Source of the DNA: a bacterium
GTDB lineage: Bacteria > Patescibacteriota > Minisyncoccia > UBA6257 > WO2-44-18
Direction: 5' to 3'
Length of the DNA: 64,000 nucleotides
Assembly (NCBI GenBank): GCA_030646995.1
Contig: JAUSKF010000002.1
Location: 12,092-76,091 of the forward strand
In this document: piece by piece, positions 1 to 64,000 of the stretch
Numbering within the stretch: position 1 is the stretch's first letter
Layout: each line of letters starts with the position of its first letter
Made by a program: the position numbers and the translations under genes
Notes under the pieces: generated by a model
What the model was told of the DNA's origin: nothing
The model's database searches: none
What the model saw: the letters and a program-made list of their open reading frames with translations, nothing else

Positions 1-1
1 G

Positions 2-187
2 GTAGTTGCGGGAGTGGCTCAAGCATTGATAGATTTCGTGTTTCGTGTGCATTTTATGGAGCCGCTCTATCATATCGGAGAATTTAGCCTTGGAACTGCG
101 GTGGCGCTGGTTTTAGTAACTTCGATTATTGGTTATATTTTCGGCTGGTTGATTGGGACGGTTTGGAATAGGATTTACCGGTCTTAA
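2..187 (+). CDS. 3' end of an upstream membrane protein (partial; start lies outside the window)
   Basis: Open frame from the window edge to TAA at 185-187; hydrophobic C-terminus (…LGTAVALVLVTSIIGYIFGWLIG…); followed by a hairpin plus T-run. Confidence 0.3.
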   Translation, partial: VVAGVAQALIDFVFRVHFMEPLYHIGEFSLGTAVALVLVTSIIGYIFGWLIGTVWNRIYRS

Positions 188-194
188 ATAAAAA

Positions 195-226
195 ACCGCC
201 CCTGCGCATTAGGGGCGGTTTTTTAT
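195..226 (+). terminator. Rho-independent terminator
   Basis: accgcccct-gcgcatt-aggggcggt stem-loop followed by tttttt. Confidence 0.6.
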
Positions 227-299
227 TTGAAGAGTGGGGTGTTTGTGATAGCATCTTAAGCAGTTCTTACTATGAACCCAATCATAAATAGGAGGCTGG

Positions 300-1562
300 A
301 TGACATTTCTCTGGTGCCTGCTTTTACTGCTGATTATCGCTCAATTGGCCGTGATTCCGTTCTGGCCGAGGATTGTACGGAAAGTAATTCGTCGCAGGCC
401 AGCCTCGTCGAGTCTAGGCGGGCCGACGCGGAAATTCTGGAATTTGGTTTTGAATGCCTCAATTTACGGAGTAGTGCTATTTTTTACCTTGATTCCGTTT
501 ATTCGGGTAAGTCTGATTATCGCTGTAGAATCGGCGGTTGTTGATAAAAAAGAGGCGCCTAGTGTGTATTTTAGCCATGAAAGCGAACGGTTTGTGGACA
601 TCCGCGGGCAGATTCATGTGCATTGTTATCTTTCACATGATTCAAAGGGAACTCTGGAGGAAATTACCGACGCTGCAGTAAAAAACGGTGTGCGCTGGAT
701 CATTCTCACCGACCACATCAGTAGGCTGCCCCCCGGCGATTACCCGGATCAACTTAACGGAGTTCTGTTGGTTTACGGATGTGAGCGGAATTATCTCGAA
801 GGAACTTCGGTCTTCCGAGCTTCGTTGAAAGATCAGAAAGAAACGCTTTACCTGCATGGACACGTCGAGAGTTTCAGCGGAGCCGCGGATTCAAAATGGA
901 TTTACCAAAAAGAGGATAAGGATCCGGTAATCCATTGGGACGCTCTAGAAGTGGTGAATTTTCACGCCAACGCGTTGGATAACAAGTTGGGTATTCTAGG
1001 CTCGGTATTTTTTTACCCAACTAGTTTGTACAACAATATCACCACTCTGATTCCCAGAAATTTTGACTATTGGCAGAAGCTGGCGGAGCGTGAAGGTCGG
1101 CCCATCCCAATTTTCGGAGCCCCCGACGCGCATCAGAACATAAAAATTCTGGGTGTGCAGGTTGATCCCTACGAGCTGACTCTCGGCCTCATCTCGACTC
1201 ACATCTGGATAGAGAAAGATGGCGAATTGAATCAAGATACTATTTTCGAAGCAATTAAAAAGGGGCGCAGCTACATTGCCTTTGATTATCTCGGGGATCC
1301 GACCGGATTTAAATTTTACGCGGAATCTCTGAAGAGTCGGTGTATGACTGGAGAATCAATGTCGGCGCCGAAATATCTTAGTGTTTGGGCGCCCGGCGAA
1401 GACTCATATGTCAAAACAAAATTCTATCGGGACAATGTATTTGTTGGTGAAGTGTCCGGTGGTCTGGCTTATATGCTCGATCCTCAGCCGGGATTTTGGC
1501 GTGTGGAGCTTTGGAAAGATGACCGCCCGTGGATTATCAGCGGGCAAATCCTTGTTAAGTAA
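300..1562 (+). CDS. PHP-domain (polymerase/histidinol-phosphatase-like) phosphoesterase with 2 N-terminal TM helices
   Basis: AGGAGG 8 nt upstream of ATG 300; HVHCYLSHDS…WIILTDH metal-binding His motifs typical of PHP domains; hydrophobic N-terminus. Confidence 0.55.
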   Translation: MTFLWCLLLLLIIAQLAVIPFWPRIVRKVIRRRPASSSLGGPTRKFWNLVLNASIYGVVLFFTLIPFIRVSLIIAVESAVVDKKEAPSVYFSHESERFVDIRGQIHVHCYLSHDSKGTLEEITDAAVKNGVRWIILTDHISRLPPGDYPDQLNGVLLVYGCERNYLEGTSVFRASLKDQKETLYLHGHVESFSGAADSKWIYQKEDKDPVIHWDALEVVNFHANALDNKLGILGSVFFYPTSLYNNITTLIPRNFDYWQKLAEREGRPIPIFGAPDAHQNIKILGVQVDPYELTLGLISTHIWIEKDGELNQDTIFEAIKKGRSYIAFDYLGDPTGFKFYAESLKSRCMTGESMSAPKYLSVWAPGEDSYVKTKFYRDNVFVGEVSGGLAYMLDPQPGFWRVELWKDDRPWIISGQILVK

Positions 1563-1624
1563 CCTCGACATTGTCGGGGTTTTTTATTACTCTATCTGCG
1601 TACTTTGAAAAAAGAGGAGGTAGG

Positions 1625-3430
1625 ATGAAGCGCTGGCTGAAGCGATTGGCGATTCCGGTTGCAGCACTTTTGGCGTTCGCCGGCGTGTATTACGCCGCGA
1701 ATTACAATACTGCCCGATACAATTTTGCGGTAGTGCAAGAAGGAAAGATTTACCGTTCCGGTTTGCCGGATGAAGCCTTTCTTGCCGAGATGGTTGAAAA
1801 AAGGAAAATCAAAACCATTATCAGTTTTTTGGGACGGCCGACAGATGACGAAAAAAAGCTTATTGAAACTCATGGAATCCGGGTTGTGAATATAAAAATG
1901 TATGTATCCAGAGATCCGACTGATGAGCAGATTGAACAGTTCCTTACATTAGTCAGCGACCCTGCAAATCAGCCGGTGCTGGTTCATTGCCGGGGCGGCG
2001 CGGACCGGACCGGTCTGATGATCGCTCTCAAGCGAGTACTGCATGACGGCTGGAGCTTGGAAGCGGCGGAAAAAGAGATGAGTTTCTACCGAAATCTTCC
2101 GCTGTTCACGCCGATGCCGCAGAGGAAACTCCGGCAGTACGTTTTGGAAAAATCGGTCGTGGATAAGCGCTGCGCCTACTCTAACAAGTCGGTGGGCAGT
2201 TTCCGGGCGGCGGCCGACAAAGAAGTGATCACACCGATCGGTCAGACGAATCTTGCGGGATTTTCTCCAAAGCGGCTGTCGCTGGGGGTTCATGATGATC
2301 TTTACGCGCGTTGCTTGATTTTGGAATGTCCTCACGGAGAAAAATTGGCGATTGTTTCACTGGATCTGGTGGGCTTCCTTCGTTATGACGTTCTAAAAGT
2401 TCGCGAAGAGCTTAGGAAAAAAGGAGTAATCCATCCGGATTCTTTGATTATTGTTTCCACTCATCAGCATGCCGGTCCGGATCCTATCGGAGTTTGGGGA
2501 AGATCTATTCCATTCGCCCCGCATCTATCAGGTTCCGGACGAGACGAAGAGTATCTTGCCTCGGTGCGCGCAAAGATCGTAAACCTCGTTGAGCGCTCAA
2601 CGAAGAAGCTGGAGAAAGCCGAGTTGTCGGTGATCCAAGCATCGGGCAAGGGATATTCCAAAAACGTTCGGATCAACGAAGATTTGGACACCTCACTAAT
2701 GGCTCTAGTAGCAAAGGGCGATAAGGGAGTGATCGGCACATTGGTGAACTTTGGAGTTCATCCGGAAACCTATCGGGACAAAAATCAGGTGATTACGGCC
2801 GATTTTCCGGGAGTGCTGGTTCAGAAAATGGAGGCCGAATTCGGTGGTACGTCGCTTTTCGTGAACGGACTCTGCGGAGCGATGGTTTCGGTCCGTACGA
2901 ACGACCTCAAGATCGAAAACCCGACCTATGAACAGCGCGCGGAAGCAGTGGGCGCCGGCTTGACCAAGCGTCTAGTTGAAGAAGCGATTAGCGTAAAACC
3001 GATTGATTGTTCCGGAGGATGTTTGCGGATTCGGAAAAAGCTGGTCAAGATCCCGCTGACTAATTTCGTGTTTCAGGAATGCGTGAAGTTGGGTGTCTTG
3101 CCGCACAACCGCGATACGATGACCGAAAAACAGGAAGCGATCACCGAAGTCGGGATCATCGACATTGGTGATCTGCGGATCCTGTTGGTACCCGGAGAGA
3201 TGCAGCCCGGATTCGGACTGAAGATCAAAGAGATGACCGGCGCCGATATGGTTTTTGGTCTCGCCAACGACGAGATTGGCTATATCATCGCCACTGAAGA
3301 GTTCTATCGGGTAATCGATCATCCCAAAAAAGGAAAAGTGGACGTTTACGCTTACGAGCGGACGATGTCGCTCGGTGAAGAAACCGGAAATAAGATATAC
3401 GAAGCATTCAAACAACTGGTAACCGAATAG
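1625..3430 (+). CDS. Fusion protein: N-terminal TM anchor + protein-tyrosine-phosphatase-like domain (CX5R) + neutral/alkaline-ceramidase-like hydrolase domain
   Basis: GGAGG RBS then ATG 1625 (the track start at 1571 is an upstream extension); VHCRGGADRTG matches the HCX5R(S/T) PTP P-loop; downstream part carries ADKEVITP…LAGF…GVHDDLYAR…STHQHAGPD, resembling the N-terminal block of neutral ceramidases. Confidence 0.6.
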   Translation: MKRWLKRLAIPVAALLAFAGVYYAANYNTARYNFAVVQEGKIYRSGLPDEAFLAEMVEKRKIKTIISFLGRPTDDEKKLIETHGIRVVNIKMYVSRDPTDEQIEQFLTLVSDPANQPVLVHCRGGADRTGLMIALKRVLHDGWSLEAAEKEMSFYRNLPLFTPMPQRKLRQYVLEKSVVDKRCAYSNKSVGSFRAAADKEVITPIGQTNLAGFSPKRLSLGVHDDLYARCLILECPHGEKLAIVSLDLVGFLRYDVLKVREELRKKGVIHPDSLIIVSTHQHAGPDPIGVWGRSIPFAPHLSGSGRDEEYLASVRAKIVNLVERSTKKLEKAELSVIQASGKGYSKNVRINEDLDTSLMALVAKGDKGVIGTLVNFGVHPETYRDKNQVITADFPGVLVQKMEAEFGGTSLFVNGLCGAMVSVRTNDLKIENPTYEQRAEAVGAGLTKRLVEEAISVKPIDCSGGCLRIRKKLVKIPLTNFVFQECVKLGVLPHNRDTMTEKQEAITEVGIIDIGDLRILLVPGEMQPGFGLKIKEMTGADMVFGLANDEIGYIIATEEFYRVIDHPKKGKVDVYAYERTMSLGEETGNKIYEAFKQLVTE

Positions 3431-3489
3431 GTTGCCAGTTTTTTATTTTTTCTGTATTGTATGGGGCAGAACGTTGAAAGGAACAAACG

Positions 3490-4341
3490 ATGAACATCTT
3501 CGGAGTCGCCGTGGAAGCGGTGTACGGCCTGATTTTAATGGTGATCGTTGCCGCTTTTGTGTTGGGTTGGAAGCCTAAATTTTCTCCAAAAAAATTCCAG
3601 CTCATTAGCGGAATTTTGATAGTGAGCAATCTTGTTCTCTTGGCTATTCTCAAAGAACAGGGAATGTACAATAGGACGTTTGCCTACTTGCTGGTCCCTC
3701 TCTTTTTGATCGGCATCGGCTACAAGCCGTTTTCAAACAAGCTGATGGTTTTTCTCGCTGGCTGGATGTGGCTTTGCCTTGAATTAGGGGTGGTGTATAG
3801 CAATTACGTCACCATGCTTTCGCTGGCGGTCATCCTGATTCCGGCTTTTCAATACTGGCGAAACTCCAAAGAAGAAGGATTCATCCGGACTAAAACCGCA
3901 GATTGGAGATTGATGCTAAACGTCTTCTTCTTTTTCCTAATCTCTACCTTCCTGGTGGCGGCAGCCGGCTGGGAAAGCGTGATGGTCGCCCAGTATCCCG
4001 GCAAACTCAAATGGATACCGCTGATTAGCATTATTCCGTTTTTCCTGGTGAAGGCGATTCCTGAAGAACTTGTTTTTCGTGGAATTTTTCAGGGAACGCT
4101 GAAAGACAAGTTCGGTTTCATCCCGGCCTTGATCGGTGCCTCGATGATTTACGGAATCGCTGCTATCAATAACCCGGCCGTTTGGGCTTTTCCCAACTGG
4201 CATGCAATGGTGAACGCGCTAGTCTTGGGGTTGGTCTGCGGATTCGTCTACAACAAAACTAAATCATTAGCTGTTTCGGGAGCGCTGAATGCTTCCGTTA
4301 GCTTTCTCTGGTGGATGTTGTTCGCGAACGGAGGACACTAA
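3490..4341 (+). CDS. CPBP-family intramembrane metalloprotease (CAAX protease/Abi-like)
   Basis: Multi-TM protein with all three CPBP motifs: EELVFRG (EExxxR), FPNWH (FxxxH), HAMVN (HxxxN). Confidence 0.7.
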   Translation: MNIFGVAVEAVYGLILMVIVAAFVLGWKPKFSPKKFQLISGILIVSNLVLLAILKEQGMYNRTFAYLLVPLFLIGIGYKPFSNKLMVFLAGWMWLCLELGVVYSNYVTMLSLAVILIPAFQYWRNSKEEGFIRTKTADWRLMLNVFFFFLISTFLVAAAGWESVMVAQYPGKLKWIPLISIIPFFLVKAIPEELVFRGIFQGTLKDKFGFIPALIGASMIYGIAAINNPAVWAFPNWHAMVNALVLGLVCGFVYNKTKSLAVSGALNASVSFLWWMLFANGGH

Positions 4342-5051
4342 TGAATAGGGTAAAATCCTGGGCGATAGCTGAAGTGGTTACTATTTTTGCGTTAGTGATG
4401 GTGGCCATCTGGTTTTTCCAAGAAAACTACGTCCCTTTTGTTGTGATACTAATCGCAATCGCGGGAGTGATGATTGTTAGTTCTGCGGTGCGGATGCGTG
4501 GCGTTAAAGTCGGGGACTATACTGAAACGCTCGGGCTTGGTTGCTTGGAGAAGAACGAGGATGGCCGCAATTACTTAAAGCTGGATTGCAGTTGGATCTG
4601 GAAGCTGGCGCTCCTGGCACTGCTCGGACTGACACTGATCCTGATCGCCGGATACTTCTTTAGGCCGGAGTTCTGGCTAGAGAGAAAATTCTGGCGAAAA
4701 ACGTTTTCCGGTGTTCAGGGCTATATTGTTTGGGGAGTGATCCAGCAATTTGTTCTGCACGCCGGAGTAACAAGCAGACTCTACTCGATCTTTGTTAAAA
4801 GTCCTGACCCGAAAAACTTTGAGAGAAGAGCCGCCCTGCTCACCGCCTTGGTGTCCGGAGTTCTGTTCTTTCTAGCGCACACTCCGAATCCAAAGCTGAT
4901 GATCGTGACTCCGATTGCCGGAGCAGCCACGGCTTACGTTTTTCTGAACTGCCGCAATGTCTGGATATTGGGCATCGCGCATGGGATTCTGGGAACGGCT
5001 GTCGAGCATTGTTTGCCCCTGAACATCAATGTCGGTCCTAATTATTGGTAG
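4341..5051 (+). CDS. Membrane protein, divergent CPBP-like paralogue (degenerate catalytic motifs)
   Basis: ATG 4341 overlaps the previous stop (TAATG); multi-TM; FFLAH (FxxxH) retained but motif 1 is QQFVLH instead of EExxxR. Confidence 0.45.
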   Translation: MNRVKSWAIAEVVTIFALVMVAIWFFQENYVPFVVILIAIAGVMIVSSAVRMRGVKVGDYTETLGLGCLEKNEDGRNYLKLDCSWIWKLALLALLGLTLILIAGYFFRPEFWLERKFWRKTFSGVQGYIVWGVIQQFVLHAGVTSRLYSIFVKSPDPKNFERRAALLTALVSGVLFFLAHTPNPKLMIVTPIAGAATAYVFLNCRNVWILGIAHGILGTAVEHCLPLNINVGPNYW

Positions 5052-5093
5052 AAGCCCCGAGAAATCGGGGCTTTTTGTTATAATCAAAATATT

Positions 5094-5498
5094 ATGTCGG
5101 TGATGTTGCTGAAAATATTTGTTGTAGCTTTTTTAATCAATGTGATCTGGGAATTTTCCCATTGCTGGCTTTATGCAACCATTCAGAAAATGAAAGGAGA
5201 GGATATCGTGAAGTTACTTTTGAAAATGTCCGTTAAAGACGGGGTTTGGATATCAATATTTTATTTAATTACCTATGCGGTATTTCAGAATCTGAATCCT
5301 TGGGATAACTGGATGCAGGTGGCCATTTTTGCAGTGATCGCTCTGATGTTTGCTTTCATTGATGAAAAGATTTCCGTGACTATGGGCCGTTGGGAATATG
5401 GTCCGAAGATGCCGCTAGTTTATGGTGTCGGCCTTACTCCGCTCTTAGAATTGGCCGTGACCGGTCTATTGACTTTTTGGGTCGTGACCAGCTTTTAA
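5094..5498 (+). CDS. Small hypothetical membrane protein
   Basis: 134-aa ORF with 3-4 hydrophobic segments; no recognisable motif. Confidence 0.35.
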   Translation: MSVMLLKIFVVAFLINVIWEFSHCWLYATIQKMKGEDIVKLLLKMSVKDGVWISIFYLITYAVFQNLNPWDNWMQVAIFAVIALMFAFIDEKISVTMGRWEYGPKMPLVYGVGLTPLLELAVTGLLTFWVVTSF

Positions 5499-5503
5499 TT
5501 TTT

Positions 5504-5584
5504 ACCTACTGCTCCAAATTTTCAATTCGAAGAAGCAGAAAATTTGGTTAGCAGTAGCAATCCCGAGCGTAGCGAGGGACTACC
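5504..5584. repeat. Family A two-hairpin intergenic repeat element, copy 1 of 4
   Basis: tacctactgctccaaattttcaattcgaagaagcagaaaatttggttagcagtagcaatcccgagcgtagcgaggga; near-identical copies at 40154, 47258 and 57948. Confidence 0.8.
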
Positions 5585-5825
5585 TACTCTCGATTAGCTT
5601 TAATTTCTTTTCCCTGTTCCATCCCTTTATCTCCATTTCCCTTTTTAATGCCGAGCCGCGAGTTTTACGTTTCTCCGTGTAAAGAATTTTTACAATGCGT
5701 TTTGCTCTTGTGTACTTCGCGCCGATGCCGGCTTTGTGTTCGGCAAAGCGGCGTTTAACATCGGTCGTGATTCCGGTATAAAGACTTTTGTCGGCGCAAA
5801 GCGCCATATATACAAACCAGGTCAT
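5580..5825 (-). CDS. GIY-YIG nuclease family protein (UPF0213-like)
   Basis: VYMALCADKSLYTGITTDVKRRFAEH… matches the GIY-YIG fold signature; 81 aa. Confidence 0.75.
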   Translation of the reverse strand: MTWFVYMALCADKSLYTGITTDVKRRFAEHKAGIGAKYTRAKRIVKILYTEKRKTRGSALKREMEIKGWNREKKLKLIESR

Positions 5826-5858
5826 ATTGAATTAAGCATACCGTAAAAGTAAGATTAT

Positions 5859-6329
5859 ATGATGGATATACGAACACTGGATCAAGGTGACGTCATCGAG
5901 CTCTCTAGACTTGTGGGCGAGGTAGCTAATTATCATCACGAGATAGATCCGGTTTATAAATCTCATAATCAGTATTCCGGTCTGAAAGAAATGGTTGAAG
6001 GCTGGCTGACGGATGCCGACACTTTAGTTTTACTGGCGGAAGAAAATAAGAAATTAATCGGATATATCCGCATCGGAGTAGAGCCGGCGCCGGAGTATTC
6101 TACAGAAAAGAAAATTGGAATGGTCTATGACGCTTTCATTGAAGAAGAAAGCCGGAGGCAGGGGATTGCCGAACTTCTTTTTCAAAGATCGCTGGAGTGG
6201 TTTGCAAAAAAAGGAGTAGAGAACATAGAGCTGAACGTGGACGCCCGCAATAGTGGGGCAATCGAATTTTGGCGCCAGCTAGACTTCGCTGATTATAAAA
6301 TCCGGATGCGCCGCCCCCTCGATCTCTAG
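5859..6329 (+). CDS. GNAT family N-acetyltransferase
   Basis: …IELNVDARNSGAIEFWRQLDF… acetyl-CoA binding motif region; 156 aa. Confidence 0.7.
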   Translation: MMDIRTLDQGDVIELSRLVGEVANYHHEIDPVYKSHNQYSGLKEMVEGWLTDADTLVLLAEENKKLIGYIRIGVEPAPEYSTEKKIGMVYDAFIEEESRRQGIAELLFQRSLEWFAKKGVENIELNVDARNSGAIEFWRQLDFADYKIRMRRPLDL

Positions 6330-6350
6330 GTTTTGATTTTTTTGCATAAC

Positions 6351-6490
6351 CAAAGCGTAGGGAATAGTTTCGAGGAACATGCCGGAGCCCCGACGGCTTG
6401 GTCTTAATAGCCTCGGGGCGAGGGAGAGGCGAAATTGTTCGCTGGAAACAATTTACGCCGTTTCCGAGGGGCTATTCCCGGAGTCCTTGA
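6351..6490. ncRNA. Family B conserved structured element, copy 1 of 2 (unclassified ncRNA or structured repeat)
   Basis: ~95% identical flanks with copy at 34826-34984; internal hairpin differs with compensatory changes (aaattgtt…aacaattt vs aattgagc…gctcaatt). Confidence 0.5.
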
Positions 6491-6547
6491 TTTATAGGTG
6501 ATTTTTTGTTATTTTAATTATCGGCACATACAGAGAAGGAGGAGGCA

Positions 6548-6772
6548 GTGATGGAAAACTTCGAAAAAGAGAATCCCGAAAAGAAGGATCGCTGTGTTGA
6601 TTGTGGTGGCAAGGACGGTGTAGAGAAGCTCTCTGGCAAGACTGTTCCCGCTGGCAGGGAGGTACCGGTTTGTAGGATCTGCAAGGAGTCGCGCGCCGTG
6701 TTCTATCAGAAGAATGAAGTTCCGAAGCCTCTGCCGCAAAATCCCGATGGTCCGAATCGACGCTGTTGTTGA
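6548..6772 (+). CDS. Small zinc-ribbon-like Cys-rich protein
   Basis: Strong RBS GGAGGAGG upstream of ATG; CVDCGG…CRIC…CC motif; 74 aa; terminator follows. Confidence 0.5.
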   Translation: MMENFEKENPEKKDRCVDCGGKDGVEKLSGKTVPAGREVPVCRICKESRAVFYQKNEVPKPLPQNPDGPNRRCC

Positions 6773-6789
6773 AAAATAAGCTGACAAAT

Positions 6790-6822
6790 AAAATACTCCC
6801 ATTTCTGGGAGCCTTTTTTATT
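6790..6822. terminator. Hairpin terminator (between convergent genes)
   Basis: ctcccatttctgggag stem followed by ccttttttatt. Confidence 0.5.
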
Positions 6823-6828
6823 TAGTGG

Positions 6829-7185
6829 TTATTGCTTGGGGGGTTCGGGAGGGGAATCTTCGGATGCATTATCCGTCATTCCAATAATTCTCTTATACCA
6901 CTGGTCATACTTTTCACGCTCCAGATTGGAGGCATCGGCGGGCAGGCGGTAGAGCGTTACCGCAACAAAGTGTTGAGGCTTTTCGCTATTCCAATGACCA
7001 ACGGTCGAAATTTGGTAGCTTACCGGAAACCCAACGTCTTCAGCATGCTTCTTGGCACACAAGCCTTGCAACCAGGCCTCTGATCGTTTGGTGGGGTCGT
7101 GTGTGTTCAAATATTCTTCAAGGCAATTTTTCATTACCTGCGCCCATAGGGACGCGTCCTTGTAGCTGTCGCCGTCGGTTTTCAT
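6829..7185 (-). CDS. Hypothetical protein
   Basis: 118-aa ORF, weak RBS AAGGGA upstream; no recognisable motif. Confidence 0.4.
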   Translation of the reverse strand: MKTDGDSYKDASLWAQVMKNCLEEYLNTHDPTKRSEAWLQGLCAKKHAEDVGFPVSYQISTVGHWNSEKPQHFVAVTLYRLPADASNLEREKYDQWYKRIIGMTDNASEDSPPEPPKQ

Positions 7186-7316
7186 GAGAGTTCCCTTAGA
7201 TGTTCTGCATTTAGACTAACGGATTTTAAAATAATTTACTAACCCGTAATATTCTATTTGTTTTTGGTTGCGCAGCTCTTGGCTAGCCCGCAAACTTTCT
7301 ATAAACTATTTGAATA

Positions 7317-7541
7317 ATGAAGATTGTAGTTACGGCAAAACCAGGGGCAAGAAAAGAGCGGGTAGAGAAAATTTCAGAGACTGAATATATTGTTGCGGTC
7401 AGAGAGCTTCCGGTAGACGGTAAGGCTAATGCCGCAATTTTGGCCGCGCTGGCCGCTTATTTTAAAGTTTCCCGCGCCAATGTCCGGATAGTCATAGGGC
7501 ATACGACTAAAAAAAAGATTATAGGCATAACCGGCATTTAG
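7317..7541 (+). CDS. DUF167 (YggU/UPF0235) family protein
   Basis: MKIVVTAKPGARKERV…VAVRELPVDGKANAAILAALAAYFKVSRANVRIVIGHTTKKK matches the DUF167 consensus. Confidence 0.75.
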   Translation: MKIVVTAKPGARKERVEKISETEYIVAVRELPVDGKANAAILAALAAYFKVSRANVRIVIGHTTKKKIIGITGI

Positions 7542-7578
7542 TGGTATTTTCGTATTAGTAGTTTGAAAGGAGGCGCGA

Positions 7579-8058
7579 TTGAACCGGACTACGGCAAAGT
7601 ACTGGACTAAGAAGGACAGAAAAGCGGTAAAACGCGCGAAAAGTTTCAAGTCACTAGCGAGGATTGCAATCCGCATCATCCGGAGAATGCCGCAACCGGT
7701 CGTCCAGGTTTGCGGACCAATTACCACGGGAGGCGTGGGAACGGTGGCGGGAAATATCGAAATTTTCAAACAGGCCATTAAAAAAGTGCAGAGGTCGGGG
7801 AAAAGCGTTTTTGACCAGCTGCCGTTTGAAAAACCGATTTGGAAAATTATGAAAGATTTTCCACGCAGGTGGGGCAGGCCGAACAAAAAAGACTGCCAAC
7901 TGTTGGATGAATTCTATGGGACTATTTTCCGCTCCGGAGTATTGAAAGAATTGCACTTCATACCTGGTTGGGAATATTCCTTCGGCGCCTGCTGGGAATA
8001 TGGCCTTGGTAATGAGTTGGGGTTAAAGATTGTCACGTTGATTGACAATGTTCGATGA
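7579..8058 (+). CDS. Hypothetical protein (TTG start)
   Basis: AAAGGAGG RBS 7 nt before TTG 7579; 159 aa; basic N-terminus. Confidence 0.4.
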   Translation: MNRTTAKYWTKKDRKAVKRAKSFKSLARIAIRIIRRMPQPVVQVCGPITTGGVGTVAGNIEIFKQAIKKVQRSGKSVFDQLPFEKPIWKIMKDFPRRWGRPNKKDCQLLDEFYGTIFRSGVLKELHFIPGWEYSFGACWEYGLGNELGLKIVTLIDNVR

Positions 8059-8098
8059 TTCTTGCAAAATGCTAATCAGAATATTAAGGAGCGGCCAG

Positions 8099-8437
8099 AT
8101 GAAAGTCATTCCTGCCATGGATTACCCGATTCGGCCGGAAGATATCGACACCGAGCGCTCTTTTCAGAATGCTTTCGGGCATTTTGAAGCAGAAGAAACA
8201 GCCAGAGCGATTGTGCGCTTTTTTCAGCGGGAAGGAGATTGGGGTCCGTTTACCCGCGCTGACGTAATCGAATTTGCTCCCACGGAACTGTGGCCTGTTA
8301 CCCAGCTGATCAAAGGTCCGCACGCCCTCGGTGCGAAATTTATTGAGCGGGATGAATGCGACGAAAAGGTCCATTATGTGACCGGCCAATTCATTGAGCG
8401 TTGCCATCAGGCTTCGCCCGCCGACAAAAGAGTCTAA
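8099..8437 (+). CDS. Hypothetical protein
   Basis: TAAGGAG RBS before ATG 8099 (the track ORF starts earlier at 8042); 112 aa; Rho-independent terminator at 8449-8490. Confidence 0.45.
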   Translation: MKVIPAMDYPIRPEDIDTERSFQNAFGHFEAEETARAIVRFFQREGDWGPFTRADVIEFAPTELWPVTQLIKGPHALGAKFIERDECDEKVHYVTGQFIERCHQASPADKRV

Positions 8438-8751
8438 AAACAAAATCTCCCCCAGCCCCCTATTCCCTCATAAATCTCTGCAGCGATGCGGAGATTTTTT
8501 ATTTAGTACGAGGCTTTTCGGAATGAAGATGTAGACTCTACTTCCATTCCGAAAAACGAAGTAATAAATAAAAAAGATTGCATCCCTCCGGGTTGTGGTT
8601 AAAATTCTTTATTTCTATGTCGTAGAACAATGGGCATAGAGTCTATGCCTCAATATTCTCCTCCTCGAAATAAAGAATTTTACCTCACAACGCTGCGAGA
8701 GCTTATGTGGGAATAGGGGGCCTATCGGGGAGATTTTATTTACCAACTAAC

Positions 8752-8988
8752 CTAGCAGCACTTTCCGCTGTTGGGTTGGCAGCCATCGCAACACTTGCAC
8801 ATTCCCTTGGTCATTTTGGTGACTCCAGCCAAGATTACGATAATCGGCCAGCCAATTTTTACCATTTCGCTAGAAACTACACCCAAAGCTCCCAAGAGAA
8901 AAAGCATACCGAATAGAATCATCCAGATTGCTTTCATGTTGTGGTGGACGCATTTGCAACGCCCGCCTTGTACTATTTCTCCTTCCAT
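8752..8988 (-). CDS. Small membrane protein with Cys-rich C-terminus (possible metal-binding)
   Basis: One TM segment plus C-terminal CKCCDGCQPNSGKCC; 78 aa; no clear RBS. Confidence 0.3.
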   Translation of the reverse strand: MEGEIVQGGRCKCVHHNMKAIWMILFGMLFLLGALGVVSSEMVKIGWPIIVILAGVTKMTKGMCKCCDGCQPNSGKCC

Positions 8989-9091
8989 GGATTATTTTTA
9001 AAATTTGAATTTCGTCGACCTTATAAGTTTATTATACCATCAAACCCTCTTCTGTTATTGTAATAACTGACGGCAAAGGCCGTCATAGATA

Positions 9092-9598
9092 ATGAAATTG
9101 GAGGATCAATTCATAAAATTATACGACGATTTATCCGACGCAATTTTCCGGCATTGCTACTTTCGCGTATTTGAAAAGGAGCGCGCAAAGGAGCTGATGC
9201 AGGAGGTGTTCATCAAAACTTGGGAATATATGAAAAAAGGAGGGAAGATTGATAATCCTAAGGCCTTTCTCTATAAATCGGCGAATAACATAGTAATTGA
9301 TGAATCCCGTAAGAAAAAGGCGGCTTCGCTGGAGGCGATGGAAGAAACAGGATTTAATCCGGCCGATAACACTCACGAACGGCTGCTAAAATTTATCGAG
9401 GGCGGGGAGATGATCCGGCTTTTAAGAAAATTGGAGCCGAAGCACCGGCAGGCAATTTCAATGAAATATATAGACGACCTAGATATTAAAGAGATTGCGG
9501 AGGTGCTCGGAGAAACGGAAAATAACATCACCGTCCGAATCCATCGAGGCTTGAATCAGATAAGAGAAATTCTAAAAGAAAATGGAACAGAAATTTAA
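9092..9598 (+). CDS. ECF-type RNA polymerase sigma-70 family factor
   Basis: Region 2 (…FIKTWEYMKK…) and region 4 HTH (…DIKEIAEVLGETENNITVRIHRGLNQIR). Confidence 0.8.
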   Translation: MKLEDQFIKLYDDLSDAIFRHCYFRVFEKERAKELMQEVFIKTWEYMKKGGKIDNPKAFLYKSANNIVIDESRKKKAASLEAMEETGFNPADNTHERLLKFIEGGEMIRLLRKLEPKHRQAISMKYIDDLDIKEIAEVLGETENNITVRIHRGLNQIREILKENGTEI

Positions 9599-10412
9599 CG
9601 AAATAATTAAAAAAGCGAAAGAAATCCGGATGAAACCGGAAGAAAAATCCGATTTACGGGCGCGTCTTTATGCTGTGGCAAAAGGCGAAGCTGTAATGAG
9701 CGAGCCGGTTAGCCGTCAGGCCAATCAAAGGTCAGTAATTTTTAGATTTTTAAAACCCATGCCAATGTTTGCATCTTTGATGATTGCGCTGTTAGCCGGG
9801 GGAGGGGTCTCTTTCGCATCCGAAAATTCTTTACCGGGGGATATTTTATATCCGATTAAAGTGGGTATTAACGAGGAAATCCGCGCCAAGATCACCCTGT
9901 CCGCCGAAGCAAAGGCTGATTGGGAGGTCCGCAGAGCAGAGCGGAGACTTGAGGAGGCGGAAAAATTGTCCAACAATGGTGAGTTGGATGAGGAAAAGAA
10001 GGCCATAGTGGAAGCTAGATTTGAACAACACGCGGCTAAGGCAGGCCAGCAAGCGGAAAAAAGTGAGGAGCGTGCCTTGGTTAAAGCCAAAGCGAAATCT
10101 CTCGTGAAACTTGAAGCAGTGCTACAAAAGCACGGCCGAATTTTATCCCGTTTAGCAGAAAAAGACTCCATACAGGCCGCGGCTTCCATGAGAGTTGCCG
10201 CTGATGCAGATGTTCAAGCGGAAGCTCCAGTTCAGATTACCGATGACCAAGGTTCACAGGCGGTTCAAAATAAGATTGAGGAAGTTTCAAAATTTTTCTC
10301 CGCTGAAACCAGGGTGCCTGAAGAGTTCAAGGAAGAAATTCGCTATGAGGTAAAATCACTGCTTATACCGAAAAGGATTGAATCGAAAATTAAAGCGGGA
10401 ATAGAGTTGTAA
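9582..10412 (+). CDS. DUF5667-like protein (putative anti-sigma/partner of the ECF sigma), coiled-coil
   Basis: Overlaps sigma gene by 17 nt; TM segment then LPGDILYPIKVGINE… and coiled-coil; paralogue at 40758. Confidence 0.55.
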   Translation: MEQKFNEIIKKAKEIRMKPEEKSDLRARLYAVAKGEAVMSEPVSRQANQRSVIFRFLKPMPMFASLMIALLAGGGVSFASENSLPGDILYPIKVGINEEIRAKITLSAEAKADWEVRRAERRLEEAEKLSNNGELDEEKKAIVEARFEQHAAKAGQQAEKSEERALVKAKAKSLVKLEAVLQKHGRILSRLAEKDSIQAAASMRVAADADVQAEAPVQITDDQGSQAVQNKIEEVSKFFSAETRVPEEFKEEIRYEVKSLLIPKRIESKIKAGIEL

Positions 10413-10434
10413 GGGCGCTGCGTGCTATAATCAG

Positions 10435-10929
10435 GTGATGGTCAAGCATATTATTATTGCTTTGATGACGATTACTGTTGTGAATTGTGGCTCCGGGTTA
10501 GCTCTAGCTCATGGTTCCTTTGAATTGCCACTGGCTGGGTTAACTCCCTCTAATTTTTTCTATTTTCTCGATAGATTAGGCGAAACTCTTAGGGAGATTT
10601 TTGCTTTTAGTCCCGAAGCTAAAGTGAAATTACAGTTAAGCTTTGCCGCCGAACGGGTGGCGGAGCTGGAGTTAGAATTGGAGACGAATGGCGTAGAAGC
10701 AAAGGGCCTTGAGATAGCTCGCAATCGTCTTGCAGAACACATAGTGAGGGGCAATGAAATTATTCACGCAGAAATCGTGAAGGGGAGTGATATGGAAATG
10801 ATTTCTGAGGATTTTGACCATGATCTGAAAGAGCTCCTACAAAGAGCTGAGGAAGGTTCTGATGATTTAACCGCTGAGATAGAAAAAATGGAAGAGTTGT
10901 TGATGATTGAAGACGAGGGGCAAAAATAA
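10435..10929 (+). CDS. Hypothetical secreted/coiled-coil protein (short DUF5667-like)
   Basis: Signal-like N-terminus; LTPSNFFYFLDRLGE… loosely resembles the LPGDxLYPxK block; acidic C-terminus. Confidence 0.4.
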   Translation: MMVKHIIIALMTITVVNCGSGLALAHGSFELPLAGLTPSNFFYFLDRLGETLREIFAFSPEAKVKLQLSFAAERVAELELELETNGVEAKGLEIARNRLAEHIVRGNEIIHAEIVKGSDMEMISEDFDHDLKELLQRAEEGSDDLTAEIEKMEELLMIEDEGQK

Positions 10930-10968
10930 TATAGTATTTAGGTAAAAAAATCCCCTCAAATTAGGGGA

Positions 10969-11042
10969 TGGGCCCGGAGGGAATCGAACCCTCAACCCGC
11001 AGATTATGAGTCCGCTGCTCTGACCTTTTGAGCTACGGGCCT
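10969..11042 (-). tRNA. tRNA-Met (anticodon CAT; A1·C72 mismatch)
   Basis: Reverse complement folds as a cloverleaf: D-arm tagctcaaaaggtcagagc, anticodon loop ctCATaa, T-arm gagggttcgattccctc, acceptor aggcccg/cgggccc. Confidence 0.8.
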
Positions 11043-11057
11043 ACATATTAAGAAGCA

Positions 11058-11127
11058 TGGGCGCAGTGGGAGTTGAACCCACATCTCCGGTGTACGACCG
11101 GATCCTGATAAGTTGGAAGATGCACCC
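11058..11127 (-). tRNA. tRNA-like sequence (non-canonical; possible anticodon GTA, or a pseudogene)
   Basis: Good acceptor (gggtgca/tgcgccc) and T-arm (gtgggttcaactcccac), but irregular D and variable regions; anticodon loop tcGTAca with C33. Confidence 0.35.
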
Positions 11128-11177
11128 ACGCTATGAGGGATTATAGCATAAGGGAAACACTAAGTCAATGATACGTG

Positions 11178-11210
11178 GTACCAGACTTATAAAAAATAAA
11201 TAGAATGGTA
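11178..11210 (+). promoter_or_regulatory. GTACCAGACTTATA…ATGGTA motif (single copy) overlapping the M23 peptidase start codon
   Basis: gtaccagacttataaaaaataaatagaATGgta; same motif in three tandem copies at 48965-49078. Confidence 0.4.
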
Positions 11211-12392
11211 AGAAAAAGAATAATTCTGCTGGGCTTATTTTTGGGGATTGCCGCCGCTATTGTGGTTGCCCAAATTAAACCGGCCGGCCTTATCTTGGAT
11301 CCCTTACAAACAATTCGAATTTCTATCCCGACCGGAGCAACATTCATAGACGCAATGCGTTACCTGGGCGTAGCGACTTCTACCTCTCAATCTATTTTGA
11401 ATTCCGCTCAAGATAAATATAATCTGGCAAAGATTGTGAGCGGCCGGGAGCTGGCCCTTTCCTTCGATGTATTTTCCGGAGATTTAAAGAAAATGGTTTA
11501 TAAAATAGACGTTGATAATCAGTTAATCGTTGAAGACGCAGACTCGGAAGCTGATCCAGAAAATAAGTGGGGGGCAAAAGTTGAACCGATACCTTATGAA
11601 GTACGAGAGCGGTCAGGAGGAGGAGTAATTTCGAAATCATTATATCAAACCATTGTCAGCCAGGGCTTAGATGAGCGTTTAGCGCTGGCGCTAGCGGAGG
11701 CCTTTGCTTGGCAGATAGATTTTGCCACAGATATTCAAGAAGACGACAGTTTCAAAGTTGTCTACGAAGAGCGCTATCTGGATGGAAGATATGTCATGCC
11801 GGGAAGGATCATGGCGGCGAGCTTTATCAATGCGGGCGAATCCTTCAAGGGATATTATTTTGAGGGAACTGAGAAAACTCGCGCCGGTCATTATGATGAG
11901 AACGGCGGGGCTCTGCAGAAAGAATTTTTAAAATCTCCGCTTCAGTATAAATATATCAGCTCCGGATACTCTTTGGCGCGCTATAATCCGATTACCAAAA
12001 AAACATCACCGCATCGCGGCATTGATTATGCCGCTCCATCCGGCACACCCGCGGTTTCCGTTGGCGACGGCACAGTTACCCAGGCCGGCTGGAATGGTTA
12101 CTACGGGATTTCGGTTACTGTACGTCATAACGACACGTATAAAACGGTCTATGGTCATTTTTCTCGCCTAGCCAAGGGGATTAAGGTTGGCGCGAAAGTG
12201 AGTCAGGGTCAGGTTGTCGGCTATGTGGGCTCAACCGGGCTTTCCACAGGCCCCCACCTGCATTATGAAATGCATAAATTCAGTTCTTATGTGAATCCTT
12301 TCAAGGTAGAAATTCCACCGGGCGATCCGGTGAACGAGATGGATCGCGCAGCTTTTGAAAAAGTTGTAAGTAAATATTCGGGAAGCATATAA
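11205..12392 (+). CDS. M23 family metallopeptidase (murein DD-endopeptidase-like)
   Basis: HRGIDYAAPSGTPAVSVGDGTV…GHFSRL…VGYVGSTGLSTGPHLHYEM (HxxxD / HxH M23 motifs); N-terminal TM anchor. Confidence 0.85.
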   Translation: MVRKRIILLGLFLGIAAAIVVAQIKPAGLILDPLQTIRISIPTGATFIDAMRYLGVATSTSQSILNSAQDKYNLAKIVSGRELALSFDVFSGDLKKMVYKIDVDNQLIVEDADSEADPENKWGAKVEPIPYEVRERSGGGVISKSLYQTIVSQGLDERLALALAEAFAWQIDFATDIQEDDSFKVVYEERYLDGRYVMPGRIMAASFINAGESFKGYYFEGTEKTRAGHYDENGGALQKEFLKSPLQYKYISSGYSLARYNPITKKTSPHRGIDYAAPSGTPAVSVGDGTVTQAGWNGYYGISVTVRHNDTYKTVYGHFSRLAKGIKVGAKVSQGQVVGYVGSTGLSTGPHLHYEMHKFSSYVNPFKVEIPPGDPVNEMDRAAFEKVVSKYSGSI

Positions 12393-12393
12393 A

Positions 12394-12415
12394 AACCGCC
12401 GAAGCGGCGGTTTAG
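12394..12415. terminator. Bidirectional hairpin terminator
   Basis: accgccgaagcggcggt stem-loop; T-run on the minus strand. Confidence 0.5.
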
Positions 12416-12849
12416 TTACGGGTTTTTTCCAATTGGATCACTATGTCTTTTGCCAAAGCGTCGATAGAATCGTAGATCTTATGAGCCAACCGATGCTCCC
12501 AGGGTACAAAAACGATGTCTTGGCACAATGCCTGAGAGATGCTAATTGGCTTCTTGGGCAATCCGGCATCGCTGAGTCGGTCGTCTCTTAGCAGATCAAC
12601 TCTTAACGTCACTATGGGTATCGAACAAGCGGCCCCCTGTGCCTTACCTTTTTTGCCCGCATTTGCCAGGGGATCTCCAATATTCATTCTGGCCTGCCAA
12701 ACCAGTCGTTCCCAGTCAAACTTAAATGGAAAAGCCTTCTCGACTTTTCCGGCCAGCTCCAACCAACGGTCCATAAACAAAGGAAATTCTACTCTGCTCG
12801 GTGGATGTTCGCTCGGTTCAAAATCAACTAAGAGTCTCGTTCGAAACAT
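12412..12849 (-). CDS. Hypothetical protein
   Basis: 145-aa ORF ending at the shared terminator; no recognisable motif. Confidence 0.4.
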   Translation of the reverse strand: MFRTRLLVDFEPSEHPPSRVEFPLFMDRWLELAGKVEKAFPFKFDWERLVWQARMNIGDPLANAGKKGKAQGAACSIPIVTLRVDLLRDDRLSDAGLPKKPISISQALCQDIVFVPWEHRLAHKIYDSIDALAKDIVIQLEKTRN

Positions 12850-12893
12850 TCAAACCTCCTTGAGTGAGCTGTGTATTTTATAGCATAGATACT

Positions 12894-13640
12894 TTATTTT
12901 GCAAAAGGCCGGTTGAAAAAGATTACCCAGACAAAATTCAGAAAATAGCGGCTGACAGTAGCAAAGTAACCATTTTTCTTAAACCGGCGCGCCGAAGACA
13001 GGGTGACTAATTTATGAGTAAATAGAACCTTGCCAATCTTGCGTAGCTGTTTTCCTGTATTCACGTCATCACCATAAAAAACATAGTTGATGTCCAAGCC
13101 GCCGATCCTTTGCAGAGCGGAGCGCCAAACTGCTAAATTGCCCCCTTGCACTACGCTGCCTTTTCGGAGGATGTAATGCACCAGCCAATAGACCGGGTAG
13201 GCGACCAGCAAAAAGCCGTAGAGAGTGAACCAACGGCCGATTGGACCAACGTCGCGATAGCGGTAAACTCCGGCAACAGCGACAACTCCCGGCTGCGTAA
13301 GATAACTTAAAGCCACTTCGCTCCAATTTTCCGCAAGCCAATTGTCAGCATCGATGAACGCTAAGATGTCGCCCGTGGCGACATCCACCCCACGCTGACG
13401 GGTCCGGTTGGTTCCCGACACCGTTTCCTTAAGAACTTTCACTTTGGGATACCTGGCGGCAACCTCCGATGTGCGGTCAATGCTGTTGTTGTCTACCACA
13501 ATTATTTCTTTGACCAAATCGGCGGGCTGTTTTAAGATGTGCTCAATAGTTGATCCGATGTAGGCCTCTTCGTTCTTGGCGGGTATAATAAAAGATATGC
13601 CCGGTGCTAAAACTTTCACTGTGCTATTGTTTGTTTGCAT
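12894..13640 (-). CDS. Family 2 glycosyltransferase (dolichyl-phosphate/undecaprenyl-phosphate sugar transferase-like) with C-terminal TM
   Basis: ISFIIPAKNEE…IVVDNNSIDRT…IDADN (GT2 DxD-type motifs). Confidence 0.75.
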   Translation of the reverse strand: MQTNNSTVKVLAPGISFIIPAKNEEAYIGSTIEHILKQPADLVKEIIVVDNNSIDRTSEVAARYPKVKVLKETVSGTNRTRQRGVDVATGDILAFIDADNWLAENWSEVALSYLTQPGVVAVAGVYRYRDVGPIGRWFTLYGFLLVAYPVYWLVHYILRKGSVVQGGNLAVWRSALQRIGGLDINYVFYGDDVNTGKQLRKIGKVLFTHKLVTLSSARRFKKNGYFATVSRYFLNFVWVIFFNRPFAK

Positions 13641-13700
13641 AACTTAATTTATAGAATTTGTGATGAATAAGAAAATGATAAAAATATTTTAGCACCGGGT

Positions 13701-14018
13701 ATGTTCATAAAATTATTTCTGGCTGTGCCGTTTATATTACTGGCGTTTGCCGTTGCTTTATTTTACATTCATTTTGGCGGATCAGGCAATCTGCTGGTGG
13801 TTAGACTAGACAGCGTTCGAGGAATAAATTTTATCAGCCAAGTTGGTGAAGTTTGGGGGACGTTAGCAGTTGTTTTGGCGATCAATGTAGTGAATTTTTT
13901 GCTGACTTTAGGATTGTTAAAAAGAGATAGAAAAATAGCTGTTTTGCTCCCATTTACCAGCACCCTCATCAGCCTGTTGATTTTAATTTATATTTCGGTT
14001 ATAGTATCTGTTAATTAG
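13701..14018 (+). CDS. Small hypothetical membrane protein
   Basis: 3 hydrophobic segments; 105 aa; directly upstream of rplU. Confidence 0.35.
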   Translation: MFIKLFLAVPFILLAFAVALFYIHFGGSGNLLVVRLDSVRGINFISQVGEVWGTLAVVLAINVVNFLLTLGLLKRDRKIAVLLPFTSTLISLLILIYISVIVSVN

Positions 14019-14020
14019 AT

Positions 14021-14329
14021 ATGTTCGCAGTAATAGAAACCGGAGGAAAGCAATATAAGGTTGCAGCCGGGCAAAAACTTAAGATTGAAAAATTAGAATC
14101 TCCGGTAGGGGATAATTTAGCTTTCGATAAAGTTTTGTTAGTAGCGGACGGTGAGAATGTAAAAATCGGCGCTCCTTATGTTGCGGACGCTAAAGTAGAA
14201 GCGAAAATTCTCCGCCAAGGACACGCTAAAACGGTGATTGTATTTAAATACAGCTCCAAGACCCGTTTCCGTAAGAAGAAGGGCCATCGCCAGAAGTTCA
14301 CTGAAGTAGAGATTACCGGCATTAAATAA
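14021..14329 (+). CDS. rplU: 50S ribosomal protein L21
   Basis: MFAVIETGGKQYKVAAGQKLKIEKL…FKYSSKTRFRKKKGHRQKFTEVEI is the canonical L21 sequence. Confidence 0.9.
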   Translation: MFAVIETGGKQYKVAAGQKLKIEKLESPVGDNLAFDKVLLVADGENVKIGAPYVADAKVEAKILRQGHAKTVIVFKYSSKTRFRKKKGHRQKFTEVEITGIK

Positions 14330-14330
14330 A

Positions 14331-14358
14331 AAAGCCCCCGATTTTAGGGGGCTTTGCC
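14331..14358. terminator. Rho-independent terminator after rplU
   Basis: aaaagcccccgattttagggggctttg. Confidence 0.6.
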
Positions 14359-14386
14359 GCTAACTGCGGTTTTTTCCGTGTCCTCC

Positions 14387-14671
14387 TCAACAATGGCCAG
14401 GATCTTCTTCGCAGCCATTCTCTTGCCCTGCTGGCGGGGGAGTCGGGAGCTTACCTTCTTCTTCGGTCATCGTGAGGTTGTGGTGGAAGATGCCTCCTAC
14501 AATCATGAGACTCGTTCCTCCAATCAGAAAAATGCTAAGTACCCACGCCGGTCGATCTCCAATCACTGCCATTGTCAGTCCGGCTATCCAAATAATTCCT
14601 CCAAAAACCATCATCATTGCGGCAATCATTGCCATTCCGGACACCTTCATCGGCTGCTCTTCCGGATTCAT
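14387..14671 (-). CDS. Small hypothetical membrane protein
   Basis: 94 aa with 2 TM segments; competing plus-strand ORFs lack features; ends at the bidirectional terminator. Confidence 0.35.
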   Translation of the reverse strand: MNPEEQPMKVSGMAMIAAMMMVFGGIIWIAGLTMAVIGDRPAWVLSIFLIGGTSLMIVGGIFHHNLTMTEEEGKLPTPPPAGQENGCEEDPGHC

Positions 14672-14715
14672 AAGACCCTCCTTATTTGGGGTTTCTGCCT
14701 TGGATTATATCAAAA

Positions 14716-15285
14716 TTATGACCTATTGTCAATTGCGCTGGCCAGGGTTTCTTCGTCGGCAAATTCAATTTCTCCGCCCGTGGGGATGCCCCGGCCAAGA
14801 CGAGTTATTTTTCCAACGGTTTCTTTGAGCTCTTGGGCAATCAGGGAGGCGTTGATGTCGCCGTAAGTAGTCGGATTCATCGCTAAAATTGCTTCCTCTG
14901 CGGAGTTAATTGTCCTCAAGCGCAGCTTTTGCATACTGGTAAGAAAGCCGTCCTTTTTGAGTTCTCCCAAAACCAAATACCTTCCGTCAAACTTTTTAGC
15001 TTTTTCCAAAGAAATCAAATCCGTTTCTTTTTCCACGATTGCCACTAAGTCTTTCCGGCGGTTTGGATTAGAGCAGATGGCGCAAATTTCAGAATCCGGA
15101 GTAGTGGCAAAGCAAAATGAGCAGACCGCCAATGAGTTTAAGCCGCTGACCGCCTGCGCCAACTCCAGCACGTCCGCCCTTCCCTGATTTGCCAGATAAA
15201 AAGCTAAACGGGTAGCTTGGCGAGGTCCGATGCCCGGAAGCTTCGCTACTGCTTCAACGAATTTTTTAATAGGCTCCGGTACCAT
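14716..15285 (-). CDS. recR: Recombination protein RecR
   Basis: HhH (KLPGIGPRQATRLAFYL), C4 zinc finger (CSFCFATT…CAICSNP) and Toprim domain. Confidence 0.9.
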   Translation of the reverse strand: MVPEPIKKFVEAVAKLPGIGPRQATRLAFYLANQGRADVLELAQAVSGLNSLAVCSFCFATTPDSEICAICSNPNRRKDLVAIVEKETDLISLEKAKKFDGRYLVLGELKKDGFLTSMQKLRLRTINSAEEAILAMNPTTYGDINASLIAQELKETVGKITRLGRGIPTGGEIEFADEETLASAIDNRS

Positions 15286-15328
15286 TGTAGGATATTTTTA
15301 TTATTTAAATATTTAAACGTTTAAACCT
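15286..15328 (-). promoter_or_regulatory. Conserved TTTAAA-rich palindromic upstream module (copy upstream of recR; overlaps the dnaB stop)
   Basis: Reverse complement reads TTTAAACGTTTAAATATTTAAATAATAAAAATATCCTACAATG; near-identical modules before cysS, groEL and fusA. Confidence 0.55.
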
Positions 15329-16685
15329 CGGTCGGGCTGACATGAGCTTTATCGATATTTTTAAAGCTGGCTTTTTCTTGGTCGAATCTCAACTCTACCG
15401 CTCCCGTAGGTCCGTTGCGGTGTTTAGCAATAATGACCTGGGCGATATTTTGCTCTTCCGGAGACGGGTTGGCTTTCGTTTTATCCTCGCGATAAAGAAG
15501 CAGTACGATATCCGCGTCCTGTTCGATAGAGCCGGACTCCCGAAGGTCGGCCAGGCGGGGGACTTTACTGTCCCGTTGTTCAACGCCGCGAGATAACTGG
15601 GACAAAGCCAGAATTGGCACATTTAATTCCCGGCCCAGCGCCTTCAGGTTGCGGGAGATTTCTGTAATTTGGTGGACCATATTATCGGAGTGGGTGCGGG
15701 GCTGGATTAACTGCAGATAGTCCACAATCAGCAGACTTAATCCGTGCTCGGCTTGCAGGCGGCGCGCCATTGAGCGCATCTGCAGAATATTCGGAGAAGC
15801 AGTGTCGTCAACGAAGATCGGGGCCTTGGAGAGTTTATCCAAAGCTTCCTGGATCAGCTGGAAGTCGGAATCATCCATTTGTTTCCCGGTGCGTAATTTC
15901 CAAAGTGACACTTCGGATTCGGCGGAGATCAGACGATCAATAACCTGATCCTTGGACATTTCCAGGGAAAAAATACCCACCGGCTTTTGTTCATGGATAC
16001 CGACATGGCGGGCGATATCCAAAGCCAGAGAAGTTTTACCCAAAGACGGGCGGGCGCCGAGGATTATCAGGTCGGAATTGCGCAGTCCGGATAATTTCTG
16101 GTCTAATCCGTAGAAGCCGGTACTCAAACCACCCAGGATCTTTTCGCCACTGTGCAATTTAGCCATTCGTTCGTAAGCTTTCGGCAGTTCTTCGTGGATT
16201 CGGACGAACTTTTGCGGAACGGACCGCTGGGAAATTGAAAAGATTTTTTGCTCAATACTGTCCATCGCCTCCTCAATATCACCTTCCGGATTAAAAGCTT
16301 TTTCAGCAATCTCCGCGGAGGCGCGAATCATATCCCGCAAAATCTTTTTTTCTTTTACGATTTGCGCGTAATGAGCAATGTTGGAGGCGGTCGTAACGCC
16401 GTCCAGCAGGTTACTTAAATAGGTTGACCCGCCGATTTCTTTTAGAAGCCCCTTTTCTTTTAATTCGTTGGAGACGGTGGAAATATCGATTGGTTGGTGC
16501 TTTTCATAAAGACTAAAAATCGCCTCATAGATTTTGGCGTTGCCGGGGTGATAAAAATCAATATGAGACAGCGTATCCGCTACCTGAATAATCGAGCTTT
16601 TGTCGATCATCAAAGATCCGAGCACGGAATTTTCCGCCTCGATGCTTTGTGGAGGCAATTTAAGTTGTGATTTTCCCGAGGGCAT
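15321..16685 (-). CDS. dnaB: Replicative DNA helicase DnaB
   Basis: N-terminal DnaB domain; Walker A GARPSLGKT; …LSQLSR… RecA-like core; 454 aa. Confidence 0.9.
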   Translation of the reverse strand: MPSGKSQLKLPPQSIEAENSVLGSLMIDKSSIIQVADTLSHIDFYHPGNAKIYEAIFSLYEKHQPIDISTVSNELKEKGLLKEIGGSTYLSNLLDGVTTASNIAHYAQIVKEKKILRDMIRASAEIAEKAFNPEGDIEEAMDSIEQKIFSISQRSVPQKFVRIHEELPKAYERMAKLHSGEKILGGLSTGFYGLDQKLSGLRNSDLIILGARPSLGKTSLALDIARHVGIHEQKPVGIFSLEMSKDQVIDRLISAESEVSLWKLRTGKQMDDSDFQLIQEALDKLSKAPIFVDDTASPNILQMRSMARRLQAEHGLSLLIVDYLQLIQPRTHSDNMVHQITEISRNLKALGRELNVPILALSQLSRGVEQRDSKVPRLADLRESGSIEQDADIVLLLYREDKTKANPSPEEQNIAQVIIAKHRNGPTGAVELRFDQEKASFKNIDKAHVSPTEV

Positions 16686-18065
16686 TTATTTTTTTAGAAT
16701 CAGCGGACCGACTGGTGTGTCGTCTACTATGTATCCTAGCTCTTCCACTTCTTTCCGCAAGACATCAGCAGGAACAAACTGTTGATTATTTCTTAATAAC
16801 ATTCTTTGCTTCACCAGTCCCCGTATTTTAAAGGGAATATGAGGAAATTTCAGCTCAACTCCGAGCGTCTGCAGTCTCGCCAGGAGCCAATCGGCCACCA
16901 TCTCCGCTTCTTTTTGGGACAAGCTCCAGATTTCCGGATTAACGGCGTTCACTACACCAAACAAAGCGGCTAAAGCTTCAGGAGTATTGAAGTCGTCGGC
17001 CATAGCTGCATGAAAAACAGCTTCGGATTTTTTAAGCAGGGCTGCAATGTCCAGTTTGCCGGATTCTTTTTTTCTAACTAGTCGTAATTTTCCGATGAAC
17101 TGGCGTAAATTGGAAATAGAATTTTTTGTCTGCTCAGCTAATTTATCGGAGTAATCGAGAGGGGAGCGATAATGATGGCTGACCACCAGATATCGGAAAA
17201 GGGTGGGGGAGTGGGTTTTTAAAAAGTCGCGGATAGTGATGAAATTTCCCGCGCTCTTCGCCATCTTGGCGCCGTTTACCAAAAGATGCCCAGCATGCAT
17301 CCAAAGTTTCACCATCGGTTTTTTACCGGAAGCCGATTCCTGCTGGGCTATCTCCGCTTCGTGATGAGGAAATTTCAAATCGATACCGCCGCCGTGGATG
17401 TCATATTGCGGGCCGAAGAAATATTCAGTGATTGCCGTATCTTCAATATGCCAGCCGGGCCTTCCGGATCCCAGAGGGGTTTTCCAGCTCGGCTCTCCCT
17501 GCTTCTCGAATTTCCAGAGGCAGAAATCTCCTTTGTTGCGTTTATTTATCGCGTCATCAATTCTGGAAACCGAATCCTCGGCCTGCTCTAGTGTGCGATG
17601 GGATAATTTCCCGTAATCCGGAAATTTTGAAATATCAAAATAATATCCTTCGCTTTCAATCTTATAGGCGACTCCTTTATCAATCAAAGCTTGAATCTGT
17701 TTAACAATTTGCCTGATGTAGCTGGTAGCTTTAGCGTATTTATTGACCGAATCCACTCGCAGCTCCTTCATATCCTGCTTGTAGGCTTTGGTATAAAAAT
17801 TAGCGATTGTTTCCGGATATTTTTTCTCTTCCTTGGCGCGGTTGATTATTTTATCATCAATGTCAGTGATGTTTTGTAAATAAAAAACTTTTATCTTTTG
17901 CGAGCGCAGATAGCGGATTATGGAATCAAAAGCGGCATAAGTACGGCCGTTGCCGATATGCGCCAAGTCGTAAACGGTCGGCCCGCAGACGAACAGCTTT
18001 AATTTACCGCTCTCCGGAATCAGGAGCGGTTTTTTTTCACCGGACAAGGTATCAAAAATTATCAC
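16686..18065 (-). CDS. cysS: Cysteine--tRNA ligase (GTG start)
   Basis: HIGNGRTY (HIGH), KMAKS (KMSKS) and class I anticodon-binding domain; 459 aa. Confidence 0.9.
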   Translation of the reverse strand: MIIFDTLSGEKKPLLIPESGKLKLFVCGPTVYDLAHIGNGRTYAAFDSIIRYLRSQKIKVFYLQNITDIDDKIINRAKEEKKYPETIANFYTKAYKQDMKELRVDSVNKYAKATSYIRQIVKQIQALIDKGVAYKIESEGYYFDISKFPDYGKLSHRTLEQAEDSVSRIDDAINKRNKGDFCLWKFEKQGEPSWKTPLGSGRPGWHIEDTAITEYFFGPQYDIHGGGIDLKFPHHEAEIAQQESASGKKPMVKLWMHAGHLLVNGAKMAKSAGNFITIRDFLKTHSPTLFRYLVVSHHYRSPLDYSDKLAEQTKNSISNLRQFIGKLRLVRKKESGKLDIAALLKKSEAVFHAAMADDFNTPEALAALFGVVNAVNPEIWSLSQKEAEMVADWLLARLQTLGVELKFPHIPFKIRGLVKQRMLLRNNQQFVPADVLRKEVEELGYIVDDTPVGPLILKK

Positions 18066-18098
18066 CCTTTTTATTTAAATATTTAAATTTTTAAACAT
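18066..18098 (-). promoter_or_regulatory. Conserved TTTAAA-rich palindromic upstream module (copy upstream of cysS)
   Basis: Reverse complement reads TGTTTAAAAATTTAAATATTTAAATAAAAAGGGTG(start). Confidence 0.5.
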
Positions 18099-18117
18099 TG
18101 CAATATTGCGCTTCGCG

Positions 18118-19026
18118 CTATAGCCAGCCCTTTCTTCTAAAAGAGACGACCAGCGTGACTAGAATTATACCAATAATTACGAAGATGGCCCAAAAAGTGA
18201 GCTGGTGCTCAACAATATATCTTTCAACGAAGTTGATTGAAGCGAGAGATAAAAAGATGGACAAGGGAACGGCCAGAAAAGCGAAGATTGTGAATCGTTG
18301 CATTACCGAGTTGGTTTTTGCGTTAAGAAGCTGGCCGTTAGTGGTCTCCAGAGCTTCAATGGTCGCGCGATAATTTTCCACGTGCTGGGTTACCTTAGAA
18401 TAATCGCCGACCAAATCATCAAAATAGATTCCGAAGTCTTCTCCCCAAAATTTCACTCCGACGTCTCCAAGGGAAGTCAGTAAAATTTCTTGCGGAGCGC
18501 TGATGATGCTGTAGTCGAGAACGTCGCGCTTGGCGTAAGAAATCTTTTGCAATAACTGCGTCTCCTTGCCTTTGAAAATCTCTTTTGATATTTCCTGAAT
18601 GTTGTCTTCCACGTGGCGCAACTGGCGCATTGAGAAGCTGATAATCGCCTGAATTAAATAGTAGCCACAGCGTGCTGTGTCCTGCATCGCCTGATTTTTG
18701 AAATTTTGATTATTACTTATAGTCCTCATAAATGTATCAATCGGCTCCAAATCTTCATAATGGATGGTAATAATCTTATTTTTAGTTATCAAGAAATCCA
18801 CCTCCGCTTTTCTGGAGGTTTTTAAAGATTTATCGTAGATAGGCAGATGATAGGTAAGGAACAAATAATTATTGTAAAATTCAACGCGGGATCGACTGGA
18901 AAAATGCAGCAGCTCATCCAAAATGATCGGGTGAAAGTCATGTTGTTTCTTCAAAAAATCAATGTCCGTTTTAGTGGGCTTTAGGATGTCTATCCAGGTA
19001 ATTTTAGGGGATTTGGTTATCCACAT
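18118..19026 (-). CDS. CorA-like divalent-cation transporter family protein
   Basis: Soluble N-domain plus 2 C-terminal TM helices; …MQRFTIFAFLAVPLSIFLSLASINF… resembles the CorA pore region (the GMN motif is degenerate). Confidence 0.5.
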   Translation of the reverse strand: MWITKSPKITWIDILKPTKTDIDFLKKQHDFHPIILDELLHFSSRSRVEFYNNYLFLTYHLPIYDKSLKTSRKAEVDFLITKNKIITIHYEDLEPIDTFMRTISNNQNFKNQAMQDTARCGYYLIQAIISFSMRQLRHVEDNIQEISKEIFKGKETQLLQKISYAKRDVLDYSIISAPQEILLTSLGDVGVKFWGEDFGIYFDDLVGDYSKVTQHVENYRATIEALETTNGQLLNAKTNSVMQRFTIFAFLAVPLSIFLSLASINFVERYIVEHQLTFWAIFVIIGIILVTLVVSFRRKGWL

Positions 19027-19082
19027 AGGGGCAGCAACTAGCCACTAGCCATTAGCGACTAGCACTACTATAATTATACAAT

Positions 19083-19547
19083 ATGGTAATGACTCTGAAG
19101 AAACCTCTTTTTTGGATTAGCGTTCTAGCTTTAGTTGGCTTGGGTTTAGTGATGGCGAATTACGCTTTCGGTTTCTGGCCATTCACTTCTCCAAAAATAA
19201 AAATCGTCTGGTCTCAAATTGGAGATATTCCCGCCGACTGTGGCAAGGGTTATGTTTTGCAGTCAATTAATCCGCGTATCTGCGTTTCGCTAATCACCGG
19301 ATCGGTTGCGCCTTCCAGTTCTGCTAGCGGCCCGGGATGCACGGGAAATGTCGGGGCCACCGGTCCGGGGCTCACTTCCGGTACCGCTATCTGTTCCGTG
19401 CTCTGCCCAGCAGGCAAAAAACCTCAGATCGTGAAATATACAGGCGTCGGCACGCCGTTCGTATCGTTTGATCAGGCGCAAGGGAAATATATTTGTAACG
19501 GTAAACCGACTGTCGGAGCGAGCAGTATTCAGTGCGAATGCCAATAG
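19083..19547 (+). CDS. Secreted Cys-rich protein, short member of a tandem paralogue family
   Basis: Signal peptide (…GLVMANYAFG|); the C-terminal ~100 aa aligns with the C-terminus of the next gene (CxxNVGATGPGLTSGTAICxxLC…GTP…GKxTVGxSSIxCxC). Confidence 0.6.
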   Translation: MVMTLKKPLFWISVLALVGLGLVMANYAFGFWPFTSPKIKIVWSQIGDIPADCGKGYVLQSINPRICVSLITGSVAPSSSASGPGCTGNVGATGPGLTSGTAICSVLCPAGKKPQIVKYTGVGTPFVSFDQAQGKYICNGKPTVGASSIQCECQ

Positions 19548-19572
19548 TTCGGCATGGTATAATAAAAAATAT

Positions 19573-20742
19573 ATGAAGTTAATTAAAAAACCTTTGTTTT
19601 GGACGAATGTTGTTTCCATTTCAGTAACCGGAGTAATGGTTGCCGGTCTAGCATTCGGCTGGACCAATCCAAAAGAAACTCCTCCGAACGGATCCGGAGA
19701 GGTAATCGTTACTTCAGACAGAAAAGTTGGCGTTGGCACTTTGTCGCCGACACAAAAATTAGATATTACCGGTTATCTGGTTGGCCGTTCGGGTTTTTGC
19801 TTGGGCAAAGATGATTTGACGGTTGTTCCCAGTCCAACTGCAGTTGATGGCCTATTCTCATTATCCAACACCGTTTCAGTAAGCTCCCACAGCACTACAG
19901 ATTCACGTGAACGAACTTTTCCATCTTCTCATAGCGTCTCTCTTAGCGCCATGCATGACACTTTATCCAGTGCTGGCTATACGGATAAAAGTACATTGAG
20001 GACTGCCAGTGAAAGTGGCGCAGTTACTCTACGTGACGCGGCGACAGAAAGTGGTATTACTACCAGTGTTACTAGCGCGGCGGGTACAGTCAGCACAGTT
20101 GCCTATAAGGCCGTTGGTTGTCGCACTACTTGGCCAGCTCCGGGAGTCGGAGTTGAAAAAACAGAAGGCGCGGAAATAGTTTCCGGATCAGGTTTATCAG
20201 TTATTAAAACAAAATCGTCAATTGCTACTTTTGGGACCCCAAGCGATCAAATCGTCAATAAAAACCGTTTAGCGAAATTCGCATCAGACAAGCGGGGGCA
20301 AGAGACAATCGGAAACGCTAATATTATTGATGATGGATCTACTGTATCGGTCACCAGTAATTTTTCTTTCAGCGGTAAGTTGGTTGGAGGCGCTGTACCG
20401 TGGGGCAATCTTTCAGAAATTCCCAAAATAGATTGTGGTGCCGGCAAGGTTTTGCAGGGCATCTTCCCAACAAAATGCGTCACTTTGTCCGCTGGCGCTC
20501 CGGCTCCAGCTCCGGCTCCAGCTCCCGGCCCGGCAACCTGCACTTCTTCTATACCCGCTACTGGCCCAGGTCCGACCAGTGGAACAGCAATTTGCGGTCT
20601 AACCTGTGCAACCGGAGCAAAAGTTGTCAGCTATATCGGCTCCGGCACTCCATATGCGGCCCTGACCACTCCACCGACCGGATATACCTGTAGTGGGAAA
20701 TATACCGTTGGACCCAGTAGCATCACCTGTTCTTGCTTATAA
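19573..20742 (+). CDS. Secreted Cys-rich surface protein (tail-fibre-like PTQKLD repeat region, AP-repeat linker, conserved C-terminal Cys domain)
   Basis: ATG 19573 (MKLIKKPLFW…) parallels the neighbours' N-termini; the track ORF start at 19468 is an upstream extension; AFG|WTNP signal cleavage motif; APAPAPAPAPGPA linker. Confidence 0.6.
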   Translation: MKLIKKPLFWTNVVSISVTGVMVAGLAFGWTNPKETPPNGSGEVIVTSDRKVGVGTLSPTQKLDITGYLVGRSGFCLGKDDLTVVPSPTAVDGLFSLSNTVSVSSHSTTDSRERTFPSSHSVSLSAMHDTLSSAGYTDKSTLRTASESGAVTLRDAATESGITTSVTSAAGTVSTVAYKAVGCRTTWPAPGVGVEKTEGAEIVSGSGLSVIKTKSSIATFGTPSDQIVNKNRLAKFASDKRGQETIGNANIIDDGSTVSVTSNFSFSGKLVGGAVPWGNLSEIPKIDCGAGKVLQGIFPTKCVTLSAGAPAPAPAPAPGPATCTSSIPATGPGPTSGTAICGLTCATGAKVVSYIGSGTPYAALTTPPTGYTCSGKYTVGPSSITCSCL

Positions 20743-20746
20743 AAAT

Positions 20747-21580
20747 ATGAAGATTAGAAATTTAGCCAACGTAATCTCTTTTTCAGTAGCGGGCTTAGTG
20801 ATTGCCGGAGTCGCTTTTGGCTGGACGAATCCAAGCGCTACTCCTCCGGACGTTGGTGGGGCTTTGAAAGTTGATTCAGCAACCGGCAATGTTGGCATTA
20901 ACTTGGGAACTGCTGCCCCGACCCAAAAATTGGACGTTGGTGGATATGTTAAAGGAAGAACTGGTCTTTGCATTGGAACTGGCGATGTTGTCGGTGTTGA
21001 TTGCCGAACCTCCTGGCCAACCGGAACCGGCAATGTCAGTGTTGTTGGTAGTGGAACTTCCGGAAAATTAACTAAATTCACCGGAGCAACGACTATTGGC
21101 AATTCTAATCTCACTGAAGGCTCTACCGGAAATATCAGTATCGGTGGGACTCCCGGGTCAACTTACAAGCTGGACGTTACCGGGAAGATCAATGGTACAG
21201 AGATCTGTATCGCCGGAGTCTGCAAGACCACATGGCCCTCCGGATTAACCGGCAGCGGTACGACCGGAAAAATTCCGAAATGGACAGGAGCCTCCTCTCT
21301 GGGAGATTCTTCATTGACTGAATCCGGAGGTATTACGAGCGTTGGCCCGACCAATGATCTTTCTGCCGATGGAAATATCTGGGGTTCGCAATCGAACACG
21401 AGCATAGGTCCTAGTGCCGCATATGGAACTCACCCTTGGATTGTTCCTGGTGGAGTTTACGGAGCTGGAACGGGAGGATGGGAATTAAAATGCCCAGATG
21501 GTCAATTTATGATTGGTATTACTCAAACAGTTAACAGCTCCAATTATCCTGGAGCTAAGATTCTCTGCGCCAAGCTCTAA
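20747..21580 (+). CDS. Secreted surface protein paralogue (Gly/Thr-rich beta-repeat region)
   Basis: MKIRNLANVISFSVAGLVIAGVAFGWTNPSATPP…; shares GNVGI…PTQKLDVGGY…GRTGLCIG and CRTSWP blocks with the previous gene. Confidence 0.6.
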   Translation: MKIRNLANVISFSVAGLVIAGVAFGWTNPSATPPDVGGALKVDSATGNVGINLGTAAPTQKLDVGGYVKGRTGLCIGTGDVVGVDCRTSWPTGTGNVSVVGSGTSGKLTKFTGATTIGNSNLTEGSTGNISIGGTPGSTYKLDVTGKINGTEICIAGVCKTTWPSGLTGSGTTGKIPKWTGASSLGDSSLTESGGITSVGPTNDLSADGNIWGSQSNTSIGPSAAYGTHPWIVPGGVYGAGTGGWELKCPDGQFMIGITQTVNSSNYPGAKILCAKL

Positions 21581-21599
21581 CCTGATATTTGCATAGGTT

Positions 21600-21628
21600 T
21601 TGACAGCCGGCTTTTAATTTCTTATAAT
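21600..21628 (+). promoter_or_regulatory. Sigma-70-like promoter of grpE-dnaK (TTGACA-17-TATAAT), giving a leaderless transcript
   Basis: TTGACA 21600-21605, 17-nt spacer, TATAAT 21623-21628, ATG at 21636 (7 nt downstream). Confidence 0.55.
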
Positions 21629-21635
21629 ATTGGCC

Positions 21636-22088
21636 ATGGCTACTATAGAGGTTCCCCAAGAAGGAGAATTAGAAAAATTAATCAAAGAAAAAGAGGAGTA
21701 CTTGAATGGCTGGAAAAGAGCAAAGGCTGACCTGATAAATTATCAAAAGGATGAATCTGTGCGGGCCCAGGAATTTATGAAGATTGCCAATACGGCCATA
21801 CTCCTTGATTTGATACCAATTTTAGACAGCTTCGATCTCGCAATGGCCGCTTCCCAATCTGATAAAAGCGCCGCGGTAATAAAATCTCAATTTGAGGAAG
21901 TTTTAAAAAGATATGGAGTAGAGAAAATATCTATTGAGCTTGGAAAGCCATTGGATACCAAAAGCCAGGAATCGGTAGGGGAGATGGAATCTAGTCACCC
22001 GCCGGGATCGGTAGCAGAGGAGGTAAGTAAGGGGTATGTAATGAATGGGAGGGTGATTCGTCCGGCAAAGGTTAAGGTCGCAAAATAA
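21636..22088 (+). CDS. grpE: Nucleotide exchange factor GrpE (short form)
   Basis: Coiled-coil N-terminus plus C-terminal beta-domain (…GYVMNGRVIRPAKVKVAK); directly upstream of dnaK; the ATG start implies leaderless mRNA. Confidence 0.8.
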   Translation: MATIEVPQEGELEKLIKEKEEYLNGWKRAKADLINYQKDESVRAQEFMKIANTAILLDLIPILDSFDLAMAASQSDKSAAVIKSQFEEVLKRYGVEKISIELGKPLDTKSQESVGEMESSHPPGSVAEEVSKGYVMNGRVIRPAKVKVAK

Positions 22089-22113
22089 CATTTAAACAAT
22101 TAGATATAAAAAT

Positions 22114-23979
22114 ATGGGGAAAATAATCGGCATAGATTTAGGCACTACCTATTCTGAAATAGCGATTACGGAAGCAGGTATACCGAAAATTCTAGAAAAC
22201 GCGGAAGGTATGCGCACCACGCCTTCAATGGTCGCGGTGAATAAAACTAATGAGCGATTGGCCGGACTTTTGGCTAAGCGGCAGGCGATTACTAACCCAA
22301 AGAACACTATTTTTTCGGTAAAGCGTTTAATCGGCCGGAAATTTAGTGACGCAGAAGTTCAGAACGATAAAAAATGGTTGCCTTATGAAATAAAGGAATC
22401 GGCAACTGGAGGCGTTGAGGTGAAGATGGGTGAAGATTGGTATAAGCCGGAAGAAATTTCCGCTATGGTTTTAGCTAAATTGAAAGCTGACGCTGAAGCA
22501 AAACTGGGAGAAAAAATAGATGGAGCGGTTATTACCGTACCTGCATATTTTGATGACAGCCAACGTCAGGCCACTAAAAACGCCGGTGAAATTGCCGGTT
22601 TTAAAGTAGAAAGAATCCTCAATGAGCCAACTGCGGCGGCGCTTGCGTATGGTTTGAATAAAAAGAAAGACGAAAAGATTGTTGTCTATGATTTTGGTGG
22701 AGGAACTTTTGACGTATCTGTGCTGGAAGTAGGGGAGGATAATGGCCAGATTACTGTAGAAGTTAAGGCCACCGGCGGAGATACCCACCTTGGAGGTGAT
22801 GACTTTGATAAGAGAATTATTGAGTATTTAGTTAATGAATATAAAAAGCTTGAAGGAGTGGATCTTTCTAAAGATGCGCTCGCCATTCAGCGCTTAAAAG
22901 AAGCGGCGGAGCGCGCCAAGCATGAGCTATCGGTATCTTTTGAGACTGAAATAAATTTACCCTACGTTACCTCTGATGCTTCCGGACCGCGTCATTTCCT
23001 GATGAAATTTAGCCGAACCAAACTCGAAGAGTTAGTGAGAGGATTAATTGATACTTCAATTTCAATTCTGGATAAAACCATTAAGGAGGCGGGGTATACT
23101 ACGGCCAATATAAACGAGATAGTGCTGGTTGGCGGCCAGACTAGAATGCCCGCAATGCAGGAGGCAGTGAAAAAGTACTTTGGCCGTGAGCCGCATAAAG
23201 AATTAAATCCTGACGAAGTAGTGGCGCTTGGCGCTGCGGTGCAGGCGGAAAATCTATCTGCGAAAGCTGAAGGCCGGACTTCTGAAGGCTCCGTGAAAGA
23301 CATTCTTTTGCTCGACGTTACACCACTTTCTCTTGGTATTGAAACGCTCGGCGGAGTTTTCACTAAACTTATTGATAAAAACACTACCGTTCCAACCACT
23401 AAAGCGCAGGTATTCTCTACCGCTGCGGATAATCAGCCATCCGTGGAAATTCACGTTTTGCAGGGAGAGCGCGAAATCGCTTCGGGAAATAAAACCTTGG
23501 CCAGATTTATGCTGGATGGAATCCCTCCGGCTCCTCGAGGAACCCCGCAGGTTGAAGTTAGCTTTGACATTGACGCTAATGGAATCGTGAGTGTTTCTGC
23601 AAAAGACAAAGCTAGCGGTAAAACCCAAACTGTTCGTATTGAAGCGAATACCAGCTTATCCAAAGAGGAAATCGAAAAACTGAAGGCGGAGGCGGTGCAA
23701 TATGCCGCTGAAGACCGGCAGAAAAAAGAATTAGCAGAAGCAAAAAATAATGCGGAGCATCTGATTTATGCTTCGGAAAAGGCTCTTAAAGACGGCGGCG
23801 AAAAAGTTCCGGCAGATGTTAAAGAGGCAATCACTAAAAAAATTGAGGCTGTGAAAGCGGTCAAAGATGGGCAGGATGCCGCTATGATCAAAACTGCTTC
23901 CGATGCTCTTTCCGTTGAAATTCAGAAAATCGGTCAGGCAATGTATGGCAACCCGCCTAAAGAACCAGAGGCTAAGTAG
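22114..23979 (+). CDS. dnaK: Molecular chaperone DnaK (Hsp70)
   Basis: [27 protein letters not shown] Hsp70 signatures; 621 aa. Confidence 0.95.
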
Positions 23980-24009
23980 GGATAATGTATAATTAACTCA
24001 TAGCTCGCA

Positions 24010-24939
24010 ATGCACAATAACTTCTCAGTTAAGGTGCTCTTTATAACCTCTTTACCGGTCGTATCGGCGTTTTTGTTTGGTGTTTTCTTCAAAAACTTCA
24101 TTAGTTCCGCCCATTTGGGTATTTTTGTAGTCGCGATAGTAATGGGTTTGGTATTTCTGGCTGCTGTAATTGTATTCAACATTCTAGAGGGAGATTGGGT
24201 GATTTCCTCCGTGAGTTCCGGCTTATCGGCAGCAGCAATGACTGTGTCGTTTTTGGGTAGCGCCTCAATGATTCTTTTCTCCGGCACCCTAATCGCTTTC
24301 TGTTTGATATTTTTCTCAAACCGGCGAACTCAATTCTCTGTGCAAAATAATCTGAAAGTTAAGTTTTGGGGAATGGCGAGTACATCGGCAAGTTTTGCCT
24401 CATCCGGAATTTCTATTTTTGCTATCTTGGCCTATCTGTCATTATTTAATTTTTCCGATCCGGCCTCGCTAAAAAAGACTTTGGAGGTAGCAATTAAACC
24501 GATGGAGCCGATTTTTTCCAGCTACATACCCGGTTTTACTATCCGCCACACCATCACACAGATTGCCGCCAGTCTTTTACCCGATGATTTAAAACTCGCC
24601 CCAGCAGAAATAAAGAGTCAGGTGATTCAGCAGGCCTCTGATCGGCTGATGGTTATCTTGGGAAATTACATTAAAATACCGGTTTCCGGCGGAGATAAGG
24701 TTATTGATATAGTTTATAAGGCTACGCTGGGGAAAATATTAAATTATTCCCCACTGGTGAGAAACTTAATTTTGGTAGCAGCGGGATTCATTATTTTCCT
24801 ACTTTTGAAATTTATTTTGATTTTTGTTAATTGGCTGGCGATTGCTTTGGCGTATGGAATTTATAGCTTGCTACTTAGTTTAAAATTTTTCGAAATTCAA
24901 TTGCAGAGTATAGATAAAGAAGTTATAGTTATCAAATAA
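24010..24939 (+). CDS. Hypothetical polytopic membrane protein inserted between dnaK and dnaJ
   Basis: 309 aa with ~8 hydrophobic segments; no motif; start uncertain. Confidence 0.45.
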   Translation: MHNNFSVKVLFITSLPVVSAFLFGVFFKNFISSAHLGIFVVAIVMGLVFLAAVIVFNILEGDWVISSVSSGLSAAAMTVSFLGSASMILFSGTLIAFCLIFFSNRRTQFSVQNNLKVKFWGMASTSASFASSGISIFAILAYLSLFNFSDPASLKKTLEVAIKPMEPIFSSYIPGFTIRHTITQIAASLLPDDLKLAPAEIKSQVIQQASDRLMVILGNYIKIPVSGGDKVIDIVYKATLGKILNYSPLVRNLILVAAGFIIFLLLKFILIFVNWLAIALAYGIYSLLLSLKFFEIQLQSIDKEVIVIK

Positions 24940-24940
24940 A

Positions 24941-26041
24941 ATGAAGGATTATTACAAGATTTTGGGAGTTGAGCGGGGCGCCACCGAGGACGACATCAAG
25001 AAAGCCTACCGAAAGCTGGCCCATCAATACCATCCGGATAAATCCGGAGGCAGCGCCGACAAATTTAAAGAAATAAATGAGGCTTATCAAATACTGTCCA
25101 ACAAGGAGAAGAAGGAGCAATTTGATCGCTTTGGCCGGGTTCACGATGGGCAAACGGGTGGCTCTCCGTTTGGAAATGGCTCACCCTTTGGCAGTAATTT
25201 TGAGTTCGGCTTTGGTTTTGACCCGAGCAATATTGATGATATGGGTAATGTCAGTGAAATATTTGAGGCCTTCTTTGAAGGAATGGGTGTGAAAAAACGT
25301 AATAATTACCGACGAGGCTCTGATGTAGAATTTATCCAAGAACTTACCCTCGAAGAAGCTTTTCGAGGCACGGAAAAGCTAATTAGAACTAAGATATACT
25401 CCGTCTGTGAGGCCTGCACCGGCATCGGCTATGACAAAACTGCCGGCACGACCGAATGCGCTACTTGCAGTGGCCGGGGCGAGATAAAAGAAAGCCGGAA
25501 TACTTTTTTCGGTAATTTTGCGCAGGTAAAAACTTGCCCGAAATGTGTAGGTTCAGGGCAGGTGCCAAATAAGCCTTGCGATAAATGCGGGAATGCCGGT
25601 CGTGTCCTTTCCAGTCGGGAAATTACCGTAGAGATTACTCCGGGAGTCAGTGATGACCAATTGATTAAGATTACTAAGGCTGGTGAAGCGGGAGAGCGCG
25701 GCGCAGAGGCTGGTGATTTGTATGTACGGATAAGAATTGCGCCGCATAAAATTTTTGAGCGTCGGGGCGACGACTTGGTTACTAAGAAGCAGGTTGATCT
25801 GGTGAACGTCCTGCTTGGCGAGAAGATTGAAATTTTCACTATTGGCGGAAATAAACTCCATGTTGAAATCCCCGCGGGAATTAGTTTGAAAGATAAAATG
25901 CGTATTCCGGGAGAAGGAATGAATCGTTTTGGTGGCCGTGGCCGAGGAGATTTGTATGTGGAGTGGGATATTAAAACTCCAAAAAAAGTAAGCTCGAAAG
26001 TTAAAAAGCTTCTCGAGGAATTGAAAGACGAACTGAACTAA
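24941..26041 (+). CDS. dnaJ: Molecular chaperone DnaJ
   Basis: J domain (YYKILGV…HPDK), G/F region and 4 CxxCxGxG zinc-finger repeats. Confidence 0.9.
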   Translation: MKDYYKILGVERGATEDDIKKAYRKLAHQYHPDKSGGSADKFKEINEAYQILSNKEKKEQFDRFGRVHDGQTGGSPFGNGSPFGSNFEFGFGFDPSNIDDMGNVSEIFEAFFEGMGVKKRNNYRRGSDVEFIQELTLEEAFRGTEKLIRTKIYSVCEACTGIGYDKTAGTTECATCSGRGEIKESRNTFFGNFAQVKTCPKCVGSGQVPNKPCDKCGNAGRVLSSREITVEITPGVSDDQLIKITKAGEAGERGAEAGDLYVRIRIAPHKIFERRGDDLVTKKQVDLVNVLLGEKIEIFTIGGNKLHVEIPAGISLKDKMRIPGEGMNRFGGRGRGDLYVEWDIKTPKKVSSKVKKLLEELKDELN

Positions 26042-26076
26042 CTCCGCTGGCTAAACCCTGCCTACGGCAGGCAGAC

Positions 26077-27744
26077 CTAGTCGCTATTTTTGAACACTCT
26101 AGCTGTTTTCAAATACCAAGCAGCCACGTTATCGAATCGATTCGAAGAATAAGCAATAGGGTCCTCGGCGAAACCGCCTAGTTTTTTTGACACCGCGTAA
26201 ATGTAATCGGGGGAGTAGAGGAACACTGCGGCTTTTGCCTCATAAATAGTTTTTTGAATCTTGGACATATTTTGATTACGGATGGATTCATCCAGGGCTT
26301 GCCTGGTATTTTCTAATAAAGTATCAACGGCTTTATCGTTGAGCAATGAAAGATTCAGGCCCGGATCAAAACGCTGCGATGAATGCCAGAAAGAAAAAAT
26401 GTCGGGAGTTTTATTTAAAGTGTTGCCGAATAGAATCATTTGGTAGTTTCTCGGCTTGATTATGCCGTTGATGATATCGGCCGATTTCAAAACTGCAGGA
26501 TTAATTTTAACTCCAATTTTCGCCCAAGACTCTTTTAGGGCATTGGCGGTTTCCACCAAAAAACGGGCTTCGGGTAAAACTAAATCAAATTCCAAAATCA
26601 CTTTGCTTTTTTGAATCAGCTTTTCCCGGATTCCTTTATCGTTTAACTTCCAGCCGGCCTTTTCCAAAGCCTGATTGGCCTTTTCTATCGAAAATTCCTG
26701 GCTGGAATATACGGATGCATCATATCCGGAAACACTTGATGGAATGGGTCCATAAGCGACGGTTCCATATCCACCCAAAACTTCAGACACCAAGCTTTGA
26801 TTATCGGTGGCTAGGCTAAGAGCGTTACGGACGTCTTTTTCTTTCAAAGAAAGCCCGGTATTCGGGTTCAAGAAAACCGCGTAATATCTGGAACGAGATG
26901 GAGAAAATACACTATGGCCAATTTTTATTCCGTTTAGGTCGTCTATTTCTAATCCGCCGATGCCATCAATACCCTTTATATTGAAAGCCTTTAATGCATC
27001 TTCTTTGTTGGGAAAAAATTTAACTGTGAAATTTTTAATGAAAGGTTTTGTGAGAGAATAATTTTTGTTGGCAATTAAGTTGTATTGCTCAATAAAGCCA
27101 TCAGGCCGTTTTTCGTAATTAACGAATTTATAGGGACCGCTTCCGATCGGCTTCAAACCATATTCGGATAAGCGAAAATTTTGCGGAGGAATGCCGTCGT
27201 ATATATGTTTAGGCGCAATCCTCAAATTTTTCATGTTCTCCAAGAAGAAGGCGTAGGTATTTTTTAAAGACAGATGTAACTCCAGTTCACTAACCCTTTC
27301 TATGGTCACGCCCTGCCATGTCGCAAAAAGAGGGGATCGGGCCTCCGGATCCTGCACCATATTGATAGTGAAAATCACGTCGTCGCTGGTCAGCGGGGCG
27401 CCATCGCTCCATTTTAAGTCAGGTCGCAAAGTGACCGTCCAGTTTTTCTGGTCGGTATCCGCTTCGCGTTTTTCGGAAATATCATAGAGGCTGGCGAAAA
27501 GTAGAGTAATCAGGTCGCGGTCGGCCTCATTGTCTCCCGAGATTAAAGGATTAATAGCGACCGGCTGACCGATAACACCTTCAACATAATTCCCGCCCTC
27601 TACCGGCTGGGCATCGGTATTTTGGTAATACCAAACCAGACTGAATGCGATTGAAGCTACGGCAAAAACCATCAAAGCTCCGCCGAAGAGTTTTTGCTCT
27701 GCGCCAGAAAAAGACCGCCAGATTTTTAAAAGCTTATAAAACAA
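26077..27744 (-). CDS. ABC transporter substrate-binding protein, family 5 (oligopeptide/nickel-type), N-terminal TM anchor
   Basis: 555 aa; SBP_bac_5-like architecture and conserved blocks (…YDISEKREADTD…, …NPNTGL…). Confidence 0.7.
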   Translation of the reverse strand: MFYKLLKIWRSFSGAEQKLFGGALMVFAVASIAFSLVWYYQNTDAQPVEGGNYVEGVIGQPVAINPLISGDNEADRDLITLLFASLYDISEKREADTDQKNWTVTLRPDLKWSDGAPLTSDDVIFTINMVQDPEARSPLFATWQGVTIERVSELELHLSLKNTYAFFLENMKNLRIAPKHIYDGIPPQNFRLSEYGLKPIGSGPYKFVNYEKRPDGFIEQYNLIANKNYSLTKPFIKNFTVKFFPNKEDALKAFNIKGIDGIGGLEIDDLNGIKIGHSVFSPSRSRYYAVFLNPNTGLSLKEKDVRNALSLATDNQSLVSEVLGGYGTVAYGPIPSSVSGYDASVYSSQEFSIEKANQALEKAGWKLNDKGIREKLIQKSKVILEFDLVLPEARFLVETANALKESWAKIGVKINPAVLKSADIINGIIKPRNYQMILFGNTLNKTPDIFSFWHSSQRFDPGLNLSLLNDKAVDTLLENTRQALDESIRNQNMSKIQKTIYEAKAAVFLYSPDYIYAVSKKLGGFAEDPIAYSSNRFDNVAAWYLKTARVFKNSD

Positions 27745-27952
27745 GGTTTAAGAGAGCGAGACCTGCAAAGGCAAAAGCCACCACGATAGTTAAGCCAAAA
27801 ATTGCTTTTTCGAATCCACGGCGGGTTTGATAAAAGCCGCCGTCACTACCTCCGAAAATACCTAAGCCACCAGTGGAAGAGCGCTCTTGAAGTAGAATCA
27901 AGATGATTAATATAACCGAAACTAATATTTGAGCTAATGTCATTATATTCAT
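27734..27952 (-). CDS. secG: Preprotein translocase subunit SecG
   Basis: 2-TM 72-aa protein with LLQERSSTGGLGIFGGSDGG Gly-rich loop typical of SecG. Confidence 0.7.
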   Translation of the reverse strand: MNIMTLAQILVSVILIILILLQERSSTGGLGIFGGSDGGFYQTRRGFEKAIFGLTIVVAFAFAGLALLNLVL

Positions 27953-27955
27953 AGT

Positions 27956-28327
27956 TTATTTGAAAGCTTTAGCTCCATAGGAGATAGTCGCGTTCACCGC
28001 TCCAATCACTATAGTCGCCAAAACCAAAGGTATTAATCCACTTATTGTAAGCCCCGAAGAGAAAATGTCAACCAAATAGATAAGGGCGCCGTTCAGCACA
28101 AAACCTAAGATTCCCATCGTTAGCCAGATTAGAGGTTTGAGCATAAAGCGCAAAATGGGTAGGACGAACGAGTTAGCGAGGGTCAAAAGGACTACGACGA
28201 TCGCGATTCCCATCCAATCATCGGTAACCGCGAACCCCGAGATTAAGTACTCCGCCGCCAATAAAGCCGCTAAGTTAGAACCGAGGCTAATTAATATGCT
28301 AATCATTACTTTATTATACCATCCCAC
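27956..28327 (-). CDS. DUF360/phage-holin-4-like membrane protein
   Basis: 4 TM helices with repeated …ISGF…/…LPILRF… pattern resembling the DUF360 (Phage_holin_4_2) family. Confidence 0.5.
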   Translation of the reverse strand: MGWYNKVMISILISLGSNLAALLAAEYLISGFAVTDDWMGIAIVVVLLTLANSFVLPILRFMLKPLIWLTMGILGFVLNGALIYLVDIFSSGLTISGLIPLVLATIVIGAVNATISYGAKAFK

Positions 28328-28332
28328 TTAAT

Positions 28333-29583
28333 TTATATCAGGCTGGTACGCGTAGCAAACATTGCCTTGCTGCGAACCTGGCGGTGATAGCGGATCACGA
28401 AGTTGTGAGTTTGATGAATAGCGCGCTCGATCAACTCTTGAAGTTCTTTTGGCGCTTCGGCCATGCCGATTACTTTGCGATGAGGTTTGGCGTACGAAAC
28501 AAGTCGTATGTCGTCAGTCGTGTGTCGTTTGTGGAATTCGTCCAGTACTCGTTTCGCCGCCCGATATTGGGTAATACCGCCATCGATCACGATCAGATCG
28601 GGATATGGCCATTCGGGATGATTTAAGCGGCGCCCCAAAACCTCACTAATCATCCTCGGGTCGTCACGAGTAGGCGCTGATTTTATCTTAAATTTCCGGT
28701 AAGAGTTTTTATCCGACATCCAAACGCCATCTCGTTTTACCAATACCGTCATCGCTCCTACCGCTTCTTTCCCGGCAAAGTTTGAGTTGTCGTAGCATTC
28801 TATTTTTTGGATATCCAACTCCGAGGGTTTAACGGTATAAGTATTCAAAAATTCTTTGTGCTCAAAGATTCTTTCCAATGCCCAGCGCTCCTTTTCGTCT
28901 TTAAGCGATGCCATAAGCTTTTTGCCCGTGCCATTTAAAACCATTTTTATCGCCCGGATATTCTTCTGATATTGTTTTCTATTCGCAATATTACTTTTCC
29001 AGATTCGCATTACCTGCCTGCCGGCAGGCAGGTTGGCGATTACTCCATCTTTTTTGCAGCAAAAACCGAAGCATTTTCCGATTTGCGCGTTTAAGCAGTC
29101 GCGGAAATGAAGTTGGAAGCAAGAGCAGTAGGGGAATGAGCGGCGAAGTAATTTTAAAACAATCCGCAGGGCGCCACCGTCGGTGAAGGGGCCGATCCGT
29201 GCACGACTAACGACTAACGACGAACGACGATGAAGATTTTCATGCCCAACGACGATTTTCGGGAAGGTGTCCTTTGTAAAGTGGACATAAGAATAAGTCT
29301 TGTCGTCCATCCACAAAACGTTGTATTTCGGCTTTAAAGATTTAATCAGCCGCGATTCTTCTATCAGGGCTTCGATGTCGGAGCGTAAAACCGTGTATTC
29401 CAAATGATCCGCTTCTTCGTGAAGGGACTGGGTTTTCAGGTCGGTAATCTTCAAATACGATTTAAGCCTATTTTTGAGATTAGCCGCCTTTCCTATATAT
29501 AGGACTGCATTGCCCTGATAGAAGGTATAAACTCCTGGTTCGGTGGGTGAGTTTTTAATTTTTTGGATAATTGACTGGTGCAT
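28333..29583 (-). CDS. uvrC: UvrC-like excinuclease, short form (GIY-YIG plus RNase-H-like endonuclease domain, no C-terminal HhH)
   Basis: N-terminal PGVYTFYQGNAVLYIGKAANLKNRLKSYL (GIY-YIG of UvrC); C-terminal …IECYDNSNFAG…PDLIVIDGGITQ… endonuclease V-like block; 416 aa vs ~600 typical. Confidence 0.7.
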   Translation of the reverse strand: MHQSIIQKIKNSPTEPGVYTFYQGNAVLYIGKAANLKNRLKSYLKITDLKTQSLHEEADHLEYTVLRSDIEALIEESRLIKSLKPKYNVLWMDDKTYSYVHFTKDTFPKIVVGHENLHRRSSLVVSRARIGPFTDGGALRIVLKLLRRSFPYCSCFQLHFRDCLNAQIGKCFGFCCKKDGVIANLPAGRQVMRIWKSNIANRKQYQKNIRAIKMVLNGTGKKLMASLKDEKERWALERIFEHKEFLNTYTVKPSELDIQKIECYDNSNFAGKEAVGAMTVLVKRDGVWMSDKNSYRKFKIKSAPTRDDPRMISEVLGRRLNHPEWPYPDLIVIDGGITQYRAAKRVLDEFHKRHTTDDIRLVSYAKPHRKVIGMAEAPKELQELIERAIHQTHNFVIRYHRQVRSKAMFATRTSLI

Positions 29584-29910
29584 ATTGCGCTGGTATTATA
29601 GCCGAAGCTCTCTAAATCTCAAAGGAATAGAATGACTCACGACAAAGATACGTGCCTTAAGAGCGTCGATCTGCTCTTGGGTTGGCCTCTAAAAAAAGCG
29701 CCTCACGAGAAAGTGTTGAAACTATTCGCCGTATCCATATGTGGTTTAACCGTAGAGCGATGTCTTGCGGGCAAGAAAGGAAAACGGTCCGCCGTTTCTG
29801 GGAATCTCGGGAAGATTGCCAATATCTTGTATAAAGAAACTTTGCGAAGGATGGAAATGAAAAACAAAACCCGCTAGTAAGGCGGGATTTTTTATAGAGA
29901 GACTCTCGAA

Positions 29911-30627
29911 TCATTTTTTTTCGGCGATTACTAAACGGATACCGGATTCCTTTCCACCGATTTCCAGAGAAATCACTTTCACCGAGCTCCATTTCGCTTC
30001 ATCGAATAGGTTTAATATGTCAGGCAAAAGAAAATTCATGTAATACATTACGAATTCCGGCTTAATCCAGTGATTGCGTAATTTCATCGTAGCGTCAAAA
30101 GCAAAGTAGGGCCACGCAGAAAGGTGATACCACTTTGGGCGTTCGGCGGTAATGAAGGCGAATTTTCCTTCCCGACGAAGCATCGAGTAAACCACATCAA
30201 TGAATTCTTTCTGCTGGTTCTTTTCGATATGCCCCAGCGCTCCGAAGCAAGTAATCAGATCGAAATCTTTTAGAAACTGGATATCAAAGATGTTTTTACA
30301 CACAAATCGGACTTCAGGCTTGGTGACGGCGGAAAATTTCTTTCTCGCTTCAGCCAGCATCGGCTCGCTCCAGTCGATTCCCACAATTTCTCTTCGGACA
30401 ATTGGCAGCAAGCCTTCAATGCCTGCGCCCGTTCCGGTGCAAAGATCAATCGCATATTCAAAAGGTCCTTCAGTTTTCAGATAATCGGAGGTGGCATCAA
30501 TGATTTCTTTAGGGGTCAGAAATGGCGTGTAGTCAAATTTCGACGCCAGTTGGTCGTAGCCTTCTTTGGTTGAAGAAAGTCCCTGCTTGATCAATTCTCG
30601 CAGGCTCGGTCCTTTTGGATGAAACAT
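29911..30627 (-). CDS. Class I SAM-dependent methyltransferase
   Basis: Motif I DLCTGTGAG, motif post-I …VGIDWSEPML…; start at ATG 30627 chosen because the longer track ORF (to 30765) runs into tRNA-Ser; an alternative TTG start at ~30672 would add a TM segment. Confidence 0.65.
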   Translation of the reverse strand: MFHPKGPSLRELIKQGLSSTKEGYDQLASKFDYTPFLTPKEIIDATSDYLKTEGPFEYAIDLCTGTGAGIEGLLPIVRREIVGIDWSEPMLAEARKKFSAVTKPEVRFVCKNIFDIQFLKDFDLITCFGALGHIEKNQQKEFIDVVYSMLRREGKFAFITAERPKWYHLSAWPYFAFDATMKLRNHWIKPEFVMYYMNFLLPDILNLFDEAKWSSVKVISLEIGGKESGIRLVIAEKK

Positions 30628-30718
30628 TTGTTTTCTCGATTCAAAAAACTGAATAAAATATACCGCTAATTCACCAAGCAAAGCAATCAAAAACACCCGT
30701 TTGAGGTGTTTTTTATTT

Positions 30719-30808
30719 TGGCGGAAGCGGAAGGATTCGAACCTTCGGAACCCTTTCGGGTTCAACGCATTAGCAGTGCGCTGCTTTCGGCCGCTCAGCC
30801 ACGCTTCC
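30719..30808 (-). tRNA. tRNA-Ser (anticodon GCT), CCA encoded
   Basis: Reverse complement: ggaagcgtggctgagcggccgaaagcagcgcactGCTaatgcgttgaacccgaaagggttccgaaggttcgaatccttccgcttccgcca; class II long variable arm. Confidence 0.85.
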
Positions 30809-31019
30809 GTATATATTTATTTTCTCGGCAGAGCCTCGATCAAAAATCAGGGGAATCGTGTCTGCCCGGGTTGCCCTTGCAACCCGTTGAATGCCACATA
30901 GCCATTCAACCCACGCTTCCAAAACTTTCTATATAATAACAGTCTTTTTGCAATTTTGCCAGATTTCTCATACTATCAGCGTAGCCGTTTGATGGTGCGT
31001 AATAACAAAGGAGGCCAGA

Positions 31020-31597
31020 TGCAAACGGAATCCTGGCATAGATGGATTACTGACATTACACTTGATATTCCGGCTGGCACAATTCTGGGAGCTATTCAGG
31101 AAATGGTACGGATCTCCAGGTTTTCCAATGCCAGAGTGCATGCGGATATTAACGATATTTGGATGTGTGTAAGCCCAGACGAGACATCGCTAGAGGTAAT
31201 GGAACTCTACAAGCAGGCAAATAGAGAAAGAAATCTGGCGGAAAAAGCGAGGAGAAAAAAGAAGCCCTGCTACAAACGCGAAGTACTGTACGCTGACGCA
31301 AAGATGGAGATTGTGCGTATCGTCTGGCTTCCCGGTTCAAAAAGTCGTCCGCATGATCACGGAAAATCTCATGGAGTAACGATTGTCTTGAAGGGTTCAG
31401 TCTTCGAGAAAGTATTCGACAAGAAAACAAAAATGTTCCTGCGGAGTGAAATCCATCCGGCCAACCTCAATGCATCCTTTGATGAGTCGCCCCGCCTGAT
31501 TCACATCATCGGCAACGCCCGCCCTGATATGGAAGCGATCACCCTCCATATCTATATGCCTCCGCTGAAAATGAAATTCTACGACGACCTCGCCTAA
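31020..31597 (+). CDS. Cupin-domain protein (cysteine-dioxygenase-like fold)
   Basis: AAAGGAGG RBS then ATG 31020; PHDHGKSHGVTIVLKG and later His residues form a cupin metal site. Confidence 0.45.
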
Positions 31598-31626
31598 TCG
31601 CGAGGTTTTTTGTTAATATTACAGGA

Positions 31627-32586
31627 ATGAAAGAATCTCCGAAAAAAATTCGCATCGCCGTATTAATCGGCGGGCCGTCGGCGGAATATGACGTGTCGCT
31701 GAAAACCGGTGGGCAAATTCTCACCAACTTAGATCACGATAAGTATCAGGCGCGGGCTATTGTAATCTCCAAAAATGGAAACTGGCCGATGAAGCCATCG
31801 GAGATAAAAAAGAAATTCGACCTCGCCTTTATTGCGATGCACGGAGAATATGGAGAAGACGGCACCGTCCAAAAGATTTTGGATAAATACCGGATTAAAT
31901 ACACCGGCTCCGGAGCCAGGGCTAGCGCTCTGGGAATGGATAAGGTTTTGTCGTCAAAGATTTTCACAAAAGCCGGTCTAAGTGTCCCGCAGTTTTCTTT
32001 ATTGAAAATCAAGAATGGCAATCTCGCTCCCAGCGATACTAGGCAATCACTTTTCCATCTTCCGGTTGTGGTAAAGCCAACCGACAGGGGATCGAGTGCC
32101 GGTACGATGGTTGTGAAAAAGGTGCAGGATCTTCTTCCGGCAATTCAAAAAGCGGCCAAGTTTTCCGAGAATATAATGATTCAAAAATATATTGAGGGCA
32201 GGGAATTCACCTGCGGAGTAATTGAGGTCAAAGGAAAACTAAAAGCCCTTCCACCTACGGAGATTGTGCCGAAGCTCCGAGGATTCTTCGATTACTATTC
32301 AAAATATACTTCGGGCGCTTCCCGAGAAATTACGCCGCCGAGAATTTCCCGCAAAGAGATGAAAAAGATCCAAGCCCAATCACTGAAAGCACATCGCGCA
32401 ATCAGGGCAAAAGGAATGTCCCGCACAGATTTTATGCAAAACGAAGATGGCAAGCTGTATGTGCTGGAAATTAATACCATTCCGGGTATGACCGCCACTA
32501 GTTTACTGCCTCAAGAAGCCCGAGCGGCCGGAATTGAGTTCCCAAAACTGTTGGATTTGATTATTGCTTCGGCACTGGCGAAATAA
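31627..32586 (+). CDS. ddl: D-alanine--D-alanine ligase
   Basis: IRIAVLIGGPSAEYDVSLKTG… N-domain and ATP-grasp C-domain (…EINTIPGMT…); 319 aa. Confidence 0.85.
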   Translation: MKESPKKIRIAVLIGGPSAEYDVSLKTGGQILTNLDHDKYQARAIVISKNGNWPMKPSEIKKKFDLAFIAMHGEYGEDGTVQKILDKYRIKYTGSGARASALGMDKVLSSKIFTKAGLSVPQFSLLKIKNGNLAPSDTRQSLFHLPVVVKPTDRGSSAGTMVVKKVQDLLPAIQKAAKFSENIMIQKYIEGREFTCGVIEVKGKLKALPPTEIVPKLRGFFDYYSKYTSGASREITPPRISRKEMKKIQAQSLKAHRAIRAKGMSRTDFMQNEDGKLYVLEINTIPGMTATSLLPQEARAAGIEFPKLLDLIIASALAK

Positions 32587-32643
32587 CTGGATTTGTGCTA
32601 ATATAGGCAGGTTGTTTGACATATTTTTAATGAGGAGAATCCG

Positions 32644-33600
32644 GTGATCAAGCTCGTAATCGAGCCAGGGGTTAAAAAGACATGGGAGCAATTTCTTGCC
32701 GAAAATCCGCCCTTTTCTATCGGTATCGATGGTTATGTGAATGCGCCGCCACTCCTTTCTGAAAAAGGTCCCCATCTTAATCTCGACCACCACGAAGGCG
32801 TAGATCGACTCGCCACTTACAGTACTTGCAAGCAGATGATGCTTGCTATCAATGGGCGACTTTTCAGAACCTTCCAAAAAGATGGAGTTCCGACAGCAAC
32901 GCTTTTCGGAAATGACTGCGATCAGGATGTTTGGGTTGTTGACGCAACGATCAATCATCACGAACGTTTTGTCGGCGCGAAAAGCGAACCGAGGTTGAGG
33001 CAGTTGATTGACGTGGTTGATCTGCTAGACACCACCGGCGGACTTTACCTGATGGATATTAATTCCCGACTTCGCAAAGAAGTGAACTGGATTTTTCACC
33101 CCTATACCGAAGCCCGGACAAGCGGCACGCTTGAGAAAATGACAGGTGAAGAAATGGTCAACCTTGTGAAGTTGGGCGGGCGGAGAATTATTGATTATGC
33201 AAACGGCAGAGGTGGGCAAATTGAACCTGATACGCGCCACAAGATACGTCACAAGGGAAATGGCTGGGTGATGTTTGAGGAAATCGGAGCTGATGCCCGA
33301 TACAAGGTTTGTATGGAGGGAGACGGCGCTTACGTGATGATTAAAGAGGGAGGCAGTAGTAGCCGTTTCCATTATTCTGTAGGACGAATTTCCAAGTTTG
33401 TTCCCTTTCCGGTCAGAGAGATTATTAATGCTCTCAATGCCGTGGAGGGACCCACGGTGGTAATGGAAAAAACACACCGACCCACTTGGGGTGGTTCGGA
33501 CATTATTGGTGGTTCACCAAGGGTGTTTGGCAGCTGTCTGACACCTGAAGAAGTAATTAAAATCGTTGAAGAAGTTTTAGCAAAAACAGGCCCCGCTTAG
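32644..33600 (+). CDS. Hypothetical protein (GTG start)
   Basis: GAGGAG RBS 10 nt before GTG; 318 aa; contains LNLDHHEGVDR (possible metal-binding) but no assignable family. Confidence 0.45.
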   Translation: MIKLVIEPGVKKTWEQFLAENPPFSIGIDGYVNAPPLLSEKGPHLNLDHHEGVDRLATYSTCKQMMLAINGRLFRTFQKDGVPTATLFGNDCDQDVWVVDATINHHERFVGAKSEPRLRQLIDVVDLLDTTGGLYLMDINSRLRKEVNWIFHPYTEARTSGTLEKMTGEEMVNLVKLGGRRIIDYANGRGGQIEPDTRHKIRHKGNGWVMFEEIGADARYKVCMEGDGAYVMIKEGGSSSRFHYSVGRISKFVPFPVREIINALNAVEGPTVVMEKTHRPTWGGSDIIGGSPRVFGSCLTPEEVIKIVEEVLAKTGPA

Positions 33601-33666
33601 CGGGGTTTTTTATTGCTCGCCACTCCCTACTTAATACTCACTACTTACTACTGTATACTTATCTTT

Positions 33667-34146
33667 ATGGACCCCGAAAAGAAAATCTACTGGAGCGCGC
33701 CCGAGTTTGAATATCACGAAAAAACTCATGTTTGGTTTTGGATGATTGTGATTGGGGTAATCGCTATGGTTGCTGTAGCCCTCATTCAAAAGAACATTCT
33801 TTTTGCAATTTTTGCTGTCTTAGCAGGAGTTCTGGTGTTGCAGTGGGGGAAGACCAAGCCGGATTACGTAGATTTTCAATTAGATGAAGTGGGGATTAGC
33901 GTGGGCGGAAAAAATCCGCATCCATGGCAAGAATTTTCCGGCTTTGCGATTCACCGGCTTCATCACGAAGAAGAGGGGCTTTCCGAGTTAGTACTCCAGC
34001 GCACCGGCAGTCTTGGAACGCATTGGAAATTTCTGGTGCCAAATAAAGACGTGGATAGGGTCCGCCATTTCTCCAACCAGCATTTACATGAAATTGAATT
34101 TGAAGATTCGCTAATTGAGCACATCTCGCGCCTGTTGCGCTTCTAG
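33667..34146 (+). CDS. Hypothetical membrane protein (2 TM plus soluble domain)
   Basis: ATG 33667 (MDPEKKIYW…); hairpin-loop membrane anchor then ~100-aa soluble domain; start uncertain (track ORF from 33613). Confidence 0.4.
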   Translation: MDPEKKIYWSAPEFEYHEKTHVWFWMIVIGVIAMVAVALIQKNILFAIFAVLAGVLVLQWGKTKPDYVDFQLDEVGISVGGKNPHPWQEFSGFAIHRLHHEEEGLSELVLQRTGSLGTHWKFLVPNKDVDRVRHFSNQHLHEIEFEDSLIEHISRLLRF

Positions 34147-34180
34147 CTAAAAGTTGTAAAATACGTAAAGTTAGAAATAA

Positions 34181-34252
34181 GCCCTCGTCGTTCAATGGTT
34201 AGGACGCAAGATTGCGGATCTTGCGATTGTGGTTCGATTCCACACGAGGGCA
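34181..34252 (+). tRNA. tRNA-Arg (anticodon read as GCG; identity tentative)
   Basis: gccctcg-tc-gttcaatggttaggac-g-caaga-ttGCGga-tcttg-cgatt-gtggttcgattccac-acgagggc-a cloverleaf. Confidence 0.7.
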
Positions 34253-34431
34253 CAAAGTTACTCAAATAGTTCTCTCGCATCACCAGAGCTCTTTTTGGCC
34301 AGCGCCAAAAATGCTCTTTTCTCTCGGCGATTTACTCCGACTTAGCGTCGGAGACCGGCTAAATCACCTCCGAGATATGCTGCTCAAAAACTATTCTCGC
34401 TGTTGGGAAAATCAGCGAAGCGAGACCCCTG

Positions 34432-34450
34432 TTCCACACGAGGGCACAAA
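34432..34450 (+). repeat. 19-bp direct repeat of the tRNA-Arg 3' end (att-like duplication)
   Basis: ttccacacgagggcacaaa at 34239-34257 and again at 34432-34450. Confidence 0.7.
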
Positions 34451-34518
34451 TATAAAACTAGTTTTGCTATCCTTTATTTAGCTCCTTAATTAAGGACACC
34501 TACCTATGAGGTGCCCCG

Positions 34519-34737
34519 ATGAATGAGATAGCAGACGACATCCTGATGATTGCAAAAGTCTTCGCCGCATCGATTGTTGGGTTCTTGGTATTGGCGGGAT
34601 TCTTCGCGGCAGGGGAGGCCGAGGCTATTCTTTATGGCCTTCTAATACTCGCTAACATCCTCCTCGCAACCTTAATTTCCGTGACTGCTATGGTAATTAT
34701 GATTCTGCTGGGAGGTAGGTTTTGCCGGTTATTTTAG
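34519..34737 (+). CDS. Small hypothetical membrane protein
   Basis: 72 aa, two hydrophobic helices; terminator immediately downstream. Confidence 0.35.
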   Translation: MNEIADDILMIAKVFAASIVGFLVLAGFFAAGEAEAILYGLLILANILLATLISVTAMVIMILLGGRFCRLF

Positions 34738-34764
34738 GCCCCTTTTTTGGGGTCTATTTTTGTC
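34738..34764 (+). terminator. Rho-independent terminator
   Basis: ggccccttttttggggtc followed by T-run. Confidence 0.6.
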
Positions 34765-34825
34765 CCCGAATTAAACAAAGCGAATAAGGCTTTACCCCAA
34801 TGCTCTGAATAAGATTCCGTTCCCT

Positions 34826-34984
34826 CAAAGCGCAGGGAATAGTTTCGAGGAACGTGCCGGAGCCCCGACGGCTTGGTCTTATTAGCGTCGGGGCGAGGGA
34901 GAGGCAAATTGAGCCGCAGGCTTGCCCGCCTTAGGCGGGAGCTCAATTATGCCGTTTCCGAGGGGCTATTCCTGGAGCCCTTGA
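34826..34984. ncRNA. Family B conserved structured element, copy 2 of 2
   Basis: Flanks ~95% identical to 6351-6490; central hairpin replaced by a longer hairpin with compensatory pairing. Confidence 0.5.
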
Positions 34985-35098
34985 CAAAATGATATAAAGT
35001 ATGCTATTATGGTTTGGTAGTCGTTAGCAGTACATTCAATTAACCCCGGGCGTTCCGACTAAATAGTCGAGAATTAGCCCAAAATAAGGAGTAAAGCA

Positions 35099-35542
35099 AT
35101 GAACCCCAACAGCCACCTGTACATGTCCGCAGCGGTGATCGTCATCGCCGCCCTCGTGATCTTCGGAAGGAAGATCTGGGCGGCAGCGAAGGCGCCGTTC
35201 CAGTGGCTCGACCGCTGGATGAAGGACCTCACCAATGACTACAGTGGTGAGGATTCGGATCAGCGCGCGGATGTCTCCACGGAGCCGCTGACGCTGGCGA
35301 GAATCGAAGCGACGATGCTCCAGGACGAGCTCGTTGCCGGCCGCAACACGGGTCGGGTCCGCCAGTATCTGCGTAAGAAAGGCTGGCGGCTCGTCGAGTT
35401 CAAGGGCCACAGCGGCGGAATGAAGTTCGGGCTTGTGGTCGCCACGCGGAAGCGCGGTCTCCATGGGCAGGCCAGGATCAACGTCGGACCGGGAAAGTAC
35501 TCGGTCTGGCGCAGCCTGGCCAGCCTCCAAAAGGTGGCCTAA
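35099..35542 (+). CDS. Hypothetical protein with N-terminal TM helix, encoded by a strongly GC-rich (foreign) segment
   Basis: AAGGAG RBS 6 nt before ATG; ~60% GC vs ~45% surroundings; G/C-ending codon bias; long antisense ORF as expected for high-GC DNA. Confidence 0.55.
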   Translation: MNPNSHLYMSAAVIVIAALVIFGRKIWAAAKAPFQWLDRWMKDLTNDYSGEDSDQRADVSTEPLTLARIEATMLQDELVAGRNTGRVRQYLRKKGWRLVEFKGHSGGMKFGLVVATRKRGLHGQARINVGPGKYSVWRSLASLQKVA

Positions 35543-35591
35543 CCACTTCAAGTCCTATCGCCAGGTAGGCACCCCGGTATCTAAACCGGGC

Positions 35592-35643
35592 GCCCCGCAA
35601 GACTTTGAGCTATTTAGCTCTGGTCTCCGCGGGGCTTTTTTTA
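35592..35643 (+). terminator. Rho-independent terminator (compound hairpin)
   Basis: gccccgc…gcggggc stem enclosing gagctatttagctc, followed by ttttttt. Confidence 0.55.
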
Positions 35644-35692
35644 TTCAACATAAAGTGTTACAATATCCCCAGTTCATCAAGGAGAAAAAGAA

Positions 35693-35839
35693 GTGGGTTA
35701 TTTTGTTCCTGCCGCCCTGTTGATCTGCGCAATCATCTCTTTCGGCGTCGCTTGCTATATGAGCTACCGCGACAGAAATAAGAAAGATGAGTATTACAAA
35801 ATCCAACAGGAGCTGAAAAAGAAAAATGCCCGAGGTTGA
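35693..35839 (+). CDS. Small membrane peptide (48 aa, GTG start)
   Basis: AAGGAGAAAAAG RBS before GTG; single TM helix then KR-rich tail; followed by a terminator hairpin 35846-35892. Confidence 0.3.
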   Translation: MGYFVPAALLICAIISFGVACYMSYRDRNKKDEYYKIQQELKKKNARG

Positions 35840-35969
35840 CACAACCCCGCATCTTTTGCCAATTCGGCACAAGGTGCGGGGCTTTATTTTTCTCCCATTC
35901 GGATGTACCATCCCACAATAGTTATATTTGTCTGGTATATGAATAAGCTATACTTTGTTTAGTAAGTAT

Positions 35970-36041
35970 GGTGCCCATAGTGTAGCGGCAACACTAGAGT
36001 TTGTGGAACTCTCATCACGGGTTCGAATCCCGTTGGGCACC
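35970..36041 (+). tRNA. tRNA-His (anticodon GTG) with encoded G-1
   Basis: g-gtgccca-ta-gtgtagcggcaacact-agagt-ttGTGga-actct-catc-acgggttcgaatcccgt-tgggcac-c; G-1:C73 pair is diagnostic of tRNA-His. Confidence 0.85.
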
Positions 36042-36122
36042 CTAAGGGCTTCCTCGGAAGCCCAGTTTTAGGGGGCTTTCTTTTTGTTAAAAATTGATTA
36101 TAATAGGTAAACAGAAAAACTT

Positions 36123-36416
36123 ATGACTAATTTCAAACCGCTCTCAAATCACTTATTTATTGAACCTCTCAATACCGAGAAGGCCACGAAGTCCGGAATT
36201 GTTTTGCCGGAAACTGCCGAGAAAGAAAAGCCGATGGTGGGAATTGTGATAGCGGTCGGTGAAGGAAAACGAAATGAAAAAGGCGATGTTGTGCCGATGG
36301 CGGTAAAAGTCGGCGACAAGGTTTTATTTAAAAAATACGGCCCCGACGAAATTGAAGTAGAGGGGAAAAAATATCTGGTCGGAGAGGAAGATGATGTCCT
36401 CGCGATCCTGGAATAA
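36123..36416 (+). CDS. groES: Co-chaperonin GroES
   Basis: …KPLSNHLFIEPL…GIVLPETAKEKP…GEVVAVG… canonical Hsp10; 97 aa. Confidence 0.9.
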   Translation: MTNFKPLSNHLFIEPLNTEKATKSGIVLPETAEKEKPMVGIVIAVGEGKRNEKGDVVPMAVKVGDKVLFKKYGPDEIEVEGKKYLVGEEDDVLAILE

Positions 36417-36461
36417 TAATATTTAAACGTTTAAATATTTAAATAATAAAAATATTCTACA
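36417..36461 (+). promoter_or_regulatory. Conserved TTTAAA-rich palindromic upstream module (copy upstream of groEL)
   Basis: TATTTAAACGTTTAAATATTTAAATAATAAAAATATTCTACAATG; no CIRCE element seen. Confidence 0.55.
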
Positions 36462-38081
36462 ATGAGTAAACAAATTCTATTCAACGAAAAAGCCCGCGAG
36501 GCGATGAAAAAAGGTATTGATAAGCTGGCTCAAGCTGTCATTGCGACTCTTGGCCCGCGCGGCAAGGCGGTAGTTATTGAAAAGGGCTATGGCGCTCCGC
36601 AGGTTACTTTTGACGGCGTTACTGTTGCCAAAGAAATTGAACTCGAAGATAAATTCGAGAATCTTGGCGCTGATTTAATTAAACAGGCCGCTGATAAAAC
36701 CAATGATGCCGTTGGTGATGGCACCACTACTTCTATTGTATTGGCGCATTCTTTGATTGAAGAGGGCGAAAAGATGCTCAAATCCAAGGACGTAAATGTA
36801 ATTCAGCTCGCCGAAGATTTAAAGAAAGGCGCTCTTATTTTGGCGAAAAATCTTGAAGCTCAAAAAGAACCGGTGAATGATCTGGCGAAATTGGCTGAAG
36901 TTGCTTCACTTTCCGCGAAAGACAAAACCATCGGCGGCTTAATCGCTGAAGTAATTCACAAAGTTGGAAAGGAAGGCGTAGTCACCGTGGAAGATTCAAA
37001 CACCATCAGTAATTCGTATGAAGTAGTGGAGGGTATGCAGTTTGATCGTGGTTTCATCTCGCAATATATGATTACCAACAGCGAGCGGATGGAGTCCTCT
37101 TTGGAAAATCCGTATATTTTGGTTACCGATAAGAAAATTTCCGCCATCGCGGAGATTCTGCCGATTTTGGAAAAGGTGGTGCAAAGCGGAAAAAAGGAAA
37201 TGGTAATTATCGCCGATGATGTGGAAGGCGAGGCTCTGACTACTCTGGTAGTCAACAAACTCCGCGGCGTGTTCACCGTGCTTCCTTTGAAAGCTCCGGG
37301 ATTCGGAGATAGAAAAAAAGAAATGCTTCAGGATATCGCCACAATTACCGGCTCTCAATTTATTTCTGAAGAGCTTGGCAAAAAGCTGGAGGCGGTAGAA
37401 CTGGCCGATCTTGGTACGGCTCATCGGGTTGTGTCTAATAAAGACACCACCACAATCGTGGGCGGAAAAGGCGATAAGAAAAAAATTGAAGAGCGTGTTG
37501 CTCAATTGAAAGCCCAACTGCAAAAAGCGGAGTCCGGTTTTGATAAAGATAAATTACAGGAACGTTTGGGTAAGCTAGCCGGCGGAGTAGCCGTCATTAA
37601 AGTTGGCGCTCCGACCGAATCTGCCCAGAAAGAATTAAAAGATAGAGTTGAAGATGCTGTGGCCGCCACGAAGGCCGCGATGGAAGAAGGGATTGTGCCG
37701 GGAGGTGGAATGGCTTTGTTCTACGCAGGAATGGAATTACGTCATCCGCCAGCTGGCGGAAGCAGTATTGCCAACGATATTTTAATTGCCGCCTCCGAGG
37801 CTCCTATCCGCGCCATTGTGGAAAACTGCGGCCAATCTCCTGATTTTATTTTGAACCAACTTCCGAAGAAAGCGGGCTGGCAGGGTTTTGATGCCAACAA
37901 AGGAAAGATGGGGGATTTAAAGGCCGCCGGCATTGTGGATCCGCTGAAAGTCACCAAGACTGCCTTAATGAACGCCGTTTCCGTTGCCGCAAACTATCTC
38001 ACCATTGGCGCCGCCGTTACCGATATTCCTAAGAAAGAATCTCCAGTCGCCCCGCAGATGGGAGGAATGGGGGAGTACTAG
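36462..38081 (+). CDS. groEL: Chaperonin GroEL
   Basis: …[17 protein letters not shown]…, [10 protein letters not shown]…, C-terminal GGMGG-like tail; 539 aa. Confidence 0.95.
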
Positions 38082-38088
38082 AGATAAA

Positions 38089-38119
38089 AAATCCGCCCTT
38101 TGTCAGGCGGATTTTTTAA
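38089..38119 (+). terminator. Rho-independent terminator after groEL
   Basis: atccgccctttgtcaggcggat followed by tttttt. Confidence 0.65.
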
Positions 38120-38243
38120 CCACTTCTTTATTATAGATTGACAAATCTAAAGAAGTGAGTTATCTTATTTGCAGTTCCGTAATGGCTTGATTAATCCAAC
38201 GGGATTGATCGCCAGCGCATACTTTCTTATTCAGGAGAGTCCT

Positions 38244-38510
38244 ATGAAGATGGACGAAAAAGCTACGTTCAGCACGGTAGTTATCGTAATTGCGTCGATG
38301 ATTGTCGCGATGAGTCTTTCGATTGCTTTCGGCTTTTTTGCCGGAATTGCAGGGATGATCTTCTCCATTGTGCTATTCCTGATGCTTGATTCCATCGATG
38401 AGAGTCTCTCCATGTTGGCCAGTGCCAAAGCTGCGGATAGTCTGGTGAATCAGAAAAAGCCCGCCGAAACCTACACTGACAAGGGTGAAAAAGTTGAAGT
38501 GAAGGCTTGA
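38244..38510 (+). CDS. Small hypothetical membrane protein
   Basis: AGGAGAG RBS before ATG 38244; 2 TM helices; terminator 38517-38546. Confidence 0.4.
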   Translation: MKMDEKATFSTVVIVIASMIVAMSLSIAFGFFAGIAGMIFSIVLFLMLDSIDESLSMLASAKAADSLVNQKKPAETYTDKGEKVEVKA

Positions 38511-38582
38511 AATTTGTCCGCCTCGACACCGAGGCGGATTTTTATTACTCTGATTCAGGTTAATTGAAATAAAAGAGGCGCG

Positions 38583-40088
38583 ATGAAACCCGACGAATAC
38601 GAGCTGACGCTGGCCGAGTGGGAATTTATCAAAACTTTTTTGACCGACAGGGGATTGCCGATTGATGTCGACAAAACCTTCAACGATGTGTATATCAAGA
38701 CCCGTTATTCGAAAGTTCGTTCGCGTTCGGAAATTTATGATTTTTCCACCGAGATTGCGCCTGGGCTAACCTTGGGATTGCCGTTTATTATGGCGAATAT
38801 GGTTTGTGTCGCGGACGCCAAGGCGATCGTGGCTCTGGAAAGAGAGGGCGGCCTCGGAATTCCTCCACAAATGTTGGAATTGAAGACGCGCTTGGAGATG
38901 TTGGATGAGATCGGCCGGAGAGATTCCGCGCTAATCGATAATCCGCTTACTATTTATCCCGACGCCACCCTGGAAGAAGCCAAAAAATTAATGGGTAAGC
39001 GCGGCGTTTCTAGTTTGATCGTGATCAACGGAGAAGATAGGCCGATCGGCATCTTGAGTACGCGAGACTGGATGTACGAAGCTGATGAAGGGAAATTCGT
39101 TGGCGATCTGATGGGCGGAAAAAGAAAACTTTACGCCGCCAAAAAGGGCATAAGCTTCGGGGAGGCGGCCAAGATCTTGAAGCGTCATGAGATTGAAAAA
39201 CTGCCGCTGCTGGGAAAGAATGGCGCTTTGGCCGGTCTGATCACGGCTCACGGCTTGTTCTACAAACACCATCATCCCCGCGCTACGCGCGACGAGAAAG
39301 GACGTTTTCTGAAAGTCGGAAGTGTAGGAGTCGGCCAATATTTCACCGCAGCTCATATGCGAGAGGTGGAAACGCAGGTCCGTAAAGGAATTTGTCTGTT
39401 ACTGATCGATACGGCGCGCGCGTTTTCTATTAACACCAAAGAGGCGGTGGAAGCGGTGCGGGCGCGGTTCCCTGAGCTTCCGCTGATGGTCGGCAACGTG
39501 GATTGTCCCGAAGGAGCGAAGGCTCTTTTCCAGTGGGGTGTGGATATCGTAAAAGTCGGCATCGGCCCCGGAGAGGCTTGCCGCACCCGCGAAGTCGGCG
39601 TCGGAATGCCCCAGCTTTCCGCTGTTGCCAAGTGCGCGGCGGTAGCGCGGATGGAATCAGTGAACGGAAAACGAAAATATATCGTTGCCGACGGGGGAAT
39701 GAAAAACCCGGGCGACATTTGCAAGGCGCTGGTTGCCGGAGCGGACGCGGTAATGTCGGGCTCGCTGTTCATTGGAGCCATTGAATCGGCCGCTGAAGCG
39801 AACGTGAATAAACATGGGTTGCGGATCAAAGAATACGTTGGTTCGGCTTCATCTAAAGCGCAAAAGGAGCGCATCAACCATGGAACACTTGTTAAAAAAC
39901 GTCGCCCCGAAGGTGTATCGCAAGAAATGCCAGTGCTGGGTACGATGGAAGAAGTAGTTGAGGAATTGGTCGACGGAATGAAGTCTACCCTTAGCTTCCT
40001 CGGAGCTTGGAATATTCAGGAACTGAAAACCAGAGGAAAATTCGGCTTGCAAACCTCCGCCGGACTGAAAGAAGGAATAAAAAAGTAA
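38583..40088 (+). CDS. guaB: IMP dehydrogenase family protein (CBS pair present)
   Basis: TIM-barrel blocks …GLPFIMANM…, tandem CBS domains, catalytic loop VGIGPGEACRTREV (Cys), …ADGGMKNPGDICKALVAGADAVMSG. Confidence 0.75.
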   Translation: MKPDEYELTLAEWEFIKTFLTDRGLPIDVDKTFNDVYIKTRYSKVRSRSEIYDFSTEIAPGLTLGLPFIMANMVCVADAKAIVALEREGGLGIPPQMLELKTRLEMLDEIGRRDSALIDNPLTIYPDATLEEAKKLMGKRGVSSLIVINGEDRPIGILSTRDWMYEADEGKFVGDLMGGKRKLYAAKKGISFGEAAKILKRHEIEKLPLLGKNGALAGLITAHGLFYKHHHPRATRDEKGRFLKVGSVGVGQYFTAAHMREVETQVRKGICLLLIDTARAFSINTKEAVEAVRARFPELPLMVGNVDCPEGAKALFQWGVDIVKVGIGPGEACRTREVGVGMPQLSAVAKCAAVARMESVNGKRKYIVADGGMKNPGDICKALVAGADAVMSGSLFIGAIESAAEANVNKHGLRIKEYVGSASSKAQKERINHGTLVKKRRPEGVSQEMPVLGTMEEVVEELVDGMKSTLSFLGAWNIQELKTRGKFGLQTSAGLKEGIKK

Positions 40089-40117
40089 TAACTGATGACT
40101 AACAACTAACGACTAAG

Positions 40118-40150
40118 AACCGGTACGCCCGCTTGCAAAAGCGGGTTTTT
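40118..40150 (+). terminator. Rho-independent terminator after guaB
   Basis: ccgcttgcaaaagcgg followed by tttttttt. Confidence 0.6.
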
Positions 40151-40153
40151 TTT

Positions 40154-40233
40154 ACCTACTGCTCAAAATTTTCAATTCAAAGAAGTAGAAAATTTTGTGT
40201 GCAGTAGCAATCCTGGGCGTAGCGTAGGATTAT
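40154..40233. repeat. Family A two-hairpin intergenic repeat element, copy 2 of 4
   Basis: tacctactgctcaaaattttcaattcaaagaagtagaaaattttgtgtgcagtagcaatcctgggcgtagcgtaggatta. Confidence 0.8.
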
Positions 40234-40291
40234 CTTGCAAAAAATCAACAGAAGTGTTAATATCTCGCCAGAACCCTAACAGGAAAGGAGA

Positions 40292-40642
40292 GTGCTCATG
40301 GTTCGTATGCACGACGGAGAGATGTATCTGGTATCTGTGGCGCACGGAGGCAGAGGGCATGGCGAAGAAATGTCGATGCTTTGTTTGGCCGACGACTTGG
40401 AGTTCGCGCTGAACACCGCCCGGACGGCCGAAAAGTTCGGCTATGACATTTCGCGCGGTGATGACGGCATCTTCATCTGGAAGTTTAATGTTAACGTTAT
40501 CTACGCAAATCGTTTTCCTATCTTCGAGCGGCGTCTGACTTATAAAAGGGTTTCCGACACGGAAAAATCTTGGGTCGAGCATTGGAACTCCGCCGCCCAC
40601 AAGGCTTTGGTTAAAAATAAGGTGGTCCGATCCCGCAAGTAG
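40292..40642 (+). CDS. Hypothetical protein, moderately GC-elevated gene (start GTG 40292 or ATG 40298)
   Basis: AAAGGAGAG RBS; 116 aa; local GC ~55%; terminator 40650-40680. Confidence 0.45.
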   Translation: MLMVRMHDGEMYLVSVAHGGRGHGEEMSMLCLADDLEFALNTARTAEKFGYDISRGDDGIFIWKFNVNVIYANRFPIFERRLTYKRVSDTEKSWVEHWNSAAHKALVKNKVVRSRK

Positions 40643-40757
40643 CATCACCCACCCCGCTTGAATAAAGCGGGGTTTTTTGTTCTGGGGAGAAGTCTATTTA
40701 TCATTTTAGTTATAATGTATAAAACGGTCTCCAATTATAAAAATAATAAATATAAAT

Positions 40758-41642
40758 ATGCCAGCAATATTAGTTATTCTCGTATTAGTGCTAGGAGGAG
40801 GGGCATCTGTCGCGTCGGAACAGGCTACTCCCGGTAGCTTGCTTTACCCCGTAAAGGTCAATATCAATGAAGGGGTGATCGGAGCGCTTTCCTTCTCAGC
40901 CAAAGCTAAGGCAAATTGGGATGTCCGGGTTACAGAGCGACGTCTTGAGGAAGCCGAAGAGCTTTCGGCGGAAGGGAAGCTTGATGCTGATGCTCGGGCG
41001 CAGATTGAAGAGAACTTTGCAGCGCATGCCGACCGGGTTCATGAGCGCATTAGTGATTTCCAGGCTCGCAGCGATTTCAACGCGGCCGCGGATGTGGCCG
41101 CCAATTTTGCAACTTCTCTCCGCGTGCACCAGACGATTCTTGAACGCCTTGCTCTAGAGAATAGTTCGCAAGCGGTTGAAGTAAACCACATAGTGGTAAA
41201 AGTTCGCGAGCAAGAGTTGGTGACTGCCAAAGAGCGAACCAAAGCGGAAGCAAGCGCATCTTCTCAAGCCAGCCCAGACGTGCAAGCGGCGGCAGAGGGC
41301 CGGATGGGAGCGGCGCAGAATAAGATTTCCGAGGTCAGAGCTTTTCTGAACCGAATGAAGACATCTCTCACCGCATCGGCAGTAGCCAACGCGGAAGCGC
41401 AATTAGCTGTTGCTGACAAGCTCTTCGCTGATGGAAAAGTAAAACTGGATGCGAAAGCTTACGCTGAAGCCTTTACGCTGTTTGGCAAAGCTCACGAAGC
41501 CGCTCAAGCGGTAAAATTGATGCTGGATTCCAGCGAACGACTCGATCTTGATATTCGCGTGGATACTAAGATGGATGTCGAGACTAGGACAACTAATTCA
41601 GCTGGAGTTAAAGTAGACGCTTCGGTAAAAATCGGTCTGTAA
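40758..41642 (+). CDS. DUF5667-like secreted coiled-coil protein (paralogue of 9582-10412)
   Basis: Signal/TM N-terminus then TPGSLLYPVKVNINEGV…ANWDVRVTERRLEEAEEL…, parallel to the other copy. Confidence 0.55.
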   Translation: MPAILVILVLVLGGGASVASEQATPGSLLYPVKVNINEGVIGALSFSAKAKANWDVRVTERRLEEAEELSAEGKLDADARAQIEENFAAHADRVHERISDFQARSDFNAAADVAANFATSLRVHQTILERLALENSSQAVEVNHIVVKVREQELVTAKERTKAEASASSQASPDVQAAAEGRMGAAQNKISEVRAFLNRMKTSLTASAVANAEAQLAVADKLFADGKVKLDAKAYAEAFTLFGKAHEAAQAVKLMLDSSERLDLDIRVDTKMDVETRTTNSAGVKVDASVKIGL

Positions 41643-41776
41643 GGTTTGGATCAAATAAAAATCCCCCAAAGAGGTTCACCCGCCTCCGGCGGGGGATTTT
41701 TTTATTTCTTTCCATTCCCACTTATTCCACTATTCGCGCGAATAAGGTCATAAGGGGAGTAGGGCGGGAGGAAATT

Positions 41777-42334
41777 TCACTGCAGCATTCCGTATTTTTT
41801 GTTCTGAGCCGTCATTTTCAGAAAGTAGGCCAAGCGAGTTTTTCGGCCTTGGTTCCAGGCGGAGGCAGTAATCCAAGCGATGCGAATCCGGCGATAATGC
41901 TCCGGAAACTTTTTAAAATTATTCCAGACTTGCATATCTTTTTTCATCGCCTTTTGTAGCCAGAGGGGGATTACAATCTTTCCGGCGTTTTCGGCTTTGT
42001 GGTGGCCCTTGGTGGCGGCGATTCCGGCTGGGTGCATCAATCCAGCCTTAAATAACCGGCGGGCTTTTTCTTTATTCAACTCCGACCAGCTACTTTTTGG
42101 ATTGCGCGGGCTGAACCTTTGAGCAAAGGAATCTTTATCAACCGTCTTCACGGTGCTGTCTATCCAGCCGAAACAGAGCGCCTCATTTACTGCGTCGCCA
42201 TATTCCACCCGCGGCTTGCCGGAACTCTTTTTGTAATAGACCAGCCAGATCTCTTTGGCCTTGGCGTGATTCTTCTCCAACCACTTCCGCCAAGTTTTCC
42301 GATTAGGAGCGTAAAAAAGTTTACCTAGTTTCAC
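41777..42334 (-). CDS. YdeI/OmpD-associated family protein (DUF1905 plus OmdA-like)
   Basis: …TWRKWLEKNH…EIWLVYYKK…YGDAVNEALCFGWIDS… conserved blocks of the YdeI-like family. Confidence 0.6.
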   Translation of the reverse strand: MKLGKLFYAPNRKTWRKWLEKNHAKAKEIWLVYYKKSSGKPRVEYGDAVNEALCFGWIDSTVKTVDKDSFAQRFSPRNPKSSWSELNKEKARRLFKAGLMHPAGIAATKGHHKAENAGKIVIPLWLQKAMKKDMQVWNNFKKFPEHYRRIRIAWITASAWNQGRKTRLAYFLKMTAQNKKYGMLQ

Positions 42335-42792
42335 TGTCTAAGATTTTTTATTTCTTCAAGTTCTTCTTCTGAATCACACCAAATAAGAGCCCAGTATTTT
42401 TCTCGGCCTAATTTTTCATATGCTCCGTAGCGGTGATTTCCATCTCGAACGGAAAAAATGCCGCCGGCGTAAGAAACAATAAATGGGGCGAGATCTCCCT
42501 CTGATTGAATATACTCAATCAAAGAATTAACTTTTCTATTCCAATTTTCTATGGATTCCTGATATTCCATTTCTTTTTCCGGACCACAACACCTTTCCAA
42601 CTTTTTCAGAGGGAAGAGCATGGGGCCAGCCCAGTACCTTTTTCGTTTCTTCAACCCATCGGCTAAGGCGGAATTTTTTCCTTCCGCGCGCAAAAAAGTA
42701 TCTATCCATTTTTCCAATTGGCCGTCTTGGGAGTGTTTTGTGATCTCTGCTATCAAGTCGTGATGGGTGGACTTATTGTTGGACTGATTCAT
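42331..42792 (-). CDS. Hypothetical protein with ParB/Srx-like motif (VRDGNHR)
   Basis: Overlaps the downstream gene by 4 nt (ATGA); …GIFSVRDGNHRYGA… resembles the ParB-like nuclease/NTPase fold motif DGxHR; 153 aa. Confidence 0.4.
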   Translation of the reverse strand: MNQSNNKSTHHDLIAEITKHSQDGQLEKWIDTFLRAEGKNSALADGLKKRKRYWAGPMLFPLKKLERCCGPEKEMEYQESIENWNRKVNSLIEYIQSEGDLAPFIVSYAGGIFSVRDGNHRYGAYEKLGREKYWALIWCDSEEELEEIKNLRQ

Positions 42793-42936
42793 CGAAAAAT
42801 TATAACACCAGCTTGAACAAAGGCGAGTTTTTCATTATTCTATGAAAAGACTTTGCTTCCGGCTCCTGCTCTGCGGGGGCTCGGGCAAGTCCAGGAAAAG
42901 TGTTCATTAAGTTAGGCGCACGTGCTATAATAGCAA

Positions 42937-43356
42937 GTGATGACCTCAAAAGAATTACGAATCGCAGGAGCAATGTTGTATGTAGGGGAGGGGACGAAAT
43001 TACGCAAAGATCCTCGCTACAAAAACACATTCATCTACGCTATTGAGCTCACTAATTCTGACCCGCAGATTGTCGCGCTGTTCATCAAGTTCTTGAAAGA
43101 AGAGCTGGAAGTTGATTTCAGTAAGGTTAGAGGCCAGCTCTTTATTTACCCCGACCTGAACCGGGAAAAGGTTATGCGGGTCTGGAGCCGCAAAACCGGG
43201 ATTCCGATTGCGCAGTTCCAAAAGGTCATTATGCTGAAACCGAGAAGTTTGGTATTCAGACATAGTCCGTTGGGAACTTTTAAAGTCCGAATGAGCAGTA
43301 AGGAGAAGTTTCTAAAGCTTCAATCTATAATTGAAAGCGTTTGGAAAAGCGTATAG
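42937..43356 (+). CDS. Possible single-motif LAGLIDADG-like endonuclease-fold protein
   Basis: N-terminal …SKELRIAGAMLYVGEGTK… resembles the LAGLIDADG helix (E-L-x-x-[LI]-A-G-x-x-x-G-[DE]-G-[ST]); 139 aa; adjacent to a tRNA. Confidence 0.35.
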   Translation: MMTSKELRIAGAMLYVGEGTKLRKDPRYKNTFIYAIELTNSDPQIVALFIKFLKEELEVDFSKVRGQLFIYPDLNREKVMRVWSRKTGIPIAQFQKVIMLKPRSLVFRHSPLGTFKVRMSSKEKFLKLQSIIESVWKSV

Positions 43357-43373
43357 TATCGACAAGTTAACAC

Positions 43374-43461
43374 GGAGGCGTCGCATAGCGGCCTAGTGCG
43401 TGCGCTTGGAAAGCGCATATACCGAAAGGTATCGAAGGTTCGAATCCTTCCGCCTCCGCCA
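43374..43461 (+). tRNA. tRNA-Ser (anticodon GGA), CCA encoded
   Basis: ggaggcgtcgcatagcggcctagtgcgtgcgcttGGAaagcgcatataccgaaaggtatcgaaggttcgaatccttccgcctccgcca; class II variable arm. Confidence 0.85.
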
Positions 43462-43624
43462 GTTGGGAAATGAAGTCATTGGCTCGCCCGCTACGCGGGC
43501 TCGCCAGCCGTTTTGAATTCAGTAAGGCCAGAAGCGGGTTTTTCTTTTCTGAATTGAATAAAACTGGTATCTTAATAATGTGTGAATATTGAGAACCTAT
43601 TGTGATAGGCGTGTAATAAAAAGT

Positions 43625-44563
43625 ATGAACCAAAAAGGATTTCCACAACTTATCTTAATGGTCGTTGTTGTAGTAGTTGTCGTGGCAGGAGGTGGTATTT
43701 GGTATTATCAGAAATCGGCTGAACAAAATAAACCTGTATCAGAGGTGCAAGTGGTCCCGGAATCGCCCTCTGTTCCAACCGAACAGCCCAAACAGCAAGT
43801 TAAAGAACAAGAACAGCCGCAAACAACAGAGGTGTTAAAACCTTCGGAGAAACCCGTTACTCAAGAAACCACAAACAATAATAGCCCGATTTCTCCTTAT
43901 TCGGTTATATGGAATAGCAAAGATTTTACCTGGTATCCAAATGGGACTCCGCCTGCCTGTCCGCAGCCGCTTACATTAAAAACGCCAGTAGATATGCAAT
44001 TGGTGACCGGAGCGTTATGGCCCGGTCAGGTGCGAGGTGGATACAAAGCCCACGGTGGTTTTCGATTTAATAACGACGGCACAAATGATATAACGGTTCG
44101 TGCTCCGGTTGGCAGCCATCTTATTCAAGCAAGTCAATATTTAGAGGGTGGAGAGAAACAGTATTTCTTTGTTTTTTCCGTTCCATGTGGATTTGTTTAT
44201 CGCTTAGATCACGCCAGAGTATTATCTGTGAAACTATCAGAAGCAGTAAAGAATCTACCGCCCGCGACCGAGGGCGATAGCAGGACAAGTTATATTAACC
44301 CTCCGGTGTGGGTAGATGCTGGAGAAGTTGTGGCTACTTCAATAGGAGTTACCAAAAATATATTTGTTGACTTTGGGTTGTACGATGTGCGAAAACCAAA
44401 TAATGTAACACCAAATCCAGCTTGGGCTGATCTTTATGCAGCCGATAAAGAATTCGGGCATTACGGAGTCTGTTTTTTTGATTATCTTTCCGGCAATGAC
44501 GGCACAACCATGCGCTCCCTTCCCACTGGAAAGGAGGGCAAGGTCAGCGATTATTGTAAATAA
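43625..44563 (+). CDS. Hypothetical secreted protein (signal anchor plus Pro/Gln/Glu-rich linker plus globular domain)
   Basis: ATG 43625 (MNQKGFPQLILMVVVVVVV…); 312 aa; no assignable family. Confidence 0.5.
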   Translation: MNQKGFPQLILMVVVVVVVVAGGGIWYYQKSAEQNKPVSEVQVVPESPSVPTEQPKQQVKEQEQPQTTEVLKPSEKPVTQETTNNNSPISPYSVIWNSKDFTWYPNGTPPACPQPLTLKTPVDMQLVTGALWPGQVRGGYKAHGGFRFNNDGTNDITVRAPVGSHLIQASQYLEGGEKQYFFVFSVPCGFVYRLDHARVLSVKLSEAVKNLPPATEGDSRTSYINPPVWVDAGEVVATSIGVTKNIFVDFGLYDVRKPNNVTPNPAWADLYAADKEFGHYGVCFFDYLSGNDGTTMRSLPTGKEGKVSDYCK

Positions 44564-44655
44564 AAAAGCCGAGTTTCTGGAAAAGCAAAATTGAGAAACA
44601 TAAAGAAATAATTTAAAAGACCCGCCTCATCGGCGGGTTTTAATTTATCAATTTA

Positions 44656-45276
44656 CTATGGCTCGAGCGGTGGGAGGGAATCGCCGGTGATGGCGTCGAT
44701 CACATCATTGATCTGAATCGGGGATTGGATCAGGCCCTCGGGCGGGGTGATTGTCGCGGTTTGGGGCTTGGTGTTTGGCTTCTTCACACCTACCGTAGTG
44801 CTGGTCGGGGTTGTGCTTATGGTACCTTTTACTTCTGGTTCAGGCTCGGTGTCTCCTTCGGGATTTTTGAGTTTACCCAAAGATTCGCGCGAAACAGTGA
44901 GCGCATCCTCGACAGCTTGTTTTACCTCGCCCTCGGCTTGCGGCACCACATCGGACAGTGCTTGCTCTTCCGCGGCGGCAAGATCAGCGACTTGATCGGC
45001 CAATTCCGGTTTTTGGCTTGAGACCGCGACCACTGCGTCAGTGGTGTTTTTGAGCGCGGCCAGGGTTTGGTTCACGATTTCAGTGGTTTCTTTATTCTCC
45101 ACAAGCTTGGCGACTTCCTGTATCGTCAAAAGCGACGGGTTTCTAACGCCCCGCTCTAAACCGCTAATGTATGTTCGGTGGACGCCCAAAACCCTTGCTA
45201 TATCGCCCTGCGACATTTCTTTTTGTAGGCGCACTTTGCGGACTTTTTGCCCGAATTTCGATACTTCTTTATTCAT
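44656..45276 (-). CDS. XRE-family helix-turn-helix protein with acidic/Thr-Pro-rich C-terminal extension
   Basis: …EMSQGDIARVLGVHRTYISGLERGVRNPSLLTIQEVAKL… HTH_XRE; start at ATG 45276 (MNKEV…) chosen, upstream extension possible. Confidence 0.55.
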   Translation of the reverse strand: MNKEVSKFGQKVRKVRLQKEMSQGDIARVLGVHRTYISGLERGVRNPSLLTIQEVAKLVENKETTEIVNQTLAALKNTTDAVVAVSSQKPELADQVADLAAAEEQALSDVVPQAEGEVKQAVEDALTVSRESLGKLKNPEGDTEPEPEVKGTISTTPTSTTVGVKKPNTKPQTATITPPEGLIQSPIQINDVIDAITGDSLPPLEP

Positions 45277-45667
45277 ATGCGTAAAATCCACTTGCAGATA
45301 TTTTAGCAAATGTTGTATAATTGGTCTATGGAGAGCAATTACTCTATAAGCATTTCGGGGAGAAGAGTTGTGTTGCCCGCGCAATGGGAGGGTTGGGCAA
45401 GGGCAACTCTATTTTGTTTTAGTGGCGGCGCATTTCTGAAATCCGAAACCCCCAGTCCGAAACCCGCCCACATTCCTCCCCAGACCCCTCCTGCGGGCGG
45501 GAAAAGAGCCGGGGCAGGGCGAATCCATTCCCCCAGACAAATTGTTTCGCCCTGCCGAGTCCGCTTTAATCATCTGGATTCTGCTCGAAATAGTTTCGAA
45601 CTTTGTCCAACAAACACCGCCAGTTATTAAGTTAAGCTATGCTTAGTTCAAAGGGGCCTAAACAAAC

Positions 45668-46189
45668 ATGGAACACTCAATCTACTTAGCGAAAGTAATC
45701 GGTTTAGTGAGTGTGATTGCCTCACTGGCAATTTTAGCGCGCTATAAGAGGAATATAGAGCTTGAAATAGAAGTGACGAAAATTCCCGGTCTGACTTTTT
45801 TGGCCGGATTCGGCATTCTCGTTCTCGGCGCCTTGATGGTGGTGAGCCATAACATCTGGGTAGCTGACTGGCGGGTTGTCATCACAATCCTCAGCTGGTC
45901 CGTGCTGTTGAAAGGAACTGGAAGGATCTTCGTCCCGGAAGCGGTGAAATATATGATTGAAAAGAAGCGCACCGTCCGCTGGTTCATCCTCGGCGAGATT
46001 GTTCTTTTGCTGGTTGGTTTATTCCTGATGTATCAAGGATTTGTTGCTCCGAAACTGGCCGAAAGTTACAAGCCCGGAATTCCTGATGGAGTAGCGTGCA
46101 CAATGGACGCGAAGATGTGCGCTGATGGTTCATATGTCGGCAGAGGCGGCCCGAAGTGCGAGTTCTCTAAGTGTCCGAATGAAATCTAA
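45668..46189 (+). CDS. Hypothetical membrane protein with Cys-containing C-terminal tail
   Basis: 4 TM segments then …GVACTMDAKMCADGSY…GGPKCEFSKCPNEI. Confidence 0.45.
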   Translation: MEHSIYLAKVIGLVSVIASLAILARYKRNIELEIEVTKIPGLTFLAGFGILVLGALMVVSHNIWVADWRVVITILSWSVLLKGTGRIFVPEAVKYMIEKKRTVRWFILGEIVLLLVGLFLMYQGFVAPKLAESYKPGIPDGVACTMDAKMCADGSYVGRGGPKCEFSKCPNEI

Positions 46190-46242
46190 AGGCCCCTCGT
46201 TAAGAAGGGGCTTTTTTATTTTACGCGGAACTTGATGCTAGA

Positions 46243-46635
46243 ATGAAGCAAATGAAAAAACTACCGCACGACAACGTTTGGACCCGTCTGATGCCTTCCA
46301 AAATCAGCGGCGTTGGCGTTTTTGCTATTAGAGATATTTCGGCCAACACTAATCTTTTCGAAGATGATGATGTAAAAATGGTTACGCTTCAGAAACCGGA
46401 AATTGATGCGATGGACTTGGAAACCAAAAAGCTCTACGATGATTTTTGCGTAATTAGAGGCGACAAATACATCTGCCCGCAAAACTTCAATGATATCACC
46501 GTGGGCTGGTTCATAAATCACTCCACGAATAATCCGAATGTCCGTTGTGATAAAAATCTTGTATTCCACAGCGCCAGAGATATCAAGGCAGGGGAGGAGC
46601 TCACGCTGGATTACTCAACTTACAGCGAAAAATAA
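46243..46635 (+). CDS. SET-domain protein (putative lysine methyltransferase)
   Basis: …GWFINHSTNNPNV… (NHSxxPN) and …GEELTLDYSTY (ELTFDY-like) SET signatures; 130 aa. Confidence 0.65.
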   Translation: MKQMKKLPHDNVWTRLMPSKISGVGVFAIRDISANTNLFEDDDVKMVTLQKPEIDAMDLETKKLYDDFCVIRGDKYICPQNFNDITVGWFINHSTNNPNVRCDKNLVFHSARDIKAGEELTLDYSTYSEK

Positions 46636-46649
46636 ATAAATGATCCCGT

Positions 46650-46762
46650 TAGAAGCAGCCAATCTAAATAACTATAATAATCAACATGCAAAAAACAGTC
46701 GTAAATAACAAAGTAGTCTGCGTGTCACGGGTACGCCCGGCAGGCGCACCCTGCTTCTAACG
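46650..46762 (+). promoter_or_regulatory. Long-range inverted repeat (17-bp arms) spanning the bcp 5' region and abutting its start codon
   Basis: gatcccgttagaagcagcc (46650-46668) pairs with cctgcttctaacgggATG (46745-46767). Confidence 0.4.
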
Positions 46763-46764
46763 GG

Positions 46765-47223
46765 ATGAAAAAACGTCGTAATTTCTCACTTCCGGACCAG
46801 AACGGAAAAATTCATACCTTAAGCGACTACAAAGGCCAGTGGGTACTGGTGTATTTTTATCCGAAAGATGACACGCCGGGATGCAATGCTGAGGCCTGCG
46901 CGATTCGCGATAACTTTCCGGAATTCCAAAAGCTCGGCATCCGGGTTTTCGGCATCAGCGCCGATCCGGTTAAAAGTCATGCTAAATTTGCGGAAAAATT
47001 TAATCTACCGTTCACTTTAATTTCCGATGAAAAAAGAACCACCATTAAAAGATGGGGTGCTTGGCAGAAAAAAAGAGCGATGGGAAAGACGTATATGGGC
47101 ATCGCACGCATGTCCTTTCTGATTGACCCCGATGGCGATATTGCCATCACCTATGGAGAAGTGACGCCGGAAACTCATGCGCAAGAAGTTTTAGACGATT
47201 TGAAGGAATTATTGAATAAATAA
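46765..47223 (+). CDS. bcp: Thiol peroxidase Bcp/PrxQ (peroxiredoxin)
   Basis: …VLVYFYPKDDTPGCNAEACAIRD… (DxTPGCT active site) and resolving Cys. Confidence 0.85.
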   Translation: MKKRRNFSLPDQNGKIHTLSDYKGQWVLVYFYPKDDTPGCNAEACAIRDNFPEFQKLGIRVFGISADPVKSHAKFAEKFNLPFTLISDEKRTTIKRWGAWQKKRAMGKTYMGIARMSFLIDPDGDIAITYGEVTPETHAQEVLDDLKELLNK

Positions 47224-47224
47224 A

Positions 47225-47252
47225 AACCGCTTCTTATAGGGGCGGTTTTTTT
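47225..47252 (+). terminator. Rho-independent terminator after bcp
   Basis: aaaccgcttcttataggggcggttttttt. Confidence 0.6.
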
Positions 47253-47257
47253 GTTGT

Positions 47258-47354
47258 TACCTACTGCTCAAAATTTTCAATTCAAAGAAGTAGAAAATTT
47301 TGTGTGCAGTAGCAATCCTGAGCCTGCCTGCCGGCAGGCGTAGCGTAGGACTAC
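47258..47354. repeat. Family A two-hairpin intergenic repeat element, copy 3 of 4 (with a 17-bp palindromic insertion)
   Basis: Same element as 40154-40233 but hairpin 2 carries the inserted cctgcctgccggcaggc. Confidence 0.8.
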
Positions 47355-47403
47355 AAATAACTTGATATTTTATATCAATTATGATACTCTATGAGCCTAT
47401 TAA

Positions 47404-48768
47404 ATGAACGAGGAAATAACTCCCAAAGTAGAGACGAAAGCATCCGGGTTTAACGGACTAGGAATTGCGCCGGGCATATTAGAAATGTTGGCTAAATTCG
47501 GTTATGAAACTCCGACTCCAATCCAAGAGCAGGCTATTCCGGTAGCAATGCAGGGAAAAGATATGGTGGGCATCGCTCAAACCGGCACGGGTAAAACTTT
47601 TGCTTTCGGAATTCCGATGATTCAGCGTTTGGCGCAAATCAAAGGCAGGGGATTAGTAGTACTTCCAACCCGCGAGCTGGCTACACAGGTAGATGAATCA
47701 CTTCACAAAATCGGAGGTCCGGGTTTACGCACTGCAGTTTTAATTGGCGGTATGGCAATGGGACCGCAAAAAGGCGCTTTGGCTCGTGATCCGCATATTA
47801 TTGTGGCCACCCCCGGACGCTTAAATGACCATCTTCAGCAAAGACTGGTGAGTTTGAGTAATGTGAAAATTGTGGTGCTTGATGAAGCCGACAGAATGTT
47901 GGATATGGGTTTTGCTCCGCAAATTCAGAAAATTTTTAACGCTCTTCCGGCTGAACGCCAAACGATGCTTTTTTCCGCCACAATGCCTCCGGAAATTATG
48001 ACGATGGCGACTAAGCATATGAAGCTGCCTATTCGCATTGAAGTAGCGCGATCCGGAAGTACCGCCGACAAAGTTACGCAGGAAATTTTTATTATCCGCA
48101 AAGAAGACAAAGTTCGCTTACTTGAAAAGCTTCTTCAGCAATATATCGGACCGGTATTAATTTTTACCAGAACTAAGCACGGAGCTAAGCGGCTTACTAG
48201 AGATGTTGCCGATATGGGTCACACCTCCGCCGAGTTGCACTCTAATCGCTCGGTCAATCAGCGCCGCGAAGCTTTGGACGGATTCAAAGCCGGAAAATAT
48301 CGCGTATTAATCGCTACCAATATTGCAGCCCGCGGTATTGATGTGAGCGGGATTGAATTGGTAGTCAATTTTGATTTACCGAGCGATACCGACGACTACG
48401 TGCACCGCATTGGCCGCACTGCTCGCGCCGGCGCTGAAGGTCACGCCATTTCTCTCGCTACTCCTGAACAACGAGGCGAGCTTCGCGACATTGAACGCCT
48501 GATTCAAAAGCGTTTGCAGGTTTCTCCGGTTCCGGAGCTTCCGCCTGCCCGACCGACAAGATACGTCCCAAGGGACGAGCCGAGATCTTTTCGTGGCGGC
48601 GGTCGGCCATCTTTTGGCGGAAGCCACGCTCAGCGGGGCGGTTCTCGCTCCGGTGGCGCTGGTCGCCCAAGTTTTGGGGGAGCCCTCCGCCGGCCGGCGG
48701 ACCGCCCGCATCCAGGAGGTTCTTTCGGCGGCGCTCGCCGCTCTCCTCGCCCCCGATTCCGCCGCTAG
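47404..48768 (+). CDS. DEAD-box ATP-dependent RNA helicase with Arg/Gly/Pro-rich C-terminal tail
   Basis: Q-motif, AQTGTGKT (Walker A), DEAD, SAT, HRIGRTARAG; 454 aa. Confidence 0.9.
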   Translation: MNEEITPKVETKASGFNGLGIAPGILEMLAKFGYETPTPIQEQAIPVAMQGKDMVGIAQTGTGKTFAFGIPMIQRLAQIKGRGLVVLPTRELATQVDESLHKIGGPGLRTAVLIGGMAMGPQKGALARDPHIIVATPGRLNDHLQQRLVSLSNVKIVVLDEADRMLDMGFAPQIQKIFNALPAERQTMLFSATMPPEIMTMATKHMKLPIRIEVARSGSTADKVTQEIFIIRKEDKVRLLEKLLQQYIGPVLIFTRTKHGAKRLTRDVADMGHTSAELHSNRSVNQRREALDGFKAGKYRVLIATNIAARGIDVSGIELVVNFDLPSDTDDYVHRIGRTARAGAEGHAISLATPEQRGELRDIERLIQKRLQVSPVPELPPARPTRYVPRDEPRSFRGGGRPSFGGSHAQRGGSRSGGAGRPSFGGALRRPADRPHPGGSFGGARRSPRPRFRR

Positions 48769-48825
48769 TTTATAATAGGTGCTATACTATTCCAGAAAGG
48801 TCTTTGGTTTTTCACAAAAAATAAA

Positions 48826-48921
48826 ATGATCATTCTGAAAGAAGGAGAGGGCGAAAATTGCCCGACCTGCAGCCATCCGAAACACGAGGGAAAGCCCTGC
48901 GATTGCGGTTGCGGAAAATAA
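48826..48921 (+). CDS. Tiny Cys/His-rich peptide (31 aa), candidate metal-binding
   Basis: MIILKEGEGENCPTCSHPKHEGKPCDCGCGK; own hairpin terminator 48924-48957; sits at the head of the copper cluster; no SD. Confidence 0.35.
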   Translation: MIILKEGEGENCPTCSHPKHEGKPCDCGCGK

Positions 48922-48964
48922 CTTTTAAAAAACTGCTCTCGCAAGAGGGCAGTTTTTGTTACGT

Positions 48965-49078
48965 GTACCAGACTTATAGAAATTTAATGGGATGGTACGC
49001 GTACCAGACTTATAGAACTAAAGTGGGATGGTACTGCGTGCGTACCAGACTTATAGAAATTTAATAGGATGGTATAAT
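48965..49078 (+). repeat. Three tandem ~34-37-bp direct repeats (GTACCAGACTTATAGAA-N7-GGGATGGTAC) upstream of the copper cluster; the last unit ends in TGGTATAAT
   Basis: Units at 48965-48998, 49001-49034, 49042-49078; a related single unit at 11178-11210. Confidence 0.75.
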
Positions 49079-49102
49079 TAAAATAATTTCGTGAGAGGGT
49101 TG

Positions 49103-49582
49103 ATGGAAAAATTCTGGCTTTGGTATGAGCGGCACTATCGCATCAGTCTGGCGATTACCGCTTTTTTGTTTACCCTACAAATCGTCCATTTGATTTGGCT
49201 CGCCACAGACATTGTCTTGCCAGCAATTATCGGCACGCCCCATGTTTTCGCAGAAAATTCTTTCGCCAGAATCATTCTGGCGTTGGTGGATTACACCGAG
49301 ATACCGGCTCTCATCTCCGTCAATATACTTTATTTACGCCATCTGAAAATTTCGCCGTCCTTCAAGCATTACACCTACCTCGTCTTCATTAATCTCCAGT
49401 GGGCGCATTTGTTTTGGATTACTGATGAGATTATTCTTGAAACTTTTGGAAAGCATGGCGTCACGCCTGAATGGAATGTGTGGCTGGCGGTGCTGGCAAT
49501 CGGAATCGATTATCTGGAGCTTCCGGTGATTTATGAAACACTAAGGGAATTTTCCCGTCGTTTTTTAAGAAAAGCAGTATAA
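49103..49582 (+). CDS. Hypothetical polytopic membrane protein (first gene of the copper cluster)
   Basis: ATG 49103; 159 aa with 4-5 TM; no family assigned. Confidence 0.5.
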   Translation: MEKFWLWYERHYRISLAITAFLFTLQIVHLIWLATDIVLPAIIGTPHVFAENSFARIILALVDYTEIPALISVNILYLRHLKISPSFKHYTYLVFINLQWAHLFWITDEIILETFGKHGVTPEWNVWLAVLAIGIDYLELPVIYETLREFSRRFLRKAV

Positions 49583-49589
49583 TCAGGTT

Positions 49590-51656
49590 ATGAATTATAC
49601 CTGCCCGATGCATCCGGAGATAAAACGGAGTCAGCCCGGTATTTGCCCGGAATGCGGAATGACCCTAGTACCCGATAAAGAAAAACGGAGTTCGGATAAA
49701 CACGCCGGCCACCGCACTGCGGATTTTTTAAAAAAGTTTTCAATCAGCTTATTATTGACCATTCCGGTTATTTTATATTCCGACATCATCACCAATCTGA
49801 CCGGATTTCGGGCGCCAACTTTCCCTGGCGCCGGTTTTCTGCCGTTGATCTTAAGTTCAATAGTATTTTTTTATTGCGGATGGGTTTTCTTGACGGGCGC
49901 CTGGAGAGAAATAACCGCAAAATTGCCGGGTATGATGACGCTGATAGCCATCGCCACCTCTACCGCCTACCTATACAGCGTTATTTCTGTCTTTCTGAAA
50001 GGAGAAACTCTTTTTTGGGAGTTGACCACGTTAATCACTGTGATGCTTCTGGGTCATTGGCTGGAAATGCGTGCGGTCAGTGGCGCTCAAGGAGCGCTTA
50101 AAGAACTTTCAAAACTACTACCGGACACAGCAGAAATTTTGCGAAACGGCCAGCCGGAAAAAATACCGGTGGGTGATTTGAGAGAATGGGATTTGGTTTT
50201 CGTCCGACCGGGAGGCCGGATTCCGGCTGATGGGATAATTTCTGACGGACAATCACAAGTAAATGAGGCAATGATTACCGGCGAATCAGCGCCCGTTGCA
50301 AAGAAAATCGGCAGTGAAGTGATCGCAGGCACTATCAACGGCGACGGTTCTTTAACTATAAAAATCACCAAAGTAGGAGAAAAAACTTTTTTGTCCGGAA
50401 TAATGCGTCTTGTGTTGGAGGCTCAATCTTCTAAATCCCGTCTTCAAGTTCTTTCTGACAGGGCCGCCTTTTACCTGACGACAGTTGCGGTGGCCGGAGG
50501 AGGGGCAACTTTAATTTCTTGGATTCTTTCCGGGGCGGGAGCGGGTTTCGCGATTGAAAGAATGGTGGCAGTGCTGGTTATTGCTTGCCCTCACGCTCTC
50601 GGACTCGCCGTTCCACTGGTCGCCTCTATATCTACGACACTCGCGGCTCGCAACGGATTTTTAGTGCGTCAACGTTTAGCATTGGAGCAAGCCAGAAATA
50701 TTGACGTGGTTCTTTTTGATAAAACCGGCACGCTGACCAAGGGAGAGTTCGGCGTTACCAATATTTGGCCGGTGGGCTCGGAAAATGAAAAAGAAATTTT
50801 AGAACTGGCCGCTAGTGTGGATGCGCAATCGGAGCATGTTATCTCAAAGGCAATCGTCACAAGAGCGATGGGCGCGGGAACGAAACTAAAAGAAGTAAAA
50901 AACTTTAAACGATTACCCGGCAAGGGCGTGAGCGGAGAAATTGATGGCTCGGAAATAGCAGTCGGCGGGCAGGCAATGCTGGAAAGTTACGATTTAAATA
51001 TTGAAGGCGGCCTAAGAGAAATAACTGAAGCCGAAAGTAAAAAAGGAAAGACTTTAATCTTCTTAATTAAAGATAGAAAACTTTGGGGAATCTTGGCCTT
51101 GGCAGATTTAATACGCGAAGAATCGCGAGAGGCTATTTCGTCTTTGCAAAAATCCGGAGTAAGGGTTGCGATGATTACCGGTGATTCCGAGGGCGTGGCC
51201 GCTTGGGTTGCTGGTGAATTAAACATAAGTGAATATTTTTATAAGGTTTTGCCGGGTGAAAAAGCCGAGAAAGTGAAATTACTGCAATCTAAGGGGCAAA
51301 AAGTGGCGATGATCGGTGACGGCATCAACGACGCGCCGGCTCTTACGCAGGCTGACCTCGGCATCGCAATCGGCGCGGGGACTAACGTTGCAATTGAATC
51401 AGCTGGAATTATTTTAATGAGAAGCGATCCGCGGGATATTATAAAAATCATTAGACTCTCAAAGCTAACTTACTCCAAGATGATCCAAAATCTTTTCTGG
51501 GCGACCGGATATAATGTGGTGGCAATGCCGCTGGCCGCGGGAGTCCTAGTGAGCCAGGGGATTATTCTGGAACCGGCACTGGCGGCCTTACTGATGTCGG
51601 TCAGCACCATAATTGTGGCCTTGAACGCTGTCTTGTTGAAAAGAAGGCGTTTGTAA
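49590..51656 (+). CDS. Heavy-metal (copper) translocating P1B-type ATPase with CPH transmembrane motif
   Basis: N-terminal CPMHPE…CPECGM metal-binding motif, TGES, CPH (…VIACPHALGLAVP…), DKTGTLT, GDGINDAPAL; 688 aa. Confidence 0.9.
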   Translation: MNYTCPMHPEIKRSQPGICPECGMTLVPDKEKRSSDKHAGHRTADFLKKFSISLLLTIPVILYSDIITNLTGFRAPTFPGAGFLPLILSSIVFFYCGWVFLTGAWREITAKLPGMMTLIAIATSTAYLYSVISVFLKGETLFWELTTLITVMLLGHWLEMRAVSGAQGALKELSKLLPDTAEILRNGQPEKIPVGDLREWDLVFVRPGGRIPADGIISDGQSQVNEAMITGESAPVAKKIGSEVIAGTINGDGSLTIKITKVGEKTFLSGIMRLVLEAQSSKSRLQVLSDRAAFYLTTVAVAGGGATLISWILSGAGAGFAIERMVAVLVIACPHALGLAVPLVASISTTLAARNGFLVRQRLALEQARNIDVVLFDKTGTLTKGEFGVTNIWPVGSENEKEILELAASVDAQSEHVISKAIVTRAMGAGTKLKEVKNFKRLPGKGVSGEIDGSEIAVGGQAMLESYDLNIEGGLREITEAESKKGKTLIFLIKDRKLWGILALADLIREESREAISSLQKSGVRVAMITGDSEGVAAWVAGELNISEYFYKVLPGEKAEKVKLLQSKGQKVAMIGDGINDAPALTQADLGIAIGAGTNVAIESAGIILMRSDPRDIIKIIRLSKLTYSKMIQNLFWATGYNVVAMPLAAGVLVSQGIILEPALAALLMSVSTIIVALNAVLLKRRRL

Positions 51657-51670
51657 GCTAACTTACCAAT

Positions 51671-52012
51671 ATGGTTAAAGCGTTCTCAATTTTAATGTTG
51701 CTCGCTATCGGTCTAACCTTGGGGGCCGGTCTTTTTGTTTACGCCTCAGATCATTCGGAAGCTAACGGCCTCTGCCCAATATCCGTGATGTCAAAGGCCG
51801 CCTGCCCAGCCAAGAGCGGCCTTTTGAGCTTATTGTTGGCAATCAGCTTTCTGTTCGCTGTATTTTTTAACAAAAAAATCTTCGCATCATTAAAACCGAA
51901 GAAACAATACTATGGTCACCGGATCACCTTTTCCAGTCTCTATCAATTGAAATTTTCCGATTGGCTGACTTTGCATGAGAAACGCGACCCTTCTTTGTTT
52001 TTAGGGTATTGA
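51671..52012 (+). CDS. Small hypothetical membrane protein with two CP(x) motifs
   Basis: 113 aa; 2 TM; …NGLCPISVMSKAACPAKSG…; terminator 52040-52080. Confidence 0.35.
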   Translation: MVKAFSILMLLAIGLTLGAGLFVYASDHSEANGLCPISVMSKAACPAKSGLLSLLLAISFLFAVFFNKKIFASLKPKKQYYGHRITFSSLYQLKFSDWLTLHEKRDPSLFLGY

Positions 52013-52092
52013 TTTGCGCAGTCTAACTGCGTGTTTAGTATTACAAATCAATGCCCGCTTTAGTCGAGCGGGCATTTTTAACTGAAAGATAA

Positions 52093-52545
52093 ATGGACAA
52101 AAAATCATTCTTACTGGGTCTGAGCGCTATACTGATAGTAGTATCGGCTTTTGCTTTTATGGCGACCCGTTCTTCATCCGGACAAAGCATAACCGTCTAT
52201 AAATCTCCCACTTGTGGGTGCTGCGGAGGATATATCACCTATCTGAAGAAAAACAATTTCCAGGTTACGGTCGTGGAAAAAACAAACCGTACGGAATTAA
52301 GGGAAAAATTCCACATCCCGGCTGATATGGAGAGTTGCCATACTTCCGTTGTGAATAATTATGTTGTCGAAGGGCATGTCCCAGTAGAGGCAATCAATAA
52401 GTTACTGGCGGAAAAGCCCGATATAGACGGCATTACCTTACCGGAAATGCCGGCCGGATCTCCCGGAATGGGCGGCGCAAAATCCGGTCCGTGGACAGTC
52501 TACGCCTTATCGAAAGGCGCAAAATCAGAATTCCTAATTAAATAA
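52093..52545 (+). CDS. DUF411 family metal-binding protein (CopG-like periplasmic copper protein)
   Basis: …VYKSPTCGCCGGYITYLKK…SCHTSVVNNYVVEGHVP…LPEMPAGSPGMGG… matches DUF411 conserved Cys/His/Met blocks. Confidence 0.75.
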   Translation: MDKKSFLLGLSAILIVVSAFAFMATRSSSGQSITVYKSPTCGCCGGYITYLKKNNFQVTVVEKTNRTELREKFHIPADMESCHTSVVNNYVVEGHVPVEAINKLLAEKPDIDGITLPEMPAGSPGMGGAKSGPWTVYALSKGAKSEFLIK

Positions 52546-52547
52546 AT

Positions 52548-53771
52548 ATGGCTTTCCTAACTTTGGTTGAATTCGTTGTTGTGTATCTTTGGGGTTGGTT
52601 AGTCCTGACTATTCTTGCCAGTGTCGGCATTTTCTTGCTAATTAAAAAGTACTATAGAATAGAGATGGCGATTTTTGGTGTGATAGCGGTCGTGGGGCTG
52701 GTGGCGATTTTATTCGGACCCAAAATCTTCCCAAAGGCTTTTGAATACCCCCCATTTCTTACCACCTTCGGACCATCAGACGGTCCGGCTCTGCCGTTCA
52801 AAAGCGCCATTGCTTTCCTGAAAAACTATTCAAAAATGGAAAAGGTGGAGAATATCGCGCGTAATCCAAACGATATTCCTCCACCAATTACCCGCAATTA
52901 TCCTGAAAAGATAAAAATTAATCTGACGACGAAAGAAGTGATATCGGAAATTGCGCCCGGCACCTTCATGAATTACTGGACGTTTAACGGCACGGTTCCG
53001 GGTCCATTTTTACGGGTTCGCGAGGGCGATACGGTGGAATTGACGCTCACCAATGACAAGTCCAGCGTCCACGCGCACAACATAGATCTGCACGCGGTGA
53101 ATGGGCCTGGAGGAGGAGCGGCGCTGACAAATGTTGATCCGGGCGAAACAAAGTCTTTTACTTTCCAAGCTCTAAACCCCGGGTTATATGTATATCACTG
53201 CGCTCATCCCAATGTCGCTACGCATGACACGCATGGTATGTACGGCTTGATTTTAGTTGAACCGATAGGAGGATTAACAAAAGTTGATAAGGAATTTTAT
53301 GTGATGCAGGGCGAGCTTTACACGACGGGCGATATTGGTAAAAAGGGATTGCAAATTTTTGACGCAGTCAAAATGCTGAACGGCAAACCGGAATACATAG
53401 TCTTCAACGGAAAAACTTCAGCGTTAACCACGAACGTCAAAGCGAAGGTGGGGGACCGGGTCCGGTTTTTTGTCGGTAACGGAGGAGTAAATCTGATTTC
53501 TTCCTTCCATGTCATCGGCGAAATTTTCGACACTGTTTATCCAGAGGCTTCAATTGGTGGGGCGTTATTCAAGAATGTTCAGACAACGATAGTGCCGGCT
53601 GGCGGGGCGACAATAACGGAATTTTTGCTCAACGTTCCGGGTAAATATCCTTTCGTGGATCATGCTTTGGCCAGAATTGAGCGCGGCGCCTGGGGAGTTT
53701 TAGATGTAGCGGGCGAAGAAGACGTCAGAATCTTTTCTGGAGATTTTGAAGCAGACGACCATAGTCATTAA
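52548..53771 (+). CDS. nirK: Copper-containing nitrite reductase (NirK)-like two-domain cupredoxin protein with N-terminal membrane extension
   Basis: …HAHNIDLHAVNGPGGGAALTNVDPGETKSFTFQALNPGLYVYHCAHPNVATHDTHGMYGLILVEP… reproduces the type-1/type-2 Cu ligand pattern of NirK. Confidence 0.7.
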   Translation: MAFLTLVEFVVVYLWGWLVLTILASVGIFLLIKKYYRIEMAIFGVIAVVGLVAILFGPKIFPKAFEYPPFLTTFGPSDGPALPFKSAIAFLKNYSKMEKVENIARNPNDIPPPITRNYPEKIKINLTTKEVISEIAPGTFMNYWTFNGTVPGPFLRVREGDTVELTLTNDKSSVHAHNIDLHAVNGPGGGAALTNVDPGETKSFTFQALNPGLYVYHCAHPNVATHDTHGMYGLILVEPIGGLTKVDKEFYVMQGELYTTGDIGKKGLQIFDAVKMLNGKPEYIVFNGKTSALTTNVKAKVGDRVRFFVGNGGVNLISSFHVIGEIFDTVYPEASIGGALFKNVQTTIVPAGGATITEFLLNVPGKYPFVDHALARIERGAWGVLDVAGEEDVRIFSGDFEADDHSH

Positions 53772-53805
53772 TTAACAAATAGCCGGAAGGTGGTAGAATA
53801 GAAGG

Positions 53806-54600
53806 ATGAAAAAAATAAATTATTCAGCCGCCGCCGGAGCCGTTGTTTTGTTCGCCATGCCCATCTTAGTGGGAGCTACATCTGTGATTCCGGTTCAATA
53901 TGAATTACGTGACAGCTCATCTGATTCGGTGGATTTGAAAGTTGAAAGCTCTGTGATTGTAGATGTTAATAGAGACGGATTACCGGATTTGCAGACTGTC
54001 GGTGGGCGGGCAGAGCTGGATAAATTCAATTCCGGAACGGGTGGCGACGCGCCAAGCGCGATTAACACCAGTCATTCGAATATAAAAAATATGATTTCGT
54101 CAGACAACGATCCGAATGATCCTCAAGGTTCGCCAAGATTACTCCCGACCGTCAATAAAAAAACCGCGAAAGTAACGGTTCGTGGTTGGGATGCCGAAAA
54201 GAAAGAGGCAATAATGGGAATGGAAGCCAACGTGAAGGCGACCGTTGAGGCTGACGAAAATATCAGCTCGATTACGATTGCTCCCGATAAGATTGAAATG
54301 GCTTACCGCCGCCCGGCGAAACTATTTGGATTTATTCCGGTAGCTTATCAGCACGCTTTTACAGTTGATGAAAAAGGTAATGTGGCCCAAGGGCACCCGT
54401 GGTGGCTGATGTTTGCGAAGGACGATGCTGATAATTTTGGTTCTGACGTAAAATATATTTTCCAGAATAATCAAACCGATTTAGTTTTCATCAAAATGCA
54501 GACAATAATGCAACAGCAGATGCAACGATTTAGCGCGTTGAGCAATGTCATGAAGAGCCGGCACGAGGCGGCGATGAATTCCATCCGGAACATGAAGTAG
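53806..54600 (+). CDS. Hypothetical secreted protein
   Basis: Signal peptide (…FAMPILVGATS); 264 aa; Gln-rich C-terminus. Confidence 0.45.
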   Translation: MKKINYSAAAGAVVLFAMPILVGATSVIPVQYELRDSSSDSVDLKVESSVIVDVNRDGLPDLQTVGGRAELDKFNSGTGGDAPSAINTSHSNIKNMISSDNDPNDPQGSPRLLPTVNKKTAKVTVRGWDAEKKEAIMGMEANVKATVEADENISSITIAPDKIEMAYRRPAKLFGFIPVAYQHAFTVDEKGNVAQGHPWWLMFAKDDADNFGSDVKYIFQNNQTDLVFIKMQTIMQQQMQRFSALSNVMKSRHEAAMNSIRNMK

Positions 54601-54612
54601 GAGGATTGGGTT

Positions 54613-54939
54613 ATGCACAATAGAAAATTCCCCTTTGTCGGGGAATTTTCTATAATTAAGGAGATGGAAGGAGAAGCATTACCCGCCCAGAGAAAACCAA
54701 CCCTAATAACGGCAATTATTATTTTGGCCGTTGTTATTGCCGCGGTGGCTGGGTATTTTGTTTGGAGAAATTCATCCACCACTCCGGAAGAGCGAGCCTT
54801 TAATGCTCTGGACCAGGCCGCGCAAACCGGCACGTTGCCAATAATCGATCCGTCCGGCAATCCGGCGGAGAGTTTACCGACGGTTAATCCGGTTGATCAG
54901 ATCAATCCTTTCGGGAAAACTTATAAAAATCCATTTTAA
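54613..54939 (+). CDS. Small membrane-anchored hypothetical protein
   Basis: 1 TM then Pro-rich tail; 108 aa; 2-nt gap to the next gene. Confidence 0.35.
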   Translation: MHNRKFPFVGEFSIIKEMEGEALPAQRKPTLITAIIILAVVIAAVAGYFVWRNSSTTPEERAFNALDQAAQTGTLPIIDPSGNPAESLPTVNPVDQINPFGKTYKNPF

Positions 54940-54941
54940 AA

Positions 54942-57008
54942 ATGACGAAACAATCTTTAGCTTTGCTGGTTTCCGCGATGCTGGTCTTAACGGGGCTAGC
55001 CGTTTCTTACAGTTTAGTCGCCCAAGCGCAAACAAATTTAAATTCTTCGGTTTCTGTAAAAAAACAACCGGATGATGGACTTTTTACTATTACGGTTAGT
55101 GATTCCGATGGTATCCAGGAATTTAATTTTCAACCGGCCGCGGGGGCTAGATATGGTGGGGAATTGAAATGCCCAAAAACTTTCTCAAACAACAACGTAT
55201 TATTTGTTGAATCAGAAGCTTTTAATCCGGCGATGAAAGTGACAATTACCGATTGCAAAAAAAATGTCGCTGAATTTGAAATCGGCCCATTAACAAATGG
55301 ATCCGGCAAAGGAGTTTTGACCAATCAGCCGAAAGTGGAGCCAGTTCCTACGCCGGCGCCGAAACCGGAACCAAAAGAAGAATCAACTGCGCCTTCTAAA
55401 GAAGACATCAAATATCCCATTAAAGAATTAGGAAATTGCGGCAGTGAGACAGCTTGCCGAACATACTGCGACAAACCTGATAACTATTCCGAGTGCTTTG
55501 CTTTTGCAAAAAAATTCGGTCTTTTAGATGAGAAATTGGCGAATAAATCAGAAGAGGAATTAGAAGATTTCGCCAAGACTCTAAAAACCGGTGGTCCTGG
55601 TGGCTGTAAAGACCAAAAGTCTTGCGAAGCTTATTGCAACGACACCTCTCGCTTAAATGAATGTTTGGCTTTTGGCGAGAAGCACGGCCTTATGAGTCAA
55701 AAAGATCTGGAAGAGGGCAGGAAAATACAAGCTATTCTAGCGCAAGGCGGAACGTTGCCCGGTGGATGCAAAAATAAAAATGAGTGCGAGGCCTACTGCG
55801 CTGGCGGGGATCATATTGAAGAATGTTTGGCCTTCGCGGAAAAAGCCGGATTTATGCCACCGGAGGAATTGAAGCAAGCAAGAAAGGCGATGGAATTTAT
55901 GGCCCGAGGAGAAACTCCAGGCAACTGCAAATCTAAAGCGCAATGCGAGGCCTACTGTGAAGATGAAAGTCATTTTGAGTCCTGCATCGCTTTCGCGGAA
56001 AAAGCAGGGTTTATGTCTCAAGAAGAGCTGCAAATGGCGAAAAAATCCGGTGGTAAAGGCCCCGGTGGCTGTCGTGGTAAATCACAATGCGAAACTTTTT
56101 GCCAAGACGAACGCAACATTGAACAATGCCTGTCTTTTGCAGAAGAACACGGATTGATGAAGAAGGAGGACGTTGAAAGAGCTAGGAAGACCGGCGGGAA
56201 GGGGCCTGGAGGATGTCGCGGTAAAGCATGTGAAACTTTCTGTGACACTCCGGATCATCAGGATGTTTGCGTAGAGTTCGCCAAAGAGCATGGCCTGCTT
56301 TCTGAAGAAGATCTCAAACGAATGGAGGAGGGTCAACAAAGTTTCCGCAACGCTCTGGATCAAGCTCCGCCGGAAGTTAAGGAATGTTTAGCAAAACAAG
56401 GAATTGATGAAAATAATCCGCCGAGAAGGGGCATAGAAAAACAAATGCAGGAATGCTTCCAGGCCTTCCAGGGGCAAGGCGGACCTGGTGAGGGTGGTAC
56501 TGGCGGCCAGCACAATGAAGAATTCTCTCGCCAGCACGATGAAATACGATCGGCTCAATTCCAGAAAGAAGGTGGTCCGTCCGGCGAACACAACCAAGAA
56601 CGCTCCAGCCAACAATATTTAGAAGGCAAGCCGCCGATGCACGACTCAACAGTTTCCGCCGAACAGTATTCAGGAGGCAAGCCACCAGAGCACGACTCCA
56701 AGATTTCCTCAGAACAGTATTTAGGCGGAGATAAAAGGATGACGTGTCCTTCTATGCCGACAGTGGATTCTTGCCCTGACGGCCAAGAAAAGTTTGCCGC
56801 TTACAGCTCTCCGGATTGCGGCACTTACTATGCCTGCCAGCCAAAGCAACAAGAGTATCAACAACAGCAACACTCAGAAGACCAATCGCGCCTTCAATCC
56901 CAACAGCAATATCCGACCCGAGAGGTTTCGTCACCAACTACCGCAAATATCAATGATTCTTTGTTGGGGCAAGTTCTACACATCCTAGCCAATCTTTTGC
57001 ACTTGTAG
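54942..57008 (+). CDS. Secreted repeat protein with seven tandem ~42-aa four-cysteine modules and Gln-rich C-terminus
   Basis: Signal peptide; repeats of C(K/R)xxxxCExxCxxxxxxxxCxxFAExxG(L/F)Mxx(E/K)(E/D)L between ~55400 and 56330. Confidence 0.6.
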   Translation: MTKQSLALLVSAMLVLTGLAVSYSLVAQAQTNLNSSVSVKKQPDDGLFTITVSDSDGIQEFNFQPAAGARYGGELKCPKTFSNNNVLFVESEAFNPAMKVTITDCKKNVAEFEIGPLTNGSGKGVLTNQPKVEPVPTPAPKPEPKEESTAPSKEDIKYPIKELGNCGSETACRTYCDKPDNYSECFAFAKKFGLLDEKLANKSEEELEDFAKTLKTGGPGGCKDQKSCEAYCNDTSRLNECLAFGEKHGLMSQKDLEEGRKIQAILAQGGTLPGGCKNKNECEAYCAGGDHIEECLAFAEKAGFMPPEELKQARKAMEFMARGETPGNCKSKAQCEAYCEDESHFESCIAFAEKAGFMSQEELQMAKKSGGKGPGGCRGKSQCETFCQDERNIEQCLSFAEEHGLMKKEDVERARKTGGKGPGGCRGKACETFCDTPDHQDVCVEFAKEHGLLSEEDLKRMEEGQQSFRNALDQAPPEVKECLAKQGIDENNPPRRGIEKQMQECFQAFQGQGGPGEGGTGGQHNEEFSRQHDEIRSAQFQKEGGPSGEHNQERSSQQYLEGKPPMHDSTVSAEQYSGGKPPEHDSKISSEQYLGGDKRMTCPSMPTVDSCPDGQEKFAAYSSPDCGTYYACQPKQQEYQQQQHSEDQSRLQSQQQYPTREVSSPTTANINDSLLGQVLHILANLLHL

Positions 57009-57030
57009 TTTTTAGGTTAGAATTAACGAG

Positions 57031-57663
57031 ATGAATGATTTTGTAATTTCAGCTTTCCAACTCTTATCCCTAGTATTCTCCGTGATGATTCACGAAGTTT
57101 TACACGGTCTTATGGCACTAAAACTCGGCGATACCACTGCCAAAGATCAGGGGCGGTTGACCTTAAATCCTCTAAAACACATCGATCCCTTTGGCTCTGT
57201 CGTAGTGCCATTAGTGCTCCTCGTGACCGGTAGTCCGATATTGATTGGATGGGCAAAGCCGGTGATGTATAACCCCGCCAATATTAAAAATCCGAAAACC
57301 GGAGACCTGCTAATCAAGTTGGCCGGTCCGGCGAGCAATTTGGCCTTGGCAGTCGTTTTTGGTTTGATTCTACGTCTGCTTTTCCCTTTCGTGAATGTTC
57401 CAATTTTCGGCAGTCTGGTTATTTTTCTAAAAATCATAGTTGCTACTAATGTATCACTCGCTATATTTAATTTGGTTCCTCTGCCGCCGCTGGACGGCTC
57501 AAGTATCTTATTTGCGCTGATCCCGGACAAGTGGCACGCTCTCCAGGAATTTTTGACCAGACACGGCTTTTGGTTGCTTATAATCTTTATTTTCTTCGGT
57601 TTCCAATTAATTCTTCCTATTATAGGCAGCATCTACCTCCTACTGACGGGTCCGGCTGGATAG
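57031..57663 (+). CDS. Site-2 protease family zinc metalloprotease (M50-like)
   Basis: HEVLHG (HExxH) in TM1 and …FNLVPLPPLDG… (LDG motif); 210 aa. Confidence 0.75.
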   Translation: MNDFVISAFQLLSLVFSVMIHEVLHGLMALKLGDTTAKDQGRLTLNPLKHIDPFGSVVVPLVLLVTGSPILIGWAKPVMYNPANIKNPKTGDLLIKLAGPASNLALAVVFGLILRLLFPFVNVPIFGSLVIFLKIIVATNVSLAIFNLVPLPPLDGSSILFALIPDKWHALQEFLTRHGFWLLIIFIFFGFQLILPIIGSIYLLLTGPAG

Positions 57664-57712
57664 TTCTAAAATTTCTGATATAGTTTCGGCAGTTCTTGAT
57701 AAGGAGGACCTT

Positions 57713-57916
57713 ATGCAGCTCGCCGTGAAGATTGTGGGAACCATTTTTATTCTTGGAGTAATTCTCGGCGCCTTGCTCGGCTTCCTATGTATGCACACTA
57801 AGCCCGGCTCCAGACTGCAAAAATGCGCCTCTACATTCGGAAATATCAGCTTAGGAACGGCCGCCTTGAGTATGCTGACGATGCTAGCGCTAGTTGGCTT
57901 GAGCCTTTGGCTTTGA
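57713..57916 (+). CDS. Small hypothetical membrane protein
   Basis: 67 aa, 2 TM; AAGGAGG RBS; terminator 57926-57947. Confidence 0.4.
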   Translation: MQLAVKIVGTIFILGVILGALLGFLCMHTKPGSRLQKCASTFGNISLGTAALSMLTMLALVGLSLWL

Positions 57917-57947
57917 AGATGATTTCCAGCCCCTTTCGGGGCTTTTT

Positions 57948-58029
57948 TACCTGTTGCTTAAAATTTTCAATTCGCAGAAGCCGAAAATTTTTCCAGCAAC
58001 AGCAATCCTGAGCGCAGCGTAGGATTACC
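57948..58029. repeat. Family A two-hairpin intergenic repeat element, copy 4 of 4 (compensatory stem changes)
   Basis: tacctgttgcttaaaattttcaattcgcagaagccgaaaatttttccagcaacagcaatcctgagcgcagcgtaggattacc; ctgttgct/agcaacag replaces ctactgct/agcagtag. Confidence 0.8.
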
Positions 58030-58120
58030 TTAAAAATTATTATAATTGACTTTTCGGCTCTAGCGTGCTAAATTATCGCCAGTCAGTTGAGTTCTTCGAA
58101 AACCCAATAAGGAGCAGCCT

Positions 58121-58624
58121 GTGAGCGACGAAAATGATCCGAAGATCCGAAACAGCCAAGAAATTCCGCCAGACAAAGATTTTGATCTGGCGGCCGAGAA
58201 CGGCCGGCTCAAAGACAAGATCAAGGATATGGAGGCCGGGCTGAAGAACGGCGAGAAGATCGCTGGAGAACAGATCGCCACGCTGCGAAAAACCCTGAAT
58301 ACCAGAGAGAGCGCCAACTTCGGCCTCATCCTGGCGTTCGGCGCAACCTTGCTCGGACTTCTTGGCTGGTTCTCATACCTGAGCGCCGGAAATCATTATT
58401 TCGAAAAGCTGGCCAATGATGAGAGCGACGCTTGTAAGCTTGTGGAGACACAAAGAGATCGGGCCGAAGCCGAGGTTCGGGCTATCTCGGTAATCCACAC
58501 CGAAGACGGCTACATCAGCACGCAGGACCTCCTGCATCAGCTCAACGGCGCCACTCGTCCACTCCATGACCAGATCGAAAAGTTAGAAGCGGAAAAAGCC
58601 GAGTTGGAAAAGAAGCTAAAGTAA
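58121..58624 (+). CDS. Hypothetical coiled-coil protein with one TM helix (GTG start), moderately GC-elevated
   Basis: AAGGAG RBS before GTG; 167 aa; coiled-coil flanks around a central TM; hairpin terminator 58627-58655. Confidence 0.45.
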   Translation: MSDENDPKIRNSQEIPPDKDFDLAAENGRLKDKIKDMEAGLKNGEKIAGEQIATLRKTLNTRESANFGLILAFGATLLGLLGWFSYLSAGNHYFEKLANDESDACKLVETQRDRAEAEVRAISVIHTEDGYISTQDLLHQLNGATRPLHDQIEKLEAEKAELEKKLK

Positions 58625-58663
58625 AACCCAAGAGGACCAAAAGGTCCTCTTTTTATTTACCTT

Positions 58664-58693
58664 TTGACAAGGATGAGCCTGTTTTGCTATACT
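58664..58693 (+). promoter_or_regulatory. Sigma-70-like promoter of the str operon (TTGACA-18-TATACT)
   Basis: TTGACA 58664-58669, TATACT 58688-58693, ATG 18 nt downstream. Confidence 0.5.
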
Positions 58694-58711
58694 TCTTCCT
58701 ATTGAATTCAG

Positions 58712-59128
58712 ATGCCAACGATTAGACAATTAGTCAGATACGGCCGGAAAAAGACGGTCTACAAATCAAAGGCCATCGCGACCCAGCGTTATTTTAATTA
58801 TCTGAAAAATAAACCGTTGACCGTAGCCGCTCCGTTCAAGAGGGGAGTCTGCGTGAAAGTTTTCACTACCACTCCAAAGAAGCCGAACTCTGCTTTGCGT
58901 AAAGTTGCCCGCGTGCGCTTAACCAACGGCATGGAAGTCACCGCCTACATTCCGGGAGAAGGACACAACCTGCAGGAACACTCTATCGTGATGATTCGCG
59001 GTGGCCGTGTAAAAGATTTGCCGGGAGTCCGCTACCACATCGTCCGTGGAGTTTTGGATACCGTGGGAGTTGTTGCTCGAAATCAACAGCGTTCTAAATA
59101 TGGAGCCAAAAAGAAAAAGGCAGAGTAA
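58712..59128 (+). CDS. rpsL: 30S ribosomal protein S12
   Basis: MPTIRQLVR…[22 protein letters not shown]…[16 protein letters not shown]…[19 protein letters not shown]. Confidence 0.9.
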
Positions 59129-59142
59129 AAAAATAAAAGAAC

Positions 59143-59610
59143 ATGCGTAGAAAAGTAAACTATAAAAGAGAAAAAGTAGCGGATATGAAATACAACAGCG
59201 TCGCTCTCGGACGCTTTATTAACTATGTAATGAAAGACGGCAAAAAATCGACCGCCCAAAGAGTTGTGTACGGAGCTTTCGCCATAATCAACAAAGAAAC
59301 TAAGGGTGAGCCTCTTCCGGTTTTTGAAAAGGCTTTAGAAAATGCCGCTCCGGCTGTGGAAGTAGCTTCCAAGCGCGTTGGTGGAGCCAACTATCAGGTG
59401 CCTCGCGAAGTCCGCGCCGACCGGAAATTCATTTTGGCCTGCCGCTGGATTATCGAAGGCGCCCGCAGCAAAAAAGGCAAACCGATGGCCGCTAAGTTAG
59501 CTGAAGAGCTTATGTTGACCGCGAAAAACGAAGGCAACGCGATTAAAAAGAAACAGGATATGCACAGAATGGCTGAAGCCAACCGCGCTTTTGCTCACTT
59601 CAGTTGGTAG
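59143..59610 (+). CDS. rpsG: 30S ribosomal protein S7
   Basis: …DGKKSTAQRVVYGAF… and …ANRAFAHFSW C-terminus typical of S7. Confidence 0.9.
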   Translation: MRRKVNYKREKVADMKYNSVALGRFINYVMKDGKKSTAQRVVYGAFAIINKETKGEPLPVFEKALENAAPAVEVASKRVGGANYQVPREVRADRKFILACRWIIEGARSKKGKPMAAKLAEELMLTAKNEGNAIKKKQDMHRMAEANRAFAHFSW

Positions 59611-59651
59611 CCTGAAAAGTTAATAAAGCTTCTAAAAAGAAACCTGAATAA

Positions 59652-59693
59652 TGTTTAAATATTTAAACATTTAAATAATAAAGATATCCTACA
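59652..59693 (+). promoter_or_regulatory. Conserved TTTAAA-rich palindromic upstream module (copy upstream of fusA)
   Basis: TGTTTAAATATTTAAACATTTAAATAATAAAGATATCCTACAATG. Confidence 0.55.
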
Positions 59694-61802
59694 ATGGCAA
59701 GATTATATCCAGTTGAAAGAGTCCGAGACTTCGGAATTATTGCGCACATTGATGCAGGAAAGACTACTGTGTCCGAGCGGGTGCTTTTTTATACCGGCGT
59801 TTCCCACAAAATCGGTGAAGTGCACACCGGCGACACTGTTATGGACTGGATGGAGCAGGAGCGCGAGCGTGGCATCACTATTACCGCCGCCGCTACCACC
59901 GCTTTTTGGATTCCAAGCTATGCAAATGGCGACAAAACAAAAGAATATCGCTTCAACCTGATTGATACTCCCGGCCACATCGACTTTACAGTTGAGGTAA
60001 AGCGTTCTTTGCGTGTTTTGGACGGCGCAGTCGTGGTATTCGACGGCGTATCCGGCGTAGAACCGCAATCCGAAACCAACTGGCGCTATGCCGATGACTA
60101 CGGCGTACCGAGACTTTGCTTCATTAATAAATTGGATCGTATGGGAGCGAGCTTTGAAAATAGCTTGGCTTCGATTCGCGAGCGCTTAAACCCGAATGCA
60201 ATAGCCATTCAGTTGCCGATTGGCTTGGAGGCCGCCTTTGAGGGTCTGGTGGATTTAATCAAAATGAAGGCGTATAAGTTCGAGGGCGAGAAAGGTTCCG
60301 ATATCATAGAAATTGAAATTCCGGAAAATATGAAAGTGGAGGCTCTTAAGCGCCGAAAGGAATTGATTGAAAAGATTGTTGAACAGGACGATGCGTTGAT
60401 GGCTTTGTATCTCGACGGGCAGGAACCAAGCGTTGATGAACTAAAGCGCGTACTTCGCAAAGCTACTTTGGAATTGAAAATCGTGCCGGTCTTAACCGGT
60501 TCGGCTTTGAAAAACAAAGGCGTACAGCTGATGTTGGACGCGGTTGTGGATTATCTACCGTCTCCAGCCGACATTAAGCCGACCAAAGCTACCGACTTGA
60601 AAACTAATCAGGAAGTTTTTCGTAAACCGGACGACAAGGAACCGTTTACGGCGTTGGCTTTTAAAATCGCAACCGATCCTTTCGTGGGCAGCTTAACTTT
60701 TTTTCGAGTCTATTCCGGAACCCTCAAACGTGGAAGCTACATCCAAAACTCTAATAAGGGGACACAGGAACGCGTCGGCCGTATTTTAAAAATGCATGCC
60801 AACCAACGGGAAGAAATCGAAGAAATTTATGCCGGTGAAATCGGCGCTTTGGTAGGTATGAAAGCCACAACTACCGGTGATACACTTTGCGATCCTGAAT
60901 CAAATCCGGTAATGCTTGAGAAAATTATCTTCCCACAGCCGGTTATCGGCATCCGCATTGAGCCGAAAACAAAAGCTGACCAAGAAAAAATGGGTATGGC
61001 TTTGCATCGCTTAGCTGACGAAGATCCGACTTTCCGCGTGGCCGGCGATCCGGAAACAGGAGAGACCATCATTTCCGGTATGGGTGAGTTGCACTTGGAA
61101 ATTATTGTGGACCGTATGAAGCGCGAATTCGGCGTGGACGCCAACGTGGGCAGGCCACAAGTAGCTTATAAAGAAACCATTAAAGGAAAAGCTGAAGCCG
61201 AAGGTAAATACATCAAGCAGTCCGGCGGTAAGGGTCAGTACGGACACGTTTGGATTAAAATGGAGCCGCTGGAGCGTGGCAAGGGATTTGAATTCGTCGA
61301 TGAAACCAAAGGAGGTTCCGTTCCGAAAGAATTTATTAAGCCTGCGATGAAAGGTATCGAAGAAGCGATGGCCCGCGGTGTTGTGGCCGGCTTCCCGATG
61401 ATTGACGTGATGGTTACTCTTTTTGATGGTTCTTTCCACGAAGTAGACTCTTCGGAATCTGCTTTCAAAATCGCCGGCTCAATGGCTTTCCAGGAAGGCG
61501 CCAAGAAAGCGAAGGCGATTATGCTTGAGCCGATTATGAAAATACAGGTTTTGGCCCCGGCTAATTATTTGGGAGATATCACCGGAGATTTAAGCTCGAA
61601 ACGTGGTCAGATTAATGAAATGAGCGACCGAATGGGTGGCATTAAAGTTGTGGATGCTAAGGTTCCGCTTTCGGAAATGTTCGGCTACGCAACCAAACTT
61701 CGCTCTATGACGCAAGGCCGCGGAAACTTCACTATGGAATTCTCCAGCTATGAAGAAGTGCCGGCAAGCGTTGCGGCTTTGATCAAAGACCGAAAGAAAT
61801 AG
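59694..61802 (+). CDS. fusA: Elongation factor G
   Basis: [22 protein letters not shown] GTPase motifs and EF-G domains II-V; 702 aa. Confidence 0.95.
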
Positions 61803-61805
61803 CCC

Positions 61806-61835
61806 TTGACAGGGAGGGGAAGTTTTATATACAAT
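61806..61835 (+). promoter_or_regulatory. Possible sigma-70-like promoter upstream of tuf (TTGACA-17/18-TACAAT)
   Basis: TTGACA 61806-61811 and ATACAAT ~61829-61835. Confidence 0.35.
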
Positions 61836-61902
61836 CTGATATAACGTTTGTTAATAAAAACTTTAAGAAAAAGTCGTCGAAAACATAAAATAATAAAATA
61901 AA

Positions 61903-63102
61903 ATGGCAGAAAAAGAGAAATTCGTCAGGAACAAGCCTCACGTAAACGTCGGCACAATCGGACACGTCGATCACGGGAAAACTTCCCTGACCGCGGCTAT
62001 TACGCACGTCCTTTTCTTGAAGGGTTGGGCGAAGAAAGAAGAGAAAGTCGATGATATCGATAACGCACCGGAAGAAAAAGCCCGTGGTATCACTATCGCG
62101 TTGCACCACTCTGAATATGAGTCCGAGAAGCGTCACTATGCTCACATCGACGCTCCTGGTCACGCCGACTACATCAAAAACATGATTACCGGCGCCGCCC
62201 AGATGGACGGAGCAGTCTTGGTAGTTTCCGCCGCTGATGGACCTATGCCTCAAACTAGAGAGCACATCTTGCTTGCCCGCCAGGTCGGCGTGCCGGCTTT
62301 GGTTGTATTCTTGAACAAATGCGATATGGTGGACGATCCGGAATTGATTGACTTGGTTGAATCCGAAGTCCGCGAACTTTTGAAGAAATATGAATTCCCG
62401 GGTGACACAACCCCGGTCATTCGTGGTTCCGCTACCCTTGCTTTGGCCGCGAAAACTGCTGAAGATCCGGCCGCTAAGCCGATTCTGGACTTGATAAAGG
62501 CCCTGGATGAATTCATTCCTGACCCGATTCGCGATACTTCCAAGCCGTTCTTGATGCCAGTAGAAGACATCTTCTCGATTGAAGGCCGCGGTACTGTGGT
62601 TACCGGCCGTATCGAGCGTGGCATCGTAAAAGTAAACGAAGAAATCGAAGTCATCGGCTTGAAAGCGACTCAGAAAACCGTAGTTACTGGCATTGAAATG
62701 TTCAATAAATTATTGGACGAAGGCCAAGCCGGAGATAACGTAGGTATTTTGCTCCGTGGATTGAAAAAAGAAGATGTTGAGCGTGGTCAGGTGCTTGCCA
62801 AGCCGGGAACATCCAATCCGCACACCGAATTCGATGCCGAAATCTATGTATTAAGCAAAGAAGAAGGTGGCCGTCACACTCCTTTCTTTAAAGGCTACAA
62901 ACCTCAATTCTATATCCGCACGACCGACGTAACCGGCGATGTAACTTTGCCGGAGGGAATGGAAATGGTTATGCCTGGAGATACCGTAAAAATCGGCGTT
63001 AAGCTGATTGCTCCGGTCGCTCTTGAAGATAAGCAGAGGTTTGCTATCCGCGAAGGTGGCAAAACTGTAGGCGCTGGTGTAGTGTTGAAAATCACTAAAT
63101 AA
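61903..63102 (+). CDS. tuf: Elongation factor Tu
   Basis: [22 protein letters not shown] GTPase motifs; 399 aa. Confidence 0.95.
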
Positions 63103-63129
63103 GCTACCTAGTACCGAGCACTTAGAAAT

Positions 63130-63462
63130 ATGGCAAAAGCAAAAATAAAGGAAGAACAGGAAAAATTGCGGCTTAGGATAAAGGCCTACGACAGCAAGCT
63201 GATTGATAATTCAGCCCGCCAGATCGTGGATACCGCTAAGCGTTTCGACGCGGAAGTGGTTGGCCCGATTCCTTTGCCTACGGAGATAAAAAAATATACC
63301 GTAAATCGCTCGACTTTCGTTCACAAAAATTCGAGAGAGCAATTTGAATTGAGAATCCATAAGCGCCTGATAGACATTCTGAATCCGAGTCAGGCGATCA
63401 TCGGATCACTGTCTCAATTGAACTTGCCTTCCGGAGTAGACATTGAGATAAAGATGATCTAA
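63130..63462 (+). CDS. rpsJ: 30S ribosomal protein S10
   Basis: …[19 protein letters not shown]…GPIPLPT… S10 signature; 110 aa. Confidence 0.9.
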
Positions 63463-63467
63463 TCAAT

Positions 63468-63500
63468 CAAAAAACCGGGAAATCCCCGGTTTTTTGATTG
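63468..63500 (+). terminator. Hairpin plus T-run between rpsJ and rplC (possible attenuator)
   Basis: aaaaaccgggaaatccccggtttttt. Confidence 0.45.
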
Positions 63501-63613
63501 CAAACACTAATCTCTAAACCCTAAATCCTAAGCCCGATCAAGGGGCTAGACATATTAATTAAAATAGGATAGAATTCTTCCTATCGCGTCTATCCAAACG
63601 GGAGCTCGAAAAA

Positions 63614-64000
63614 ATGGAAAAATTCAAAGGCAAAAAACTGAAAATGACTCAGGTCTACTCCGGCGACAAACTTATGCCGGTTACTCCGGTTAAAATTGAA
63701 TCCGGAGATTTAAGTTTGCTAAAAATCGGCGATCTCATAAAAGGAAGCGGCACGATGAAGGGAAGGGGATTCCAAGGCGTAGTTAAGCGTCATGGTTTCC
63801 ACGGCGGCCCGAAAACTCATGGTCAAAAGAACCGCCAGCGCGCCCCTGGTTCGATCGGCAACACTACTCCACAACGTGTTATTCCGGGAAGAAAAATGGC
63901 CGGTCACATGGGTACAACCCGAACCACTATGAGTGGTCTTACTGTTGTTGATATTAAAGTTGAAGAAAAAATTGTTTTAGTAAAAGGCGGCCTACCGGGC
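63614..64000 (+). CDS. rplC: 50S ribosomal protein L3 (5' part; continues beyond the window)
   Basis: [24 protein letters not shown]…[53 protein letters not shown]; open to the window end. Confidence 0.85.

Follow-up and report, generated by a model that had tools for sequence, protein, structure and literature searches.

The window analysed here, a stretch of 64,000 nucleotides (64 kb), belongs to a Patescibacteria/Parcubacteria-type MAG, in keeping with the CPR-like cell proposed in a preliminary description of this DNA. It contains three co-oriented open reading frames on the + strand (genes 1 to 3, at 19083-19547, 19573-20742 and 20747-21580), all of which begin where that description had placed them. 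Its view of them as paralogues in tandem is upheld by the modules that they have in common in pairwise BLASTP comparisons (49% identity for genes 2 and 3, 46% for genes 1 and 2). The starts are backed by orthologue alignments (17 orthologues of gene 1 at 50-100% identity, 9 of gene 2 at 44-87%, and P0013-P0017 for gene 3 at 38-65%) and by TATAAT boxes lying 7-10 nt 5' of genes 1 and 2. The -10 box of gene 1 ends 8 nt from the ATG, and both the box and its spacing are kept in four related loci (L001, L005, L007 and L009), where gene 2 is likewise preceded by TATAAT; the closest relative, L004, has TACAAT in front of gene 2. The stop codon of gene 2 lies 5 nt from the start of gene 3, and the orthologues of gene 1 always adjoin other leader-sharing genes. 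Within the 64 kb the family motifs are confined to these three genes, whose products have even numbers of cysteines throughout (8, 10 and 6, respectively). None of the three matched a family in Pfam, NCBIfam or PHROG (for PHROG, 0 families at E<=0.1); specifically, the Pfam scan returned no Peptidase_S74 at E<=1, no Shufflon_N and no family of the TasA/camelysin type. The features of the region are:

19046..19074, +, promoter-like site TAGCCA-17-TATAAT before gene 1 (consensus scan)
19083..19547, +, gene 1, 154 aa: leader followed by a Cys-rich domain, with no fibre stalk
19083..19172, +, gene 1 leader MVMTLKKPLFW...ANYAFG, aa 1-30, 44% identical to the gene 2 leader
19200..19286, +, gene 1 disulfide-loop module 'xVWxxIxxIPxDC...C' (putative), aa 40-68, aligning with gene 2 aa 274-303
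19338..19544, +, gene 1 terminal six-Cys beta-rich domain, aa 86-154
19558..19563, +, TATAAT box before gene 2, 9 nt from the ATG (read from the sequence)
19573..20742, +, gene 2, 389 aa: fibre module between the leader and a Cys-rich terminal domain of the gene 1 type
19573..19686, +, gene 2 leader, aa 1-29 (...LAFG), and conserved WTNPKETPP, aa 30-38
19723..19773, +, gene 2 capping-loop motif KVGVGTLSPTQKLDITG, aa 51-67, inside the N module common to gene 3
19792..20136, +, gene 2 Cys hairpin GFC76LG ... GC183RTTWP, interrupted by a 104-aa insertion at 19807-20118
20263..20376, +, gene 2 'LAKF...IGNxNIxDDGxxVxV' module, aa 231-268
20392..20532, +, gene 2 loop 'VPWxxLxxIPxxDC...C', aa 274-303, and (AP)n linker, aa 308-320
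20539..20739, +, gene 2 terminal six-Cys domain, aa 323-389, 46% identical to that of gene 1
20747..21580, +, gene 3, 277 aa: two fibre repeats between the leader and a small Cys-closed tip that has CAKL at its end
20747..20848, +, gene 3 leader, aa 1-25, and WTNPSATPP, aa 26-34
20885..21331, +, gene 3 tandem duplication (copy 1 20885-21127, copy 2 21128-21331)
21332..21577, +, gene 3 tip region, aa 196-277, which includes the loop C249PDGQFMIG...AKILC274AKL
21600..21628, +, grpE promoter, a perfect TTGACA-17-TATAAT (consensus scan), kept in relatives and marking the downstream edge of the variable slot

The leaders of genes 1-3 follow one pattern, namely KKPLFW, about 20 hydrophobic residues and AFG. 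Those of genes 1 and 2 align with 44% identity over 34 aa (E=2e-6), the hydrophobic segment of gene 1 spanning 23 aa with a mean Kyte-Doolittle value of 1.9, and the leader/WTNPKETPP part of gene 2 forms an 85-nt direct repeat (73% identity) with the same part of gene 3. In a heuristic check the leaders are Sec-like, with an n-region charge of +2/+3, an h-region of 19-23 aa and AFG, followed by W or F, supplying the small residues expected at -3/-1. This agrees with the signal-peptidase site suggested earlier: the -3/-1 rule for signal peptidase I fits, and W always stands at +1, including in distant relatives with xFA|W, VIA|W and VYA|W. The common start AFG|WTNPxxTPP that had been claimed for all three genes stands as far as the leader and AFG are concerned, but gene 1 continues with FWPFTSPK. 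Lipobox and LPXTG-type anchors are absent by eye from the family sequences, and the leaders (which read KKPLFWTNV...AFGW) contain neither the prepilin motif G|F-x-x-x-E nor a Glu in the hydrophobic segment. From these features we infer that the proteins would be exported by Sec and their leaders cleaved by signal peptidase I.

Downstream of the leader, the N-terminal 77 aa of genes 2 and 3 align with 49% identity (E=4e-21), and each gene has the C(R/K)T(T/S)WP block, so that the N-terminal and C(R/K)T(T/S)WP blocks previously noticed in both genes are indeed common to them. Gene 3 has an internal tandem duplication (aa 47-127 against 128-195, 47% identity, E=7e-16 in a BLASTP of the halves), each copy consisting of a capping loop, a Cys hairpin CxxxxC(R/K)TxWP and a GKxxK(F/W)TGxxxxGxSxLTE module. 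Gene 2 has one clear capping loop and gene 1 none, the PTQKLD fibre motif being absent from it. The likeness of the PTQKLD blocks to tail fibres, raised earlier from the motif, is borne out by profile comparisons, which identify them as a capping-loop repeat. The gene 3 family profile matches the Bd2133 fibre (PDB 8OND) at E=1.8e-9 over two stretches, the best of 140 residues, and its capping-loop motif can be aligned position for position with GNLGLGTAAPTSALHV and GLVGINTAAPLQKLHV of Bd2133. The gene 2 family profile matches 8OND at E=2.4e-6, covering Bd2133 over profile positions 41-142. The family matches to the crystallised Bd2133 fibre extend over two capping loops, and four other MAT (mosaic adhesive trimer) chains are matched at E=2.5e-5 to 0.011. 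Further, PHROG 9942, a family annotated as 'tail fiber protein', is matched by 17 of the 25 relatives of gene 3, at E=2e-18 in the best case. Since genes 1-3 themselves have no match in Pfam, NCBIfam, PHROG or genomes of cultured phages, the fibre link holds at the level of profiles and families. The AF2 monomer of gene 3, built on a 25-sequence alignment, reached a pLDDT of 58, a low confidence, and was therefore not used in the fold search. A chain folding solely within a trimer would be expected to score in this way, although the value is no evidence of a trimer. The gene 2 LAKF module can be read by eye as GKLTKFTGATTIGNSNLTEGSTGNISIG of gene 3, and pairwise BLASTP left these stretches unaligned. 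The spacing of the hairpin cysteines is 4-10 residues in relatives (GLCIGxDCRxxWP), and the insertion that interrupts the gene 2 hairpin is 37.5% Ser+Thr and the fastest-changing part of the protein, with a pN against L004 of 0.19-0.35 versus 0.04-0.06 in the other segments of the mature protein.

The C-terminal domain that had been described as shared by genes 1 and 2 is likewise present, with 46% identity over 114 aa (E=7e-23) and 8 cysteines, and gene 2 does carry the (AP)n linker, GAPAPAPAPAPGP, at aa 308-320. Across 26 sequences C67 of the gene 1 loop module is invariant and C53 nearly so; in the six-Cys domain C86 is invariant and the remaining five are nearly invariant. The AF2 model of gene 1 has a pLDDT of 68 overall and of about 80 over the C-terminal 55 aa (aa 100-154), which are all beta. 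Foldseek searches with it against PDB and BFVD gave nothing at E<0.1, just generic small beta-sandwiches, a sequence-profile search of PDB with the Cys domain returned nothing, and the tip domain matched no lectin or adhesin fold. The domain is rare, a search of 1.84 billion representatives having yielded 6 clusters at E<1e-10. The gene 2-type loop module recurs in P0017, P0058, P0061 and P0063, and the terminal Cys domain also forms the C-terminus of the unrelated proteins P0054-P0056, which fits a portable tip. The gene 3 tip is kept in P0013-P0017 and P0063 and is replaced by unrelated sequence in L001, L004 and L009.

These genes occupy a fixed genomic slot. At every locus with visible flanks, down to 72% DnaK and 46% CorA identity, the order is recR-dnaB-cysS-corA, an islet of 1-4 leader-sharing genes, and grpE-dnaK-X-dnaJ. 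Both flanks are visible in L001, L005, L007, L009, L012, L018, L019, L021, L022, L024 and L026, and the downstream side in L004. What fills the slot varies, both in gene number and in at least eight unrelated C-terminal architectures (29 proteins, 11 loci), and L019 and L024 retain a truncated relic made of the leader and N module. Scans with a narrow leader pattern, drawn from the wider WTxPxxxPP family, took in 4 loci on genome contigs and 7 on metagenome contigs. Against L004, genes 1 and 2 show 87% identity, DnaK 83% and GrpE 63%, while the gene 3 tip is unrelated; at the DNA level the similarity ends just past the first GNVGIGT...KL motif of gene 3 and resumes at the grpE promoter. Thus, modular shuffling, as earlier proposed, does occur, as an exchange of C-terminal parts between syntenic loci, and copy-number variation within a freely expanding array is not supported, the genes filling a single fixed slot of 1-4. 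The designation 'fast-evolving' is not supported at the level of substitutions: retained orthologues have dN/dS of 0.03-0.15 where computable, values that saturation at synonymous sites (pS 0.6-0.8) makes usable as bounds only, and in the comparison with the closest relative the conservation of genes 1 and 2 equals or exceeds that of DnaK. Retained copies are thus under purifying selection, and the variation stems from module exchange rather than fast substitution.

We propose that the islet, a small operon-like unit, encodes Sec-exported, disulfide-bonded surface proteins that form short trimeric fibres with exchangeable tips, on the plan of phage tail fibres and MATs; we give this reading a probability of roughly 0.55. 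In genes 2 and 3 the leader is followed by the invariant W-T-N-P-x-x-T-P-P and then by a single or double capping-loop repeat of the beta-helix type (GNVGIGTxxPTQKLDV), which the predicted CxxxxCRTxWP disulfide hairpin would staple. The leader-proximal parts would trimerise into a short stalk, with the conserved N-terminal end staying at the cell envelope, held either by an uncleaved helix or, after signal peptidase I cleavage, by the conserved mature N-terminus. The C-terminal part would be an independent tip, beta-rich with eight cysteines in gene 2 and a small Cys-closed loop domain ending in CAKL in gene 3, and gene 1 would present a gene 2-type tip straight after its leader, stalkless. 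Tips are swapped as cassettes between related genomes, the upstream crossover lying, on this model, in the leader and first fibre motif and the downstream one in the constant grpE promoter region. Because these outer ends are exchanged between related genomes, they are candidates for recognising the host cell: the tips may bind surface structures of another cell, the likeliest use in an ultrasmall, probably host-dependent bacterium.

Certain observations sit uneasily with fibres of this kind. At 150-390 residues the proteins are perhaps too short to pass a cell wall plus S-layer; scaling from Bd2133 (370 residues, about 14-15 nm) gives an estimated length of roughly 8-15 nm. An anchoring signal is missing, the gene 3 AF2 monomer is of low confidence, gene 2 shows a single clear capping loop and gene 1 none, and the tip matched neither lectins nor adhesins in fold. 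For this uncultured lineage a host-dependent lifestyle is assumed from the phylum.

The closest parallel is provided by the MATs of Bdellovibrio bacteriovorus, a predator living on other bacteria, in which one conserved end is combined with swapped tips, and for whose beta-helix fibre region a capping-loop motif V-G-G/N-pi-x-x-P-x-x-x-L has been described (Caulton et al. 2024, PMC10769870). Both sets of proteins have a signal peptide (by heuristic check in the islet) and beta-helix fibre repeats with a capping loop, as the profile matches to the Bd2133 crystal chain indicate. Both also combine a conserved end with exchanged C-terminal tips, which in the MATs fold independently, some with novel folds, and would probably do so in the islet. 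All 21 MATs have a beta-rich domain of ~130 aa right after the signal peptide, 13 of the 21 have a C-terminal S74 chaperone/protease, and Bd2133 and Bd1334 belong to the non-S74 subgroup; the MAT-like proteins from other taxa in the tables of that study include none from Patescibacteria (PMC10769870). The islet proteins, in contrast, are 150-390 aa long rather than about 600-1,300 aa and have no room for the 130-aa domain, only ~20 residues separating the leader from the first capping loop (aa 25 to 47 in gene 3, aa 29 to 51 in gene 2). They lack the S74 chaperone, so that they could only be of the non-S74 type, and they add the putative CxxxxCRxxWP disulfide hairpins and the invariant WTNPxxTPP start. 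Moreover, they occupy one fixed slot of 1-4 genes in a monoderm-type Patescibacterium, unlike the 21 members in a single Bdellovibrio genome. We regard them as a compact variant of MAT/tail-fibre adhesins and not as members of these groups.

Tail fibres and tailspikes of phages whose repeats are of the GNVGIGT type (PHROG 9942, 3269 and 18345, the T5 L-shaped fibre and K1F endosialidase stalks) resemble the islet in the repeat motif and in a modular build with swapped tips, which in the phages bind receptors. The matches of relatives to PHROG tail-fibre families, and three IMG/VR viral contigs found in a scan with a 37-aa module, could accordingly be taken to mean that the islet is a prophage remnant or a domesticated tail-fibre module. 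We consider this very improbable, and such an origin is largely refuted. The three contigs carry the capping-loop half of the module, with the Cys hairpin pattern confirmed on none of them, and no match to gene 3 turned up by tblastn in 50,697 phage genomes, genes 1-3 also lying below the PHROG thresholds. Phage genes are absent from the neighbourhood, the housekeeping flanks corA and grpE-dnaK recurring in the window and in all relatives with visible flanks, and all three proteins carry a secretion leader, a feature missing from the tail fibres of virions, and lack the S74 intramolecular chaperone. A comparable logic of a constant N-part with alternative C-terminal tips, which set partner specificity, is seen in the PilV shufflon adhesins of IncI plasmid thin pili (PF04917, Shufflon_N), and the relative P0029 passes Shufflon_N at E=1e-10 via its fibre repeat region. 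Nevertheless, a reading of the islet proteins as tip adhesins of the type IV pilin kind, varied by a shufflon or by a diversity-generating retroelement, is barely credible and likewise largely refuted: the products of genes 1-3 do not match Shufflon_N, and their leaders have neither the G|F-x-x-x-E site noted above nor the short basic peptide with G|F(T/S)LxE and Glu at +5 of class III type IV pilins. The region has no inverted repeats of the sfx type, only four chance-level pairs of 15-17 nt, and no direct repeat of at least 30 nt in the window involves 19083-21580, so that there is no template/variable pair in or around the genes, such as diversity-generating retroelements place near the 3' end of their target. 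In addition, the tips differ between genomes and not through invertible segments within one.

A filament of a non-type-IV kind, in which the signal peptidase I-processed WTNPxxTPP... end acts as a donor strand and genes 1-3 supply major and minor subunits, would account for the tandem of leader-sharing genes and for a mature N-terminus that is invariant, right after a signal peptidase I-type site, across the broad family. Dedicated signal peptidase I enzymes for fibre proteins have precedents in SipW for TasA and in archaeal 'thread'-type pili, and a signal peptidase I gene (Peptidase_S26, E=3e-15) does lie in the slot of the distant L025/L026. We nonetheless regard such a filament as improbable. 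There is no S26 gene in the slot of the window or of closer relatives, and tblastn with the L026 enzyme found nothing similar anywhere in the 64 kb, whereas SipW/TasA-type systems keep a dedicated S26 peptidase beside the fibre genes. The conserved part matches trimeric fibre repeats rather than a pilin or TasA fold, Pfam gave no TasA/camelysin-type family, gene 1 has no WTNP segment, and the varying number (1-4) and type of genes in the slot would be odd for fixed filament machinery. Proteins this short, fixed beside housekeeping genes in all relatives, under strong purifying selection where retained and with tips of no detected adhesin or lectin fold, might instead be wall- or S-layer-associated spacers or struts that recognise no cell, their variable C-termini reflecting relaxed constraint or evasion of phages or immunity. 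We think this rather unlikely. In these proteins only the distal part is replaced wholesale and the leader and N module are kept, as in receptor-binding proteins (PMC10769870), and at least eight unrelated C-terminal architectures would not be expected of a purely structural strut.

The reading as tipped trimeric fibres bears on the poorly understood question of how Patescibacteria, being ultrasmall, locate a host cell and stay attached to it. As far as PMC11623550 reflects it, work on host attachment in this phylum has so far centred on type IV pili in Saccharibacteria. For an uncultured Parcubacteria-type lineage, the islet offers a candidate system that is compact and easy to recognise, with a fixed address, a constant base and swappable tips. 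Its sequence relationship is with the fibres by which phages, and the predator Bdellovibrio, bind their receptors. Should the tips bind partner cells, host range could be predicted from metagenomes by tip type, and a new binding fold would be at hand in the orphan Cys-rich domain. More speculatively, and in our estimate doubtfully, the corA-grpE islet might be the partner-recognition locus of the whole lineage. It would then build miniature trimeric fibres on a common leader/WTNP base, homologous recombination at the N module would exchange the tips, the orphan 8-Cys fold among them, from one population to another, and tip type, not genome phylogeny, would set the host cell. Even if the tips do not bind other cells, the locus shows cassette exchange at a constant slot in very small genomes.

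The three paralogous genes are co-oriented between corA and grpE, and constitute an islet with the following layout in the window:

18118-19026, minus strand: corA, the upstream flank of the three-gene islet
19083-19547, plus strand: gene 1, an ORF of 154 aa
19573-20742, plus strand: gene 2, an ORF of 389 aa
20747-21580, plus strand: gene 3, an ORF of 277 aa
21630-22088, plus strand: grpE, the ORF forming the downstream flank

The starts at 19573 and 20747 lie inside the longest mechanical ORFs and are common to all orthologues. The ATG of gene 1 is preceded by a promoter-like TAGCCA-17-TATAAT ending 8 nt upstream and that of gene 2 by a TATAAT box 9 nt upstream, both of which are kept in relatives; the gene 2 stop codon and the gene 3 start are 5 nt apart. 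The downstream grpE gene has its own perfect TTGACA-17-TATAAT promoter of the sigma-70 type (window 21600-21636, and in relatives too). Because the -10 box of this promoter ends only ~7 nt before the conserved ATG, the arrangement implies that the grpE-dnaK transcript would be leaderless; the mechanical grpE ORF opens at a TTG one nt past the same box. Genes 1 and 2 resemble grpE in having a -10 box 7-10 nt ahead of the ATG. Antisense ORFs in the region (e.g., 19290-19739 and 20737-21114) are regarded as spurious, as they overlap plus-strand genes under clear purifying selection. Between the corA start and the gene 1 -10 box lies a 34-nt insertion of CTAGC(C/G)A-type repeats (window 19027-19065; GGGGCAGCAACTAGCCACTAGCCATTAGCGACTAGCAC), which is missing from the related loci L001, L005, L007 and L009, where the spacer is only ~20 nt; it could represent either a site of regulation or the scar of a small insertion.

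BLASTP comparisons bear out the paralogy proposed in the preliminary description: genes 1 and 2 have a common C-terminal domain (46% identity over 114 aa, E=7e-23) and a common leader (44% identity), and genes 2 and 3 agree at 49% of positions over their first 77 aa (E=4e-21), with the CRT(T/S)WP block in both. The (AP)n linker of gene 2 was verified along with all the motif coordinates, and the family motifs do not occur elsewhere in the 64 kb window outside genes 1-3. The AFG↓WTNPxxTPP start ascribed to all three proteins holds for genes 2 and 3, but gene 1 reads FWPFTSPK after AFG; this protein contains no fibre motif. Each leader combines 2-3 basic residues with a hydrophobic stretch of 19-23 aa followed by A-F-G. 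The equivalent sites of distant relatives are xFA↓W, VIA↓W, VYA↓W and ALS↓W, so that the signal peptidase I rule for -3/-1 is obeyed throughout, with Trp always next. A retained signal anchor with an interfacial Trp would fit these features as well as a cleaved signal.

After the leader, genes 2 and 3 encode, in order, the segment W-T-N-P-x-x-T-P-P, a GxVG(I/V)GTxxPTQKLD(I/V) fibre motif, a two-Cys hairpin (GLCIGxDCRxxWP in their relatives) and a GKxxKFTGxxxIGNSxLxE-type module. The fibre motif-hairpin-GKxxKFTG unit is present twice in gene 3, which is internally duplicated in tandem (aa 47-127 and aa 128-195 are 47% identical, E=7e-16). In gene 2 the hairpin is interrupted by a 104-aa insertion (aa 79-182; 37.5% Ser+Thr), the fastest-changing segment of the protein. 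Common to genes 1 and 2 are a (V/I)xWxxIxxIPxxDC...C loop, a linker of low complexity and a beta-rich terminal domain with six Cys; across 26 sequences all eight Cys of the loop and terminal domain are invariant or nearly so, and the Cys counts of the three proteins are even (8, 10 and 6 for genes 1, 2 and 3, respectively).

This Cys-rich domain is rare, portable, always C-terminal and without a recognisable fold. When 1.84 billion cluster representatives were searched exhaustively with a profile, 17 proteins passed E<=1e-3, of which just 6 reached E<1e-10. Among these six, P0054-P0056 have only the last ~75 residues of the domain, which form the C-terminal end of partly Pro-rich proteins that are otherwise unrelated. 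The domain has no match among PDB sequences. Modelled by AF2, gene 1 is rich in beta structure (pLDDT ~80 over aa 100-154), and the model retrieved nothing at E<0.1 from PDB or BFVD.

The islet occupies a fixed slot with variable contents. In every related locus with visible flanks (L001, L005, L007, L009, L012, L018, L019, L021, L022, L024 and L026) the order is recR-dnaB-cysS-corA(-), islet, grpE-dnaK-X-dnaJ; L004 begins within gene 1, so that the downstream flank alone is visible. The order persists in genomes as distant as those with 72% DnaK and 46% CorA identity to the window.

Contents of the corA-grpE slot in the window and in related loci
Window, L005: gene 1, gene 2 and a CAKL-type gene 3 (tip ending in CAKL)
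L001, L004, L009, L021: gene 1, gene 2 and a protein of 189-195 aa whose leader and first motif are the same but whose C-part is unrelated
L007: gene 1, a Gly-rich protein of 321 aa built on the shared N-terminal (N) module, and a CAKL-type gene
L012: three leader-sharing genes, without gene 1
L018: two genes
L019, L024: two genes, a truncated relic (leader and N module) and an unrelated small ORF
L022: three short genes
L026: one gene and a Peptidase_S26 signal peptidase (Pfam E=2.8e-15)

By loose single-linkage clustering, the parts beyond the first motif fall into 8 unrelated groups (29 proteins, 11 loci). The truncated copy of the leader and N module in L019 (7008-7449, frame 3) and L024 (4905-5267) lies between two intact slot genes and reads FRKPLFWTNIIAFIFAGWLIAGLAFGWTNPGSSPPGGGG...VGKTNPY, after which likeness stops; it looks like a relic of cassette turnover. 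The peptidase gene (signal peptidase I; L026 5715-6278, L025 5714-6277) directly follows the fibre-like gene within the slot. L025 and L026 are near-identical contigs, with six differing positions in 1.7 kb; one of these, a single-G indel in the stretch ~4899-5705, leaves L025 with a fibre-like slot gene of 153 aa instead of 268, and could be a strain-level inactivation, phase variation or an assembly error.

The boundaries of exchange are most apparent in L004. Relative to the window, its genes 1 and 2 are 87% identical, DnaK 83% and GrpE 63%, and its gene 3 has only the first ~80 residues in common. Likeness at the DNA level covers the gene 2 end and, in gene 3, both the leader and the motif GGCAATGTTGGCATT (GNVGI); it ends a few codons past this motif and returns at the grpE promoter. 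Such a boundary is what replacement of a cassette leaves behind, the conserved N module serving as one of the crossover regions. The N modules of genes 2 and 3 form an 85-nt repeat (73% identity), which would offer limited homology within the genome too. The closest relative is L004 by genes 1 and 2, and L007 by DnaK and GrpE; further, genes 1 and 2 differ less from L004 at synonymous sites (pS 0.60-0.66) than dnaK and grpE do (0.77-0.78). These discordant rankings and the lower pS hint, from one pair with saturated sites, that the islet was exchanged more recently than its flanks diverged.

As synonymous sites are saturated, dN/dS values are bounds only; where computable they are 0.03-0.15 (genes 1 and 2, and gene 3 orthologues), and fast change is confined to the Ser/Thr-rich insertion of gene 2. 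Thus, contrary to what had been supposed, the genes are not fast-evolving by substitution, and the modular shuffling proposed alongside is upheld by the C-parts differing between slots and by the L004 boundary. These comparisons indicate that diversity arises through module exchange rather than substitution. Of the conserved orthologue under purifying selection only, which had been set against this reading, half was found: the position and the retained copies are conserved, but the content is mosaic.

Singly, genes 1-3 match nothing in Pfam, NCBIfam or PHROGs. The gene 3 family profile, however, recovers from PDB the Bdellovibrio fibre Bd2133 (8OND; E=1.8e-9, the best stretch spanning ~140 residues and two motifs) and four further 'cell wall surface anchor family protein' chains (8OJN, 8ON4, 8OML and 8OL4; E=2.5e-5 to 0.011); the gene 2 family profile matches 8OND at E=2.4e-6. 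Among 25 gene 3 relatives, 17 match PHROG 9942 'tail fiber protein' (best E=2e-18), 12 match PHROG 3269 'tail protein', and one passes Pfam Shufflon_N. The tail-fibre-like reading of the repeats therefore stands as homology at the family-profile level, but no structure model backs it (gene 3 AF2 monomer, pLDDT 58).

All five PDB chains belong to the Bdellovibrio 'mosaic adhesive trimer' (MAT) fibres described by Caulton et al. (2024; PMC10769870). These are intertwined trimeric beta-helices related to phage S74 tailspikes; their N-terminal domain is conserved, their adhesive tips are exchanged, and their 'capping loops' follow the consensus V-G-G/N-pi-x-x-P-x-x-x-L. The surface recognition logic described there, one end conserved for retention and the other diversified, is paralleled by the conserved and diversified ends of the islet proteins. 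Nevertheless, these are not MAT members in the strict sense, because they leave no space for the 130-aa N-domain common to all MATs, lack the S74 domain, are 2-6 times shorter, and have Cys hairpins and a WTNP start, neither of which has been described in MATs. No Patescibacteria are listed in the tables of MAT-like proteins from other organisms (PMC10769870), and our literature search found no description of such proteins in this phylum. A 37-aa module, GNVGIGTxxPTQKLDVxGYVKGRxGLCIGNDCRxxWP, is 70-86% identical between Patescibacteria and Candidatus Altiarchaeales (archaea) proteins (P0019, P0024, P0025 and P0027), which suggests a Cys-stapled fibre unit shared across domains.

Several mechanisms were considered and rejected for the region: repeats of DGR or shufflon type, whether direct or inverted, do not involve it, the leaders have no prepilin motif of a type IV pilin, and a prophage is countered by the lack of phage neighbours and of a cultured phage genome match. 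IMG/VR contigs yielded the capping-loop half of the module only, with no Cys hairpin found.

Our best model, from sequence, is that the islet proteins are exported, disulfide-stabilised, short trimeric fibres, whose conserved N-terminal end would stay at the producer's envelope and whose C-terminal tips would act as interchangeable binding modules, with gene 1 presenting the gene 2 type of tip near the membrane. Cultured members of the phylum are episymbionts, and host attachment would be a reasonable use for such proteins. The predicted fibre length of roughly 8-15 nm, scaled from Bd2133, is short and leaves room for a purely envelope-internal role. A minority alternative is a signal-peptidase-dependent filament joined via the N-terminal segment, which is kept in play by the S26 peptidase in the L025/L026 slot and the invariant mature N-terminus; no counterpart of the L026 peptidase was found in the window. 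We class the locus as a Patescibacteria version of the mosaic tail-fibre-like surface proteins that is compact, bound to one slot and stapled by Cys, with an orphan tip domain. As a candidate for partner recognition in a lineage that is uncultured, it is concrete and easy to locate, and each functional step is one that we infer.

The description of the organism as CPR-like agrees with its nearest named relatives, which are Patescibacteria/Parcubacteria MAGs ('Parcubacteria group bacterium Gr01-1014_19' and MAGs named 'Patescibacteria group bacterium'). Several of these come from Hainich groundwater, whose wells are also the source of L001, L009 and L021. Proteins identical to those of the window are found in a MAG under the label 'bacterium', on a 162 kb contig (locus tags Q7S83_00650 and Q7S83_00655). 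The Gr01-1014_19 proteins (P0002 versus P0013/P0041) come from two contigs (L004 and L005), each with its own grpE-dnaK-dnaJ locus and different slot contents, and this bin probably mixes two related populations. The third-party assembly titles of the close relatives L011-L013, 'uncultured Candidatus Saccharibacteria bacterium', conflict with the Parcubacteria-type names of the nearest MAGs.

The window also contains other repeats. A ~100-nt intergenic element with an internal palindrome (TACCTACTGCTC...AAAATTTTC...GAAAATTTT...GCAGTAGCAATCC) is present in four copies of 75-80% identity (5492-5591, 40142-40241, 47247-47346 and 57937-58036). The AT-rich motif TTTAAACGTTTAAATATTTAAATAATAAAAATATTCTACAATG occurs at 15283-15325 (minus strand), 18068-18099, 36415-36464 and 59647-59696, with two copies 98% identical; it abuts an ATG at all but the second of these sites, and looks like a shared promoter or operator. 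A ~150-nt GC-rich duplicate with hairpin potential (6336-6490 and 34811-34984; 92-94% identity) matches no Rfam family at the gathering threshold and may represent a pair of small RNAs. Finally, the motif GTACCAGACTTATAGAAATTTAATGGGATGGTA is found as three tandem copies at 48965-49074 and three dispersed ones at 11178, 28317 (minus strand) and 35906 (minus strand).

Follow-up and report, generated by a model that had tools for sequence, protein, structure and literature searches.

Is a GC-rich gene that lies between two tRNA genes, close to a duplicated tRNA 3' end, foreign DNA or a resident of its chromosome? The question is raised by the tRNA-Arg to tRNA-His interval in a 64 kb stretch of DNA from a member of the Patescibacteria (the window; 46% GC overall). 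The first-pass annotation described two tRNAs, 72-aa and 48-aa membrane ORFs, a repeat termed the family B element and a GC-rich ORF, here called X, all of which are present (Table 1); it read the whole as a decayed integrative island. The reading favoured here, to which a probability of roughly 0.6 is given, is that the interval represents a conserved, lineage-specific cluster of small membrane-protein genes and not an island, that the repeat marks a 194-bp scar, and that X is a resident gene whose GC content is maintained with selection on RNA folding.

Table 1. Features of the tRNA-Arg to tRNA-His interval and of the groES and groEL genes that follow it (positions in the window)
Feature	Position	Strand	Remarks
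tRNA-Arg (anticodon GCG)	34181-34253	+	ARAGORN; Rfam tRNA, 62.3 bits; CCA not encoded
Direct repeat, copy 1	34238-34256	+	tRNA T-loop to discriminator plus CAAA; putative element-supplied 3' end
Spacer between repeats	34257-34431	.	175 bp, 49% GC; read as residue of inserted DNA
Terminator-like hairpin inside spacer	34292-34311		terminator scan
Direct repeat, copy 2	34432-34450	+	putative displaced original tRNA 3' end
72-aa two-helix membrane protein gene	34519-34737	+	GC3 0.55, ordinary composition
Terminator	34735-34756	+	terminator scan; at end of 72-aa gene
Family B element	~34826-34984	+	structured repeat, Y-shaped three-way junction; abuts -35 box of X promoter
X promoter	34981-35010	+	TTGACA, 18 nt, TATTAT, TG extension; 11/12 consensus positions
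X leader stem-loop	35048-35080	+	just 5' of Shine-Dalgarno
Shine-Dalgarno AAGGAG	35086-35091	+	X leader
X (NCBI locus tag Q7S83_00740)	35099-35542	+	444-bp ORF, 147 aa, single-pass membrane protein
X 3' UTR	35543-35643	+	three conserved hairpins, ending in an intrinsic terminator with T-run (terminator scan)
48-aa membrane peptide gene	35693-35839	+	ORF list; one TM helix and basic tail; ordinary composition
Palindromic TACCA…TGGTA motif	35905-35937	+	5' of tRNA-His; inverted-repeat pair with 49002-49034
tRNA-His (GTG)	35971-36042	+	tRNA gene calling
groES	36123-36416		3' of tRNA-His
groEL	36462-38081		3' of groES

The repeat at the tRNA-Arg gene

The 19-mer TTCCACACGAGGGCACAAA is found in exactly two copies in the 64 kb, 175 bp apart, and none of 100 shuffles matched this, even with two mismatches permitted. 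The repeat is exact, as annotated, but only its first 15-16 nt are tRNA; the last 3-4 nt (CAAA) lie downstream of the tRNA. Does it mark an insertion? Comparison with relatives (L numbers denote the compared loci) shows that it does. L006 has an empty site, where the same tRNA-Arg runs directly into a terminator without a repeat. L008 is equivalent to L006 with a 43-nt insertion in the tRNA T-loop, consisting of a 16-nt repeat copy and 27 nt; alignment of the two puts the insertion point in the T-loop, and past copy 2 the L008 sequence aligns with what natively follows the tRNA in L006. In the window the spacer has CAGCGAAGCGAGACCCCTG at its right end, which matches AGCGAAGCGAACGCCCTTG of L008, next to repeat copy 2 of that genome. 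The footprint, previously likened to attL/attR cores, behaves as a scar, with an empty site and a shorter version in relatives.

The inserted DNA looks like only 194 bp, i.e. copy 1 plus spacer (34238-34431). There are no cargo genes between the repeats, the 175 bp contain no credible ORF, and there is no second copy of the spacer in the window or in any of the compared loci. The annotation stated that no integrase remains, and this agrees with what was found: none is present in the 175-bp segment, the neighbouring genes are without a recombinase domain, and no integrase family is among the best 25 of the 66 Pfam families matched by 34 window proteins. We infer that an integrase was the agent of the insertion; neither an integrase nor a full-length element was found. 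The T-loop is a usual crossover site of tRNA-targeting integrases. An element would have recombined with the T-loop of tRNA-Arg and supplied a new tRNA 3' end, and the original end would thereby have been pushed downstream, where it is represented by copy 2. Read by eye, the window sequence past copy 2 is continuous with the downstream sequence of L008.

Could the 19-nt repeat be a local duplication instead, or a functional tRNA-like minihelix or processing signal? The two copies are identical within a genome but not from one genome to the next (CCACACGAGGGC in the window, CCTCACGGGGGC in L008) and therefore track the tRNA, which would suit either notion; the spacer, however, is unique and not copied from adjoining DNA, the repeat identity stops sharply in the T-loop, and copy 2 of L008 runs on into the native downstream sequence of the L006 empty site, all of which argue against duplication. 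A minihelix might be seen in L008, where GCCCTTG, the 7 nt before copy 2, can pair by eye with CGGGGGC in the manner of an acceptor stem, but neither ARAGORN nor Rfam detects a tRNA-like gene at copy 2. These explanations are thus judged quite unlikely, and a recombination scar is the preferred reading of the repeat.

The scar does not extend to X, which is located 650 bp beyond repeat copy 2. The 72-aa ORF, the family B element, X and the 48-aa ORF all lie outside the repeat-bounded segment, contrary to the island extent first proposed.

Gene X and its neighbours in related genomes

Is X foreign? The gene is found in at least 10 other Patescibacteria contigs (L001, L003, L004, L006-L010, L012 and L013) in a shared order: 159-aa gene, tRNA-Arg, (72-aa ORF), X in one or two copies, small TM ORF, tRNA-His, (…), groES-groEL. 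The 159-aa gene followed by tRNA-Arg is also the arrangement in L006 and L015, and tRNA-His is 5' of groES in L001, L004 and L006 as well. Homologues of the 72-aa ORF, 72-84 aa in length, are present 5' of X in L001, L003, L008, L010 and L013 (dN/dS of the 72-aa gene is 0.03-0.35), and homologues of the 48-aa ORF, 40-46 aa in length, are 3' of X in L006, L007 and L008. Searches of Pfam, PHROGs, NCBIfam, PADLOC and PDB sequences gave nothing significant for the small ORFs. The interval varies slightly between relatives, i.e. in presence or absence of the 72-aa ORF, in one or two X copies and in inserted repeat elements. A hairpin and T-run 3' of the 48-aa gene (~35845-35891) were read by eye from the sequence and do not come from the scan. 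The TACCA…TGGTA motif belongs to a repeated promoter- or operator-like set.

Most of the relatives are short contigs of 1-4 kb, several of them from one sequencing project, and because of this their 'genome' GC rests on little sequence. Within these contigs the contrast in composition is consistent: GC3 is 0.71-0.87 in all 14 copies of X, whereas groES, groEL and the 72-aa gene have values of 0.44-0.61. The copies have diverged to 24-60% amino-acid identity, and 23-50% of the codons at identical residues differ. As the GC anomaly is conserved in diverged orthologues and paralogues at one locus, it is maintained and not donor-inherited.

The X family is rare. Only 12 representatives are found among 1.84 billion proteins, each locatable one in this same context, and the single match among GTDB species genomes is the L001 contig itself. 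No homologues were found in phage, plasmid or viral-contig collections or in JGI metagenome contigs, and none is visible in any recognisably high-GC lineage.

The proposal that X came recently from a high-GC donor to a decayed island at tRNA-Arg, its composition not yet ameliorated, can be weighed against these data. The tRNA 3'-end repeat is real, X has a GC3 of 0.84 in a 46% GC genome, and it is without a known family match. But X lies outside the repeat-bounded segment, and L006, whose tRNA-Arg is without the repeat, has two X paralogues; gene order is kept and GC3 is still high despite substantial protein and synonymous divergence; the promoter and leader are host-type and common to all copies; and neither a mobile homologue nor a donor lineage is visible. 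Recent capture is thus very improbable. The annotation had itself proposed a comparison of the interval with sister genomes, where the same GC-rich gene would argue against recent acquisition; relatives do carry it, and by that standard the capture reading is already largely refuted. What stands of the decayed island is the scar beside tRNA-Arg; X and its neighbours are residents. Judged from these comparisons, X is a conserved small membrane-protein gene of Patescibacteria and not captured foreign DNA.

What does X encode? The annotation noted a TM helix and no assignable family, and both points are borne out. The AF2 model has an N-terminal helix and a C-terminal beta-barrel, both with pLDDT ~90, and the predicted architecture consists of a confidently modelled N-terminal TM helix, an acidic SGEDSDQ linker and a Tudor/KOW/SH3-like barrel of four strands formed by the C-terminal 45 residues. 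When the barrel is superposed on those of Tudor, KOW and R67-DHFR, target TM-scores are 0.6-0.78 and Foldseek E values only 0.03-0.2. Proteins of the family are 111-199 aa in length. There is no sequence-level match to PDB or Pfam, and no significant hit came from Pfam, PHROGs, NCBIfam, PADLOC or PDB, the top hit for X and the small ORFs together being a PHROG holin at E 0.024; nothing specific on the family was found in the literature.

The family B element, a candidate MITE-like or other small mobile repeat, represents a second kind of repeat in the interval. It occurs twice in the 64 kb, and the second copy (6351-6490) shares 83 nt at 94% and 38 nt at 92% identity. The central hairpin has been replaced between the two copies. 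The copies fold with z values of -2.1 and -4.1, and a third hairpin, although wholly replaced, still pairs. The outer stem contains G-U pairs on the + strand and needs them; its pairing is therefore better in + strand RNA than between inverted repeats in DNA. A family B end is also found at the start of L007, where it abuts the X promoter, and L008, a close relative, has none at that position. Target-site duplications were not seen. Rfam has no family for the element, including in a scan of 6300-6540 at E <=1, and a family B 16-mer matched metagenome contigs at 120 loci, in every case by chance and within the seed only.

Composition and RNA folding of X

How atypical is X? Its GC content of 63% confirms the GC-rich ORF of the annotation and is ~17 GC points above its genome, and its GC3 is ~35 points above. 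GC1/2/3 values are 0.61/0.45/0.84, and GC content changes abruptly at the start and stop codons. Window ORFs of at least 200 aa have a mean GC3 of 0.49 (sd 0.055) and a maximum of 0.60. Translational selection was considered as a cause and rejected: groEL and groES have GC3 values of only 0.47-0.48, and EF-Tu, EF-G and Hsp70 are also encoded in the window, where no ORF of this size exceeds 0.60. A further GC-rich peak (48300-48750) corresponds to the Arg/Gly-rich tail of a DEAD-box helicase; it is without excess folding (z -0.2) and therefore not comparable to X. The long antisense ORF that had been pointed out is present (35036-35551, 171 aa) but is no gene, as its GC peaks at its own position 1 and not position 3, and it has a stop in 3 of 9 copies. 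Its codon-aligned frame is open because TTA, CTA and TCA codons are rare in a GC3-rich gene.

X is predicted from its sequence signals to be a single-gene transcription unit with a sigma-70-type promoter, an 82-nt leader, a 147-codon ORF and a three-hairpin 3' UTR. The promoter pattern cTTGACAaa…TATGCTAT(A/T)AT is also found 5' of X genes in relatives. All RNA structures described here are predictions. The leader stem-loop is found in 10 of 13 X leaders; its basal stem covaries (GGGC/GCCC vs GAGC/GCUC), and the apical stems differ in sequence and stay paired. The 3' UTR, in an RNAalifold analysis of six sequences, forms 28 pairs, four with compensatory changes, and is 75-84% identical to those of type-B paralogues in L006, L007 and L008. 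Only tRNAs pass the Rfam gathering threshold in the window; X and its UTRs have no Rfam family, and a relaxed scan of 34100-36100 at E <=5 gave nothing meaningful.

Does the coding sequence itself fold? The window X has an MFE z of about -6.5 (-6.49), and in a second test -5.8 against dinucleotide shuffles and -7.0 against synonymous-codon shuffles. Among the 14 coding sequences, z was <=-3 in 11 against dinucleotide shuffles (range -0.7 to -6.3) and in 10 against synonymous-codon permutations (range -0.2 to -7.0); 17 control coding segments, which include the 63% GC helicase segment, ranged from +1.6 to -2.5. Three GC3-rich copies have little excess folding (L007, z -1.2; L008, -2.3; L010a, -0.7), so the GC3 bias may have causes besides folding. 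In the first 171 nt of seven type-A X genes, RNAalifold found 41 pairs, nine of them changed on both sides. With this structure 89% of cells are paired, compared with 36-53% with slid partners, and the covariation level was reached in 0 of 500 shuffles, a test that involves only seven related sequences, from which the structure itself was derived.

Synonymous sites tell a related story. For the same genome pairs, dS is 0.4-0.9 in X and 1.2-3.6 in groES, and is saturated in the 72-aa gene; dN/dS is 0.25-1.1 in X and 0.03-0.09 in groES. Much of this low dS is a codon-bias ceiling of ~1.2. Synonymous differences are nevertheless below the saturation expectation under X's own codon bias (within the lowest <=7% of simulations in 19 of 21 pairs), and recombination between relatives is another possible source of this residual shortfall. 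Substitutions are spread near-evenly over the three codon positions. On these comparisons, synonymous sites in X are constrained while the protein evolves fast.

Is recombination, then, the better explanation? X might be a cassette often exchanged by homologous recombination among related Patescibacteria and between tandem paralogues, with the conserved leader and 3' UTR as flanks; GC-biased gene conversion with diversifying selection on the protein would then give high GC3, low dS and high dN, the folding being a side effect. X has dS values 2-5 times below those of flanking genes in the same genome pairs and dN/dS up to ~1.1. Tandem A+B pairs occur in L006, L010 and L013, and mosaics are seen as well: in the window, a type-A X coding sequence is followed by a 3' UTR and a downstream ORF that are both of type B, a combination that points to mosaicism, and L004 and L006a have a C-terminal variant in common. 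Gene conversion, however, leaves unexplained both the compensatory pair changes and a stability 3.7-7 sd beyond permutations that preserve protein and codon usage, and conversion tracts should spill into the conserved flanks, whereas the GC edge is sharp. The recombination explanation is conceivable but on balance unlikely.

Alternatively, the locus might be mainly a ~0.6 kb structured non-coding RNA in the style of OLE, ROOL or GOLLD, the ORF being incidental to high GC. The very strong folding z-scores, the conserved hairpins, the near-even substitutions and the high dN/dS would be in keeping with such an RNA. Yet the 3-nt periodicity of GC is strict in all copies, a strong Shine-Dalgarno sequence precedes the ATG, indels have not closed the frame in any of the 14 copies (330-600 nt), homology between types A and B is seen in the proteins where their DNA no longer aligns, AF2 is confident for the TM helix and barrel, and Rfam has no match. 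A purely non-coding locus is thus hard to credit.

Selection on RNA folding is the most likely cause of the GC anomaly of X, to judge from the excess stability over synonymous permutations, the compensatory changes in coding-sequence hairpins and the synonymous deficit. By analogy with type I toxin mRNAs, the fold would most likely set mRNA lifetime or throttle translation of a fast-evolving membrane protein.

Significance and likeness to known systems

Most island finders would call a tRNA-adjacent, repeat-flanked, GC3-rich gene of this kind horizontally acquired. X offers a counter-example, as relatives show a resident gene with an actively maintained composition. In this family, from the poorly understood Patescibacteria, RNA-folding selection seems to have the strength to alter codon usage throughout a coding sequence. 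If confirmed, this would provide a workable system for the constraint of mRNA structure on synonymous sites in bacteria, and the groESL operon may prove to have a new RNA of regulatory or dual function as its neighbour. Could the fold be functional in its own right, and the X transcripts of Patescibacteria form a new class of dual-function RNAs that are large (~0.6 kb) and ornate? This is a doubtful prospect; were it true, the extreme GC3 would be the evolutionary footprint of RNA function over coding sequence. One variant could be a membrane-tethered RNP, where the Tudor/KOW-like protein binds its own RNA, by analogy with OLE-OapA; another could be a stress- or temperature-gated translation switch upstream of groESL.

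Several known systems offer points of comparison. The scar is similar to the attL/attR scars of tRNA-targeting integrative elements in that an exact tRNA 3'-end repeat starts in the T-loop, the inserted DNA provides a new 3' end, one relative has an empty site and a second has a shorter insertion whose right end is homologous. In contrast to islands, prophages and integrase-less CIME-type remnants, no integrase was found here, only 175 bp lie between the repeats (28 bp in L008) with no cargo and an ordinary GC of 49%, and the genes on either side do not belong to the insert. X resembles the GC- or codon-atypical genes used as horizontal-transfer markers, as a single atypical gene beside tRNA genes, but its anomaly is conserved across diverged copies at one locus. 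At the protein level, the C-terminal model superposes on solved Tudor/KOW/SH3-like barrels, whereas the membrane anchor and the acidic SGEDSDQ linker set X apart, both being peculiar to its family.

Type I toxin-antitoxin systems such as hok/sok, tisB and aapA1 have highly folded toxin mRNAs that encode peptides of less than 60 aa. X shares several traits with these mRNAs and with dual-function RNAs such as RNAIII: its transcript carries one gene and is bounded by a terminator, the encoded protein has a TM helix at its N-terminus, pairing inside the mRNA is extensive and conserved, and synonymous sites are constrained. It differs in its greater length, with a folded C-terminal domain. No antisense RNA was found at X, and a consensus scan, which may miss such a site, gave no promoter-like site on the minus strand in or next to the gene. 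Sequestration of the Shine-Dalgarno sequence is inconsistent between copies, and neither consistent masking nor a hok-like 5'-3' closing helix was found, as the partners differ from copy to copy.

The large RNAs OLE, ROOL and GOLLD are often near tRNA genes, and OLE RNA works with the protein OapA. Unlike these RNAs and HEARO, X has a conserved codon-periodic ORF and matches no Rfam 15 model, at gathering or relaxed thresholds. Like them, it is ~0.6 kb, far more GC-rich and structured than its surroundings and positioned between tRNA genes, and its transcript, as with OLE, is linked to a membrane protein.

The X locus as a resident gene cluster

The locus is a cluster of genes for small membrane proteins, conserved among related Patescibacteria; its central family, represented in the window by the 147-aa gene X, keeps an extreme GC content at third codon positions (GC3) and a transcript predicted to be hyper-structured. 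Both tRNA genes, the 72-aa, 147-aa, antisense and 48-aa ORFs and the family B element, a structured repeat upstream of X, were all found in the sequence as the first-pass annotation had listed them. Locus tags Q7S83_00725 to Q7S83_00745 (NCBI MAG "bacterium" entries, 162-kb contig) are all annotated as hypothetical. Housekeeping genes elsewhere in the window encode EF-Tu, EF-G, Hsp70, DnaJ, DnaB, CysRS, IMPDH and GroESL. A second tRNA is called at 11058-11127 (-), beside tRNA-Met, with an Rfam score of 33.3 bits, just over the gathering score; it is absent from the ARAGORN output.

Features of the X locus (window coordinates)
Feature	Position	Remarks
tRNA-Arg(GCG)	34181-34253	ARAGORN + Rfam
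Putative scar, sequence landmarks		tRNA-Arg(GCG) then …GGGCACAAA; end …AGCGAAGCGAGACCCCTG
72-aa ORF	34519-34737	
Family B element	about 34826-34984	second copy 6351-6490
X promoter	34981-35010	TTGACA, 18 nt, TATTAT, TG extension
Antisense ORF to X, 171 aa	35036-35551	
X leader, 82 nt		stem-loop 35048-35080, just 5' of AAGGAG 35086-35091
X, 147-aa ORF	35099-35542	
X 3' UTR	35543-35643	ends in an intrinsic terminator, the third of its conserved hairpins
48-aa ORF	35693-35839	
tRNA-His(GTG)	35971-36042	ARAGORN + Rfam

Homologues of X are few, three among 5.8 billion proteins and 12 by profile search of 1.84 billion cluster representatives, and none were found in phage, plasmid and IMG/VR collections. 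Those placed on contigs all lie in one common neighbourhood, with the order 159-aa gene, tRNA-Arg(GCG), (72/84-aa ORF), one or two copies of X, a 40-54-aa transmembrane (TM) ORF, tRNA-His, (NUDIX and others) and groES-groEL. The related contigs carry the taxon labels Patescibacteria group or Candidatus Saccharibacteria. There are two old paralogue types of X, type A including proteins P0001-P0007 and type B including P0009, P0011, P0012, P0015 and P0016, and tandem A+B pairs are found in contigs L006, L010 and L013. Homologues of the 48-aa ORF lie 3' of type-B genes in L006, L007 and L008. The 72-aa ORF has an ordinary composition and encodes a conserved membrane protein with two helices, which is under purifying selection.

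Was X captured recently from a high-GC donor, as had been proposed? Comparison with sister genomes, chosen beforehand as the check that could refute capture, came out against it, and more strongly than foreseen: in the small, partly redundant set of relatives compared, X sits in the same interval with the same non-native codon usage. The X copies share 24-60% amino acid identity with the window protein, and codons differ at 23-50% of identical residues. The idea of a captured high-GC gene is thus not supported.

That X is truly coding is supported by strict 3-nt GC periodicity, a Shine-Dalgarno sequence with ATG and a frame that stays open across indels; the alignments lend further support, as types A and B are homologous as protein where the DNA can no longer be aligned. 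The AF2 model (mean pLDDT 74) has a long N-terminal helix (residues 5-48, pLDDT ~90) with a TM segment, a disordered, acidic linker with a near-invariant SGEDSDQ motif, and a C-terminal four-strand barrel (98-139, pLDDT ~90). Tudor, KOW and R67-DHFR (SH3-like) folds are similar to the barrel, at target TM-scores of 0.6-0.78 but weak E-values of 0.03-0.2. The TM segment is followed by positive residues, which would place the barrel in the cytoplasm.

The tRNA-Arg repeat and other small repeats

The window has two copies of the 19-mer TTCCACACGAGGGCACAAA and no more (copy 1, 34238-34256; copy 2, 34432-34450; 175 bp apart), and shuffled sequences gave no matches even when two mismatches were tolerated. 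It had been described as a duplicated tRNA 3' end; the exact 19-nt repeat stands, but only its first 15-16 nt, from T-loop to discriminator base, belong to the tRNA, and the final CAAA lies downstream. In contig L006, which shares the 159-aa gene and tRNA-Arg, the tRNA passes directly into a terminator and the repeat is absent. L008, which begins within the tRNA, differs from L006 by a 43-nt insertion in the T-loop, consisting of a 16-nt copy of the repeat and a further 27 nt, and its copy 2 leads into downstream sequence that aligns with the native terminator of L006. At their right end (AGCGAAGCGAACGCCCTTG) these 27 nt agree with the end of the window spacer on the same side (CAGCGAAGCGAGACCCCTG). 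By this comparison, copy 2 is most likely the original tRNA end, displaced downstream, and the inserted DNA is the 194 bp at 34238-34431, made up of copy 1 and the spacer, which rebuilt the tRNA end. Rebuilding of the tRNA by the insert is reportedly how tRNA-targeting integrative elements behave.

The spacer is gene-free, unique and 49% GC, and no integrase was found for the scar, either in the spacer and the neighbouring genes or among the 25 best of 66 Pfam families hit by 34 window proteins. Contig L015, from the same sample as L007, stops exactly at the T-loop, as expected if the repeat breaks assembly there. Repeat copies are identical within each genome and differ between genomes, tracking the tRNA; either independent insertion of related host-matched elements or homogenisation of copies would account for this. 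X, the 72-aa ORF, family B and the 48-aa ORF all lie outside the scar, and the empty-site genome also carries X. The attachment-site reading of the first-pass annotation is supported when restricted to the 194-bp insert; it does not extend to an island, since the genes lie outside. The empty-site contig L006 carries, at 671-686 and ~50 nt 3' of the tRNA, 14 nt of the tRNA-Arg T-arm in inverted orientation (GTTCGATTCCTCAC), perhaps left by a further recombination at this tRNA.

Family B has a predicted Y-shaped fold with a three-way junction, whose outer stem depends on G-U pairing in the + strand; the third hairpin is fully replaced between the two copies with pairing retained. The element matched no Rfam family, and a metagenome scan for it was uninformative. 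A -35 box follows it directly in L007 as in the two window copies, and it is absent at the same spot in L008, a close relative of L007, which suggests a structured element that was recently mobile or lost. The second window copy lies just 5' of a promoter-like TTGATT…TATTTT and a 74-aa ORF (6551-6775) that is zinc-ribbon-like (CxxC…CxxC) and, by eye, somewhat GC-richer than its surroundings.

Other repeats are present as well. A ~100-nt family (75-80% identity; 5492-5591, 40142-40241, 47247-47346 and 57937-58036; also L007 1060-1085 and L008 1480-1505) forms a long hairpin, ACCTACTGCTCAAAATTTTC…GAAAATTTTGTGTGCAGTAGC, located after terminators. Two relatives' contigs break off in it just past the small TM ORF, which gives it the look of a MITE-like, assembly-breaking repeat. 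A 33-nt palindrome, GTACCAGACTTATAGAAATTTAATGGGATGGTA (TACCA…TGGTA), is found at 48965-49074 (three tandem copies), 11178-11210, 28310-28357 (inverted) and 35905-35937 (inverted, 5' of tRNA-His); its end overlaps a TATAAT-like box, and it looks like a promoter or operator common to a few genes and tRNA genes. A ~50-nt AT-rich leader, AATAATATTTAAACGTTTAAATATTTAAATAATAAAAATATTCTACAATG, with copies up to 98% identical (36415-36464, 59647-59696, 15283-15325 (inverted) and 18051-18100), lies directly 5' of the start codon in some genes that are likely highly expressed: the first copy ends in the groEL start codon and the second in that of a 702-aa ORF, possibly EF-G. A Shine-Dalgarno sequence is not evident in it, unlike in the leader of X with its strong AAGGAG. 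In L001, a 55-nt repeat, TTCTGGATTCCCGCTGGAGTTTACCCCGTACCGCGATACGGGGCGGGAATGACAG, is present at 1-55 (the contig start) and 1245-1298, the latter within a ~370-nt insertion (960-1330) that separates the X terminator from the small TM ORF; different lineages thus gather different small repeats at the X locus.

Codon composition and the X transcript

X is far above its neighbours in GC, as had been claimed: 63% (GC1/2/3 = 0.61/0.45/0.84) against 46% for the window, whose ORFs of at least 200 aa have a mean GC3 of 0.49 (sd 0.055, maximum 0.60). GC3 is 0.71-0.87 in all 14 X copies; on the contigs that carry them, groES, groEL and the 72-aa gene stay at 0.44-0.61. As the copies are well diverged yet GC3-rich, the level is maintained and is not a donor residue. 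In L009, two small TM-protein ORFs 3' of X (656-811 and 888-1058) have GC3 of 0.75 and 0.81, and high GC3 may reach other small membrane-protein genes in some lineages.

What maintains it? Amino acid composition cannot account for a GC3 of 0.84. It is the explanation for the other strong GC peak of the window (48300-48768, up to 65%), where a DEAD-box helicase ORF (47404-48768) has its Arg/Gly-rich C-terminal tail. Translational selection was rejected, since groES/groEL have GC3 of 0.47-0.48 and no large window ORF exceeds 0.60. The long antisense ORF noted earlier is present, but it is not coding and cannot be the cause, as 3/9 copies have a stop; its frame is codon-aligned and open because TTA, CTA and TCA are rare. 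A consensus scan showed no promoter antisense to X.

The X coding region has a minimum free energy of -223 kcal/mol, compared with -185 ± 5.9 for dinucleotide shuffles (z = -6.5). Among the 14 copies, z is -3 or lower in 11 against dinucleotide shuffles (range -0.7 to -6.3) and in 10 against synonymous-codon permutations, which preserve protein and codon usage alike (range -0.2 to -7.0). Control segments from the same contigs (n = 17) gave +1.6 to -2.5; the 63% GC helicase tail, at -0.2, shows no excess folding. RNAalifold, run on seven type-A genes over their first 171 nt, predicts three hairpin regions with 41 pairs, nine of them with two-sided changes. In the hairpin across the DLTxDYSGED codons, the Ser codon changes between AGY and UCC, and the pairing partner switches along. 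In this structure 89% of cells are paired, versus 36-53% with partners slid 1-3 columns, and the covariation was reached by 0/500 shuffles, in a test of seven related sequences only and of a structure derived from those same sequences.

For the same genome pairs, dS is 0.4-0.9 in X and 1.2-3.6 in groES, and is saturated in the 72-aa gene; dN/dS is 0.25-1.1 in X and 0.03-0.09 in groES. The codon bias of X alone sets a simulated dS ceiling near 1.2, and in 19 of 21 pairs the observed synonymous differences fall within the lowest 7% of simulations or less. Recombination or gene conversion among relatives and paralogues is a partial alternative for the GC3 anomaly. The window X looks mosaic: its coding sequence is type A, and both its 3' UTR and the ORF downstream are type B. 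The results on folding, covariation and synonymous sites fit selection for strong base pairing of the transcript as the main cause of the anomaly.

The promoter motif is also found 5' of X in relatives. The leader hairpin is present in 10/13 leaders, where its basal stem covaries (GGGC/GCCC to GAGC/GCUC) and the apical stems vary in sequence between copies with pairing kept. The Shine-Dalgarno sequence is moderately paired, with partners that vary between copies. The nearest analogues of X, taken as a structured, synonymously constrained mRNA, are type I toxin mRNAs and dual-function RNAs, although it belongs to neither.

Follow-up and report, generated by a model that had tools for sequence, protein, structure and literature searches.

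A very small Cys-rich ORF, three tandem repeats, a gene for a copper-transporting ATPase and a gene for a nitrite reductase follow one another on contig JAUSKF010000002.1 of assembly GCA_030646995.1, which raises the question of whether they form a single copper/nitrite module or whether only some of them belong together. We studied positions 48826-53771 of a 64,000-nt stretch of this contig (hereafter the window), where all of the features listed in a preliminary description were recovered, coordinates included. The cluster itself is of an ordinary and already known kind, the copper pump plus NirK cluster of groundwater Patescibacteria. Its sequence and that of its relatives suggest that an ordinary conserved gene cluster has probably been joined to a lineage-specific promoter cassette lying in front of it.

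The conserved ATPase–NirK cluster

As judged from families, motifs and metal ligands, the conserved part comprises four plus-strand genes predicted to encode a CopB-type P1B ATPase, a small membrane protein (orf113), a DUF411/CopG-type protein and NirK. The ATPase (49590..51656) matches TIGR01511 with 579 bits, and its best PDB match is the CopA structure 3RFU (E 1.6e-134). P1B-3 ATPases are recognized by CPH in the metal-binding TM helix, GYN(X)4P and MSXST (PMC5552934). The window protein carries this complete TM signature (CPH333, GYNVVAMP with YN at 641, and MSVST669) together with DKTGT377, and in this respect resembles the P1B-3 (CopB-type) enzymes. However, its N-terminus is a Cys/His-containing HMBD domain (PF19335, E 1e-12; CPMHPE..CPECGM), whereas theirs is a His-rich stretch. 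The following gene, orf113 (51671..52012), encodes a two-helix membrane protein of 113 aa that contains GLCPISVMSKAAC, shows the conserved motifs G-x-C-P-[IV]-S-x2-S-x3-C and, at the C-terminus, LKFxxWxxLxEKRD, and keeps its place between the ATPase and DUF411 genes in relatives. The DUF411/CopG-type copper-binding protein (52093..52545) scores 87.7 bits against PF04214 (E 4e-25; cutoff 27) and is homologous to the solved structure of CopG (PDB 6WIS, E 6e-21 over 115 residues), with the CxCC (here CGCC), SCHT and MPxGSPGM motifs aligned. It differs from CopG in having an N-terminal signal or anchor helix (a hydrophobic segment at residues 3-28) and in that its gene lies directly upstream of that for NirK and not in a cop resistance operon.

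NirK (52548..53771) exceeds the curated cutoff of TIGR02376 (325.2 versus 296.3 bits) and matches PDB entries 2DV6 and 1KBV at approximately E 1e-98 to 1e-100. The seven copper ligands, which the preliminary description had left to be confirmed, are all present. The type-1 ligands H177, C218, H226 and M231 align with the corresponding blocks of 2DV6 and 6TFD; the first three are invariant in 21 CPR homologs, and M231 is replaced by Leu in three of the 21. The type-2 ligands H182, H217 and H372 and the catalytic residues D180 and H321 are all invariant. The HxxDxH, HC, H-x4-M, FHVIGE and DHAL blocks are identical to those of AniA-like class II enzymes (Neisseria AniA, 1KBV, and Hyphomicrobium HdNIR, 2DV6). 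Unlike these enzymes, the window protein is anchored by an N-terminal two-helix hairpin with a conserved FGPxDGPxLP linker, not by a lipobox or an extra cupredoxin/cytochrome domain, and a C-terminal His shows no variation across the CPR family.

An N-terminal membrane extension of ~100 aa had also been described, and two hydrophobic helices (segments 1-36 and 35-65) are indeed found within residues 1-65. The extension is typical of the family, being present in 20 of the 21 aligned members (the exception, P0118, has 311 aa and lacks the N-terminus), and neither it nor the occurrence of NirK in a CPR genome is as noteworthy as had been supposed. NirK in CPR was published in 2017 (Danczak et al., PMC5581439) and has been described as common in groundwater CPR (PMC11188291). 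With its conserved type-1 and type-2 ligands, a family-typical length of ~405-410 aa, its N-terminal membrane part and an identity of 58-74% to annotated NirK of Kaiser-, Doudna- and Zambryskibacteria and Paceibacterota, the window protein is one more member of the CPR/Parcubacteria clade treated in these papers, from which it differs in nothing substantive.

The order ATPase-orf113-DUF411-NirK recurs in four related Patescibacteria loci (L001, L015/L016 and L002/L003), and for these genes the proposal of a coherent copper-handling and NirK unit holds. A copper ATPase is also found near NirK in more distant CPR (L017, L018, L019 and L020). Two of these clusters (L020 and L018) likewise contain accessory copper proteins; however, they have a CsoR gene and a CopA-type (HMA) ATPase, whereas in the window, where a generic promoter motif stands instead, tblastn with a CPR CsoR as the query gave no match. 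The gene content adds little: NirK beside copper-handling genes is a known and widespread trait of groundwater CPR.

In the working model suggested by these assignments, the ATPase would pump Cu(I) out of the cytoplasm, and copper at the outer face would be handled by two membrane-anchored proteins, orf113, which has two conserved Cys residues, and the one of CopG type. The two-helix hairpin would hold NirK on the membrane, where type-1 and type-2 copper would be loaded and nitrite would be reduced to NO. Copper supply to NirK and plain copper detoxification fit the sequence equally and are not distinguishable from it.

The segment between the helicase and ATPase genes

The segment at 48769-49589 is likely to represent a lineage-specific replacement of the upstream region. 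In it lie an unconserved small ORF, a putative helicase terminator, the ~41-nt motif in three tandem copies, and an unrelated membrane protein gene (mem163). The Cys-rich peptide and the repeats had been taken as the head of the module, but they do not belong to it: in the closest relatives, whose NirK identities are 89% and 81%, neither the peptide nor the repeats nor mem163 is present. In L001 and L015, three other genes, all absent from the window, lie between the helicase and ATPase genes.

The Cys-rich ORF (48826..48921, plus strand; MIILKEGEGENCPTCSHPKHEGKPCDCGCGK) would encode 31 aa with five Cys and two His. It is probably not a conserved gene and is without support as a real one. Its exact peptide sequence is no called gene in a collection of ~15 billion proteins, and a search of 1.84 billion representative proteins gave a sole, spurious match to a 4960-aa repeat protein. 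Neither Pfam (tried even at E 10) nor NCBIfam contains a matching family, tblastn detected the peptide in none of the related loci that were fetched, and no Shine-Dalgarno sequence is visible upstream. The suggestion that it is a metallochaperone or metallothionein therefore finds no homolog, family match or called gene in its favour, and the conservation in relatives by which it was to be judged is not seen.

Downstream of the ORF, a hairpin with a 13-bp stem (48928..48957, plus strand; -18.8 kcal/mol, z = -4.8) is flanked by an A-run and a T-run, and the stem is followed by TTTTTGTT, with the T-run UUUUUGUU, so that it has the GC-rich hairpin and U-run of a predicted intrinsic terminator. 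This is the terminator that had been assigned to the peptide alone. The hairpin is there, but its exclusive ownership is doubtful: it is the first terminator after the stop of the DEAD-box helicase gene at 48768 and may therefore belong to that gene. We regard it as the putative end of the helicase transcript and of any peptide transcript.

There is a small chance that the ORF nevertheless yields a real product, be it a Cys-rich micro-protein specific to the lineage or a leader peptide, the translation of which would influence the hairpin 6 nt downstream. It starts with ATG, has a coding-like GC content (51%) and is placed between a possible extended -10 (TGCTATACT, 48780-48788) and the strong hairpin, and its Cys richness is rare, because at least five Cys are found in only 3 of the 173 small ATG ORFs of the window (~2%). 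Its reading frame is the same as that of the helicase. Weighing against a product of either kind are the absence of conservation, annotation and a Shine-Dalgarno sequence, the fold, which shows no alternative antiterminator pairing, and the presence of a separate candidate promoter for the genes 3' of the hairpin.

The first gene behind the repeats, mem163 (49103..49582, plus strand; the ORF can also be read from 49091), belongs to a conserved but uncharacterised membrane family with 1477 homologs, and an exact match, P0121, starts at ATG 49103. A hydropathy scan gave three segments over the threshold, and the AlphaFold2 model is a four-helix bundle (pLDDT 88) with no fold match in the PDB. 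The protein contains an internal two-fold duplication in which LQxxHLxW..D and DYxExP each occur twice. It had been counted as a module member; however, its homologs sit in unrelated gene contexts elsewhere, and the gene is missing from the copper/NirK clusters of the relatives.

A tandemly repeated motif before envelope genes

The array (48957..49078, plus strand) consists of three tandem copies of a ~41-nt motif of the form TGnTACGY-GTACCAGACTTATA-N11-GGATGGTA, at 48957-48997, 48993-49033 and 49034-49074. The 33-nt cores start at 48965, 49001 and 49042, with spacings of 36 and 41 nt, TRF reports a period of 36 with 3.1 copies (score 143), and the sequences of copies 1 and 3 differ by 1 nt. 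The parts of the motif are a 14-bp inverted repeat (TGnTAC-NN-GTACCA), AGACTTATA, an A/T-rich stretch and GGATGGTA, and where two copies meet (48993-49006), the 14 bp TGGTACGCGTACCA form a perfect palindrome. The chance expectation of the motif in shuffled sequence is 0.00. No Rfam family matched the repeats at gathering score in a search of 48700-52200 (best weak matches at E 0.47 or worse); across the window, tRNAs alone reached that score.

Single copies of the motif are present at 11170..11210 (plus strand), overlapping the start of an M23 peptidase gene (11205-12392), and at 28317..28357 (minus strand), where the copy ends in TGGTATAAT, an ATG (28312) follows 6 nt later, and the genes behind it encode a PF04020 four-TM protein, SecG and a solute-binding protein. 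A weaker sixth copy (35905..35946, minus strand) adjoins a tRNA gene. Among other groundwater Patescibacteria, three tandem copies with identical cores precede the gene for an HtrA-like protease (L011), two precede a secreted ORF (L008 and L013), and one precedes the PF04020 ortholog (L009 and L010); the copy number per locus ranges, in tandem, from one to three. These amount to only about a dozen collected instances, and because the spacer set for the genome-wide scan was too long by one base, copies of the window type could not match it. Judged from these instances, the motif is likely to be common to a set of envelope genes in this lineage of Patescibacteria.

At the last copy, the motif runs into TAAT or CAAT, which creates a candidate extended -10 promoter, TGGTA(T/C)AAT. 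This ending is found in all five independent terminal copies; internal copies mostly end in TGGTACGYG, and one window copy ends in TGGTACTGC. The third copy of the window array terminates in TGGTATAAT (49070-49078). An ATG lies 6 nt past the -10 at two loci; the overlap of the 11178 copy with the predicted M23 start codon fits a promoter geometry poorly. The -35 region (CTTATA) is poor, with three of the six consensus positions, and the site was not listed by a promoter consensus scan; the same genome has a canonical promoter, TTGACT-17-TATAAT, before a tRNA gene. Because the motif stands before envelope genes elsewhere and its last copy always reads TGGTA(T/C)AAT, we consider the array to be, with good probability, a promoter/operator element and not a copper operator.

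We propose a sigma-70-type promoter with a weak -35, at which the upstream palindrome would bind a dimeric regulator and extra copies would add regulator sites. If TATAAT serves as the -10 and, as for the 28317 copy, the A of the ATG is taken as the first transcribed base, the palindrome would be centred ~44 nt 5' of the presumed transcription start. In this position, and in its 14-bp 5-4-5 structure (TGGTA-CGCG-TACCA), the palindrome resembles class II-like boxes of the CRP/FNR family, and the terminal TGnTATAAT resembles extended -10 promoters; unlike CRP/FNR-type sites, the whole 33-41-nt unit is conserved beyond the palindrome, and the units are multiplied at 36-nt spacing. We know of no regulator box that matches the half-site. 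At a spacing of 36 bp, neighbouring palindromes face different sides of the DNA, an uncommon arrangement where proteins bind cooperatively. The array would drive mem163 in this genome and most likely drives the ATPase and orf113 genes as well, since the ATPase gene follows after just 7 nt, with no hairpin in between.

Instead of adding regulator sites, the array could have arisen neutrally, by slippage at the palindromic ends that multiplied a promoter in tandem; the extra copies would then be functionless, and the last copy alone would matter. That copies within an array are more alike than copies across loci (the three in L011 being identical, and the first and third in the window nearly so) and that copy number varies by locus would be expected from such a process. 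Nevertheless, arrays of two or three copies have separate origins at no fewer than three loci, in different genomes, with intact copies in exact register, which suggests selection or a strong mutational bias, and we hold neutrality to be unlikely. It is more doubtful still that each repeat is a full promoter of an alternative sigma factor, such as the ECF sigma whose gene (9092-9598) adjoins an anti-sigma-like gene, and that the array is a triple promoter of an envelope-stress regulon. The HtrA-like, M23 peptidase, membrane and secreted proteins downstream are typical of ECF/envelope-stress regulons, and the 11178 copy has the ECF sigma and DUF5667 protein genes 1.6 kb upstream of it, but no AAC-type -35 or CGT-type -10 occurs at ECF spacing, the sigma gene itself has no motif copy upstream, and the confinement of the TAAT/CAAT extension to terminal copies points to a housekeeping -10.

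The model advanced in the preliminary description is the least probable: a metallochaperone- or metallothionein-like peptide, with the repeats as an operator through which a regulator responding to copper or nitrite controls the whole module. In its favour, the peptide has CxxC and CxCxC spacing, adjoins copper genes and is coding-like in GC, and a repeat junction is perfectly palindromic, as is frequent among operators. On the other side, the peptide is without a homolog, none of the four related copper/NirK clusters contains the peptide, the repeats or mem163, the motif also stands before genes unrelated to copper (M23 peptidase, PF04020/SecG, HtrA-like and others), and tblastn detected no CsoR homolog in the window. 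The sites are not restricted to copper genes, and we rejected the array as a copper-specific operator.

The orf113–DUF411 spacer and implications

The 80-nt spacer between the orf113 and DUF411 genes is unusually conserved and folds into hairpins with a terminator-like end. Its identity among relatives is 71-81%, whereas that of the other non-coding flanks is 52-60%. Alignment and folding define an element at 52010..52081 (plus strand), in which hairpin 1 is enclosed by an outer stem (TGATTT/AAATCA), and an invariant hairpin 2 (AATGCCCGCT..AGCGGGCATT) is followed by a T-run, as in a terminator. The fold has -28 kcal/mol (z -4.8), 94.6% of the alignment cells pair, and two pairs are compensatory. 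Positions 52050-52081 combine a predicted GC-rich hairpin with a U-run, although the consensus scan lists this site on the minus strand only (stem 52076-52050), and no Rfam family matches the spacer at gathering score. The hairpin pair and T-run probably act by partial termination or attenuation, setting the two cluster halves apart or adjusting the balance between them. The hairpin could stop transcription, in which case DUF411-NirK would need a promoter of its own; none could be found.

We put forward, tentatively and at less than even odds, that two cis-elements of groundwater Patescibacteria that have not been described before are real regulators, the ~41-nt unit as an operator/promoter of an envelope regulon and the three-helix element between orf113 and DUF411 as a conditional attenuator. 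If so, the former would define a lineage-wide envelope regulon (HtrA-like protease, M23 peptidase, PF04020/SecG and small membrane proteins), the unit's strength or response being adjusted at individual loci by its tandem multiplication to two or three copies, and in this genome it would have captured the copper ATPase/NirK cluster. The latter might respond to a protein or a ligand (copper or NO), gating the expression of CopG and NirK.

To our knowledge, almost nothing is known of transcription signals in Patescibacteria. A strongly conserved, tandem-duplicating promoter/operator unit of envelope genes would provide an initial point of access to a regulon of these uncultured organisms, as well as a usable motif for annotating their transcription units. 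The gene order ATPase–orf113–CopG–NirK, with all of the products predicted to be membrane-anchored, offers a concrete model for how an extracytoplasmic copper enzyme may be metallated.

Gene content and conservation of the copper/NirK locus

Every element of the module outlined in the preliminary description was recovered on the + strand from ORF, hairpin, repeat and profile data: a 31-aa ORF (MIILKEGEGENCPTCSHPKHEGKPCDCGCGK, 48826-48921); a hairpin with a 13-bp stem followed by TTTTTGTT (48928-48957; -18.8 kcal/mol, z -4.8); three tandem repeats with a 33-nt core at 48965, 49001 and 49042 (spacing 36 and 41 nt; TRF period 36, score 143); a membrane ORF, mem163 (49091/49103-49582); a P1B ATPase with an N-terminal HMBD (PF19335) and a CPH motif (49590-51656); a 113-aa membrane ORF, orf113 (51671-52012); DUF411 (52093-52545); and NirK (52548-53771, TIGR02376). 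Its observations are thus confirmed, and its interpretation is supported in part. The proposal of a coherent unit for copper handling and nitrite reduction holds for the second half of this series, as the order ATPase–orf113–DUF411–NirK recurs in the related Patescibacteria loci L001 (NirK 89% identical), L015/L016 and L002/L003 (81%). The related contigs originate from the Hainich wells. A Cu-ATPase also lies near NirK in more distant CPR with other accessory genes, and two of these loci (L020, 1084-7308; L018, 6001-13038) contain a CsoR-family repressor with the Cu-ATPase as well as YHS, DUF305, DsbA/DsbB or HMA-DsbD genes, so the accessory set of NirK is highly variable between lineages.

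The motifs CPH333, GYNVVAMP and MSVST669 of the ATPase correspond at the sequence level to the P1B-3/CopB signature (PMC5552934). The N-terminus of P1B-3 ATPases is usually His-rich, whereas this ATPase has an HMBD instead. The DUF411 protein, which has an N-terminal anchor helix, aligns with PDB 6WIS (6e-21), including at the CGCC motif. The orf113 product evolves rapidly (27-63% amino-acid identity among relatives) and retains both its gene position and a G-x-C-P-[IV]-S-x2-S-x3-C motif after the first helix. By sequence, the ATPase, CopG (DUF411) and NirK are all assigned to known families, and because the His-rich N-terminus is the sole family feature not found among them, the module belongs to a known kind. 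The ATPase may supply copper to NirK or may serve detoxification only.

NirK exceeds the TIGR02376 cutoff of 296 with a score of 325 bits and matches AniA-class structures in the PDB at about 1e-98 to 1e-100. Alignment with CPR homologues revealed complete type-1 (H177, C218, H226 and M231) and type-2 (H182, H217 and H372) Cu sites, and the catalytic pair D180 and H321 is also present. Two hydrophobic helices make up residues 1-65; a basic KKYYR loop lies between them, and a conserved FGPxDGPxLP linker follows. The N-terminal membrane extension pointed out in the preliminary description is thus a trait of the family: the two-helix N-terminus is found in 20 of 21 aligned homologues, drawn from Kaiser-, Doudna- and Zambryskibacteria, Paceibacterota and other Patescibacteria, and only P0118, at 311 aa, is without it. 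Nor is the occurrence of NirK in a small CPR-like genome novel: a 2017 report (PMC5581439) already describes Parcubacteria/CPR NirK with conserved Cu ligands and its own clade, and the enzyme has been described as common in groundwater CPR (PMC11188291). In the same alignment, a C-terminal His (residue 407, codon at 53766-53768) is invariant in all 21 sequences, and three of them (P0088, P0110 and P0117) have Leu in place of the axial type-1 Cu Met.

Directly past the NirK stop codon, a good extended -10 promoter match (TTAACA-16-TG-TAGAAT) is present at 53772-53799. Because this match lies between the stop codon and a conserved gene for a 264-aa secreted protein, the latter probably forms its own transcription unit. 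Further downstream, 54942-57008 encodes a 688-aa secreted protein with about seven Cys-rich repeats in tandem (GPGGCK..C.AYC....H..C..FA...G.M); no Pfam family covers this protein, and L001 apparently contains a diverged counterpart (767 aa).

The segment upstream of the ATPase

The flanks of the locus are syntenic in L001 and L015/L016: one comprises the SET, AhpC and DEAD helicase genes, the other the genes from the ATPase to NirK together with the 264-aa gene. In these relatives, three different genes (about 100, 99 and 161 aa) separate the helicase from the ATPase. None of the three is present in the window, and conversely L001 and L015/L016 lack the peptide, the repeats and mem163. This mutual absence identifies segment 48769-49589 as a lineage-specific replacement, as judged from gene content, and neither the peptide nor mem163 can be retained as a regular member of the module.

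The exact sequence of the 31-aa peptide matches no called gene among the roughly 15 billion proteins searched, and the NCBI annotation of the contig passes over it, flanking the ATPase with locus tags 00835 and 00845. No match was obtained in Pfam at E 10 or by tblastn over 16 related loci, which is the lack of conservation that the preliminary description had named as suggesting a spurious ORF. The one phmmer match among 1.84 billion representatives, a low-complexity, eukaryote-like repeat protein of 4960 aa, is compositionally biased and was regarded as spurious. At least five Cys occur in 3 of the 173 small ATG ORFs of the window, so Cys-richness alone is weak evidence for the peptide. We retain it as a possible product, with EGEGENCPTCSHPK as its tryptic peptide, on account of a GC content like that of coding sequence (51%) and of a potential extended -10 upstream, but that it is actually produced appears doubtful. 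Within 47404-48921, the ORF is in frame with the DEAD-box helicase, with no stop between the helicase TAG (48766-48768) and the ATG; despite this shared frame, read-through from the helicase into the peptide is unlikely, because the position of the helicase stop is conserved in L001.

mem163 is a member of a real, widespread and uncharacterised family, for which 1477 matches were obtained from CPR, Chloroflexota and Actinomycetota. An internal repeat of two-fold type and invariant Gln/His/Trp/Asp and DYxExP motifs are present in mem163, which is modelled with confidence as a four-helix bundle (pLDDT 88). No family was found in Pfam or NCBIfam, and a PDB fold search with the model gave no match. 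Its homologues occur in unrelated genomic contexts, and mem163 is not a regular member of the module.

A repeated promoter-like unit

The repeat occurs far beyond chance (0.00 matches expected in shuffled sequence). Elsewhere in the window, the core is found in two further copies and a weaker third at 35937(-), adjoining a tRNA gene. Of the two further copies, one, at 11178(+), overlaps an M23 peptidase gene at its start; the other, at 28349(-), is separated by 6 nt from the ATG of a gene for a PF04020 four-TM protein, after which SecG and a solute-binding protein are encoded. Just upstream of the 11178 copy and of two tRNA genes, an ECF-type sigma gene overlaps a gene for an anti-sigma-like DUF5667 membrane protein, and a second DUF5667 gene follows (9092-10929).

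On other contigs of groundwater Patescibacteria, three exact tandem copies with a 36-nt period precede an HtrA-like protease (L011), two copies precede a 134-aa secreted ORF (L008 and L013), and one copy precedes the PF04020 ortholog (L009 and L010). The scan of genome contigs used a pattern with 12 N between ATA and GGATGGTA, which leaves window-type copies (11 N) outside its reach; it matched L008, a 12-nt spacer variant, and a Chitinophagaceae contig (L007), the latter likely by chance. A metagenome match before a glycosidase-like ORF (L012) lacks the left palindrome and is probably also due to chance, and the viral contigs scanned gave no match.

The consensus of 14 aligned copies is TGnTACGY-GTACCAGACTTATA-(A/T-rich)-GGATGGTA. 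Its left end is a 6-2-6 inverted repeat, which at one junction in the window becomes a perfect 14-bp palindrome, TGGTACGCGTACCA. Internal copies mostly run on into CGYG, the start of the next unit, and every terminal copy runs on into TAAT or CAAT, generating TGGTA(T/C)AAT, which has the sequence of an extended -10. The distance from this -10 to the ATG is 6 nt at two loci, and this spacing suggests leaderless or near-leaderless mRNAs in this lineage; the holin-IV-like PF04020 gene starts at this distance from the hexamer in two genomes (window 28312; L009/L010).

The most economical reading of the repeats is a putative promoter with a weak -35 and an upstream site for a dimeric regulator, a unit that would be reused at envelope genes and prone to local duplication. 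The third copy (-10 at 49073-49078) would drive mem163, whose ATG at 49103 has a Shine-Dalgarno sequence, GAGAGGG. With a gap of only 7 nt before the ATPase, free of any hairpin, the same transcript would probably span the ATPase and orf113. The array had originally been described as operator-like and as heading the copper module. Judged by its distribution, the motif is not copper-specific: it occurs at M23, PF04020/SecG and HtrA-like genes, it is missing from the Cu/NirK clusters of relatives, and the window contains no CsoR homologue. An ECF-sigma reading was also considered and is unlikely: AAC-type -35 and CGT-type -10 elements at ECF spacing are lacking, the TAAT/CAAT extension is confined to terminal copies, and the sigma gene itself has no upstream copy of the motif. 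A tRNA gene in this genome has a canonical TTGACT-17-TATAAT promoter in front of it, which shows that the organism uses standard sigma-70 signals.

A conserved spacer between orf113 and DUF411

Among four related loci, the 80 nt that separate orf113 from DUF411 are 71-81% identical, exceeding both the other non-coding flanks (52-60%) and the orf113 gene (58-63%). The spacer (52010-52081) is predicted to fold (z -4.8) into an outer stem (TGATTT/AAATCA), a first hairpin with two compensatory pairs, and a second hairpin, invariant in stem and loop, followed by a U-run. Pairing is kept in 94.6% of the alignment cells; the covariation is modest, with four sequences only, and 38 of 500 shuffles reach the observed value. 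No Rfam family matches the spacer, and neither inspection by eye nor a consensus scan detected a DUF411-NirK promoter within it. From its predicted fold, the element is best read as an attenuator or a terminator of partial effect. That its sequence is conserved points to specific recognition by some factor, so that attenuation and protein binding, at the RNA or DNA level, are both possible roles.

We found no description of the putative promoter/operator unit or the spacer in the literature searched, and nothing usable on a Patescibacteria promoter motif or CopG/DUF411. Both elements are ordinary in kind. The value of this locus lies mainly in a reusable, putative promoter/operator motif of Patescibacteria and in the conserved spacer, rather than in its copper/NirK content or the peptide.
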